64,000 nucleotides of DNA, from contig NC_134026.1 in NCBI RefSeq assembly GCF_964204645.1, forward strand, positions 20,680,150 to 20,744,149, read 5' to 3'. The notes under the pieces are model-generated. The model ran no database searches. It saw only the letters and a program-made list of their open reading frames with translations, and was not told the DNA's origin. The DNA is from Tubulanus polymorphus. Taxonomy: Eukaryota; Animalia; Nemertea. Position 1 is the first letter of the stretch. The number at the start of each line of letters is the position of its first letter. Of the stretch, positions 1-64,000 are shown in pieces. The translations under genes and the position numbers were made by a program.

Positions 1-618
1 TGATCGAAACACGCAAAACACCACACGACGAGCGCGATTTCTTAATTATGAATCATATTTATGAAACATGAAACGCCTTTTACTCGCAAACCAGCGTTCA
101 AATTGGAACGAAATCACGGGACCGAATATGAGTTGTAACCTTCCTATATGTCGTGACAAGATAAACATCTTTGTTGCCGATGTTTACACGTTTCTCTTCT
201 CAATTAAGCGTGTCTAATTAAGTCAGCCCACCGTAAAAGCATCGCGTGTTTTCAGGTTTGAACACGGTGCGGCATCTTTTGACCTGTTTCGTTAGTAAAG
301 TGTAAGGCATCAATTATAAAACACGATCGTACATTTACTAACAAGATGTGCTTGTTTGTCACGTCATTATTCCCCTTTTCTGGGCGAAAGTTGTTTCGAT
401 AATTTTGGCTTATACCGCGCCTGTTCAAAGGATTTTGTTGTTTAATTAATATCATTGACTCCCGTTTTAAAGTAGAAACATTAAGTCTGGTGTTTTTATT
501 TCGAAAACATCCTTGAATGCCTGTTTCATTGTTAACTTAAAATATATTTCAGTAAAGCAGTATTGACTTAGGCCCCATAACTCGGAGATTGACAAATCTG
601 ACATAATGATATAGATAA

Positions 619-815
619 GGCTAAAACAAATGGTACCTTGTTACTGCTGATCGGCGGGGTCATTTTGTAAATCGCTATTAAATTTGTGATCTGTTCATTT
701 CTATAGCTGCCGGGTCTGTTATGGTTAATGATGATTTTTTTTTAGTAATCTACGGTGCAGATAGACTAACTAACCTTAGCAGAAATTAGAAACAAGGTAC
801 CAATTTCTTTTAGCC
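619..815. mobile_element. Short non-autonomous element (MITE) with ~24-bp terminal inverted repeats
   Basis: Left end ggctaaaacaaatggtaccttgtt; right end aacaaggtaccaatttcttttagcc (reverse complement ggctaaaagaaattggtaccttgtt). No coding capacity. Confidence 0.55.
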
Positions 816-1749
816 CAAGCCACGTTATGCCTTTAGATTTGATTCAAATCAATGTAACTGATAATTATTGTTGTTGAACCAACATAAAACGTCACCCGTC
901 TTCTAATAAGCTGTACTCGAATTGATTTGGATTTCTCTGATAGGTTTAGAAATTTGTAGGATGAGATGAAAGACTGACACTTCAACACAATGTTCAACCC
1001 ACACATTACCCCAGTCCTTGTCTCATACTGCCGATTCGTGAAGTGACCTCTTATTTTATTGAAGACGTGTTTATTTGATTGATGATGGTAGAAATCATTA
1101 TCAAATCACGAACTTTCTATCATGTATACTAGCTCAATTATTTATATGATGTAGTAAATAAGATATTCTCTGGACACCTTGGAAATTTTCTATGAGCTGA
1201 TGGTAAGGCTATAAGTCTCTCTCTCACTCAAGACAAATCTCAAGTGATAAGCTTTTTTCTCCACTTAATGCCGATAGACGATAGTACTGTATATAAAGAA
1301 GTCGCGATTTTGTTCGCCCGAGGCAGGTCATTATCAACGCCTCGACGTGCTGACAGAAGTAAACTATCCGGCGTATGCACACAAACTTTATCCGAATCAG
1401 AAATATAATTGCTTTCTGTCAGGTTATACCAACCAGCCGGAACAGGTGAAGTTGCGCGAGCTACACTGTCTGCCGCTCTCATTGTCGGTACACCGGAGGA
1501 TGGTCGGGGGCGCGGGCGTTTTGACGAACGAATTATCCGGTAATTTCAGCTCGTATATGAATGTCGTTTAATAATGCTATCTAAAATCTTTAGTCATATG
1601 TCGCCCGAGGTCGATTTTCCGCGAACCAATTTTTTGCTCAGTGCATATAGTTCTTTTCTCGTGGATGCCAGCGTTGTGGAATGTCAACTGAGCACTTTCC
1701 AAAGAGCGGCTGAAAAACGTTTGAAAGAAAGCGGGGTGTAGTCAATGGT

Positions 1750-1935
1750 TCATGGATTCCCTAATCCTGGTAAAGGCCATCCGACTTTCTTGGTCGAATA
1801 TCCTTCTCCATCCTCCCTCGGCAGGGATTCGAACCTGATGATATCAGCTATACTCAGCCCCGGCACGAAACCCTGCCACACTAGACCGGGTGCGCGGGTA
1901 CATTCGCAGGTTTGCCACAAAGCCTGCGGCACGAA
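1750..1935 (-). repeat. GC-rich structured island with Pol III B-box (possible tRNA-derived SINE fragment)
   Basis: Minus strand contains GGTTCGAATCCC (B-box) and stable hairpins GGCAGGGTTTCG/CGAATCCCTGCC and GCAGGCTTTG/CAAACCTGC. No complete tRNA cloverleaf found. Confidence 0.3.
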
Positions 1936-3009
1936 TCAGATTGCTTGTTGCATATATTGCTTATGCAAATTTCACAAACTCAGATTCAAATCTTTATTCA
2001 GCATAAACAAGTGCACTGTTTGCGACTGACATTCATACATATATACATGTTACAACAAAGTGTGAAATATAATAATCTTCATCTGGTGAACCAAGAACCG
2101 ATAGAAACAGAAACAAATATGATAGACTATGTATGGTTTGAAAATTTAACAAAAATACTATTCAGATGTTTGGGTATACAATATACATATACATATATAT
2201 ATACAATGGTAGTTTCACGGAGAAGGAAAATCCGACCTAAAATAAAACGGGATTTCTGATTGGCTAATAATGACATCATCTGAACTGCGCATGTAGCTGC
2301 AGGTAACTTTGAATCGATCCAAAATTGTCGAGAGGACCCACGAAGTCTTGCATTATGCAGTAAAGCCTACGTGTACGTATAAACGATGCACACCGAATTT
2401 GCCTCGTTACGCCAAGTGTAGCATCGAACACGCTTAATCTATTTTATGTTCCAATAATCGCGGCTGGTTACTACGAGCAGTCGCAATCGGCATCAATGAG
2501 AAAGAGAAAAAAAACAAGATTGAGCAATTCACACCGACAATCGACGGTCGTCATTATTGAAGACATTTTGTCATCGAAAGTGCCCTACTTGACGACAACC
2601 GCACGGGGTATCGTAAATTCTCGGGTTTAGCGGTGGACCACTTGGCGTGTTACGATGATCTACCACTACCCCGCATCCTGCCAGATGGTGTAGATGTCGG
2701 GCTATTATCGTCCCGAGGGAAAAACGTCGAATTAACAGCGATTTGATGGCGATTTTCCGCGCAACGATTATTAAGAAATCGACGATAAAGGCCGTGATTT
2801 GTAATCGCCGTCGTCTAATACCCCACTTAGAGAGTAGTCGAATAAAACGCTATAATCCGTGTAAACTGTGTAGATGAATTAAGAAATGCCACAATATACT
2901 ATCATATGATGATACACTTCATTAAAACGAAACCACAACGCTTAGGCCGTTGTTCCATTCCACAAGTACTCTTTTATCAGATCGAAGAATCCGTTTGCCT
3001 TCAATCGTA

Positions 3010-3290
3010 CTCTATATTGGTCACGTGACCTTTTGGATAGTCCGAAACCTCCTTTCTGTCGAGGTGGTGTGAATCGGATTTCGTGTGGAGCCAACCGGAG
3101 ATTTCGGATGGAGACTTCGGAGGTCATAAAATAGTACGCACCTGATGATGGCTGTAAGTCAACGACCGAAACGCTGTGGCTTCGTTTCAATAAATTGTAT
3201 CATAAAAATTCTATCGTGGTACTTCTGAATTCACCCGCTTACAGTTTTCTTATTACATTTCGTAGCCACATGTCTAGAATTCCAATCAAA
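3010..3290 (+). mobile_element. Penelope-like element pseudo-LTR remnant with degenerate minimal hammerhead motif
   Basis: ggtcacgtgacc (3019-3030), then cac-CTGATGA-t-ggctgt/aagtca/acgacc-GAAACGCT-gtg (3139-3178) followed by AATAAA (3189-3194); this order is typical of PLE termini. Confidence 0.5.
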
Positions 3291-4493
3291 CATCCACGAC
3301 TCTGACTCATTATACATGTATAATACATATGATGTTTGTTCGAAACGCATTGCGGTGATTACGGTAAACGGTAAGATAGGCCAAATGTCAGGAACAATGT
3401 CGACCTCCACTTCATAAAGCGATGTCCTCGACGTTAATGCACGTAGGGGAGCTTACAGCTTTTACCCGAGAGATAATCCTTACCTAGACACATTAAACAC
3501 TCGTCGCACAAAGAAAATAATAGCCGCCGTCTGTAGACCTGACATGTCAAGTAATACGTCGGCGCTGTCTCCATCATACTCACATCCACCTGAGAGACTA
3601 GATTTTCGAAATACCATTCTAAAAGATCGATTTAAAAGACTGGCAAACGTTTTTATCGATTGAACCATGGATTAAGAATTGAAAGTTGAACTCAAAAATG
3701 GATGATGGAGTTTTGCTATGAATAAATGACAATGACAATTTCCATTTTCCGTTTTGATGGTAATAACTTGTTCCGTAGCTTATATATGCATGTGCATCAG
3801 CCGAGATTTGGATTTAAATCTACTCGGGTTAAACCATGATTGTGTTATAAAGCACGTAGGCGTTTGTATTCGGTATTTTGTCAGTGACTGCAGATCTGAC
3901 ACAAGCAACGATGGTCGTTTTCTAACTCAAATTCTCTCGGTTGATTCGATGCGATAGTGCACACGTAGTACACAGATGCGTTCTGTTTACCGTGGGTACC
4001 TTGGAATAAACTAGTTTTCTCATTTTTTTCCGAGTTACAAAAGCAGAATTAATCTCAAAATCACCTTTAACTAAGAAAACGAGTTTATTCCGAGTTAGAA
4101 ACAACTCGGAATAAACCTCTAAAAATCCATTTCAACTAAAACAAAAGTTAATGCCTAGGTACGAACTCAGAAAAAACCTCGAATAAACTTCAATTTTTAA
4201 AAATAGATAGATGTTTGTCCCTAGGACGCTTTCGTATGTACCCATCTTCTTTATCAGGGAAACATCAGCAATAACGTATATGAATCGATGAATTCTGTAT
4301 GAACACTACTAACGCAGATATATACAACTGGTTCTACGTAACAATGTCGCAATACTCGTTAGGATACGGTGTATCTAACGCCCTATCCGTTAGAACGATG
4401 ATCAAGGTGACCTCATAGCCGAGGAACTGTGTCGAATTCAAAAAGTTGTCTCGACAAAATTTAGCTATCGCCCCTAGAAACAACATATCCAAA

Positions 4494-7400
4494 ATGCAAT
4501 GGGCCCATGGTAATTTTTCGGAGTTCGAGTATGAGCCCGAGATCCGTTGTCGCCTATGGCTTGTCTTCTTCAAGTTCGCAGACATTCCTCGGACAATCGA
4601 CAATCTAACAACGCCATCGATATCATTCTTGAATATCATCATCTTTTGTCGTTTCAGATACCGCGGTGTTAGTTGAGTGTGAAATTCACCAAAACAATGG
4701 CCTCGGAGGCAGTCAAGAAGAGATCTCGTTGGACGTCAGCAAATGTTCACGGGAGAGCCCTGAACATCATATTATTACTTCGAACGGTCGACCGTCGTCG
4801 ATGATAGAAGACGGCAATGGAATTATACTCGAGGACCTGCAGATAACTGCTCATAAACTCGACGAAAAATACCGATTCCACGCGTTCGTGTCGTACAACG
4901 CCAACGACAGGCCGTGGGTAGAAAACGTCGTCAAAAGACTAGAAGGCGAGCCGTACTGTTTTCAGCTGTGTTTCGACGAACGGGACTTCGATCGGAAAGT
5001 GTCCGAGATTCAGAACATCGTATGCTCGATCATGTTGAGCGAACGAATCGTGATCATATTATCGCCGAGCTACGTGGACAACTCGTGGCAACAATACGAA
5101 GACACTATTGCCCACATCACGTCGATATCTCAACACAAACAACGAGTGGTCCTCGTCGTTCTGGAAGAATGCGAAATTCCCGACGCGCTGAAGTCGTTGA
5201 ATTTCATCTACGCTCAGAACAAGAACCACTGGAATAGACTGCTGCTGTCGCTGAGACATGGTTTGTATCATATTCCGATGCGGGGTTAAGTTCCTAGGCA
5301 ATAATCATACGCTATACACACCGCACCCCCTCGGCTTACCTGACTTCGCCCCGTGTTTTTGTTCGTTTGAAATTTAACCGTCACCTTGCCCTTGTTAACG
5401 GTTTAATCTTGTCAGTTTAGAAGTCTGTGAAATCGTATCCCATACATGAAATATGAATAGAAAGAACATCGCTTAAACTTTAAGAGCATTATGCGCCGCC
5501 TCTAACACCACTTCATGCCATCTTTCTATCCACATCTTTTAAGTTCTTTATCGGATACATATATCGTGTATAGAGGCAGACATATTCAAAAACTCCTTAA
5601 CATCTGATTTTCCTCATAAACGCTCGCGGTGCTCCGACTAGTTTTGCCCAACATAAATGTACGCGTAAAGGCCAAATTCAAAACAGACGAAATCTCGACG
5701 AATCAATTGAGATCGATTCTAATTTAACAACCGATTTTTCTTTCATGAACTACTATGATTTTCTACTCGAAACTCGAAGCAATTGATTAATTTATCTCAA
5801 TTAATTCGAGGATAGAAACAGAGAGAATTGCGACACGTTGTGATTTCACTGGCGACGGTATATAAGACCGTAATGAGCTTACGGGGTATATTTCGAAAGC
5901 GTTATTCGTCGGATAAGATATTCGAATATCGGTACAATATAAACGAACGTTGTTTAGCGTTGATTGATCAGCGTTTGTAACAGTTGTAGCGCTGGAATTT
6001 ACGCAGCGTGAATTCTTTGAATCGAGTTTGTAAATAGGCAGGTGTCATGGTTACTAGAAGGTTTTCCGTCTTGAATGGGCCACATTTCTCATTCTTGAAT
6101 TCTGGAAAAAGATAGTAAAAATAGCCATTTATCGATGCCAACGGAGCAGCAAGCCAGAGCTATTTCCGACGTCAAAACAAGCGTGCAGGGGGAACCAGTT
6201 AACTCTAATGCTGAATCTTGTCCATCATGAAGCATTAGCAATTGCTTCCTCGAAGCGCCGCGAGTTGCGTTCAGTGCCTAAGCGCATAACCTTTTAGCAC
6301 TTTAAAGATGTATTGTAACTTCTCAATGCACAACGAAAGCTAAGCACTGCTTATAAAGTAAATATTTTGAGCAAGCTTTTACATAGTTTGTGTTGGTTTT
6401 GTTTTCAGATGGAGTCCACTCGAGCGAATCAACTAGTACAATGTGGTCGATCGTATCTACGCCTCTCGGTAAGTGCCGGACAGAACGTTAAAATGAAAGA
6501 AACGAGATTACGCTGACTTAGCGTTCTCATTTCGCGTCGACCCCGTCACATAATCATTTCTACCGTTACACGACCAGCTTTTAGCAAAATAAGCAATCCA
6601 ACATCGTCTTTGACTATAGATAAAACCATCGGAGGGTCGTCGGTGGTATTGATATGGCACTGACCCACAGACAAATACTACGTACGTAACAAGATAAATG
6701 AAATTCAACAATAGGAAGAAGGCAACGATTTTTGAAGCTTGATGAAAACATCATTGACCCGGGAATCAAATTTTGTGGCCGCATTCAGATCAGGTCATGC
6801 GTGCTCAATGATGCAATTGTTTGCTTACGAAATCATTCTGGTTGGCACATAAATACGTGTCATTTGTGCTAATGAAATCAAATCACGACTTCGTTGGGTT
6901 AATAACATTTTTAAGCTTATTTTGAAAACAGTTTAAAGCAAGCGATTCCTGAGTGCTAGAACTGGACAAAAGTAACAAAAGTAATTATTTGGATGTAAAC
7001 ACATAACTGTAACCTTTTTTAGTGTAAGTAACATTAGGTGTTGGAATACTATAATGGCGTTGTCTCGTGACTCGTCACTCAGCCCGCATTACTGTGTTTA
7101 GATATAGCAACGTACGTATCACATAAAAAGGTAAACAACGCGGGAAGTACATTGTATACATAATTTCCGGTTTCCGCTAGAAATATATGACTCCCCACCA
7201 TATTTCGATTGACAAGTGATACAGGTTTATTTTTGTTGATTTTTTTCTCATTTTCTGGTTAAGTTGATACGGGAATACTAGAATCTTTCGTGAGTTCCAT
7301 GAGTTTTAAACCATAACCGGGAATGGACCTACGAAGAATCCTGCCATAAAGTAGTATTGGCGTAATTGGCTAATAGGAAGGAATGTTTTAATTGCCTCAG

Positions 7401-10400
7401 TGCTGTGAAAGGTTGCATTCCGTGGGATAGACGAAGCTCGAGTTAAATATACGTGAATGAAATTAAATTTCGACCAGGCTCGTAGAAAGGAATTTTAATG
7501 GGCGGAAGAGAGCTTTGAGGAACCAATTATTTCCATAAACTTGTAAATGTGTAAACGAGTTCATCTCTCCTTATGATTAACTTAAAGGGTGTTCAATCCT
7601 GGCGCGTTATAAAAGTCTCGTTCTCCGTCGAGAATTAATTGTTTAACGACGACATCGCGTCGAATCATCGAACGCATCCCAAGCGGAATTAACAGATCAT
7701 CTCCTGTTAACTAATCAACGGTTCGCACACGTTGTCCTAGTAGTAAATCAATTAATGGTTGGCGGAATGACACGCGCAGTGATTCGCCGGAAGCCGACGG
7801 GTGAAGACGTGTCAGTGACAGCAGCGGAAATAATGTTCTCGCGGCGCGGCGCGCTCGACTCGACGAAATTACGGCGAATTCGCCGAAATCGAGTATCGAT
7901 CTTTATAAAATGACGAGTCTGAAAAGGCAAAACCGTAAAGAATAAAGAAATGAAGGTTGCGTGTCTGAAAAATATATAGCTTTGAAATATGTCCTTTGGG
8001 TTCGCCGCTAAACTCGTGTCGAAACTGAAGTTATTTTCCCATAGATTGAACGAGGAATTCATGAACCGGGTTGCGTTATGTTTAGGATGGGCTAAATATG
8101 ATATCGAAGTCAAGACGGACGACGAGTTCAAATTTCCGTAATGTCCGTGTTAAACAAAAGCGAATAAAATAATTGAACTTTCATCGATAAGTTAGTTCAT
8201 GGCAAATTTCTACTGTGCTTACTGGATTTCGTTGGAATTCCGCTGTGCTTACTAGATTTCGTTGGAATATACCGAAAAAGGGAAATGAAGGATACGACAT
8301 CTAACCGTTGGTATCCTTAAGGTTACATTATGGGACCTTAAGGATACAGCGTATCGTATGGTGAACGATACGCTGGTCCCTTGTGGCTAAGACGATTCGC
8401 GTCGTGCCAATTTCAGTTTCAATTTATTCATGATAAAACCAAAGTATAAGATTGTGAGTGAAGAAAAACAACAACAAACAAACAAAAACAGAAAGAATGC
8501 ACAATGAAAAAAAAGATAAAGGAGAAAGAGAAGTAATACAATATCTAATATACATACAATATTCTTAAGTGATATTTACAAGCCCTATATAAATTTCGCG
8601 ATATTTAAGAAGATTTGTTTATTGCCAGGTACGGATTGACAGGGCTCTGTGTGACCGCGGCTACTATACGTGGCCAATCATTAAATATATGTTCATGACA
8701 TTAGAAACCGACACGTCCGACAATTGACCGTATGTCATAAAAACAATTTGTAAGAGTTGTTTGCTTTATTTTCTCAAACAAATTCAGAAACGAGGTCCGG
8801 AAATATATGAATGATTAGGAATGAAATCTGGAATTTCTAAGAAACGAAACGTTCGATTGTAGTATCATATTGTTTATGAAAGAGTGGGGTAGGTGGTAGG
8901 TCCTGATCAGTGGCTCTGCTTCGAACCACTATAGCAGGGCCGCGTTCATCGTGTATATATATATGCACATATATTCCTTGTCGATTTGGGAAATTTCCGT
9001 CACAATCAACGAAACGCAAGGTGAATTCGGTACGTTAGCGATGATCATCACTTCTCGGTAGCCAATTCTCTGTAGAACCCAAACGTCGCAAATAGATCAA
9101 ATAAACTACACGCCACAATTGATGTCGAAAGTATGTTCCCCGGTTTATACTTGTCGCTCGCGATTGTGAGTGAGTGTGTGTATGTGTGCGGATATGACGA
9201 AGTAGCCGGGGATGTCACGATTCGATAGCATAATAACTGCAATCAGGCAGAATTTAAGACTAGCCATCGCGTCGAATCAGACTATCCATTTAGAAATCAA
9301 ATTGTCGGGTCTCAGTTAAGGGCTCTGGGGATATTTTATTTGCCACCATATACGTCTCTGTTTGTCTCGGGGGATGTTGAGCATATGATTCGAACATAGT
9401 TTCACGCAGAGAAAGTAATGAATTTTGCAGAATTCGCAATATTGCGTCGCTATGTGCGCATGTGCCTATATTGCAGATGTAGGTAAAAGGGTGTACAGAA
9501 ATAATGCCACCGGAAAAAATTCCACCAAATTTTGCAACATACGAAAAAAAATACTGGTAAAAATGCCACTTTTGCGTGGCTTGAATGAAATTATTCTGAT
9601 ACAAAAATAACTCTGTCCAGTGCTTTATTTCTACATTGAACATTTGACCTAGACCCCGTCTTGCAGAAGTTCGTATTTTCTAACGGGAACGGTGACGTTT
9701 GCTGCTATGTAAAAAAAAACTTTAGTTCAAAATCCCTCCTCGATGGCACGTCCGACCATCATACACATTCCTGCGTGGTTATATTTTCAGGTTTCAGTAA
9801 TGGACAGTTATTGGGCACGGTCAGCGCAGAAATTCATGGTTGTCTGAAATCGAGCCTCGTATTCAACAAAACCGAAGTACCCAATGCATTCTTCAGTCAA
9901 GAAATTAACGTACGTAGTTGTTTGGGCAAGTGTAAGTTTCCATCGGTTGAAGGACGTAGACAATTTATGCGTTGCGGGTGGATAAATTTGACTTTCAGTT
10001 TACGCTTAATGATAAATGCGGGGTATGAAAAAATGAATGAAAGATCAAATTTGACACTTTAGAATTATTGTTGCAGTTGAACACATCCACTTTCCCGGGA
10101 ACCATCTTCGTGCGTGTCGAGATTATTTTTCACGAAATCCATGTCTGCCACGCAGAAATGCGAGATCTTCGATAATCAATAACGGTTCAGCATCTATCCG
10201 TCTGCAGAAATGAAATGGATTTGATGGATTTGAATTTTCGGAGTAAAACTATACCACCACTTATATAGAAACCGATTGTCGCGAAATAGAAAAAAATTAT
10301 CGGCAATGCCTTTTTCGAAATTGCGTTATACCGATGGCGCGTGTGAATATATTTCGTATTTATAGTTTCGAAAAGATGTGGATCCACGCGAGACGGGTTT

Positions 10401-13400
10401 TAACTGTCGCAAAGTGGTATATAGTTAATGATTTATTCGTCCGCAAGCGAAGCCGGCGGCAATGGGGAGGGATTTGCGACGCTTTCCCGGCAATCCGTAA
10501 CCGATATACCAACCTTTAATCCAATAGAGAAACTTAACGCCGGCGACAACACGCGCGACATCGGCGACTATATCGTATAACAGCGTTTTGAGTGTGTATT
10601 AGAGAAAAGCGAAAAACTTTCGAGAGAAAATGAAGCGCTTCGGGCGTGGTTATAATTGCTTGTTTCGACAACAAAAACATCGTATCGGCCCGTAGCGATC
10701 GTGTTACGGGCGTTTATCGCGAACTGATGAAATGTAACTTCGTCCCTTGTTGTCGTTTTGATGGAAATTATGATGGAATTATTGACTGACGCACGCTCAT
10801 ACATCGGTTAATATCGGCAGTTAGTTCGTCGACTGTTCGAAACCTTATTATCTGTTCGGCGTCGTCGTCGTGTACGTGGTTCGTTAACTGGATCACAACC
10901 GCGGTGTGTGTTCATCGTTCAACTTAATACTTCGTCACAGATATGCGCGAATCATTAAATAATTAATACTTAGCCGTCGCCGTATATTCATCGGCGCGTC
11001 ATTCCGTTTATAGATTTCCCATTTATGAAAGACGAAGAAGCCAGGGCAACACCGATAACTTGCGGCATTCGTATTCTTTGAGAAAGCCTCGCACTAAAGA
11101 AAATTACTAAATCATCAATATTGGCTACATTGAAATACGTTTAATTACAATAGGGACGTTTCCAGTTACCAGACGCCTTTCTCACGATACATGACTTTAA
11201 TTTTTGTGTTAAAAGGGAGATGGAAGACAATAATTCGCGCTAAAGGTTTTACTGTAAAAGAATGTTAAAATTTGTCCAACATTATACGGAACCTGTGGGA
11301 CCGCCTCGAAATGGCGCCTGGTAACTGGCAACTTCCCATCGTGAAATTAAAATTCCCGGCAAATGAAACTTTACCAGGTTTGTTTATCATGTGAGATTTG
11401 AGAAAATTATTACATCCGGCGATGGCCCCTGGGTGTTCATGAATTTCTCTCCTTAATTCAATATATGTATCTAAATTCCGAGTATCTCCACAGTTCATTA
11501 TGGTGCTTAATATCAATCGCCTACGTATCTATTATTTACAGATTACTGACGGTGAATACGTGAAGCTAATTGAAGGTCTAGGATGCGAAGATTACGGTCG
11601 TTTACTGTCGTGGATACATTCAACCGTCCCTACTATCATTCTGTTATCGTTTTTCGCCGCTTGGTGCGTCGCTTTCATCTGTATCATAGTCTTATTCCCC
11701 GAAAATACTCCCAGTAAGTATTACAGCTAACATGGAAATGATATTTCTATGATTCACTCGAAAAGCTTGGAATAATCTGGCACGTATGATAAAACTATCG
11801 TTTAAACTTTCCGTTGGAACATCGAGTTTTTCGAGCGAATGACTTCATATATCGCAATATAAAATCGGTCCCCGCGTATGATCCCTCGGCACATTCTGAT
11901 GATATCGCCGTCTTGACTTAAGTTTCCGTCGAATTACTGGACCATCGATCGGGGTGTGAGCGAGCTGTATAGATGACAGGAACCCGTGTGAGATAGATAG
12001 ATTAAACTCGATCGATCTCTTCTTCTGTCGTAAGGTGTAATTTCCTTTTAGTCAGTATACACCCCCAGATTCATCGAGGCCACTTAACGACAAGATACCG
12101 TCATCTGAAGAGCTGCGTTGATGAAGAGCCCTTCAGGCGCTAATTCGGGTCCCTATTAACGGGTTCTTTCGCATCATCGCCAGATTTCCGGGATCGCCTT
12201 TCGGTTTGAACGAGATTCATTTGCGCGCTTTAATAGCATCGACAATCTGAAATGATGGTTCAAACCTCGATGTGTTATGAAAATCTATATTCTGTCAAAT
12301 TTACGCTACTGACGTCAGAAAAAGAATTGATCTTTCCATCTTTTGATAAATAATCAACAGTTGACGGGCAAAATGCATCTAGTGATTCATTTTAGAGACG
12401 ACCCATACCACGATTGCGTTGTGAGTTAAAATTAGGTTCATTTCCAAATATTCGATTTTAAAGATCCTTAGATCTAAATAACCTTGTAGAACTAGGTCAT
12501 GTATAGAAAAAATTAATGATTGATTTACGCTCCAACCTGAGCAGTCAACCTAATAATCAAACCTTTAGGAAGAAGGTGTATCCCAGTTCAGGTATGCCAG
12601 TACATCCTTGCCGAATATTAAAAGGAATCCTCCACCGTGTTTGGTACCCTTACTCCAGACAAGAACAATCCTATTTCATCATAACTTAAAGCCTATACTA
12701 AAACTATTGCAACGTTTATGTGACAACTTTTTCATTCTAGGTATTATTTTTGGGGCCCTGCCCTATACGCATATTCAAGCTACTAACCTAATTGTGGTCT
12801 TTTACCATCAAATTATCATAATTGTATTTAGATGATGAGATGATCTGTATTTGATTATAGGTACACTCCCTGTTCGTTTATGCGTTTTTGTACTGCCCGC
12901 TATTCTGATAGTGGGTGGATGTTTTCTCCGGTGGCGAAAGGTCAGACAGGGTAAAGAAGAGGTAAGTCTTCGAATTTTATTCACACATGCTACATTTGAG
13001 TCGTGTTGAAAATATGCTATTTCCAAGAATTTCAAATCGTTGATCTTGCTGTTTACCAAGATAATGTCCTCAGAAATGGGGATATCTGCAGTTCATCAGT
13101 TTACTTTTACATTTATATTTTTACATGCCTTATAAAAGTATCATTTCTTTCAGTTTTCTGTGAACATGTTCAGTCGAAGCGTTTTGATAAACAGAGATTT
13201 ATATTTGCAAAGTCGACCAGTCATTGCATCCACTTCCAGGACCAAAGACGATCATTTTAATGTATCCTTTCAATTACATTACACTGATTTTAGGCAACTT
13301 AACGCTTAAAAAAGAAAATGTTCAGCGGCCTAAGGAAATGACATTGCTGCATTACACTGCGCATGTACATTAATAGTTTTCCGAATTTTGGAGGCATGTG

Positions 13401-14748
13401 AGGGGTGTTTGAAAGTTGAAACTGTGGTGAGAGATTAGGACTGCTATGTACCAGTAGTCCATGTTGCAAGCGAGTGTTTTGTCACAACTTTTTTGGATTT
13501 TCCTCAATTCCTCCTATAAACTTAAGTCACACTATATCATAATCTACTATCATGACTACAACGTTGTACCAATTATTTATACAAATTATTCAAATTAACT
13601 CTAAAGGTTTCTGACTGATATATTTATCATACGTTATATTTTCTGAGCTGTCTGCAGATCTACTTCCTTTTTTACAACCGAGTTGAATGTATAGTAAGTA
13701 TTTCAACGCAAATCAGAACAAATTAAATCCTGGGGTCAAACTATATGAAATGAGTGTGAATTTGATTTTTCAAAAGTCATCGGAGCATATCATTTTATCA
13801 ATCTTACTGTTCCATTATAGGACGAGCCTCTGCACCCGTCATATAGTCATTGCTAATTAGATGTCCAGTTTTCTGGCAATTGTTTTAGATTTTATGATGA
13901 CGTAGCCTTGATGGGTATAAAACCCAGGGGCACACGTCTCTCTCTCTCTCTCCTATGGTCACATGCTGGGCTCTCGTTCGAGTGTCAACTTTTAAATAAA
14001 ACAATCGACCTTGCAATCAACAACCGAAGTTTCTCATTCCTGGGCTCGGACTCATCCATTCTCGATCATCTCTCGATTATTTGCTAAATCACAACCAAAT
14101 GCATTAAGCTGTTATTCCTTTTTTCAGGAACATATAACCTTGTTTTTGCACCATTGCAACGATAAAGACGTAGTGAAATTGTCGCGGTTAATCGAGGTTT
14201 ATACGGCTTGTTCCAGTTATATGGAAGGGGTAAGGACCATTCACTCGCGCATTATAGATATCAAATACCGAGACAAAATGTCGATCTTTAATTAGAAAAT
14301 TCGAAATAAAACTCGAATTACCGAAAACAATAGTATGCAAAACATTTCCGAGTCTATCGCGGGATTCTGTCCCCGCGGGCATCTCGTCTGCCGCGACATT
14401 ATGCAAATCATGGCAAACTGATCAGACTAATTTGCATAATGATTTGCATTTTTTCAGAGTAGCATAGCGGAACGTTTAGCTGTGATGATGAGTTCACCAT
14501 ATGCTATACAGATGGTCTTCAAAAAGTTACCTCATCCGCTCGAACAGCGTCACACTCGTAAGCGCCAGTGTCTGTGTCAATTCGTCGAGGAATTTCTGAC
14601 GGCGTATCTGCCGTGTTTACGCCACGAGGGGGCGTTCGATGTCGGACACTTGCAAATATTGTTTCTACGCTATTTGAACTGCCATTTCAAACCGGACCCC
14701 GTTATTATGCATACACTCGGTATCGGGGTAAATCATTTGATGCCGTAG
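4494..14748 (+). CDS. TIR-domain / TMEM268-like two-TM fusion protein, ~535 aa, 10 coding exons
   Basis: Phase-consistent GT-AG exons 4494-4509, 4658-5260, 6409-6468, 9791-9909, 11542-11713, 12861-12961, 13154-13261, 13658-13693, 14128-14229, 14458-14748 (1608 nt, open, TAG stop). TIR motifs YRFHAFVSY, LCFDERDF, IILSPSYVDNSWQQYE. Then FSNGQLL, two hydrophobic helices (TIILLSFFAAWCVAFICIIVLF; LCVFVLPAILIVGGCFL), IYFLFYNRVEC and LPHPLEQRHTRKRQCLCQFVEEFL, collinear with TMEM268 motifs as I recall them. The first mini-exon/start codon is the least certain part. Confidence 0.85.
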
Positions 14749-15168
14749 TTACCGATTGCGTAAATATTTCAAGCCCAGCTAAAAAGCGATTTTATTGTTC
14801 ATTATAAGCGTACGTCTGGGACGCATTAGTCTGCACTAAAACAACCAGACCTTCAAAAACCCGATTCGTGGTATCTTGTTTCGTTAATGATGTACAGTTA
14901 GATCAAGTTGTTATTTTATTTTGTTTTCTTTGATCGTTGTTTTCAGTGTATTTAGCTCTAAAACAAAACCATATATATTGAATATATAAATGTTAATGTT
15001 GCAATTATTTGTATTTAAGTATTGGTTTTTGGGGGTAAATGGTGACCAAATTGTTTATATGAACTGACTCGTTCTTACGTTATAAAACTTTATACTATAA
15101 AACTGGGGTTGAACCACTGGCAGTCGAGGATGTAAGATGTGTATACATAATTTTTATCATCTACTGAA

Positions 15169-15174
15169 AATAAA
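15169..15174 (+). terminator. Probable polyadenylation signal of the TIR-TMEM268 gene
   Basis: AATAAA ~420 bp after the stop codon, followed by a T/GT-rich downstream element (tttttcttgtaattgtttgtttgag). Confidence 0.5.
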
Positions 15175-16914
15175 GCTTCGAACATTGACGTTTTTCTTGT
15201 AATTGTTTGTTTGAGTTTCTTTTTTCTCTCCAAAGATTTACTCGAACTAGCGACATTATTCCACCACAGGAATAAGGACTTATCACTGGACGATACCAAC
15301 GAACTCAGAACCTGATATCGACTGTCGATCGATTTTATACGTGGTGGAGTTGAAATAGTTGCAGAACATCGCCCCCTTAGCGGAAGGTGGCTTACACCAC
15401 AACCTTTGTTGCTCCACAGATTGACTCAAGAAAACAGTGACTCAAACTGCCATATTACGGAAGCGCGGAGACATCATTTACGAATATTAGACATTCATTT
15501 TATGTCGAGTTATATCTTAACAGAAAATCATTTACGGTTAATAAAAAATTGTGCCGATTTTAAGTCGAGTTATTATCTCGACCTTAATTCATTTACAATT
15601 GATAAAAAGTTTTGTCGAATTTATGTCGAGTTATTAATAAAAAGATTTGCCGTTGTTTTGTTGATTTTTACCATTTACGCACCCTTTCCCGTCAAGATAT
15701 CGGCAAGCTGCTGATAGTTGCAACTGAGGGCAAGATATCTTGCCATTAGTTCCCCCTATTCTGAATAGACGGCGTATGGGTTTATTGCTTCTAAACATTA
15801 TTTCTACGTTCAAGCAGTGTCCAGCAACAATCTACGAATAATTTGCACTCAGATAGAGTGACCTCGATCGCTCTTCTCGATCTTTGAAAGGGTGCACTTT
15901 AGGTGTTGACAGCGCAATATGGGCGCGTGTCTTCTGAAGACCCCTGGCAAGTTGGAAGAATTATAAACCCACAAGGGTCCTGCACTTTATCCAACCCATC
16001 GTCTATGATTTATTGAAGGTTTTTTCATCAAACCACTTCAAATAGTATTTATAAAATATCCATGGATAATTAACTAGATGATGGAAATTCATTTTTTGAT
16101 AAATTTGACCATTCGTTGACCCCGTTTTTAGGGTCCCTAACAGGACCCCTGAGTCCAATCATCTAATAAAGGAGTTTCCAGTTTCTAGGCGCCATTTTGT
16201 GGCGGTCCCTCGAGGTCCCCATTGTTGCGATGATTTGCGCTCATTTTTAAAAAACATATGTTTAGATTGAATATCATATAGTTCTGCAGTCCCTTGCTCG
16301 ATGAACTTAATTTATACACCATTTTGAAGGAAATGAAATGCATACCACTCATGGATGGACACTAGAACAAAATCTCAGTTTTTATATATATTTGAATATG
16401 CGGCGCAGCTTAAAGTAGCCCAACTAGACGTTGACCCCCTAAAACAGAATATCAAATGGGGGACAGGAGCCCCTTTGAATATAATATTGGAATTTTATAT
16501 CAGTAAGGTTATCTGGTCGATGTTTTCAAGCAAGAAGGTTGAGATTCAGTAAATTCATCGTATGATCCCAGGATGAGGGATTACCAGAGAGAGATATGTG
16601 TTGAAATATGTCCTAAGCGTTTTAATTGACTGGCACATTTCACCATGGACTCTAAAACGTTTTGGGCCATCATGATTTCACCGAACACAAAATCGGCGCT
16701 AGGCTGGACGGGCTACATGCGACAATTCCCCAACTGGGCCGTTCAAACTTCAAAGCTGGACAAACCGGATCCCGAAACAAGCTAAACGAATTGCCCCCGC
16801 CAGAATACAGTACAAACAAGATATGGGTTATAATCACAAACCGGTGAACGCTCATTGTCGTCGGATCTGTTATCGAGGGTAGACGCCCATACACGTATCT
16901 GACGTCGGTTCGAG

Positions 16915-19845
16915 ATGTTGTCAACTGCTGAGGAAAATGTTTTCGATGTTGTTGTAATTGGAGCAGGAATTGAAGGGTCCTGTACTGCTTATCAATTGGC
17001 GCGCGATGGCATCAAAACGCTTCTATTAGAACAGGTCAGGTACTTGGCATCTTTAGAAAATCTTCCTTGCTTTATTCTATTAGAGGGTATAATTACTGAG
17101 GTGTATGATTTAAATGACTAACAAAGTGTTTCACTCTGTACATAATGTTGCATTATACCGACCAAAATGATATTTCTATGAAAGTGATACCGTATTGCTA
17201 TATACTACATATTAGCTTTTTCAAAGCATAGAGAAGTGAAAAGCCTTTTCTCGTCGCTTTTTAATTCATTTCTTTTCTATTCTTTATTATATAATCAGTA
17301 TAGCCATCAAAAAGATTTTTGAAAACGCTTTCGCACGCATGTACGTTTTCGTCTCACCGACGTTCTAAGAGCACTTGAACAATACGATTATCTATATCTA
17401 TATGGACACGTTCTATTGATTGGAGTAAAAAACAAGTATATATTGTCAGTTTCTGTACATTTCAGTTTTTATTACCTACCTCAAGAGGCAGTTCCCACGG
17501 CCAGACCCGGTGTACTAGGAAATTCTATTGCAATGAAATGTATATCAAGATGATGCAAGATGCATACGACGAATGGTCGACGATTGAAAATCTGACCGGG
17601 CAAGAATTATACAAGTATATATATTTAATATATCAGAAGGCACAACAGTGAATCCCCTTCACTGAGGGTTCGATTACATGTATAATACCTCAGTAAAGGT
17701 AGGCGAGCCCTGAATTATAGTAGAGATGATCAATCGAATCATATCCAAGGGTGATTTAGGGTGGACTCTGGTACCAAACAACAGTTTATCTCAGTAATGC
17801 CTTGTGCCAATGCTCTGTGAAGAAAATATCGAATAATAATCGTTGGTCGGTCGGTTGGTCGCTCTGACCGACGCAGGGGCCCCAATCTTTTACCCGAAGC
17901 GAATATGTTATAAGGGTGGATATTAATTCTCTTACAGACAGTCGGGGATCTTATTCGTCAGTAGGTATGAGAATGATAATGAAAGTGAATCGTTGAAGGA
18001 AATGATCGCCCAGAACAATATCAAGCACGAGGTTTTGACTAAAGACGAAGCTATTGAGCAGTTCCCTATGCTTAGATACGATGACGATGCTAATTTTTTC
18101 CTGCTTGAACACGAAGCCGGATTTTTGAAATCGGACGAGTGTCTAAATGCAGCGCAGGTAAGGCATGACTACTTCAATCCAGCTGGAAAGGGCGTGGGTT
18201 AGAGAAGTTCATTAAAAAGAAAGATTTCTATTATCTCATCCTTTCTAAGTTCAATCCATAAAAATGGATAATTCATTTCGACTTCTCGAAAGAATTGTTT
18301 CTCTTTTTGTATAAGAAACTGTTTAAGCGGTTTGGTGGAGTTCTGCGTGATGGTGAAATGGTACAGAATATCGTCCCTGGTGAAATAGTTCAAATACGCA
18401 CGCAGGAAAATCTGTACACAGCTAAAAATGTCGTTATAACCGCCGGACCATGGACTTCCAAATTACTGAAACCGCTTCGAGTTCAACTACCCATCCAGGT
18501 AGGCAGAGTCACTCACATCACACAAAAAGGTTTCCGTACAACATACGATAAGCAATTTGGTGGCTGGGAATGCCATTTCTTCATCGGTGGTTTTCCTTTT
18601 ATTCATTTCTACAAATCTTTTGACCTTTCATCACGGAAACCCAGCCTGATTTTGCGTTTCTTTGCAGCCTTTGCGAATACTGGTCTGCTACTTCAGAGAG
18701 AAAATCGCCGGAACGTACAAAATGCCACAGGTTCCGATTACACTTTACAGAGTTCAAAACAGAGATATCTTCACGATGCCACCAATCGAATATCCAAATC
18801 TCACGAAGGTACAGTTTGACAAAATGTCAAACCCGAGTTAAACGTCAATATATCTAACGGATCACTTTGGGACTGGCAATTTCTGCGTGTCCATCAGTAT
18901 CCTATTCTATAAATACGTAGGTGGTATACTGCGATGGTCCAAATGTGGATCCCGATAACACTGATAGAAATCCAGACGGAAGCAAGGAGTATCTTGAGAA
19001 AATCTGCAACCACGTAAAAGATCATTTACCCGGTTTGGAACCCATACCGTCAATTATTGAGACTTGCATATTTACCGTGAGTCACTATACATATTGAATG
19101 CATATTTCATCTCGAGTACAAAATATTTGTTTTTAATGTTACCCCACAGATTCCAAAACGAAGTCCATATGAATACACCACTTTATCAAACCACTGACTT
19201 GTTTCCGTTTCATATTCTAACATTTCCGCAGATGACCCCTGATGGATGCTTCATACTTGATCATCATCCACAGCATAGAAATATTGTTATCGGTGCCGGA
19301 TTTTCAGGTGAATTTGTTTATAATTTAAGACACGAAGATGATTTAATCAATTAATGAAATAATCGAAATACAAGGGTTCGTGGGCAGGATATAAGCGTAG
19401 TTAGTTACCATTGGTCAGAAGGTTGAAAACCCTTGTACCCCTTATATATAGGGAATAGTGAGAATGCCTAAAGCCCACCGCTCACGACAAAACGGAAACA
19501 AACATTTTGGAAACCATTTTTATCGCAAACGCACTCGACACAATGAGACGCTCGGAAACAAGTTTCTGTCTCCTGTTTTCGTGTTTCGTGTTACCTCTGC
19601 ATTGTGTGCATTGGGTAACGTCAATCGTTTCTTTCCTCGTACCCTTAACCGATGTCTAATTTTCTTTCGTGACAGGTCATGCATTCAAGTTAGCGCCAGT
19701 AGTTGGTAAACTGTTGAAGCAGTTAGTTACCGGTGAAAAACCGGCTCACGATATGCGTCCTTTCAGCATGCAACGATTTGGCAAGATCCCGGAAACAAGG
19801 GCGCCGTATCAAGGCTTCATTATAGAGGCCTTGAAAATACCTTGA
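16915..19845 (+). CDS. PIPOX: Sarcosine/L-pipecolate oxidase-like flavoprotein, tandem copy 1 (~404 aa, 8 exons)
   Basis: Exons 16915-17034, 17466-17614, 17938-18157, 18316-18498, 18668-18808, 18921-19076, 19232-19307, 19676-19845, all in phase. Rossmann [51 protein letters not shown]-terminus ..ALKIP. Confidence 0.93.
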
Positions 19846-19953
19846 AATTGGAATGGGCACTTTGAAAAGGGCAAATTTGGCAATGTTAGGACTGCGAGCG
19901 AAACATTGGTTAGCGGGTTGACCAGTTCACCCCCTCTCTTAAATCCACCCTTG
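19796..19953. mobile_element. hAT-like MITE inserted in the last coding exon of PIPOX copy 1
   Basis: Starts caagggcg and ends aaatccacccttg. Absent from copy 2; the sequence after it (gcaaagcatgcattggttt) aligns with the copy-2 end gaaaagcacgctaTAGttt. Confidence 0.6.
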
Positions 19954-20773
19954 GCAAAGCATGCATTGGTTTGTGATTGTTAATTTTTCTAACCTGTATA
20001 TATAAAACGATTAATTTTAATTAACAGAATAAATCATTACCGAATGTAATTACCGAAGGTAATACCGAATGTAATATTAAGTATCAATAAAGCTATTTTG
20101 ATGATTTCTAATCTTAAAAATTCAGTGTGCTTGTGTATTCATGTATTCCGGAAAATTGTGTGAAAATCAACGAATATATTTTCGAAAGTAAAAGAAATAC
20201 AACTTTATGACACGTTCGCAAAGGTGAAGCAAACCCTACATTAGATCTGACGTATCTTGATGCAAGAGATCGTAAATTATCAGCTCAAATTGGAGCGGTA
20301 CCTATAGTCAACAAATTTGAAATTGGCCGATATCGTGGTGTAAAACTTGATAAAATGATGTCTTTTTTGTAGCGAACACGAGATTGAAAGTGAATTCTTA
20401 GTTTGAAGATTTTCCGTTTTATCAAATGGTTGATCCAAATTTTGCAAACCTTGTACAAATAAATGATACACTTTGATAAATGAACAAATAAAGAAATGAT
20501 TGATAGGACAGTTGACTTACATTTTACCTTTGAATACCTAAATTCGTGATAGTCGAAAACAGGTAGAATAATATAAGTTTAATGAGGCTCATGAAATGAA
20601 AATAAAATCCCGCGTTTTGTGCAACAGCTGGACAGGTATGTTTATATAGCCCTTTTCACAGTCATCAGTTTTTGATTAACCACTGTAGTCAGTATAGACG
20701 GATGAACGCTTATTGTCGTCGTATCTGGTATCTCTACAGGGTTATAGTCGCCCAAATCTGGTGTCGGTTCGAG

Positions 20774-23700
20774 ATGATGATTTCAACTGCTGGCAATAGC
20801 TTTTTCGACGTTGTTGTGATAGGAGCAGGAATTGAGGGGTCCTGTACTGCTTATCAATTTGCACGCGATGGCGTAAAAACACTACTATTGGAACAGGTCA
20901 GGCACTCGTCATCTATTTACTCTACGTTACTCGGGGTAAAGGTAAAAAGCTTTACAAATGATATAATTACCGAAGGAAATCATTAACAAGGTTATTCACC
21001 AAGAAATTCATGCGGACGCCTATAGTACATATTTCAGTGCTATACAGGCCAAAATGATATTTCTATTAAAGTGATACTCTTTCCTTTTTAAAGAACGTTT
21101 TTATTAGCGATTCGATGTGCACTAAAGTGATATACAGTAGTTACGTATATACAAGGTTTCTTTTTACGAAGTGAAAAGGCCGCTTTTTCTATTATTCTTT
21201 TTTTCTTCATTTTCTATTATATTATTTGTATAGGTATTGAACAGGTTTATGAAGTTACTTTTGCGCTTAACGTTCGTCCCACGTTGATTTTTTACATGTA
21301 TTTCAACTAAACTCAGGTTATTTACAAATGACGATTAGGGCGTGATTGATTTGACACACAAGAGAAAATTTGAAAGAAAAATGATAGTAATTTATTTTTC
21401 ATTTAACTTACATTTACATGAATGTTTACAGCAAAGAAACATGAATTATAGTTAAATGAAGGTAACGGTGAGAGCCTTATTAGGCCACTGCATCTTGGTG
21501 CTTAGAGTGCAAAGATGTACAAGTGCAGGGAATTGAAAAATGATAAATAATAACAATGCTGGCATATTGGAATGTTTTTTATGACAATTGGTATGAACAT
21601 GCACACATTTCTTAATTCATATTCATTTTTGAGTTGCATTAGAACTTCGAATTTTAAAGAGGTTGGATTGACCAAAAAAAATGAGGGATTGAGCGCCATC
21701 TCACAATTACTGAAAAATTTACAACAACAAGATAAGAGCCTTTGGACTTAGGGTTATGTACGTGGACATACTTATCCTATATTTAAGACTAATATATATC
21801 GTAAGTTTCTGTACATTTCAGTTTTTATTACCTAGCTCAAGAGGCAGTTCCCACGGCAAGACCCGGGGTACTAGGAAATTCGATTGCGATGAAAGTTACG
21901 TCAAGATGATGCAAGACGCATACGGCGAATGGTCGACGATTGAAAATTTGACCGGGCAAGAATTATACAAGTATATATCTATTGATAAGACGGCGGGGTT
22001 TCATCACCATGCATCAGATACTTTTTGGATACTTGAGTAAAAGTAAGCGAGCACAAGATCCCGTGAAGATTGGTACCAAAAATTTAGTTTATCTCGGTGT
22101 AGTAAACTATGCCTTGTGCTAATGCTCGGTGATGAAAATAGACATACTGAATAATACATGAAAATCTACCAAATATTTGGTATTTACTTAAATATAGGTC
22201 GAAAATCAATTTCATGAAAGAATATTCGAATAGGGTTTTTACTCCCGCTCAACCATTGTTTATTGATGGATTGATTAATTTGTGTTGATTTAAACTTATT
22301 TTGCCTGCACAGTAATACGATGGATAATGATATAACAATATATAAGTTTATTTCTTTACTTAAAAGTACGTACGATACAAAAAAAGAAGCGGTTAACATT
22401 TCTACAAACACAAAGCAGTGCATCCAGTCTAACCGGTGCACTGGCCTCGATTTTTTACCCGAAACGAATATGATTATGTTATAAGCATGGATAGCATTTC
22501 TCTTACAGGCAGTCGGGGATGTTATTAGTCAGTAGGTGTGAGAATGAAAATGAAAGCGAATCGTTGAAGGAAATGATCGCCCAGAACAATATCAAGCACA
22601 CGGTTCTGACCAAAGACGAAGCTATTGAACAGTTCCCTATGCTTAGATACGATGACGATGCTAATTTTTTCCTGCTTGAGCACGAAGCCGGAATTTTGAA
22701 ATCGGACAAGTGTCTAAATGCAGCGCAGGTAAGGCATACGCCTACTTCATTTCGGCTGGAAAGGAGCAGGTTTAAATGGTTACATTTTCACTGAAAAGTG
22801 AATTTCTATTATCTTATCCTTTCTAAGTTCAATCCATAAAAATGGATTATTATTAATTTTGACTGCTGGAATATATGTTTTATTTTTGTATAAGGAATTG
22901 TTTAAGCGGTTTGGTGGGATTCTGCGTGATGGTGAAATGGTTCAGGATATCGTCCCTGGTGAAATAGTTCATATACACACGCAAGTCAATCTGTACACAG
23001 CTAAAAACGTCGTTATAACCGCCGGACCATGGACTTCCAAATTACTGAAACCGCTTCGAGTTCAACTACCTATCCAGGTAGGCGGAGTTACTTTCATTAA
23101 ACAGCTAAAAATATGGTTTAGAACAAAAGGCCTAATTACCTTCAGTTATTGAAACTAAGTAGACCTAATTGGGTCTAATTGAAGAAACAAAGTATGCGAT
23201 ATCATTAATTTTTCATCGGTTTACCATTTCTATAAATCTGTAGACCTTTCATCACGAAAACCTAGCCTGATTTTACATTGTAGCCTTTGCGAATACTGGT
23301 CTGCTACTTCAGAGAAAAAATCGCCGGAACGTACAAAATGCCACATGTTCCGATTACACTTTATAAAGTTCAAAACAGAGATATGTACACGATGCCACCA
23401 TTCGAATATCCAAATCTCACGAAGGTAAAGTTTGATAAAACGTCCGACCCTGGTTTATACAATAATCAACCGGACGTTCGACAGGCATTAACCATTTTCC
23501 CAAAACGTGTTCGTCCGGGCATCGCCACCCCTATGGCAGTACCGCGGGTATTTTCTTATTTAGAAATGAATTAGGGTGTTATGTCTGAACCATCAAGTTT
23601 AGACATAACTTCACTATTTGTGAAAAAGTGCTCGCCCAAACTGAGGGGTTAGGTACAGACAGCAGATTTACAGCAGCATTACTAACGGGACTTGGCATCT

Positions 23701-24428
23701 CCGATACATGTATCTAATTTGCACGATTCTCGTAGGTGGTATACTGTGACGGTCCAAATATGGATCCTGATAACCCTGAAAGAAATTCAGAGGCAAGCAA
23801 AAAGTATCTTGAGAAAATTTGCAACCACGTAAAAGATCATTTTCCCGGATTAGAACCAATACCTTCAGTTATTGAGAACTGTATATACACCGTGAGTTGA
23901 TACTTATATACATATTGAATACACGTCTCGAGTACATAAATAAATTATGTAAATATTCAAGCTGTTCAATATATATCGCTTTCGAATGTAGCCTAATACA
24001 TGTAGATTCCAAAAACGGGGTCCATATGGTTACCACTATCAAACCACTGACCTGTGTCCGTTTTTTCTAACATTCCGCAGATGACCCCTGATGGAAGCTT
24101 CATACTTGATCATCATCCACAACATAGAAATATTGCTATCGGTGCCGGATTTTCAGGTAAATTCGTTTGATTTCAGACACAAAGCTGATATAACGAATTA
24201 ATGAATGAATCGAAATGCCCAGGATTTTTGGGTATGGGATAGTCTACTAGATTTCTTCGTATCCCTGCCAGGTTTATGATTTCTTCTTTCTTGACAGGTC
24301 ACGGATTCAAGTTAGCGCCAGTAGTCGGTAAACTATTAAAGCAGTTAGTCACTGGTGAAAAACCAGCTCACGATATGAACGCTTTCAGTATGCAACGATT
24401 CGACAAGATCCCGAAAAGCACGCTATAG
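20774..24428 (+). CDS. PIPOX: Peroxisomal sarcosine/L-pipecolate oxidase-like, tandem copy 2 (~392 aa, 8 exons; most canonical)
   Basis: Exons 20774-20896, 21822-21970, 22509-22728, 22895-23077, 23284-23424, 23736-23891, 24081-24156, 24298-24428. Motifs [32 protein letters not shown]; PTS1-like C-terminus PKSTL*. Confidence 0.93.
21390..21710 (-). mobile_element. Non-LTR retrotransposon (RTE-X-like) 3' end remnant in PIPOX copy 2 intron 1
   Basis: Minus frame [30 protein letters not shown] resembles the PS..KF..LM...N...L..L..FI C-terminus of such ORF2 proteins; ends in AATAAA on the minus strand; absent from copies 1 and 3. Confidence 0.5.
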
Positions 24429-24469
24429 TTTCTCTATATCCCTACTATTTATTTGTAAATTTCGCATGA

Positions 24470-25002
24470 AACAGGCAAGATGGAGCCACAGCCCATACTG
24501 CAAGAGTGATATCAGATGTTCTAGGTCAGAATTTTGAAAAGAGAATCCTATCCCTCAAGAGTGATCATGGCTATCTCCCCTGTTCACCGGATCTGAATTC
24601 CCTTGAGTATTTCCATAATGACAGTGTCTACAAAAATACACCAACAAATTTTTTCGGCATAAAAAAAAACCTCGGCAGGTTATTCCAAAATATAGGGTCC
24701 AAAATGTGAGGACAAATCTTGTTAAAAGTGAAAATTCTACGGGGATTATCTTGTAAATTGTTTCAAATAAAATAATTGTTGATTAAAAGAAAAGACATCA
24801 ATTTCATCAATCTAGTACTTTGGTATAAGTTTGGTGTGTTTGGCCTCGTCTGCAGTGACAAGCGTCGGTGTTTACACATAGTTTAGACCGGCAAAAACCG
24901 GTTCCAGTGTCCAGTGTCAGTGTAAATAGGGCTTCTTCTATCTTGAAAATAAAAGTAAAGAGAGCAATTCTTTATCGTGAAATAAATCTGAAACACCCTG
25001 TA
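24470..25002 (+). mobile_element. 5'-truncated Tc1/mariner (DD41D/rosa-like) transposon relic
   Basis: QDGATAHTAR...LPCSPDLNSLEYF..VYKNTP from 24476, with 41 residues between the second D and the third acidic residue; right TIR ctgaaacaccctg followed by TA at 25001-25002. Confidence 0.8.
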
Positions 25003-25119
25003 TAGCTCGTTCCAGTCACCAAGGTGTTTTTAAGGTCAGTATAAACGAGTAAACACTTATAGTCGTCGGATCTGTTATCCAGGGTAGTCGCCCATACACG
25101 TATCTGACGTCGGTTCGAG

Positions 25120-28100
25120 ATGTTGTCAACTGCTGAGGAAAATGTTTTTGACGTTGTCGTGATTGGAGCAGGGATTGAAGGGTCCTGTACTGCTTACCAA
25201 TTGGCGCGCGATGGCATCAAAACGCTTCTATTAGAACAGGTCAGGCACTCGTCATCTCTGGAAATTTTTCTCAATTTTATTGGACAAAGGGTATAATTAC
25301 TGAGGTGTATGATTAACATGATTAACAAAGTGTTTTACTCATCGAATTTCATGCGGACGTCTGTAGTACATAATTTTGCATTATACTGACCAAAATGATA
25401 TTTCTATTTAAGAGATTCGATATTTTAAAGCTATATGTACTTTTCAGTATTCCAGCTTTTTTAACGTGAATAGCCTTTTCTCGCACCTTCTTATTCATTA
25501 TTTTCTATTTCACTTTATCATATCTATTGTATAGCCTTTTAAAAGTTTTCGAATATGCTTTTGTACCGTACTCTATGTGGACATATTCTATTTATCAAAG
25601 TGAAAAACAAATATATATTGTCAGTTTTTGTACGTTTCAGTTTGTACTACCTAGTTCAAGAGGCAGTTCCCACGGCCAGACCCGGTGTACTAGGAAATTC
25701 TATTGCAATGAAATGTATATCAAGATGATGCAAGATGCATACGACGAATGGTCGACGATTGAAAATCTGACCGGTCAAGAATTATACAAGTATTTATCTT
25801 TGATATATCAGAAGGCACAACAGAGAATCCTTTTCACTTCCATGGCTCCCTTACTAATAAGTCAGATACTTTTTTGATGATACCTAAGTAAAAGGAAGCG
25901 AGCCAGGAATCATATTCAAGAGTGAATCTAGGGTGGTTTCTGGTACCAAAAAACAGTTTATCTCAGTATAGTAATGCCTTGTGCCAATGCTTTGTGATGA
26001 AATAACTAAATAATGGATAAATACTCGTCCAGGTTTTAGCATTTATCTGAAATATTGGTTGCGTATCAATTTGGCCTGTCAATTACAAACCACCACACTT
26101 ACCAGTACGAAACAGACTGCTGTTAATATTCTAACAAACACGAAGCAGTACATCCAGTCCGACCGATGCTCGGGCCTCAACCTTTTACCTGAAATATATG
26201 ATTATGTTATAAGCATGGATATAATTTCTCTTACAGACAGTCGGAGATGTTATTAGTCAGTAGGTGTGAGAATGATAATGAAAGTGAATCGTTGAAGGAA
26301 ATGATCGCCCAGCACAATATCAAGCACACGGTTCTGACTAAAAACGAAGCTATTGAACTGTTCCCCATGCTTAGATACGATGATGCTAATTTGTTCCTGC
26401 TTGAACACGAAGCCGGAATTTTAAGAGCGGATAAGTGTCTAAATGCAGCGCAGGTAAGGCATGCGCCTACTTCATCTAAGCTGGAAAGGGTACGGGTCGG
26501 TTTGAGTATGTTCTTAAAAAGTATTTCTATTATCATATCCTTTTTTATAAAATTCAATCCGTAAAGATCTTCTTTATTTTTCATTTCGACTTCTCGAATA
26601 AATTTCTTCTTTTTGTATAAGGAACTGTTTAAGCGGTTAGGTGGGATTCTGCGTGATGGTGAAATGGTACAGAATATCGTCCCTGGTGAAATAGTTCATA
26701 TACACACGCAAGATAATCTGTACACAGCTAAAAACGTCGTAATAACCGCCGGACCATGGACATCCAAATTACTGCAACCGCTTCGAGTTCAACTACCCAT
26801 CCAGGTAGGCAGAGTCACATCACACAAAAAGGTTACGCAGAACATACGATAAGTTATTTGGTGGCTGGGAATGCCGTTTCTTCATCAGTGGTTTTCCTTG
26901 TATGTCTAGAAATCTTTTCGTTCATCACAAAAATCCAGCCTGATTTTACATTTCCTTGCAGCCTTTGCGCATACTGGTCTGCTACTTCAGAGAGAAAATC
27001 GCCGGAACGTACAAAATGCCACATGTTCCGATTACACTTTACAAACTTCATAACAGAGATATCTTCACGGTGCCATCATTCGAATATCCAAATCTCACGA
27101 AGGTACGGTTTGACAAAATGTCAAACCCGAGTTTAACGTTGGTATTTCTAAAGGATTTTGGGACTGGCATCTCCAATACATGTATCTTATTTGCGCGATT
27201 CTGCAGGTGATATACTGCGACGGTCCACACGTGGACCCTGAAAATCCTGACAGAAATCCAGACGCAAGCAAAGAGTATCTTGAGAAAATCTGCAACCATG
27301 TAAAAGATAATTTTCCCGGATTGGAACCCATACCTTCAGTTATCGAGAGTGGCATATCCACCGTGAGTTACTACTACATATTGAATGCATATTTTAGCTC
27401 GAGTAAAAAATAAAACTTTTTCTGAAATAGTTTTCGTATGTTACCCAATAGATTCCTAAACTAAGTCCTATATGTAACTAAGAATACACCACTATCAAAC
27501 CACTAACCTGTGTCCGTTTTGTCAAACATTTCCGCAGATGACCCCTGATGGAAGCTTCATACTTGATCATCATCCACAACATAGAAATATTGCTATCGGT
27601 GCCGGATTTTCAGGTAAATTCGTTTATAATTTCACACACGGAGATGATTTAGTGAATTAATGAAAGAATCTAAATACCAGGACCCAGTTCCACAGTCGCG
27701 AGTTAGAGTTAACTCTGAGTTAAAGTTAGTTCATTTTCAATGTTTTAATCCAGAGTCAAATCTTAACTCAGAAATGTTGAACTGGGCCCAGTGTTCTGGG
27801 CAAGATTTAAGCCATTTAAGATTTTATTCTTTTATAATTTCACACACGGAGATGATTTAATGAATTAATGAAAGAATCTAAATACCAAGATTTCTGGGCA
27901 AGATTTAAGCGTAGTCACTTTCAATCGGTCAGAAGGCTGGAAACCTCTGTACCCCTTGTATGGAGAACAGTGAGAATGCACACGTCTGCACGGAAATCGA
28001 CATGTTTGATCTCGGAAACATTGCCATTGGCTCCCGAAACCATGTTTCTGGTTTCTCGTAAACGCACGACACAGGGACACGCTCGGGAGCAAGTTTGGCC

Positions 28101-28363
28101 ACAGGTCTCCTGTATTCATCTTTCTCTGCGACATGTGCATTGGGTTCTACAACGGTAATCGTTTCTTTCTTCGTACCCCTAACCGATTTCATTATTTGTC
28201 TTTCTTGACAGGTCATGGATTCAAGTTAGCGCCAGTAGTCGGTAAACTGCTAAAGCAGTTAGTTACTGGTGAAAAACCAGCTCACGATATGAGTCCTTTC
28301 AGCATGCAACGATTTGACAAGAACCCGGAAGGATTCTCTGTAGGGGCCTTGAAAGGACCTTGA
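25120..28363 (+). CDS. PIPOX: Sarcosine oxidase-like flavoprotein, tandem copy 3 (~397 aa, 8 exons; lacks the flavinylation Cys)
   Basis: Exons 25120-25239, 25641-25789, 26237-26453, 26622-26804, 26962-27102, 27207-27362, 27538-27613, 28212-28363; open frame. ESGISTMTPD replaces ExCxYT; GHGFKLAP retained; C-terminus ..ALKGP. Confidence 0.92.
27623..27910. repeat. ~80-bp tandem duplication in PIPOX copy 3 intron 7; first unit interrupted by a MITE
   Basis: tttataatttcacacacggagatgattta...aataccа...ttctgggcaagatttaagc at 27623-27812 (with insert) and 27831-27910. Confidence 0.85.
27681..27788. mobile_element. PIF/Harbinger-like MITE with CAG target-site duplication
   Basis: TIRs gacccagttccaca / tgttgaactgggcc, flanked by CAG on both sides; the duplicated unit next door is the empty site. 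Confidence 0.7.
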
Positions 28364-28484
28364 AATTGGTGCAAATTGTGATGGGCACTTTGAAAAGGGC
28401 AGATTTGGCAATCCGAGGGCTGCAAGCGAAATATTGGTGGCAAATTCTAGTGGCCTCTCGCAGAATCCCCTAAATCCGCCCTTG
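28331..28484. mobile_element. hAT-like MITE in the last exon of PIPOX copy 3 (same insertion as in copy 1)
   Basis: Shares ggccttgaaa..accttgaaattgg..atgggcactttgaaaagggca with 19796-19953; ends cccctaaatccgcccttg; followed by gaaaagtatgatcaatTAGtttctctata, matching the copy-2 stop region. Confidence 0.6.
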
Positions 28485-28821
28485 GAAAAGTATGATCAAT
28501 TAGTTTCTCTATATTCCTACTATTATTTATAAGCGCAAACTTTTTTCTTAAACTGTAACCATTAAAGCGATTAAGTTCAGTTAACAGAATAAATTATGAA
28601 TCCATTATATTACATTTAAAGCTAACTCAAAAGTCTATGGACGCCTTTAAGAAAAAAAATACATTTATGCATGATATCATATGACGAGGATCAATAAAAC
28701 CTATTTAGATGATTTTAATCTGGTCTTCTTTCCTTTTAAAGAACAATTTTATCAGGCAATTCGCCACTCCATTTTCTCAATCTTATTGTTGAGACAAAGT
28801 GTTGTGTCTATCGTTATCATA

Positions 28822-28872
28822 ATTATTATTATTGTTATTATTATTATTATTTTTATTATTATTATTATTATT
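28822..28872. repeat. (ATT)n microsatellite
   Basis: Imperfect ATT run; explains the poly-Ile spurious ORF 28681-28929. Confidence 0.9.
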
Positions 28873-29418
28873 TTGGATCTTAATGAATCAACAATTAAAT
28901 TGCACTTATTGAATTTGACTGAAAACTAGTCCCATGGGCGTCACCGGGAGCTCCTACATAATGATCCCTTTTCGTGCTCCTTTTTCTGACTGAGAAGTAG
29001 TTGACATAAACGACTATTGATCGGCACTCGTGTTCCCCGGTTGTTCCCGGTGTCCGACCTTCCCGCGGAAAATCTTGGCGATATCCATGAGTCCCAATTA
29101 TTACGTTTTTTTTTTTCAATCAGTCTTTTTTTATCATGGAATCTTGCACGATTGTTGATAAATAGAATGAAATTTACTAAAGATAGAATGTTGATATGAA
29201 CGCAATTCGCGAAATATCCCTACTGCGGTATTTTAGTTCACATATTTACCGTCAACCATGTGTATAGGGGCAGCACTTGCCGGTTAAGATTTCATATACC
29301 TACTGTGGCATGCAATTGTATATATAGCGCAATTATTATAGCTACACCTTAACACTTTTTTGATTTATACTACACAACAACCTACAACTTCCAAATACTC
29401 CAGAGGCCAGAATCGAGA

Positions 29419-32347
29419 ATGTCCCAAAGAATCGGATTTTGGTCACAGCTCTGGCTAAACGTGCGGAAATCGTGGGGAATTCACAGGGCGCGTGAAAAGT
29501 TTATCGGTTCCGACTATTTGGGCAACACGTATTACGAGCTTGAAAAAAGTAAGAAGATCACGACAACAAGGTGACAACACAACACCACCATCGTCATCGA
29601 TCACACACATCCTCTCCTGCCTGGACTGCTGAAGCCTAACTGAAGAAGAAGTTCTTTGACGACCTCACGTCATTTCAGTATCACATTTTGAAGGCCTAAA
29701 TATCTAAAGAACTAAGATCGCTGGGCGTTGTCGTAGAAAATTGTTGAACCCATTACCAACTATTTCGGTCATAATAGTGTAATATCTGGCCGCTGCACGG
29801 ACTGCCATTGATTTGTTTTCAATTGTTGCGGACCTTGTAGCATAGCAACAATGGTCCGTTATTTTCAAATTAGAGTGATTGTTTTTTAAGTGTCACTTTT
29901 TAGAAAAACGTGACTTGAAAATATTCACCGGTGTAAAACTTTTTTATTTTTCAAGATAGACCATCACAACCAGCAAGAAACTAGTTGGAAATGTTCTGAA
30001 GTTTTCATTCATATAAGATATGATAAACGGAATCTGCTGTCTTTGAGTAAATTATAAATAATACAGCGCGAGCTATCCTCGGGCCAACTCTCAAATTTGT
30101 CTCAAGTTCACGGTTAAATGTAAATGATGAAAATTATCTTGATTTTCTCAATTTCAGCGGGGATTGGTAAAAAATATCTTATATTTACAGAATCTATAAG
30201 CAGAATCTTTAACTCTATCATCCTCTATTGTCTTTGAATAACGCTTGGAAATCGTACCGAAAGCATGAAATTTCATGGGTTTCTTGCAAATGTGAAAGGA
30301 TTTCTGTCCCTTTTTTCATAATCAAAAGTAAAAGTTTAGAATGCGTTAGATATTCTTCAAAATTAGTCCATTTGACGCAGAAAGACAGCCACAACATGAA
30401 TCTATCAGCACTTCGACGATTTTTTAATCAATTTTCATCTACTTTAATTTTGTTCACAAGGACTATAGCATTTTCAATGACGCGGAGCCAAATTTTATTA
30501 TTGCATTGTTGCACATGCGCACATAGCGATGTTCCAAAAAGTTGGTAATGAAATTTATTGCGATCACCATCAATTTTACAAGAAAAACATTCGCTCTGTG
30601 ACTATGCCTTGGTGTAAGTCTTGTACCTAGCCGTCACTCCCCAAATAACAAGTGATAGGGAACCTGTAACAACGACTAGTATTCAGACTACCTTGGTGAG
30701 GGAGGATAGGGTCATACATCAATGAATGCTTTTATCGATAGCTTACTGACTTGGTATTAATCGGGGCTAGCTCAGGGTCCAAATACAGTCCCTTCCCACA
30801 GCACAGTATTCTAGAGTACCCCAGAGAAGTCAAAACAAGTTTATTTGAGTTCTATACATACCCCGAGCAAAACTGATGTACTTTTCGATTAATTTTACAG
30901 GTGAAAGTGAACGAGCAAAGAAAAGCCGCTACGTGAAATCTCGCGATGGAGACGAATGGAATTCTCCCAAGATACCCACTGAATGGGATTGTAAGTTTGT
31001 CCATGTGTGAAAATAACTCAGTTACGAGAAAATCAATTGGATTTCTTCCCATTATTTCAGTTCATCTAAGAAAATTTAGAGTTAGGTTTTAGAGTTAATC
31101 CTTTCGTTCTACTAGGCCCAGATGAACATTGGTTGTATCGTCTGAAATGCATTCTGTTTGTGAACATGGAAGAAATTGGGAACAAAGATTCATTCTATTT
31201 CATCCCTACCCCTAAGGACTCTCACCTCACTGCATATGGTGAAAAATGAATCCGTTAAATTCAAAGCAAATTCTTTTCCAGCATGGCTCAGAGGACGGAG
31301 AGAAGACCCGCCATCCTTGGAGGTACGTACTACTCACTACAAGTACACTTATAAACTAATTCGAAATGACCAAAACATTTTTCAGAGGTCTTGATTGATT
31401 GAAATGTTCTTTTTATTTTAAGGAAGTTGACTTGAATCATCAAAAGATGCTGGCGAAACAAGCAAAAGCTCGCGAGCTAGAGGCTCATGATGAATTGGTA
31501 CTGTCATAACCTGTCAGGTCAATTTGGCAAGCTATTGTGATTTAATATCAATTTTTATATATATATATATAGGTACAACAACAAGATTACGAACAGGGAA
31601 ATATTCAAAGGAACCTTCCGTCAAAAAACAAAAGTACGTGCGAATTGTTCTGATCTTCCCTGTGAATCTATTTGGTTGATCTCATCTGAATTGATGGCAT
31701 ATAGACCAACTGTCACTAGACTAAGTCCATAGTTTATCCATAGCATAACGTTGTAGTTGAACTCGGTCAAGTAGTCATCAAATAAGTAATCGCATTCAAT
31801 CCAATCATCATTATTCTAGAGTCCCAATTGTATTTCTGGGACTGATGAAATTCATCGGGATTATGAGAAATCCGAATTAAACATTGTATTTAACTCTTTC
31901 AGTGCGGTGTATGAATCGGTGAAGGATTTTGCTAGTACACCGCACTGCAGTGTATTAGTGTAATAAGTAATTAGTTTTTATCTCTTTTGAAAGATGGCAG
32001 CACCTGTCAAACATAGTGAAATATTAGTTACTAACGATACACTGCACCACGGTGTGGACGCGCTATAGTGGTATTCCCGTTATTCAACGCATTAGGGCAG
32101 AATTTTTCAAAATTTTCAAGATTGAGGATTATTGGTTTGCTGTATGTGAAAACTTAACGCCATTTTAATGAGCCACATGTGAACTGAAAAAGAATGCCCA
32201 TTCCGGGCACCGGTACATAGAAAGGTAATGGTAGGTTTACTCTACTTTTAGTTGTTGTTGCTACTTTACACCCTTCTCCTTGTAGGCGCTTTTCCGCAGT
32301 ATCCCGAATATAGTTCTGGTGATATGAAAAAAGACTCGGGCAGCTGA
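29419..32347 (+). CDS. NDUFAF2: Complex I assembly factor NDUFAF2 (mimitin, NDUFA12 family), ~152 aa, 6 exons
   Basis: Exons 29419-29548, 30901-30990, 31282-31322, 31423-31497, 31573-31633, 32286-32347, in phase. Protein MSQRIGFWSQLWLNVRKSW...FIGSDYLGNTYYE...IPTEWDSWLRGRREDPPSLEE...AFPQYPEY. Missed by the ORF track because the exons are short. AATAAA at 32490. Confidence 0.88.
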
Positions 32348-32789
32348 CCTCATCATTTGCTACGAATATTTTAGATGCTGATACACTAGAAAAATCGTCA
32401 CAGGAAGCATCAGTAACATTAAACATTGACTGATACTGTGCTTGGAATGACTTGGATGATAATGACTGTTTTCTAGTCGTCATAGTTGGAATAAATAGAA
32501 GTTTGTTAAGTTATGAAAATCTTTTTAATTTTTGTTTGTGTGTGCATTCTAGCGATGTTCAAACTAAGCCGAATATCATGGGCTCTATTTGGTGTTGCGA
32601 TGATGTTCTGATATATCAACTACATGTATATTCATATTAGACTCAATGTATAGACTCTGGAGATCTTTGTCGATCATTTACCTTCGTGTGAACATGGCTA
32701 TTCGGTGTATTGTTTGTGGAATACCTCTCATTTCGTTGGTATCTCTCAAGTCTCGAATGCCCAGAACATAAGCTCAAATATGGACCAGC

Positions 32790-32817
32790 ATATATATATA
32801 TATATATATATATATAT
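32790..32817. repeat. (AT)14 microsatellite between duplicated atatggaccag
   Basis: atatggaccag at 32778-32788 and 32814-32824 flank the AT run. Confidence 0.85.
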
Positions 32818-35518
32818 GGACCAGTGTTACTCACTACTTTGCATTTTGGACTGTGACAGTGAAAGGTCAGAAAAATTCAACTACTTTTCCTGATGTACTG
32901 AGAAATTAAGGAGTCAACGGTATGATTTTGGATTACCGGTACATTGATGTATATCTTGTATCCATTTCTGTCGTTTTGCATTCCCTTTATGCCGTGAACT
33001 GTTGATAAGGAAATTAAAGAGCCAATTCAGATTGTAAGAGTCATTAAAGATTTATTAAAATTGATAAAATAAATTCTAAATATATTGATCACAGTTTACG
33101 CAGAGTAGACTAGTCGTATCCTGTTGCTGGAATACAAGATATCCTTCATCCCAAATATAAATCTATATAGATAATTATACAAGTCCTTCTCAAGCAAACT
33201 ACACGAGCGTGTGGGGTCTCCAGAACAAGTTGCTGGTCTTATTTAATCATAGCCTGGCAATTCTCTGAAACAGATTTGTATTTGAATGTAAGAGATATTG
33301 AACAGGACATGGCGTTGCAATCACATAATACACCACTAGAGGCATCAGTGGTGTATTACTCAGCACCAGTCATTCCAAAAACCACCCAAGTTGAGTAAAT
33401 TTTACTGAATAAAGTTCTGAAAGTTCTCTGAATAAAATTTCTCTTAACATCATCTATGTATTTTTTATAAAATATTCGTGGTCTCAATGCTACCGAGTGA
33501 GCCAGAGTGCATTGAAGTTCATCTTGTTTTGTACAGAAGAAAAACAACAAACCTTTTTCAATTCGGCATCGCTTTTAATGGCAGTTGACACCTAAAATTT
33601 ATGTAAATACAAATGTACATCGTAAATTCAAAAAGACATCTTGTGCGTAACTCAAATGTAAAATGATATGTTAAGTGTTTTGATGGGAATGTGGATTAGT
33701 TTTTCAAATTGTGTGTGTATATATAGGTTCAAAGCAATGGAGGATTTCAAGCAGGATAGGCTTGGTTGTGCGTGCTCCTGATTATCACATCTGTGTCTAT
33801 CGTCTCGCGCAATGAATGTCCAATCTTATGGAAAACGGTGTAGAACCAGAAGATCAGTTCAAATAAGTCAGTCAATTTTCTGAGTAAAACAATGCAGTAA
33901 AATCCTTGAGATCGAGGGATTTAGGATTGAAACCGATCATCAGGTCATCCTCTCAAAATCAGGTAACCCACCACCACTACAAATCTACTTAAATGCAATC
34001 CTTCCAAATTTTTACATGATAATTTATTGGTAAAAATCACTAATCTCTCTTTAATATATACTTATGATAATATAAATAACAGTACAAATGTATATAGAAA
34101 TCTACAGTTTGTAATGAAAAATCTCAAAATTGGCCATTGTAGTGGTACATTTAGGCATGCACAATAAAACATAACAACAATTCAATTTGAGCTAGATTTA
34201 AATATGTAAATAAAGTTTTTGAATGTACATGAAGGCAAAGTTATTGCCTAAGCTAAACTTAACAATAACAGAGGGGGCATAAAATCTAGAATATGTAAGA
34301 TCATTTACATACAACATCCGATTAAAAGCCTTTCGTGATTCAAATAAATTTTGACGACCCGAAGATTACCGTAACAATATGCAGCGTGCATAAAGCTGTT
34401 AAGGAATCAGATTTTTTTTTCTTTCGGAAATTGAAACATTGCGAACAAAACCGCTACATACAGTAACCTTGTTCAATATTTTGGCATACGCATACATGTA
34501 GAGAAATTTGCTTATTTCGAAATAATTACAGTACTTATTACAGTCTCAGTTTACTACACGACTATAGTTGACTAGGAAGATACAATACATCACAGAGAAA
34601 TAGAGCATAATAAAACTAATCACAAACTGAAATCAGCAAAATGAGCTTTTACTTGAATAGATATTTTGGCCAACTTTTGCGCAATTAAAAACAAGGTGGA
34701 GCAAGTCATAGTTAAACGAAAAACTGATACATGAGAGCTCAAATTATTTCCCGTGTACATTAAGTAATTAAGCCGCTCACCTTATACATGTGGTAGATAC
34801 TCTGCTCATTTTAGAAAGATATTATTATTGGCACTGATATCTGTAGACTCCATCCACCAAAGTCTTATTTTTTAGGACTGTTGAAACCAAGCTGGTTAGA
34901 AAAATATTTCGGCAAGAAACCCAGTTGTTGGTCGGATCTGGCTCGAGGGAGTCTACTGTACCAGGCTAAAACTTACATGATCATTACTGGCACTCAATAT
35001 ACGTAAGCCAAAACTACAGTGTACGTCTATCACTAGCCACCTGTAAAACGATCATAACTCGCCGAGTCAAAAGAGCTTATAACTATAAGCTCGATTCGGT
35101 AATTTCCCTACCATATGTGCAAAGTGGCATTAGAAATTGTAGGTCTAGCTATAGCTTCTGCTACAAGCCTAATCATTACTAAAAGCCTGTATTAGTAGTA
35201 CAAAGTAGAAGTAGTCAAACCCTTGTCGTTTAGAACTGAACAATCGACACTTTCCAAAATTATTACCGAACTTAACAAAACTGAAACGACGCATGAAATT
35301 TGAGCTAGTTGCATAGCTGTCTAGGAGTATAGTCCGTTTTCAAGGGTTAAACTAAAGGTGATAATATTTGCCTATACTGATTATTGATTAATAGTTCCAA
35401 GGCCCAGTTCCTCAGTGCATTGCTTCCTTCCACCGATACAGTTCTTTCTCAGTGGTGAGCATGAACCGAAGTAACTTGGGCCTGAATGCGGTGTACATCT
35501 ATATATATATATTCGATG

Positions 35519-38500
35519 CTAGGATTTCGGTGTTATAGCGATTGATTGACGAGCGGTCAACGGTTGTTGTTGCAAATCGGAAGTACTGCCGAGTGCGGCT
35601 AATTTCTGTGATCGTGTTAAAGTTAGGTTTATCTTCTTCTGCGTGAGCTCGGCTCGTAACGCTCGAAGCTCGCTTTCCGCCTGGTTTCTCAACTGCAAGA
35701 GGGAGTTAAGACGTCGTATTAGTGAGGAACATACATTCAATGTTATGAGAAGTCATCCATTTGTTACGAATGTAGGTCTGGAATTGGATGCAAAAACTAA
35801 GATTCTGCCCAGTAAAAGTTTGGAAATGTAGTTCTACATGTAGCTGTTGCATTCAGAAGGCTTTGCTGATTTATGAAATAAGTGATCACTTGGGAAGTTT
35901 AAACTTCTTTAGGTGTTTTCAAAAGGCACACAATATAACACGCATTGTCAAATATTACAAAAACGTACTGTGGCAACAGATCAAATGTATATGATGAATG
36001 CAGTGCTTGGAAATGCATGGAAAGGCTTCAAATCTATGTAAAACTTGGTATATGTAATAAATAGATGACTCTTAGGATACAGAGTTCAGGTGACTTATCA
36101 TGCTTAATACTTGATACTCTCATTTCATCTAAATAATTATGGTAAATGCGAGCAAAAAACTTTTTCAAATGTTAAAAAGCCAAGCTGGAGATTTGAGGAT
36201 ATTTGCAAGCGTCTGAAAAAAAGGTTTTGTCATTTCAACCATGAACAATTACCCATTCGTGAGAATAACTCAGTAAGTTATACCAATTATTCAAGTTCAA
36301 TTCATTTTAGGTTCTATGAACTCAGTCAAAGAAATATTTTTATATGTACTTCATAGAATTGGGCCCTGATCTGATGTACAGTTGGACCATGTCAGCGAAT
36401 TTGATTTCACAATAAGAATCACAGTGCCATATAGTATCCAGCAAAACCGTTCGGAATCATATCAAAATCACCGTATGGTTTCGTAAGTTTGACTTTATAA
36501 TCAATCACCTTAACTTCGGCAGTCAATTTCATTTTTGAATCGTCGACGCGTCGTTGCATTTCTTCCACTTCGTGTTGTAACTTCGTAGCTTGGATTCGCA
36601 GATTTGCCTACGAAAAACAATACACGACCATTGAAAATGTTTGATATAACAGGAAAACAAGTCCGTTACAATTGTGAGTATATGTACTACATTTATCTAT
36701 TTTGTACTACATTTATTTGTCTTCATGTGCCAAGTTTGGAGTTAAGTATTCAAAACTAATTTTGACTCAAAGTCATGAAACTATGGAGGGGGTCCTTTGT
36801 CAATATACTTGATATTCTAAGTTTGAATATGGTACACAGTTAGCAATGGAATATACCTGACCAAGTGCATCCCAGGGTTCATAAAAATGTTCAGCAAGAT
36901 CCTCATTGAAAATAGTGAAAAATCAGCTAATTCAAGATTTTTAATTGAACCTTTAAGGTAACTGGAAATTGATGTAATGGGTACTAAGATGCTAGGAACC
37001 TCGGGTAGGGCTAATAAACAAAGAATATCATATCAATATCATCTTACCGCTTGTGAAGGTTTCCCGCCCTTTTCAACTGGTTTAATACTATGTTTCTCTT
37101 TCACTGGACCAGTTTCCATTTGACCAACTATTTTCCTGTGTAACGACTCCAGTTCGATTCGCAGTTTGTTACATTTGTCCTCCAATGCCGGAGTTTTCTT
37201 TTTCTCTTCAAAATATTTCTTCTTCCAAACATCCCTCGCTGAAAAATCGTAATGAGAAGATTCATAGAGGAGCTGTGTTAACCTAGTGTAGAATAAGTAA
37301 AATGAGATGGATAGCACTTCATAGGTTAACGTGTTTACTTGAAGTATGAGCTTTCGCTACTCATGTATACCAGTATACATTAGTAACAAAACCTTGTACT
37401 TCAAATAAACAAGTTAACCTATGAAGTGCTATCCATTCACCTATTGAAAAAATATACCAACAAATAATGAATCAATATATTGCAGCTTGGCCAAAAACAA
37501 CAAAATTCTCCCACAGGGTTCAATTTGAAGAGATTTTTAGACAATGTTTGAAAAATTTTTCAGATTCTTTTCGACCATTATCACTACTATGAAGTCTAAC
37601 ATATATGAGTACAGCTTCACCAGGTACCAGTGATAAAAACACCAGTAGAGCATCAAACCAAATCCAGTTAGATATTCAGTAAGATACCCCAGTTAAGCTA
37701 CCCTGAGACACCTTTACCCAGGTTAACGAAGCTGTAGTGACTCTGTAGGATGATGATTTTTTACATCTTATATAATACAGAAGTACCGGTACTGGTATCT
37801 ACTTTGGCCGTTCGTTTAATCATGCTAGAAGGGACCTCATCAAACTAGAGACTCTTTTTTTATGCAGAATAGATCTCGTATTGTTGGCTATGTCTGTTCC
37901 ATAATGTATGTAAATCTTTTACTTATTGTGCATGCATAACTGCTTAGTCACATGTCTGGATATGCTCTGCGATAGCAAGCAACTCATAGTGCGATACCTT
38001 GATTTCGTTTAGTTTGTGTTTTCGACTGCAGCAGTTTCGCTCGTCGTACTAATTCTTCACGTTTCGCTTCCATTTCTTTACGATCTTTCTGAATTTGTTC
38101 CAATTCCTCCATCAACTGGCGTCCTATTTGATACATAAACATCAGATATTTGCCATATCAGACGACAACTACTACTTTATGGTATGAATTTCATTTTAAT
38201 CAGGTACTGTGGTGGTTGTGAACTATAAATGCATAAGTAATCTAACAGCTAAATCATTTTCTAACAGAACCACATACATCCATTGCTCATGTACAATCAT
38301 TATTAATATCTAAGAGATGTCAATATCTAAGAGAAGTACCAGGTACATGGAGGTCATTGCTATGCATATTTTTTGGTAATTCATTCTACATGATCCATTG
38401 CCTGAATAGCATTTCTAAGTAAATCAGATATTTCTGAGTGAGTGTATGGTAGTTTCCAATGGCGCTTTAGCCGGAGAGCTAATGGTAGCACAGGCAGTAT

Positions 38501-41500
38501 TGTAGAAATAGATAAAGTGTAAAATAATGAAAAAGAATTGAACTAACGAAGATCAATGAACTGGTTATAAATGAAGGACGAAGATGGCATTAAAAAAGTA
38601 TCGGTCGCCAGCAGACCAAAATCTAAACAGAATTCTAAATTTAAACGAAAAAAGATATCTGGAGATGGAAAAACCTTACCAAGCATCGGGGCTTGATTTA
38701 AAAGCCCGCCTAACCTGCGTTCTGATGACAAAATTACAAAGAACACATGAAAATATGTCTTAACATTTGAGCGATCAGATTGCCCTTGAAAAAATTGGCA
38801 CAAATTCTAAAACCAACATACGGTTCTTTCATCAAACAGGTTCAATCTTAAAATCTATCATGTCCAATAGTTTCAGGTCATTTACTAAGATCCATTTTCA
38901 TTCAGCGATATTCATAAACTTACTTTCGTCATCTTTGTTTTTTGCAGCTGCTTTCTTTCTTTCCTCCTCTTCTCGTAATCGCCGTTCCTTTTCCTCCTTC
39001 AAACGTCGTTCATCTTCTTCTTCTCTTCGTTTGCGTTCCAACTCCTCTCGTCGTCGGCGATCATCTTCTTCTTGTCGCTGTACATTTTCCCAATCTTCCT
39101 GCTCTTGTCGCCGACGTCGCTCTTCGTCTTCAAGCTCCTGGCGTCGCCGCCGGTCATCCTCTTCTTTCTGACGTCTTCGTTCCTCCTCGCGACGTCTGCG
39201 TTCTTCCTCGCGACGTCTCCTCTCCTCTTCCAGTTTACGGCGGTTCTCGCTGGAAGTTACATTCAAAAAATATCTTAAATGTTCTTGAAAAAAATGAAAT
39301 AATTGCCAACTAGAATAAATGGCCGAAACTGTAGATTCATAGTGCCTGTAGACCATGTCTTATTCAGCAAGGACTGTTACCATCTCGCAGAGTTGACCAA
39401 TACTGAGTCAAGAATTAGGTAATAAAAGGTTTCTAGAAATAAATGTCACGTATTATAGTCTAACCTCCTTCATATAATTCTGTTTAACACAAAACATCTG
39501 TTAATCATAATGATTTCCTTAATCACAATGATTTCTAGATGTCCCAGCTGAGACACATCAATCCACATTTGGATAAGATGTAACCATTTAATTCGAACAT
39601 TCCACAAAATTTGTATTAACAAGCTTTACTTGTTGTATTCACCTACCATACTTGAATGGTTTAACCAGTAATGAGTACCGGTAATGAGATCTTTACGGTT
39701 GATTAATTTTAAAGATTATAGAAAGTAATTTTTGATACAAGGTTGCACTATTTTTATAGTACTTTGATATCAATTTCATATAAATTTGAAGCTTTACAAC
39801 ATAGTTACAACAGTTTACAACATAACAGCAAACAAGACTTTGTATGAACCTAGTACATCGTTACAATAACATTAAAGAATAAATATAGAAATGAACTTAA
39901 CAAAATACTTCAGATTCTTAATATAGTCAAAGCTAGATTATTCAAAATCCCTGCACATCTTAGCAACCTGCATTGGGGACTTCAAGGAGTTCATGTCTTT
40001 TATGGGACACTTACCTGTCACGTCCCTCCCCTTCTAACTCATCAAAATCATCTTCCTCCTCCTCCAACTCCTCATCAGCTTCTTCTTCTGGCTCTTCCTG
40101 AGGTTCAGCGTCATCGCTATGCTCTGCCCACCGATCCTCATCTGTCGGATCGGGTTTATACGGAGTAAGAGTTCGTTGGCGCTGTTGAGAAGGCGCTGGA
40201 GGAGTGGATTGTCGTGACGGTGGTTTCGGGGATTCTGCCGGTTTTGGAGGTGGGGCTATATGTACTCGGGGTTTAGGCTTTTTTTGCTGGATCTTTTCAG
40301 GTTTTCTCCTAAAGTTAGACAGAAATAGAAGAAGCTTTTTTTACAGGAATGTTAATGAAATAAAGAGAAAACTACTAGGCATAAAGGTCACAGCATAGAG
40401 ATAGATGAAAGACAATCATGGTAGACGAGTTGACTTCTTAGAAATCAATTCAATGAAGCTCCAGGGGCAGATCCAGGGGGACTTGGGAATTTTTTTATGG
40501 CTTTTTTATTCAACAAAGAAAGTTGGTACGATATTGCCTTTTTGGAAATCAATGTGCCCATTTGATTCAAAATTGGCCCCTGGATCCTGAGCTATAGCCA
40601 ACATGAATAAGAGCCCAGCCCTTCATGCAAAAAAACATCTCAAGCTAAAATCTGTACATTGAAAGACTTCCGAATAAAAATGATTATAATTGAAAAATGA
40701 ATAAAATATGAATACATGTAGAGGTAAGAAGTACATGCATGCTGATTATCCACTAGAAGAAATTGGTGATGTTAGCAAGATAAGCTATAAGGAAAAAAGA
40801 CAAGTGAAGAGTCTGGTTTAATCAAAAGTTGAAAAACCTGGTTAAATGGATAGCAACTGATACTAGGAAACCAGTCTCAGGTTAGAGGGAAGTTATTATT
40901 GGTATTCAATCTTCTGTTAATATCCAACAAGGGGTGGTTGCAGGTGTCATTACAGGAAGGTGATTGTGCAGCACTTAGTGGTTGATTTGCATAAATCTTA
41001 ATGTGCAGTTACATAACACATATAAACGTAACATGAAGACCAAGTATATGCATCTGTAACGGCCGCAGTTAAATTATAAGAAGCCACTTTTTAAGCCCCT
41101 TATTTTCAAGCAAATCTTCTCTAAGAGCATGAAATGGCAATTTTATGAATGGCGTCTTACACATGTATATGAGATTTTGATAACAACAAGACATACATGA
41201 AACATACTGAATTTTATAAAGACTGATTACATTTTGGACACTGTGAGAACAAAACCTCGACAAACTATTTTCCCTAGTACATGTACAGTTTTATCATGAT
41301 GCACCATAGGAAGACATTTCTATCGAGACTTCAATTTTCCAGCAAAACCATATTAGAACTAGGCTTTGGCTCTAACAGTTATTTACAATTATGAATTGAT
41401 GTCTATCTAGAAATGAACATGCAGGGAATCTGCATGGTAAAGTGAGAATTGAATGCAGTCTATATTGCATAGCAACATCAAACAGCCTAGAATCTGCACC

Positions 41501-44500
41501 TAAAAATCTCTATTACTCACAATTATAATTTAAAGGCAATTCATTTGCAAGGTTTTGCTATCACTTGTATCATTGCGATTACAACAAACATTCATACAAA
41601 TATATACCATCGATTCAAAAGGAAGAGTTTCTGCAGGCAGGTGACAAGGGTGAAGCAGGTAGGAGAACAGATGGTGGTGTGTAGCTGATGGTGATTAAAC
41701 ACCCAATCATCGTGTGTCTTACCGACTTTTCATTGTGTTAGTTCGTGGATTGTTAAGCGTGTACGTGCCAGGTCGAGAATCGGGAGACCCATCATTGTCA
41801 TCATTGTCGGAATGAACAGCACTCACTGCGCCATCCAAACTATCTTCATCGTTCTTTTGATCATTTTGTCTTTCAATTTTCCGAACAGGTTTCTTATAAT
41901 CCACTGCCAAAGGTTTACGAGAATCGCTAACCATATCATCAGCACCATTCTCTGAACTCGTAGCATTTACATTCGGAGCCACAAATTCCGATTTACTGGT
42001 TTGTGTTGAATTATTGTTTTTGTTTGAATCCATTAGCCTCGGTTTCAGAGTTGGGAATGTCAAATTATCCAGTTCGACATCGTCGGCACCATTTTCAGAG
42101 TTGGTTGCACTAACATTTACCGATGGGATGATTGTAGCATCTTTAGGTTGAGGGAGATCTTTAAAAATCGGTTTTTCAAGAATTATGTTTATCTCCTCGT
42201 CCGTAAGTCGTTTCGGAGATCGCGAATTAGGATGATTTTTAGCATCTCCATTTGATTCGCTATCTTTAAGAGCAGTTGAGCTGGGTTGAAACTCATCCTG
42301 AGCTTCTTCCGGGCCAGGGCGTACAGTAGTGCCTAAATTTGGGGAAACCCCTAGCATGCCATCGTAAGATAACAAAGCATCCTTGATTTGATCATGTAAG
42401 GAAGAAGACTGACTATTCCTATCATTCGAATCAAGAGAAACTTTAGTATCTTCTTCATGTATAGTGCTACAATTATTGTTACTAAGAGCTGGGCTTATAT
42501 TCGCCGAATTCGGAGGCACTCTCAGTTCTAAAATGGAGTCTTCTACTAAATCATTTATAGTCACCGTATCGTCGGGTTTAGTTTCTATGCGAAGATCGTC
42601 ACTTTTTATTCTATTTCTGGTAGATTTTAATTTGCGTTTAGGTCGAGAAGGTCGTTCATACATTAGATCGTCGCTATCCGTGTCTATATCCTTTGCAACT
42701 CGAACAATATCCCGATTTTGCAGTGAATCGTCAGTCTTCGTATCAAGTATGTTGATGATAGGATCTGGTTCTTCGTTGCCACTGAGAGTTATTTTTTGAT
42801 CCAACGGTATCGACTTAAATGCCACATTCCTTCAAACAACACGAATGTCATGAATGATGTTCAGTAATTACATAAAGATCATTGAATTACACAATACTGT
42901 AACAGGCATCCCATTCATAACTATACGAATATGGTTTTGTTACTCTCATTTTATGTTGCTAATTTTTCATCTTTCTTACTTAGTTGTAAGCACATTATTG
43001 AATGATTCGCCTTCACTTTAGCATAGAACTTTACAAGACTCCATTACAGGTGGCTGAGTCTTGAAATATTTTACAAAAAATTCTTCATTGAAATGGTACA
43101 TGAATATAATTTGATAATGGGATGCCTGCCTAATTACCATTTTCACGAAATTACCATTAATCAAAATGACCTAGCCTGCCGGGCTTTGATCATGCTGATG
43201 ATGTGGTATCTAGTATATCAATTCAATTCAGTGTAGCACGATGATGGATCACAATATCCTGATTATGAATATTGATGAGGTGACTGAAATGCATCGCATA
43301 TGCAATAAATGGTATGAAAATTACAGTATTTCAAATTAGCTAATCAGTCAAAAAGCCAGGCAGGCCATTATTGTTGAGTTAAGTCTAGATCTGACATAGT
43401 GAAGCTAGCTTTCAAAATCAATGACAATCTCAAATTAAATTTTTGCTCCCCGGCTGATTGATAACTATTTTTCAAATTAATCATCATTTTGGATTGAGCT
43501 TCGATTGACAAACCTGAACTAGGTATCAAAGAAGGGTACATGGCTTACCTCAGCTAACTTATGATTATATAAAATGAAATTTTCAGTGGTCCAAATCAGA
43601 ATCCAAAGGATTAAGCAACACTCTAAAAGGACACCTTTTTAATGCACCTATCCTCCTTCCCATTAAAGGAGAAAGAACTCTAGGTGATCTAAAAAACTTT
43701 TGAAATTTTGATGCTTCTGTGAGCAAACACTGTTTCACCACAATTTCTGATGCTTAAAAAGGGTACTTTTACAGGATTGCAAGAATGAAAAAAATCAACT
43801 GGTTATTTCAATTGGTGTTATTAGTGGTGCATCATCTCAAAACTAGTGATTATACAACGCATGCATCGATTATAATCACAAAGAAGTGCATAGTGATTGA
43901 TCACTGCATCAGCAAAACATTTCAACAAAGTTATCTGTTCTGTTCTTCCGAAGTGAAGTGGCATTTCAAATTCCGAATTCATTTGATGAATCAAAAAAAA
44001 GGACGTAAATGCAAAAAATATAAACCACCCAACAAAAATGAAGAAATGACATGTACAGTTATTCTTTACCAAAAATTGAAGTTACTATTTCCGAGAATAT
44101 CATCATCGGCGGGTAGCGTATCGCTCGACGAGTCTGTAAAGAATTATCATAATTCGAGATAAAAAATATGAGCGCGAAGACTTACCGGTCTAACTGCCTC
44201 TGACGGTCGCTGTACGAGTCCTCGGCGATTCCCGAATCTTTCGTCTCCTGACTATATTTCGCGCGTCGCGACGACGTATCTGCAGTGGGAATTTTACGGG
44301 TGAGCAAATCAAAATAGAAACTCGTTCGGGAGCCGCACGGCGTCGCGCTCATCGGCGTACCCGACGCCGTCTGCCGCCGCGCGCTGGCCGGCGACCCCGA
44401 ACGGGTGCCGTTATCGTCATTGTTTTTATTGTTATTTATGAAGTTGTCATCGTCGTTCGTATCAGAATTTTCCAACAAATGAGGAGTTCGCAGTTCGGCG

Positions 44501-47500
44501 GAAGAAGACGATCCGATTTCGTCGCGTTCGGGTTCTACCGGTCGTGGCGTTTGACTTTTAGCGCGAACGGGCTTCGGCTCGGGCTCTGCAGAGAAACATT
44601 CAAATTATGCGCTGTTAAAATAACCTGTGTCTCTTTTCACGCGTAAAAGCTCACAACAGAGAAGTTTTTCAATGTTTTCCCACTTTATGTACTTCATATT
44701 AAAATTCCAAACAACAACAACAAAGTCATTAAAATATATAGTTATGAACACAAATCGATCAGGTGCAGATCCAAGAGGGTTGCTTTAGGTGCTTACTTAA
44801 CTTATTGTTATATGATAAGGTTTTGTCTTATATTTTCTACTTATTGCATCCAGCCTATTTTTCAAATTTCGGACACAGCTTTACTGATTTTGAAATGGTA
44901 TCTGTGGACATAATGGGGTACCGGCACGCACTAGATGTCGCAAAAATGCACTCAGTTATAATTAATGAAAATTAGTTCATTTTCAATTAACTTTGAACTG
45001 GCTTTTCAGGCTCCTAAATGGAAATTTTGCAAAACAAGTCATCAAACAGATATAAAATTGATGTCCCCAATGAGTGTATCGTAAAATTTTACTGAAAAAT
45101 GATTTGCCAATGAGAAAAGTTGATTCGAATTTAATTAAAATGTATAGATGAAATTGAATCATGTAACCGAGTAACCGCTTGTGAACCTGGCAGATCCTTG
45201 CCTGCCATAAGTGGAATCCTCATTGCTGATGCCCCATTAGAATGGAGTTATGGGAAGCCCAAAACCCCTCATCTAAATCCTGAATCTTGCCAGTTAATTT
45301 CTCAACAATCAAATGGATAAAGTGAACGACCCTTTATCGAAAATTCTGCCAGCTAAATGACTAATATCCAAAAATTTGTTATAAAAGTGAAGTAGGCTGA
45401 ATACATTCAAAGTTTTAGAAGATTGGGAATTCGATTTTTTTCCTTTATTTCATATCAAAGGCTGAATTCTTTTGCTGCTATCTTTTCTGATACAGATTTT
45501 CCATGACCAACGGAGACAGTCAGTGCCAGTTGAGTACCATGCACATTTTAATGATCTAATGATTTTCCAGTGAAGTTATATAGTGAAATCATTGAGAATA
45601 CATGTACAGTGGCAGAATGTAAAGGGATAACTAATGAGTACAATTAATATTGATTGATTTTTCGATGAAAATGCCATTAGCAGACGACACAACTTTACAA
45701 AGTATGATAAATCATGTGCCATCCAAGAAAATTCAGTACTACTAAGATTTACAACAAAATAAGACCTATCAATTAATTCAAAAAGGGGAATTGAATTGGT
45801 AAGAAAAAGAACACTAACAGAGAAAGACAAAACTGATTTTTTCATCAACGTAAATATTGTAATTATTTCTTATTTCTTTTCTACTTCAATTCTCAAATTT
45901 TTTTGCTAGAACATCAATGATAAGAATTCATATCAACCATATTTTTGTAGCAATTGCATAATCAATAAAGGATTATAAGTTATGAATGATAATACGCTCA
46001 AGATTTTATAGATGAGAATTTTGTTATAAATTTGTGCAAAAATACGCAAGCTAGCGATTAACTGTGACATAGGAATTTTTTCGGGGTTATATCGCCATTA
46101 CCTTACAAAAGCGAGGTTAAAAGGGTTATTACAAAGATCGTTAGAAAACAAAACTAAATTTGATAAATAGAGATTAGCTTAAACCACGACATGTGTACCT
46201 AAAAAGAGATATCATTTCATCGTCTGAGACACAGGTTACTTATACATCAACGGATAATTTGAATGCCGAGTCATTCTGCATTAATTTTTTCGAGAGCCTT
46301 TCGAAAATTTGTGCAATTCGTTTTTGTCAATAGAAGAAATAGATAGTGAACACGAAATTTAAGAAAAGCTGACAAATAATCATGAAAATATGGGCTCAGG
46401 GTTCGATTAATGATTGGGAACAAAGAATTTGCAGTAAACATAGTAATGAAAATTGTGGTTCAAAATGAAAGTGCAAATTTGAACTTTTTTATCCAAAACA
46501 TATCGATAATTTTCTAGTTCGTAATTTTCCTCGCAGGAATGTTCATTACACGAGATGAATGGATTCTTTGAATTAATCATAGAGTGGATAATCTCTTGCT
46601 TGAAGAGGTAACAAAACTTTTGATGTGTGGTACTAAAATATTAAGAAGCATTAAAATGAGTTATAATCTTCTTCTAAACGGATTAAGTATTCTGATGGGG
46701 AGGGGTTTGCTTGAGTTACTGCGATGCATAGGATGCTTATACATTAAAACGATAACATACAATTTTCATGCAATATTTACAAAAAGCCATGCAATTATTT
46801 TCAATTTAAAGTTAAATTCAAATTGCCATGCTTAATAAATACAATTTTCATGGTGCGTACATGTATTCTAAATTAAAAGAATGGAGAAATCAGAAATCAG
46901 GCTAATGCAGAAGTTTCTAGCTGGGAAACTGTTGCAAGTGATAACTTTCTGCCTCATACATTTAAAAAAAAACATTCTAAAACATTATCAAAATTACTAG
47001 TTCGATTGTCAATGTGACCAGGGAGGTTGCTTTGAACTAGAAATATGCAGCATTAGAGGCGCAGAAACCATGATTTTGAGAAATGAACTTTTTATCATGG
47101 AAGGAGCACTAAAATCACAAATACGCTTGGGACAGTTAAACTAGAATTTCTTTCACTCACGAATCATTTCCAATTTCTCCTTCTTTTTTATACATATTAG
47201 GACTATCAATCTACCTTTACTCTTATTGTAGGGAGTGATGGAATTCCTGAGCGAATCATCGTCGGTCGACGACATGCCCCTCATCGTCGCAGGAGGATCC
47301 AATAAAAATATCTCCGGACAATATGCCTGAAATATATGTAACACGCAAATGATATCATGACACAACATATATTATGATAGATGAATTATCAAATGTTGGC
47401 CGAAAGGGCAACAAAAAACCCCAAGTCTCAAGTACTTTAAAGTTGATAACGACACTTACGTGAGGGGGGAGGAAATGCTTGATTTTCATCTGGTATTCTT

Positions 47501-50500
47501 GTTTCGCCTTAACCTAAAAAAATAAATAACGGTCCAAAAAAATTTTTGCGAAGTGCTTCTCATGATCTACAGGGCAGATACTAGCGACCTAAATACCTAG
47601 CGACCTAAAAGACAAGTGAAAATTACACGAAATTCAGGATGAAATTATAGCTGAAACCAGACAAACTTAATGGTTTTTCCCTCAGCCTGTGAGCGAAAGT
47701 CTAGATGGGGTGGCAAATATGCCACCAGGGCACATCCTCCTCCTGTCCCAAACTTGCATTTAGTACCAAGTTCTAGAAAATCAGACCAAAATTGTAGAAA
47801 ACAGAGCAGGAACAACCTGGTCATAAGTTCCTATTTTCCTATATAAATATGGTTATGGAAGCCATTGTAGATGACAACATGATTGTCATCTTGGATGGCC
47901 TACAAGTCAAAAACAATAGCGCTCAGTCAAAAAATGTAGACTGTAAAGAGGGAACAAGGTCCAGAATTTCAGCCATCTTCAATGAGGCTATGACCAAAAG
48001 GTAGTGCGACTTTCATAGCATACACCTTCTACATAAGAAGGACCTATTTCAAAAACTATGCCCTGCGTGACAGGAACAGTAGACACGTGGAGAGATGTAT
48101 GGAGGCAATGACAATTACCCTTCAGGGCCTGCCAGCAATGGGGTAAAAACTAATTTTTTTCAATACCATCACTATGGTGACTAAGAATAGCTTTTGGTAT
48201 GTATTAAATATTTATATTCTGAGCCACTTTCTTAGTGGCGGTCTATTAATGTGCAAAGCGCTGCATATTTGATTGTGAGGCATCCACAGACCTAACTATG
48301 CACTGTATAGGATTATTAGAAACACAAATCTGCCCCTTGTAAAAGTTTTAGGCTAACTGAGCACCAACTCAATTGTTTGAATGAACAGGAACTGAAATTT
48401 CCAATGATGAACTTCGATTTAAACAAACATTTTTGTAAATTCGACCGCCGATCACACAACTATAGGCTATCTGTACGGATTTCTGATTTCAAAATCAAAC
48501 CCCCTGTTTTGCTCCCCGCAGATGTGGTGGGTATGTAAGGGACACCGCATCAAATGAAATCCACCAATTGAATGAAAAACAGGGTCAATCCATGTTTTTA
48601 AGACAAAAAATAATAGCTTTTAGTTTTAGAATACCGGTAGAATTGCTATTGCTTAAAGAATTTTCCGTCATTGGATCATGAATACCGGTATATGTAAGAT
48701 TTTTTCATTAAAGATCTCTAGGGTGTAAAAATATTGGAAACTCGATTAGGTAATTATTGATCTGATGTTGTATATTCTATATGCATATTAAATGAAAAAA
48801 AAAGTTTTTGTCCAATGTTTTTGTAGCGAAGTAAGCCTGTCTACTTTGCATATTTTCTAAGGCTTGTTCTAGCGTCATTGAAGTTTGTGTATTATGACAG
48901 TACAGAGAATATCTATAATATAAAGTATGCGAGTGTGTAAATGGATTTAAGAGAATTCCCAGCCGGAATAAAATGAGAATTAAGTCTATAGATAAACGCA
49001 AGCGTCGTTATACACATAAGTTCTGTTATGAACAAATACACCTTGTATATATGTATATTCACAAATCAAAAGTTCTAAAGCTGTCCTTACAGAAACGAAG
49101 TGACATATGAGATGTACATGTAATTATGGCTATATTAAAAATACATAGATGATTTAAAGGAAATCCACCATAACAACTCCTCCCTAATGAGTATACAATA
49201 GTCCTCGCTAGGTTCATCTATTTAAGACCATTTTGTTGGGGTTAGTCTTTTTTTCTCTTTAAAAAGGGATTGCCCCTGTTATCTATTGGATTGGTCGTTT
49301 TGGTGTGATTTGTTTTGATTTGGTGTTCCAACAAACTCACCACACCTGTCAGGAGCGAAACAGGGGGTTTGATTTCGGAAATCGAAAATCGAAATACAGA
49401 GCGAGTTGTGTAATCAGCAGTTGAATTTACAAGATTTTTTGTCAAAATCAAAGTACATAATTGGTACCTTCGATTCCGGATCATTCATACAATCTTCCAA
49501 TCAGTCTGTACAGACAAGCGACTGATTGGGGTTAATTTTGTTGGTTGCCTAATGAAATACATCGAGATTTTGGAAACTACGTTGAAGATCAATTAAACCA
49601 AGGGGCTCATGGGTTTGAACTCTGCTGATGGTGGAGTTTGTTTGTTGAGACGAATCATAAACAAATTCAGTACATCTTCGTTTGTGGTGCGGTCTTAACA
49701 ATCATGAAAAATTCAGATTTTTTTTCGCAATACAAAAAACAATTCACACTTTCATAGCATTGTAAATCTATCAACGCCCTTGCAACGACAGTTTAACGGT
49801 GTCATTGAAATACAAGGGCTTGAAAATAGATTCTTTAGAATTTGGGTTACTAAGATTATATCCTAATCGAGTTGTTTTTTTTTCCTGACAAGAGAGATAT
49901 CGGTGTTGAATCAGTGTAAACAATTCGTGCGTTCACTCCCGCTGGTTTGCTACAAAGGTTGAAAGAAAAATCACTTGATCAATCATTAATGTTATCCCAG
50001 TACATTCCTTTACATTCGCACATCAATCATAGAAATTATAAGAATAAAACAATAATTCAGACCAGCCCTCCATAGCGACGAAAGACGTCGTCGACCGGGT
50101 AGAAAACAATCAGAGTCGAAAGCATTCTTCAGCTTTCGATTGACATAATCATGTCTTGGGAATCTGTTGCTTGAAACAACCAATTCCTAAAAAAGGCCAG
50201 AATATTTTCAGCTTCAATTACCTAATTTCGCCTTATGAAAATAGGAATCACTAACTTTTGACGAAAGCCATTCTCTGCTATATTGTAAAAGTGAAGGGTA
50301 TACTTCAAAAACTTTATTAAACCTTGTAGGATAGAAAATGGGTTTTCAAAAATCCAATATGGCCACTAGTCGATGATCTTGAATGCAATGCATAGAGCAT
50401 ACCTCTTTCCAACTGAATATAAAAACACTTTCAAATAAACTCTTCCTCCGGGGGATATCAAGGTATTACCATTTTCATTTCAAATCGCAGGCATAGGCCT

Positions 50501-53500
50501 ATATAGAAGCCTAAGTTTGGGTTTATTTGTCAACTTTTTATTTCTTTACTGAAAAAAAGTAAATTTTCACTGTAATAGATGAGTGTGAATACAATTGAAA
50601 AAACCTAATCATCTTTGAAGCATTCACAGAATGTCAGTGCGTAGTTCATTATAAAATGGCCTGCAAAAGACACGCACGTACGGCCCATCGTCATTTAGAC
50701 TAAAGATTCAATCTTACTGGTGTAATTGATCTCTTTAAAAATTAACTGACATGTATTAAGTAAAGGTTGTTCGTTCGTAAGGCGGAACAATGACTTTGTC
50801 ACATGTTGTTTCTACGGCAACTGATCATTGCGAAGCAACTTCACGTTGTGGCTATCTTCGTCTCAATTATACGGTACACTCAATAAATTATTACTTAATT
50901 CTGAACTAGCCTATCTCTCCGGCGAAATGGACTCGGAATAACCTCCCAATGATTGTACCACAAACATCGATTATACAAATGATAATATCGACGAATGAAC
51001 AATTCAGCACGAATGCATGACTGTTTATCGTGTTTCGGTAAAACGTGACTTTAATCACTTAATAGGCAGAATTGTGCCAAACATAATATCATTATCACAG
51101 ATAATCCTCCGAACAATCTTCGGTTGAATGCGTTTTCCTATAAGTTACCTCGACAAAGAAGGCAAAAAATCATTTCAATTCAATCAACATAAGAATTACA
51201 AGTAATTTCATAGTTACATTTCAACATAAGAAATTATATAGCAAAAAGAAGAATGTAAACCATAAATGAAATATATCTTGGACCAATCAGAATGATTACT
51301 CCAAGGATATATCCAGTTGAAAAGATCTATTTCACTGACAAACAGCTAATTGTATCAATTTTGATAAGGATTTTTGAGGTCTCATTCTAACTAAGCATCC
51401 AAGTCATTTACACAAAAGATTATGATTTTATGAAAAGAATTGTGGTGTTTCAATCCGATAGTTCATGATATTTCTTCAGACAATTCAAAAAAAAAATTCA
51501 ATTTACTGACAACAATGCAAATAGTGAACAACTTAACCTTTACATAGTGAACTACAATATTAATACATCATTAATTTAAGCTTATTAACCCTGTAGCCAT
51601 TGTAGCAAATCCTTTTATCTAGCCTTCCATAGTTTATACATGGCACATACCCCGATATCTAGTTCACTGAATGGTTGACAAATAGTCAATCGAAGGATTG
51701 GTAGAACATTCCAAACGTGTTTATTGTGAACAAATTGATATAGGCCTAACACTATTTTTTAGACTTGAGAATAGTATTTTTGGGGGCAGATTTAGCATAA
51801 AGTTGATATAGCAGTAGCAGGGTCCCTAGGGATCAGTCATTCCTGGATAAGAGGAGTTTTAAATTAGAAAATTTCAAAGAAGCGTCTGCATCATTTTCAT
51901 ATCTCAATTACTAGTGACTGTTTATCTCGGTAAACCATCAATTCAGTGGTATTGTAACCAAATTTTTATTCTCCACACTACCTTAACTTGGCTTCTAGTT
52001 AGCCAACAGCCTAATTGGGTAAAAAAAAGTCCTGGTCCCAACTGTACCGATTTGACATAGGCCTAGTTTAGGTCTACTGTAAATTTCAAAATGCCAATTT
52101 CTCCAATGATGGAAGGAGTTTTGGGCAAATTAAAGGAGTTTCAAGCACGTTCAATTCAAAAGCATTTTCAGTTTAGAGGGAGTTTTTAAGAAATCAAATC
52201 TAGTTATATAGGGACCCAGGTTAAGCTCGGTAAAAATGCGTTCTTTCTAAGGTGGCAATTTTCCGGAAATGTCAACATAGTCGGTTTAATTTTCGAATCG
52301 GATTGTCGAATTGCAAGTTACATCGACTGAATTAATAATAATAACAAACGATCGATTTCCATCGAAATATTCGCAACGACGGGCGAAAACTCTATTGACA
52401 CCGTCCCGCACGCGGGGCAATTAGCGAGAAACTGTCGAACTGCCAATAGCAACTGTCTCTAAGCCCTCACAATTGATAGATTTATCTTTCTTAAGACTGT
52501 GTCAGGCAATAAAACGCACGGTTGGATGTCAATTAGAATGAAATTGACAAGTTTCATTACCGCGTGTACTGTCCCATGCAGCATTCGCTGCGTTCGACAG
52601 TACAACGCGGAATTAATTTTTTTTCTAGAATTATTACGGCATAAAACGCGACAAATTAAGTAAATAACGTGTAATTTTATGCCTTATATAGACAAATTCA
52701 ATGGCAGGGTGCGTAGAAAATATATTGCATCGTAATCGGCAATATTTAACAACGGGTGAATAGAATTCCTTTGACATCTTTATTCAACCGGATGATTTTT
52801 AACCGACGATTTGAGAACATAGTTTCCAATAAAACGTTTCCTTATGACATAAACATAAGATGCCCCGATGAAAATCTTATAAATAGCGAGTACATTTGTC
52901 GGGTAATAGGATCAATCCTTGAAAAATTCGAAGCCACTTCCAGACACCCGTCTACGAGGTTCCAGTTCCACAACTATATCAGTTACCGCTAAAAATCTAA
53001 ATCTAAGTTCATTTTCAACTTGTAAAATCTTTGTTAATAACTGTAGAGGTAGGTCAAATATTTGGCAACGAGAGTTAAAAATTAAAGTTTCAAAAAGCAG
53101 AATACTCCTCAGAATCGGAACAATAACTAGAGCTAAAGCTTTCTGAAACATCAGGTAGGCCTATATGCCTAAGGATGGATTTAAATGAAATATTTTTTCT
53201 CAAATAAGCAGTAGAATAGAATAGAATAAAATGTAAAAATCGCAACGTACCCTGGTGAGGCATCTGCCGACGCTTTTTAAGAACACATAATTTTTTGGCA
53301 CAACTTCGTATCCGAGTTGTTTTTCTATGTCCTCCCTTAGATCGTGCACGCGAGTTTCAGGCAAAACCCTGAAATTAGGAGAGAATGAGATAATGAATGA
53401 TCAAATAGGAATTATCTATCAAACATTAGAACACTGCTGGTTTCCATAGACAAGTGGCTGTCCAATATCAATAGTAGACAAAAACCCACACTTAAAAGAA

Positions 53501-54616
53501 AAACTGTCTCGTAGCTTAACGTTTCAACTCAATTCTATGAGCCATTTTCAAAAACAGTTTTTGAAAATGGCTCATAGAATTGAGTTGAAACGTTAAGCTA
53601 CCAGACAGTTTTTCTTTTTAGTGTGGGTTTTTGTCTACTATTAGAACACTGTATTCAATGATAAATTTTTCTGAAATTTTTATTTAGATTTTTCAAATGA
53701 AAAGAGAATAACTAGCGCCACTAAAATAAAGAGCCTATGAACGATTAATAGCATGATGTGCTTATACTATAGACCTATTCTTTAGTTGCATTATCAAGCT
53801 CTGACTATGAGTGAATTGAACGATCTCTTCATTTTTTTTATCTGATCTTAGACCGATAAGTTCTTTTTTTCATTTACCTGACAAATCCTGCTGAGACTGT
53901 TTCTTCAATGACTTGATTTAAAGCACAATGTAACCGATCGACCCATAACTCCCGAGGAACTATATAGACATGCAAATCGACTAACTGAAATTCAGAATAA
54001 AACACATTTTTATCAAGTTGGATCGAACTTGTGGCCTAATTTAGGCCTACTTGATGCGATAATAGGGGAATAGGCCTAGGCCAGTAAATTTTAGAAAGTT
54101 AAACTATTTGAAAAATTTGTAATAGGCATTCGAGTAAAAATATATTCTGTGGATCACCCCAAAATTGAAAAGTTTTTTGGTGCCGAGTGAGAGGAACAAA
54201 TTGAAAATTTTTTGCTGCAAGAGTGAAAGTGGCCAGGGGTGGCGACGATGAGATGATGTTAAACTGAAAATGTCGAATTTAGGTAGGCTAATTTCAAGTT
54301 AATAAAATCCTAGCTCAGGCTATTAACTGTTTTCTTTCTTTTTTGCTTTAACATGTCAAAATCGGCTCAAGACTAAGAAGTTAAATCTGATAAGACAAGA
54401 TAAATTCGCCTTAAATATGGATCGATTGCAAATTCATTCCTGAGAACTGAACTGTGAATTGGCAATCGAAAATGGACGACTCGTCGAAAACAAAACTCCG
54501 TTTCAAAGTTTAATAACTTCTCATTCAAGAGGTGAAAAGTTTTTACATTACGCGTTATTTGATGTACTTACAAGTTCCGAACGAGGTCTTTCCATATGAT
54601 GCGATGACCTGTTCAT
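35519..54616 (-). CDS. SPATA1: Spermatogenesis-associated protein 1-like, ~1064 aa, 14 exons
   Basis: Exons 54616-54572, 53984-53878, 53368-53251, 47513-47460, 47326-47215, 44585-44186, 42829-41723, 40308-40015, 39249-38924, 38721-38680, 38123-37998, 37238-37048, 36607-36509, 35692-35519, all in phase. N-terminus LVDLHVYIVP..SAGFVRV..FLKSVG..VKAKQE..FLPP..PEIFLL and C-terminus RDVWKKKYFEEKK..KMKLTAEVKLRNQAESELRALRAELTQKK match SPATA1. Central exons are less certain. Confidence 0.85.
37307..37436. repeat. 130-bp imperfect palindrome in a SPATA1 intron (probably Penelope-derived)
   Basis: atggatagcacttcataggttaac...gtatac-ca-gtatac...gttaacctatgaagtgctatccat; the minus strand of the left arm has GCGAAAGCTC, a hammerhead 3'-half motif. 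Confidence 0.75.
48430..49437. repeat. Two diverged ~190-bp copies of one repeat in inverted orientation (about 48430-48612 and 49243-49437)
   Basis: Shared ttgtaaattc..gat(c/t)acacaact..aaatcaaaccccctgttt(t/c)gctcc..tgtggtg..acac..atcaaa..aacaggg.caatcc on opposite strands. Confidence 0.75.
53470..53642. repeat. 173-bp near-perfect palindrome (1-nt loop) in SPATA1 intron 2
   Basis: Arms 53470-53555 and 53557-53642 with 2 mismatches; a 12-bp direct repeat attagaacactg at 53425-53436 and 53640-53651 brackets the insertion. Confidence 0.9.
53556..53599 (+). ncRNA. Minimal type I hammerhead ribozyme-like motif (U3-A8 core variant), mirrored on the minus strand
   Basis: Stem I agttt/aagct, core TTGAAAA, extra t, stem II ggctca-tagaat-tgagtt, GAAACGTT with palindromic minimal stem III. 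Confidence 0.5.
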
Positions 54617-54696
54617 GATAGCGAAGAAAATACCATTATTTCACGCACTAAAACTGTAGCAATGAAACTCAACTAATCCGCCATGATGCTTGTTTT

Positions 54697-54721
54697 GTTC
54701 CTAAGTTACCTTATGACGTCA
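54697..54721. promoter_or_regulatory. RFX X-box-like site plus perfect CRE ~80-105 bp upstream of the SPATA1 ATG
   Basis: gttcctaagttac (reverse complement GTAACTTAGGAAC) at 54697-54709 and TGACGTCA at 54714-54721. Confidence 0.45.
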
Positions 54722-55329
54722 CACGGGATTCCGAAAGGATCCCCTAGGGGATATCGGGATTTCTCTATACGCAATATCGGGATATCCCAATATGGGAAAC
54801 TGAGTGTAATGCACGTACGAAACGTCATACTGCATACTTCTTCTTCTTCCGATATCTGTCAACATCAACTGGTTGATGAAACACAGTGTATAGGTGTGCG
54901 CAAATAAATATATACAGACATTACTAACATGCAGATATATACTTCGTTCAGCTTAGCCGCGAACGCCGTCGGAATCGCATCGACACGGGATCCCTCTTGC
55001 TCGTCTGAATCGTCTTTGCTCTTCTGAATAGTGAAAATAGGTTTCCAATTCAACATCAGTAGAATTATTCATTTTGTCGATATCTTGCTAACAGCCGATA
55101 TATTTCAAATGGGAATAAACCCATTCATTCAGTCAGTTTTTATAAGGCCTCAGTAAGACGGACGATATCAAGAGATTTGTGTTGCAATCCCTCGATGTAG
55201 TCGTTTATCAACAATAAGCGAACGATTTTTTCATTTGGATATGATTTTGTTATACGAAAATTCGTGAAATATTTAAAATTAGAGACTCGCTATAATAATT
55301 TTGTAAAATATGTAATCAAGAGAAAAATA

Positions 55330-55930
55330 AACACAGTTTAAAAACATAACAAGGTTATTTACAAAATGTACAAATACACGTGCTATTTACAATACACTAG
55401 GAGGGATTTTTGTTAAATGATGCTAGTTTTTGACATATAATGCCAATAAATGTGTCTATGGAATGGTTTGCGAAGTTCAGGAAGAAGATTACAGTCCAAA
55501 AGAATATGTCATTCATCCCCAGAGACATTGCACATTTGACACATTTCGATATGGCCATTCAACGCCCCCTGGTGAATGTATAAAGATATATTTTTATTCA
55601 TCCTAGTGGTGAAAGCTGGTAAAAGTGTATGGAACTATGATCATGAGACTACGTAAAAATCTGTTAAAATTATCCTTGACATTCTCCAGATAATTGTTTT
55701 CACAATTTGTGTGGGCGATTTGTTGAATTTGAAATGCCGATTTGTAAGGCATGGATAGTATAGGCTTCTGTGCTTAATTTATCTGTTCTATGCATGATGC
55801 TAACCTGTTGTTCAAATGTGATATCGGTTCGTAACACTTATACTTCTTTTTTCAAATATCAAGTCCATGTTCTGTTGTTGGATGTGTCATTTCACTGTTC
55901 AATAATATTTTTGCCATGTCAGTTTTTAAG
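55330..55930 (-). mobile_element. Decayed non-LTR retrotransposon 3' region (RTE-X-like CCHC knuckle)
   Basis: Minus frame about 55547-55467 reads EMCQMCNVSGDE*HILLDCNLLPELRK, the CxxC...GDExH.LL.C motif with an in-frame stop. Confidence 0.65.
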
Positions 55931-55956
55931 ATCTTAGATAAATTTTTGCTAACTAC

Positions 55957-57013
55957 TACGGAAGCCCCTAGGTGACATACGAGAATTTCGACATAATAAG
56001 TCGAATTTCCACTTAACAAGTCGAAATTCGACTTAATAAATACGGAAGCCCCTAGGTGACATATGAGATAATTTTTTTCATAATTTTGACTTATTAACGT
56101 TAACGTTGAATTTCGACATAATAAGTCGAATTTCGACTTAATAAGTTTCGATTAATAAGTCGAATTTCGAGATAATAAGTCGAATTTCGTGTTAATTAAG
56201 TCGAATTTCGACTTAATAAGTCGAAATTCGAGATAATAAGTCGAATTTCGTGTTAATTAAGTCGAATTTCGACTTAATAAGTCGAAATTCGACATGAAAA
56301 TAAAACTCGAAATTCGACTTGATTAACACGAAATTCGACTTATTATCTCGAAATTCGACTTAATAAGTCGAATTTCGACATAATAAGTCGAATTTCGACT
56401 TAATTAACACGAAATTCGACTTATTATGTCGAAATTCGACTTATTAGATCGAATTTCGACTTATTAAGTCGAAATTCGACTTGTTAAGTCGAAATTCGAC
56501 TTATTAAATCGAAATTCGACTTATTATGTCGAAATTCGACTTATTATGTCGAAATTCGACTTATTAAGTCGAAATTATGAAAAAAATTATCTCATATGTC
56601 ACCTAGGGGCTTCCGTATAATTAACTCGAAATTCGACTTAATTAACACGAAATTCTTCTTGTTATGTCGAATTTCAACTTATTAAGTCGAAATTCGACTT
56701 GATGAACACGAAATTCGACTTATTAAGTCGAAATTCGACTTATTATGTCGAAATTCGACTTATTATGTCGAAATTCGACTTATTAAGTCGAAATTATGAA
56801 AAAAATTATCTCATATGTCACCTAGGGGCTTCCGTGTAATTAACTCGAAATTCGACTTAATTAACACGAAATTCGACTTATTATGTCGAAATTCGACTTA
56901 TTATGTCGAAATTCGACTTATTATGTCGAAATTCGACTTATTAAGTCGAAATTCGACTAAATAAGTCGAAATTGTGAAAAAACTTTCTCGTATGTCACCT
57001 AGGGGCTTCCGTA
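55957..57013. mobile_element. Nested non-autonomous TIR elements (TAC...GTA termini, IS3EU-like) filled with ~20-bp palindromic tandem repeats
   Basis: TIR tacggaagcccctaggtgacata at 55957 and 56041 (left ends) and ending at 56617, 56836 and 57013 (right ends); internal unit (GTCGAAATTCGAC-ttattat)n. Confidence 0.85.
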
Positions 57014-57969
57014 CAAAAAGGCTTTCGTCGGTTCACTTACAGCGTTTGAACCTTTCTCGGGATAGCCCGGATTCCCCACTGTTGACGTTAGTTACGCACT
57101 CAAAAGGAATTCCCTCTGAAGTGAGAGTTCAGTGCGCGAACAAACTTTTAACGAGTAAGGAGAGAGGGGTACGTTAAGGTAGGTAGGCCCCTACTTTTTG
57201 ACTGGATTCTTTCATTAATAAACCTTCACCGGCACGAGTAGGTAGGCTGTGGAAGTGTTAAGTAGTTATGTAATGATTTGTTTAATTTTTGGTGCTTACT
57301 ACTTAAACTAACGTTTCGTTAGACTCTCCATTTGATTTAACGATACACACACACGTTTAAGATTAACACCGGATAACACGACTTAGACTGACTGCGCTAA
57401 CACTGGCCTTTAGTTCAGAGCAGCAGCAAAGCTCACCCACACCACCTCGCACATCGCGATCAGACCAGGCTCGATCGAGATTACAGGGCTTAATAAGGAT
57501 ATGACATGAAGTGAACCCTGTGGTGGGTCTTTCAAAAGGGTCTATAATTTTATTTAGGCCTATAGGGCAAATTCAATTTGTTTATTCTGTTATTTGGGAT
57601 ATAATTTCAGACTGCCCATTTTGACGCGAAATATAACTCTTTTCCGAAATGTTTGTTTGCCTTTTTTTCTGATTTACAGAAAGTGGACTTTCATCTGACA
57701 AACACTGAGCCCATTGACATAAAGTGCTCAGGCTAGGCCCAACTCCATGAGTTATGAGGGTCTAAACCCTGTAGGCCTACCTGCTGATAAAAAGATATTA
57801 AGCCAAGTCTCATAGTTTCTGTTTTTTAGGTTAAACGACCATGTCTGGGATACAGTGTGGATAGTATGATCAAAATAGCATCAATGTTTGTGAACTAGCC
57901 TAGCTAGCTTTGGAGTATAACCTACCATACACTTTTTGCGGCATAAGTGGAATTAAACCTCGGAATAAA

Positions 57970-60900
57970 ATGGCATCGAACGGAAATTCTTACGTCATAT
58001 TCGACACGCTTCCAGTTTTAAGCGAAGGCGACGAACGCACGTCTTTGGCCGACGTGCTGTCGCGACGAGATTCGAATTTGACCGAGTTGGAATTGTGGGC
58101 GATCTGTTACGAATGTTGCGTGGCGATACGCGACTTGAAAAATTCGCCCGAGTCTTTCGAGGAATTATGCATCACTCCGGAAACGTTGGCTTTCGATTCA
58201 ACCGGAAACGTTTGCTTCCTTCCCTTAGAAATCGGTAAGTCGACCTGGCCCTTACTGAGTTCTCATTTCAGCTGACGGCGACAGTGAAGAAATCATTATT
58301 TCCGACATCTTCCGGCGCTCTCCCCCTACCAAATGTTGGCCTTAAAAGCTGCGTAGATTATTTAATTTCATTGGTTTCTATTGCCTTCAGAATATTCCCT
58401 GTACGTATGCCTGCCCATGAGAAATCATTCCTAATGAATACCTTTTTCCTACAATTAGCCTTAAATAGAGGTTCTGAAGTTAAGGAAAGTTAATTATTCT
58501 GAATAAAATGTAAATATTGTTTAAAGTAAATAGCCAAATTGAAAATTTCTATCTCATTCTATGAATAACCATAAATATTTAGGCCCTAATATCCTGTAGA
58601 TTTTTGAATATCTTTTTCCTACGATTAGCCTCAAAAAGAGGTTTTTGAAGTCAATGAAAATGATTTATTTTGAATAAAATGTAAATTGTAAAAAGTAAAT
58701 TGTTGAATTGTAGATTTCTATACAAAGTGATTCTCAGTCTATGAATAGCCGTAAATGCTTACGGTAATATCCTTAAGTCTGATATTTCACTGAATAGATA
58801 GGAATGATATGTTGATATGTTAAGCTTTTAGGCCTATAAGACGATTATGATATCAGACAGTGTTCAATAAAATCATGATCCACTGATGACCAATTACTGG
58901 TAATGATTTTGTTATTACATAATTCTATTTTAGATCCAGAGCAACTGTATGTTCCACCTGAATATGAAACAATTGGCAACTCGCTCAAGGTAGGAACTTC
59001 TAATATCAGCCAGTCAGGATATGGAGCCTATTGCCTATATTTTGGCCCTATGAAAAATAAATGCAGTAAGGCCGGTCTTATGACTGGATTATGAGACTTA
59101 AGGTCAGGGCCTTGTCAATGATCTAAGATGATCTAAGGATTTACGCCTTTAGGCTATTGAAATTAATTAAAGTCATGATTATGGTATGGTACCTTCTTGG
59201 TTCGTACAGATGAGAGTAAAAATCAGGCAATCCAGGAATTTCTTTTCCCTGCAGGCTTATTTCACTGAAATCAGCTGGGAAAGTCAGGGAATTTCAGATT
59301 TTGAGAAATTTTTCTGAATACCATTCTTTGGCTGGGCCATGTAGGCTGACACTCAAAATACTAATGATTATGAACATCATATAACTCCCTACAGCCTGAA
59401 TAATTTGTGACAGAACCTTCTACAGCCCCAGTCAGTAATGTGTAATGACAGCATTACTTTTTATAGAAAATTATTTCGAAAAAAAACTAAATTCTTAAAG
59501 TTGACTCACTTAAAAAAATACAATCCCTCTTCTTATAGTCTACCAATTTTTGCAACAGTTTCAATTAACGGTTTATTTCCAAAAAAGATACGATCTTCAA
59601 GGGTTAGGTTGAGGGTAGGTTAAAGACTATGGGTTAGCAGATCGTATTTAAGGAATAGGCCTGAACTAATCTAGAAAATTTATTTTATCCGGTCGTATAT
59701 TACTGCATCAATTAATTCAATAGAAAACATTAGACCTGTGTGAATGAAAAGTACATTATTCGAGTATTTGTAACAGTGTTTTCAATAAGAGCCAGGTCCC
59801 AGGTCCCAGACCCGTCTGTTGTTTGTAAAGGACCCGCCTGTTTTTTCAAACCAGCCTTCGTTTCAGGGACTTTGACGTATTATGGGACCCTCCTGTTTTT
59901 CAAATGGACCTGGCTTGTTAATTTCTTATTGAAAACACTGTGTAATATAGCATTTCCGATCATGTTTTAATTTATAACGCTTGCGTCAGGTTTTCAGTCG
60001 TAGTCTAATCTATCATGTACGATATGCAAAACGTAGACACAGTAGATTTTATTCGTTCTCTCTATTCAACGGACTTGTAAATCTTAAATCGGACGCCGAT
60101 TTATGGAGCGCCCTGTCAAGCGCGCGCCGGGAGTAATTCTCTCGCGTCGACGACGTACGTGTACGATTCTTCAAAACTCGAATAATCGGAATTTTCGCTA
60201 ATAGAATTGTTATTCGCCGCTCGGTCGGCTTAATTACAACTGGGTCGTCGATCATAATAGAATTGTTGTTTGTCGGAATTCGTGCGCGCGAAGGAGAGCC
60301 ATGTTATTGTGACGTCGAACTTAAGATTTTAGACAATGCACGTTTTTGTGTCATTGTCGAAACAGACACTAGCGTAATTGGAAAAAGTGTAGCTTAAAAG
60401 GCGATCGAACGAGAAATTGAAAGGCTTTTTGTAGCTTGATTCTTCCCGTAATTATTAGCCTTGAATACCCAGTTCCGCAGTTGGGGGGGTTGCTATTTCT
60501 TCAACTTAGTTGAATGATCGACTTGAGTGTATGTTGGACTTAAACTGAATAACTTTTACTTAGCCTATAGCATGAGTGTAAAAAATGTATACGTCCACAC
60601 TCGCAGTAATGGCAAATTTATTCAGATTTTATCATTTCCTGCCAAAGGTCAGTGGAGCCAATGGGTTTTGGGTTCTCCATTTTTGTCCACCCATCCGCCC
60701 AACTTTTACTTTTAATCAGTCCTACAGTCCCATCAGATCAAGATGACAGTAGGCCTACCACGTTCTGTGGGCCAATTCCTAAAACAAGAGCCCTTTTTGG
60801 ATTTGACCCTCAGAGTACCCCCTCCTCCGGTGAAATTGCACCTTCTATTTGAACACTCGCATAATGGATGTTCTACGGGCCAACAGCTACTAAATTACAT

Positions 60901-63696
60901 AGCTGTTCTTGTATTTGATCCCTCGAAGGGTGCTCTTTATGGTGGAGCCATTAGATAAAGTTAACCTCACACAGCAGAGCTATACCAGCCAACAGACTTA
61001 AAATGGAATGGACTTGAAGGAGTTTTTCGCTAGTATAATTTTGCTCCATTTGTGTTGAATATTGCACATCTTTATTAATCACTAATAGGCCTATGTCTGA
61101 AGGTGATCTTTAACAACAGGCTTAAAGAATGGACACTCATGCCCAAAACCTGTAGGGAAAGCCTAAAGATCATATGATTTAGGCTAATTGTATGTATTTG
61201 ATATGGCAGATATCCAAATTGATGTAGATTGTTCTGGACAAATACTTGAGTTTATAACATAGGCTAACCAGTACAATGTTTATGCGTGTTCATTGGCCAT
61301 ATCAAAATATGAATTAATGCATTGCCCAGAAATTCCCTATTTCATATAGGGCTATTTAAAACAAGAGATCTTGGGAAAGTGTAGGACGTTAGAATTGGTG
61401 ATTTTTGTTGCAAAGCAGTTCTAATGGGGAAACTGCCATAGGCTGATCATACCTAATTTAACGGAATGTACATGTTTCACTGAGCTGAAAATTATGTAAA
61501 TTGAAAGTCTTTCTAAAAGATTCCTGATTGAGAAATCACTGCCTTTTTTATATCGAGTCAATATCCGTTTTCTGGATACTAAATTCAATATCCCCATGTT
61601 TTCTGGATTTTCAGTAAGTTGGTCGGTACGCCATATAGCTGTAGGCTTGTACGTAGTTAAAATCAGTTCCGATTTTTCCACTCTCCTCTGCGAAACTGGG
61701 CCCTCGGATTCCTACTAGACGCGTAAAACAAGAGTGCGTAAATTCACACTACACTTCATAAATATTCCATGTACATTAACGAGGTGATATTAATTACATT
61801 TCCGCGGGAACACAAGCCGAACGGAAACGCGCAGAAACTTTCCAAATCAATATTCATCGTTTGATAGACCGACATAGCTACGTTCGAGCTAGCTTCGATG
61901 AGAATCCGACAGAAAACATTTTCATTAATGTAACCGCTGTAAAAACATTGCATTTGTAGACATTCCGATGTGAATTGCTTTTGTTTTCATCGACCACTAC
62001 TGATATGTTTTCCGATAATGAAATTCGAGTCACCCCTTTTGACGAGTTTTCGATGTACTCCGCTTAATTAGTTTTCATACCGAGCACGTCAATCTTGTAT
62101 TGAGTACGTATATATTTTTTTGAATTGCTACCATTGAAAAATTGATTACAAATTTCTGTTCTATTTATGTGGGACTCGTATCAAATATCAAAACACAATC
62201 CGCGGCAGAAAAAATATTTATGGCTTGTGTAATTCAAGTTAACTATTGAAAGAAAACGACGGGCAAGATTCATTCTACATAAGATATACCACAATCAATC
62301 TTCATCTTCTAGATTGGTCGAATTTTTCTAAGAAAATATGGCACCAATGATTTCAAGCAGTCCGATATTCTGTCTGAATATTTGTTAAGTTATCCCACAA
62401 AATTGCAAATTCAATGGATAAAATGAGTTTACTAAAACATCTACTTTAATAGTTGAAACTTTCGTTAAAATTTTTCAAGTACCGGGTCTAGTGTGTTTAT
62501 TCATGTTTGGTTGCTTTTACTGTCCAGTCAATGTTAGAACTCTTACCAGGCAGGATATTTCGGACATTTCGTTTCTTTGCGAATCATTTTTCGGACTAAT
62601 TAATTCCCAATTAACCTGAACGTCATCGCAGATATCCCATGGTTCTAGCACAAAACGCTCATATCACTTTGCCAACCTGTTCTGAAAACGGGCTATTGTA
62701 GCGATTGTGTGCGCGCGCCAGAAACTCGATGTGGTTCCTCTACCAAACTCTCGTGCTCTGTATGGTACCTCTTCGGCGAGGGAAAATCGTGTGAAAACTT
62801 TCTGCTTTATTTCCATTGGTCAATTCTTTTTGTGTCGACAATAATTGCCGAAATGTAGGTAGACTAGCTGCAGTTCTCTCCAAATGATCAGGCTTTTTGT
62901 ATTATTACATAGCTTGATACTTCATAAGCATATCTACATTTGGAGTGGTGGAATATACCAATGACTTCCATATTTCAATTTTGGAAACTTCTTGGTCGAA
63001 AATTAGGTTTTACTCATCTCAGTAGTTATCGAAGTGAGTTTGTTAAATTTATTATATTACGTTTTCAAGGCATCCGATGTCCCCATTCTGGTAGGTGGAT
63101 AGTTTAATGGTCAAGTGGATAGTTTATTTGCTGCTTAGTTTGAATTTAGTGGGAAAAATCATGAGACACAAAATCCCAAGGAATATGATATACATGACCG
63201 GTTCAAGCTGTTAGATCTGGGAGTGCCCTTTTGAAAGAAAAAATATCGTTTTCAGGAATTCTTTACGAAATTATGCCATTTTCGATAAAGTGGTCTTATA
63301 ATTTCAAAATTTGGAGGTTCTTAAGTCTTGGATCCCCAACCCTGACTGGATTCATCCCTTGATATTATTAACAAAGTGTTGTTGTTTTAGTAATGGATAC
63401 CAGAAGTTAAATTCTAAAGACATTTTTCTCTTTTTCGTTTTAGGCGCATCTCTATTCATTGGGCATGACAATGTTTTTCTCGTCGCAGTACAACCCTAGT
63501 CCGCAACACCGGTTGAGTTTGAATCTGAATAAACTGCTCGCCGAGATGACCGCTGAGAGCTACGACGACCGAGCCGACTTCGACGAGGTCGTCGCGCAGT
63601 GCGCCGTCGCGTTGACCGAAGTGTCGTCGACGTCGATCTGTCAGGAATTGGCCTCGTCCGCGCGTAGGTCTGACAGTCGTTCCATATCCTATGAAG
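57970..63696 (+). CDS. KNDC1: KIND-domain protein KNDC1/very-KIND, first three coding exons (gene continues beyond the window)
   Basis: Exons 57970-58234, 58934-58989, 63444-63696 give ..TSLADVLSRRDSNLTELELWAICYEC..LCITPETLAFDSTGNVCF..DPEQLYVPPEY..AHLYSLGMT.., matching the KNDC1 N-terminal KIND (SLADILSLRD..LCITPDTLAFNTSGNVCF..AHIYSLG). 5'UTR acceptor at 57829. Confidence 0.88.
58435..58772. repeat. Diverged ~170-bp tandem duplication in the KNDC1 intron
   Basis: tttttcctac(a/g)attagcct..agaggtt..tgaataaaatgtaaat..tctatgaata.cc.taaat present twice. Confidence 0.75.
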
Positions 63697-64000
63697 GTAG
63701 GCCTGGGGATTTTTTTCATCGAAGCTTTCGTTTACACGCAGTTAACCACGCCTTAATCGGTAGCTAACGAACAGAGTTCCTCGTTAAAAAGTTCTTATTG
63801 ATATATTGGCCTCTCATATTAAATCGAGAAAAGAAACCTAGGCGAATTTATCGAAACATACTCAATTCTGAGTACCCCTACAAGTATAGTACCGGTACTC
63901 GATACATTTATCCAAGGGTATACTCAATTTTGGGTACCATATGCATGGTAACCCTCCTAAGTATACCCAAGATAAAAATGGCGGCCACTTGTATGCACTA

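Follow-up and report, generated by a model that had tools for sequence, protein, structure and literature searches.

A gene of the ribbon worm Tubulanus polymorphus, lying within a window of 64,000 nucleotides (the whole stretch of DNA analyzed here), encodes a TIR domain followed by a membrane module of the TMEM268/DUF4481 type. As judged from sequence, this TIR-TMEM268 fusion is real, its gene model being a RefSeq prediction, and the gene is an already annotated member of an old TIR + DUF4481 family. We propose, with a probability of roughly 0.45, that the protein is a membrane-tethered non-enzymatic TIR scaffold that joins Toll-receptor/adaptor TIR assemblies, likely damping or re-routing them.

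Ten phase-consistent GT-AG segments in the window yield a single open frame of 535 amino acids ending at 14748. Residues 7-535 of this spliced model are identical, letter by letter, to residues 22-550 of RefSeq XP_074641279.1 (exons 2-10, 4658-14748); hence the junctions 5260/6409 and 6468/9791 and all later junctions agree with RefSeq. A preliminary description of this DNA had proposed a ten-exon frame, of which the open frame, exons 2-10, and the junctions 5260/6409/9791 stand, but exon 1 does not; the latter is one of 15 candidates running from an ATG to a phase-1 donor within positions 1-4600. RefSeq gives a different 21-residue start, partly conserved in one isoform of Lineus longissimus, which has no coding match anywhere in the 64-kb window and presumably lies upstream of position 1. 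Given that Lineus has four annotated alternative starts spliced to the same acceptor, Tubulanus may possess an additional first exon. The features are as follows:

4494..4509, + strand: exon 1 of the preliminary description, unsupported; the annotated first coding exon lies outside the window
4658..5260, + strand: exon 2, N-terminal tail (XP_074641279.1 aa 22-88, low model confidence) and complete TIR domain
~4870-5259, + strand: TIR domain (aa ~92-221) within exon 2, with a BB-loop lacking the usual Pro-Gly and with W164-x3-E168
6409..6468, + strand: exon 3, linker rich in Ser/Thr (aa 222-241, low model confidence)
9791..9909, + strand: exon 4, start of the TMEM268-type module, with N245-G246, two beta strands, and P272
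11542..11713, + strand: exon 5, a helix, the first transmembrane helix (aa ~309-332, bases ~11623-11694), and a short loop
12861..12961, + strand: exon 6, second transmembrane helix (aa ~340-361), then a basic stretch with Arg/Lys at 362-369
13154..13261, + strand: exon 7, a long helix in which N385 is conserved, plus a beta strand
13658..13693, + strand: exon 8, IYFLFYN strand and C419 (13688-13690), the first candidate metal ligand
14128..14229, + strand: exon 9, two helices (aa 421-454)
14458..14748, + strand: exon 10, H486 (14551), C492 (14569), C494 (14575), a 55-residue extension, and the stop codon
15169..15174, + strand: AATAAA, the first of 4 between the stop codon and 16900, a candidate polyadenylation signal

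Every one of exons 2-10 is conserved in the Lineus orthologue, with identities of 58-86%; the value is 66% for exon 2, exon 3 retains 16 of its 20 residues, and residues 236-550 are 74% identical. Among the matches listed from three runs of assembled contigs, no splice joint was seen at any intron, a result that is uninformative on expression. The neighboring genes within the window are not immune genes.

By sequence comparison and structure prediction, the second half of the protein is a TMEM268/DUF4481 module that is complete, though divergent. It shares the whole module and two adjacent transmembrane helices with human TMEM268/C9orf91 (PF14800; excerpted text of PMC6748091), but adds the N-terminal TIR and the C-terminal extension and falls below the Pfam gathering cut-off of 25 bits: PF14800 scores 16.7 bits with the whole protein, 17.9 with the module alone, and 18.9 with the last exon, and the Lineus orthologue reaches 23.5. 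Among 39 chosen relatives 13 attain 25 bits, the echinoderm ones scoring 97-113 bits. A profile built from 14 relatives, all above the Pfam cut-off and none in the Tubulanus subfamily, matched the Tubulanus module end to end (71.9 bits, positions 14-287 of 294), compared with 7.8 bits for the best of 500 shuffles in which the transmembrane segments were fixed in position. DUF4481 was also the sole Pfam family to match more than one of 13 modules (13/13 at E up to 10). The structure predicted from a 32-row alignment had a mean pLDDT of 79.9 and a pTM of 0.63 (a single sequence gave a mean pLDDT of 37.8), and Atlas structure matches to the module, with both sides predicted, gave TM scores of 0.63 over 252 residues and 0.69 over 169 residues (a DUF4481 cluster); Atlas feature matches of 0.86-0.88 are leads only. 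The preliminary description had called the module complete, and the relatives' profile and predicted structure uphold this where Pfam alone is sub-threshold. Its motifs (NGQLL, two hydrophobic helices, IYFLFYN-x3-C, and RHT-x4-CLCQFVE) were all found as well, except that the RHT motif is not terminal but followed by the 55 residues, an extension typical of the subfamily to which the Tubulanus gene belongs.

The relation of the module to human TMEM268 is drawn from Pfam and Atlas clusters, and the Tubulanus module is probably a paralogous, TIR-fused branch of TMEM268 rather than an orthologue. No stand-alone TMEM268 sequence was present among the sequence-search returns used for the family. The module profile found nothing meaningful among PDB sequences (best E 0.6), and a resemblance to Erf4/GOLGA7 was unsupported in PDB-sequence, Atlas-structure, and Pfam comparisons. 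Searching PDB folds with the whole model yielded TIR-like folds alone and barely probed the C-terminal half; a word-based search with residues 236-550 returned two nemertean proteins alone, reflecting its limited sensitivity.

The combination of TIR and TMEM268-type module was found in 52 of 164 collected proteins and in six phyla, comprising nemerteans, molluscs, an annelid, echinoderms, hemichordates, amphioxus, and one ray-finned fish, a spread well beyond Tubulanus that the preliminary description had understated. The records include Asterias, Acanthaster, and Strongylocentrotus proteins called 'transmembrane protein 268-like', Capitella R7URB0, Erpetoichthys LOC114662614, Branchiostoma LOC118424733, and Branchiostoma CAH1271012, the latter named 'TLR2' in a public annotation; some already bear both TIR and DUF4481 labels. 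The Tubulanus protein fits the family signature (TIR, N-x motif, transmembrane hairpin, C...H-x5/6-CxC), and in a tree the TIRs of TIR + DUF4481 records group with its own. These records agree with the Tubulanus protein in domain order and in the four Cys/His residues; a quick module tree places the Tubulanus gene within a nemertean-mollusc subfamily (SH-aLRT 100), which differs from the others by its C-terminal extension, the lack of a BB-loop Gly, and a variable Glu. In the literature searched, which did not extend to the likely catalogues Gerdol 2017 and Peng 2015, we found no description of the fusion, and DUF4481 does not appear in the published supplements examined. The earlier statement that no characterized example is known thus holds for this literature, but the architecture itself is present in already labeled database records.

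The TIR domain reported in the preliminary description is confirmed by Pfam matches above cut-off (PF13676, E 3e-15; PF01582, E 6e-11). It is TLR-type in sequence and fold, the closest solved TIRs being those of TLR10, TLR1, TLR15, TLR2, and TLR6 by sequence and those of TLR1/10/6, MyD88, Hydra TRR-2, and oyster TIR-STING by fold. Its BB-loop reads Asp-Arg-Lys where TLR10 and TLR1 carry Pro-Gly-Lys, and so lacks the Pro-Gly expected of signaling scaffold TIRs of the TLR/MyD88 type. The BB-loop Gly is missing in nine of ten subfamily members (in the tenth, a Gly lies within an insertion of a doubtful model), whereas 34 of the 36 other module-bearing TIRs, outside the subfamily, keep it. Similarly, Glu occupies the catalytic position in 4/10 subfamily members versus 34/36 of the others, the residue being Gln or Arg in the remaining six. 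E168, the presumed equivalent of the SARM1 catalytic glutamate in helix C, is kept in both the Tubulanus protein and its Lineus orthologue. It belongs to a W-x2-YE motif common to the Tubulanus TIR, TLR10, and TLR1, the Glu being present in TLR1/TLR10 too. All ten subfamily TIRs are still recognizable as TIR, which together with the identity of exon 2 shows, at the sequence level, constraint of whatever kind.

TLR and adaptor TIRs constitute the scaffold class, and signaling by TLR4 and TLR7 is abolished by BB-loop changes (excerpts of PMC8635717). According to the same excerpts, enzyme TIR assemblies also use the BB-loop (PMC8635717), so a change in this loop cannot choose between an inhibitor and another kind of partner. 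In the Tubulanus subfamily, the lost BB-loop Gly and the unconserved Glu speak more for a TIR acting as a tethered regulator than for a STING-like sensor enzyme.

Hydropathy values above 1.6 are confined to the two helices, which by hydropathy and the predicted structure form a membrane hairpin with an inter-helix loop of about 6-9 residues; hydropathy revealed no N-terminal hydrophobic or signal-peptide-like segment. Given this absence, the very short loop, and the basic stretch after the second helix, both protein ends are predicted to be cytosolic, in line with the earlier placement of the TIR and the His/Cys C-terminal domain on that side. Among 42 module rows, C419 is conserved in 39 (3 gaps), H486 in 41, and C492 and C494 in 40 each (2 gaps); these almost invariant residues are a likely zinc site. 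Like Toll-like and IL-1 receptors, the protein combines a TLR-type TIR with membrane attachment, but its TIR is N-terminal and precedes two transmembrane helices, and it has no signal-peptide-like segment and no LRR or Ig ectodomain (no Pfam match to LRR or Ig families at E up to 1). It is therefore neither a TLR nor an IL-1R, as previously suggested.

In the scaffold that we propose, C419, H486, C492, and C494 together would hold one structural zinc, and the TMEM268 module would locate the protein at secretory or endosomal membranes, where it might hold membrane receptors by their cytosolic tails, in the way that human TMEM268 holds integrins. The subfamily TIR, with its altered BB-loop, could enter an assembly via other surfaces and would not extend it; such a non-extending TIR may cap or divert signaling, and those members of the family whose BB-loop is intact may signal. 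In amphioxus, bbtTIRB and bbtTIRD reside in endosomal membranes. As excerpted, PMC6321704 and PMC6043800 describe non-TLR TIRs conserved across invertebrates (the ecTIR-DC families and amphioxus bbtTIRA-D) as proposed or shown adaptors and negative regulators, and amphioxus TIR adaptors with an unusual build are negative regulators (PMC6043800, citing Peng 2015). The architectures drawn in the placozoan supplement for ecTIR-DC families 3, 5, 8, 11, 14, and 15 are unlike that of the Tubulanus protein. Human TMEM268 has two transmembrane segments, resides in the ER and plasma membrane, and binds the C-terminal region of ITGB4 and the C-terminus of CD11b, shielding both from degradation (excerpts of PMC6748091 and PMC11169502); integrin binding is established for the human protein only.

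A rather unlikely alternative is that the protein serves trafficking or adhesion outside immunity, the module keeping an ancestral job of stabilizing membrane proteins and the TIR drifting while it binds a non-immune partner. The effect of human TMEM268 on integrin turnover (PMC6748091 and PMC11169502) is consistent with such a role, as are the better conservation of the module than of exon 2 between Tubulanus and Lineus (74% vs 66%), the loss of canonical BB-loop residues from the subfamily TIR, and the non-immune neighbors in the window. Against it, most family members (34/36) have a canonical TLR-like box with the BB-loop Gly, and mice without Tmem268 have altered, weakened anti-bacterial defense (excerpts of PMC11169502).

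The preliminary description favored a STING-like sensor-effector. In such a protein, the cytosolic His/Cys domain would bind a ligand or detect the state of the membrane, oligomerize, and activate the TIR as a signaling seed or NAD+-cleaving enzyme. The predicted cytosolic location of both domains would suit this mechanism, as would E168, the Glu in 34/36 module-bearing TIRs outside the subfamily, and retention of the fusion across six phyla; the top VIA match is the TIR of oyster TIR-STING (6wt7; Z 17.7, rmsd 2.3, 136 aligned), with Hydra TRR-2 less than 1 behind (Z 16.9). Crassostrea gigas TIR-STING (PDB 6WT6/6WT7) indeed shares an N-terminal TIR of similar fold and a C-terminal cytosolic domain. 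However, the 6wt7 match spans only residues 84-238, i.e. the TIR, to which the likeness is confined; the C-terminal half of the Tubulanus protein is DUF4481-like with its own transmembrane hairpin and gave no STING family match at E up to 1. Moreover, the W-x2-YE motif is shared by the scaffold TIRs of TLR10 and TLR1, Gln or Arg replaces Glu in 6/10 subfamily members, and the excerpts of PMC6748091 and PMC11169502 report no small-molecule ligand of TMEM268. With scaffold TIRs as the nearest solved relatives of the TIR and Glu in only 4/10 of the subfamily, this mechanism gained no positive support, and we consider it unlikely.

That gene prediction merged a TIR gene with a separate TMEM268 paralogue, as the predicted status of the RefSeq model and the 3.3-kb intron 3 might suggest, is highly improbable: the Lineus annotation has the same fused protein with all nine exons conserved, fused frames of 436-579 aa (including Mytilus cluster members) occupy Logan contigs of 1.55-1.9 kb, too short to hold introns as well, on ENA contigs of 12-18 kb the fusion was likewise called as a single frame in four cases, both parts co-occur in the 52 collected proteins, and the window contains no second TIR or second TMEM268-type module.

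More speculatively, and with considerable doubt, the family might constitute, next to TLRs and IL-1Rs, a hitherto undescribed third class among the membrane TIR proteins of animals, with a single origin before the protostome-deuterostome split and survival in some vertebrates. Such proteins would signal from, or police TLRs on, intracellular membranes via a zinc-bound TMEM268 module, active members (intact BB-loop and Glu) coexisting with a decoy subfamily that includes the Tubulanus gene, and this could explain the effect of TMEM268 on innate immunity. The surprise is limited, because the Tubulanus gene is already annotated and TIR domain shuffling is common in marine invertebrates; yet animal TIR proteins are well surveyed, and a family extending from ribbon worms to a ray-finned fish was not found in the literature searched. 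If the protein is indeed a TLR regulator, an old component would be added to the pathway and the poorly understood TMEM268 would be tied to TIR signaling. The family offers subfamilies with intact and with altered BB-loops as a natural comparison, along with four near-invariant Cys/His residues.

The gene at 4494-14748 (+) is already annotated and belongs to an old TIR-TMEM268 family that has apparently gone unstudied; the TIR domain of its subfamily is atypical. Reading the window from 4000 to 15500 and checking splice sites, we obtained ten GT-AG segments that form a single open frame of 535 aa. Residues 7-535 of this model are identical to residues 22-550 of the annotated protein P0001 (RefSeq XP_074641279.1), whose numbering is used here. 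The relevant features are:

535-1068 and 1603-3204, high-copy repeats
4494-4509 (+), exon 1 of the preliminary description
4658-5260 (+), exon 2, encoding the N-tail and the TIR domain
14458-14748 (+), exon 10

Searching with exon 2 retrieved P0001 (Tubulanus polymorphus; 100% identity) and a protein of Lineus longissimus (66%). The ten-exon, phase-consistent frame proposed in the preliminary description holds for exons 2-10, which match P0001 and are conserved in Lineus (58-86% identity for each exon), but exon 1 lacks support, being unlike any of the four Lineus starts and only one among 15 comparable chance candidates upstream; with this exception, its overall reading was real and correct. 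The RefSeq N-terminal start resembles one Lineus isoform, and no coding for its first 20 residues was found anywhere in the window. In three proteins with shorter matches (P0011, P0013, and P0024), similarity stops or the protein ends exactly at the end of exon 2, as expected if the following intron is shared. Contigs of run X1 cover the locus (4472-11326 and 11297-16000) with no joint and thus show that the exons are physically linked at the DNA level. The same run differs from the window at 14685 and 14743 in the exon 10 coding sequence, one difference being silent and the other replacing the final Pro with Ser. The repeats, with a summed depth of 2,800-10,000 vs about 40, presumably lie within intron 1 of the annotated gene.

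A TIR domain fused to a whole TMEM268 module had been predicted from the first reading, and this was borne out. Pfam placed the TIR of P0001 above cut-off as anticipated, whereas its match to DUF4481, the TMEM268 family according to PMC6748091, was weak by itself (16.7 bits, profile positions 249-293). A bridge profile, built from the sequence following the TIR in 14 relatives, each exceeding the DUF4481 cut-off and lying outside the subfamily of P0001, aligned residues 243-499 with its positions 14-287 (length 294) and scored 71.9 bits, against a maximum of 7.8 bits for 500 shuffles with the TMs kept. The top three hits of an Atlas feature search, taken as leads only, were DUF4481 clusters (0.86-0.88); by structure, DUF4481 matched with a TM score of 0.63 over 252 residues, ranking after a mollusc TIR cluster (0.73), and residues 241-428 alone gave 0.69.

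The predicted model of P0001 (mean pLDDT 79.9, pTM 0.63; 32-row alignment) comprises a disordered N-tail, the TIR domain, a low-confidence linker, a strand-helix unit, two helices (309-332 and 338-390) joined by a turn of five residues, a beta hairpin, and a helical C-domain. Because hydropathy exceeds 1.6 in the two helices only and a basic stretch directly follows the second, both protein ends probably face the cytosol. This would fit human TMEM268, whose two halves bind C-terminal regions of ITGB4 and CD11b (PMC6748091 and PMC11169502).

With an E-value limit of 0.001, a HMMER search matched 3059 proteins, the best 150 of which were listed. Among 164 collected proteins, a count that takes in the 14 profile seeds and four near-copies, TIR was found in 153, the module in 62, and both in 52; DUF4481 was matched at E up to 0.05 by 24 of 39 chosen relatives (25 bits being reached by 13). 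Organism names were known for 16 of 23 relatives checked, plus Asterias, Acanthaster, Lytechinus, and Strongylocentrotus records. Named protostome members come from nemerteans, bivalves, gastropods, a cephalopod, and Capitella, and deuterostome members from sea stars, urchins, a sea cucumber, two hemichordates, amphioxus, and the fish Erpetoichthys, whose protein scores 31 bits against the bridge profile and has no Pfam DUF4481 match at E 0.1. The named records include no arthropods, nematodes, or cnidarians. Four echinoderm records are already annotated with PF01582, PF13676, and PF14800. Two Branchiostoma lanceolatum proteins with TIR and DUF4481 (P0050 and P0166; CAH1271012 and CAH1271011) are publicly annotated as 'TLR2', and Pfam detected no LRR in them. 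Two further members from ENA, P0054 and P0083, each with a longest contig of 17,672, are single frames apparently on one contig, which suggests that some lineage has tandem copies without introns.

A quick tree was computed from 77 TIR rows, omitting eight fragment-like or odd models and, for most proteins that lack the module, any additional TIR copies. In it, a branch with SH-aLRT 97 sets apart all 44 module-bearing TIRs, accompanied by four rows that belong to two tandem-TIR proteins. This midpoint-rooted topology, from a sample selected for similarity to P0001, is at most compatible with a single origin of the family. The 1279-aa protein P0023 has four TIR domains, clustering with animal-type TIR rows, and a SAVED domain (E 2e-25).

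In the module tree, P0001 belongs to a clade of nine proteins (SH-aLRT 100) from two nemerteans, a Logan record, oyster, mussel, Babylonia, Argonauta, and two more, in which the tail after the CxC motif measures 47-97 residues, vs 11-37 in seven others checked. Ten subfamily TIRs were compared, including P0020 and P0022 and leaving out the partial P0017. Nine of these lack the BB-loop Gly, which is present in 34 of 36 other module-bearing TIRs, and the Glu of the W-x3-E motif occurs in 4/10 vs 34/36. P0001 aligns Asp-Arg-Lys with the Pro-Gly of TLR10 and TLR1 and shares a W-x2-YE motif with both. C419, H486, C492, and C494 are nearly invariant in a set of 42 modules that share about 20% identity, the simplest reading being a putative Cys3-His zinc site.

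The nearest solved relatives of the P0001 TIR are of TLR, MyD88, and TRR-2 type, a scaffold class that assembles via the BB-loop (PMC8635717). Having no ectodomain, P0001 cannot itself sense outside ligands. We favor, with a probability of roughly 0.45, a tethered TIR regulator: the TMEM268 module would anchor the protein in the membrane and may hold receptor tails, and with its altered BB-loop the subfamily would more likely cap than extend a signaling assembly. Inhibitory TIR adaptors have precedent in amphioxus (PMC6043800). A non-immune trafficking role is a weaker candidate, and somewhat less probable still is the STING-like sensor-effector of the preliminary description, which suits members with an intact BB-loop and Glu better than P0001. 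That separate genes were merged in annotation is very improbable, since Logan contigs too short to contain introns carry fused frames.

No description of the fusion was found in the literature searched full-text, nor in the available sections of PMC6321704, PMC11169502, PMC6748091, PMC5549309, PMC6043800, PMC8635717, and PMC10279657, nor in supplements of PMC6321704 (supplement 1), PMC8662601, PMC11788884, and PMC4284660; the family may already be catalogued in Gerdol 2017 or Peng 2015.

Other genes in the window are:

16900-28400 (+), three tandem gene copies with Pfam DAO matches (FAD-dependent oxidase)
37000-44600 (-), a gene of several exons, among them Glu/Arg-rich coiled-coil and acidic low-complexity ones, for which a Pfam search gave no useful match
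57904-58272 and 63444-63764 (+), exons assigned to a KIND-domain protein by a match to PF16474 below cut-off (E 2.6e-4)

Corresponding exons of the DAO copies, which we take to be of the sarcosine/pipecolate oxidase type, lie at about 16903, 20765, and 25108 and are 75-100% identical.
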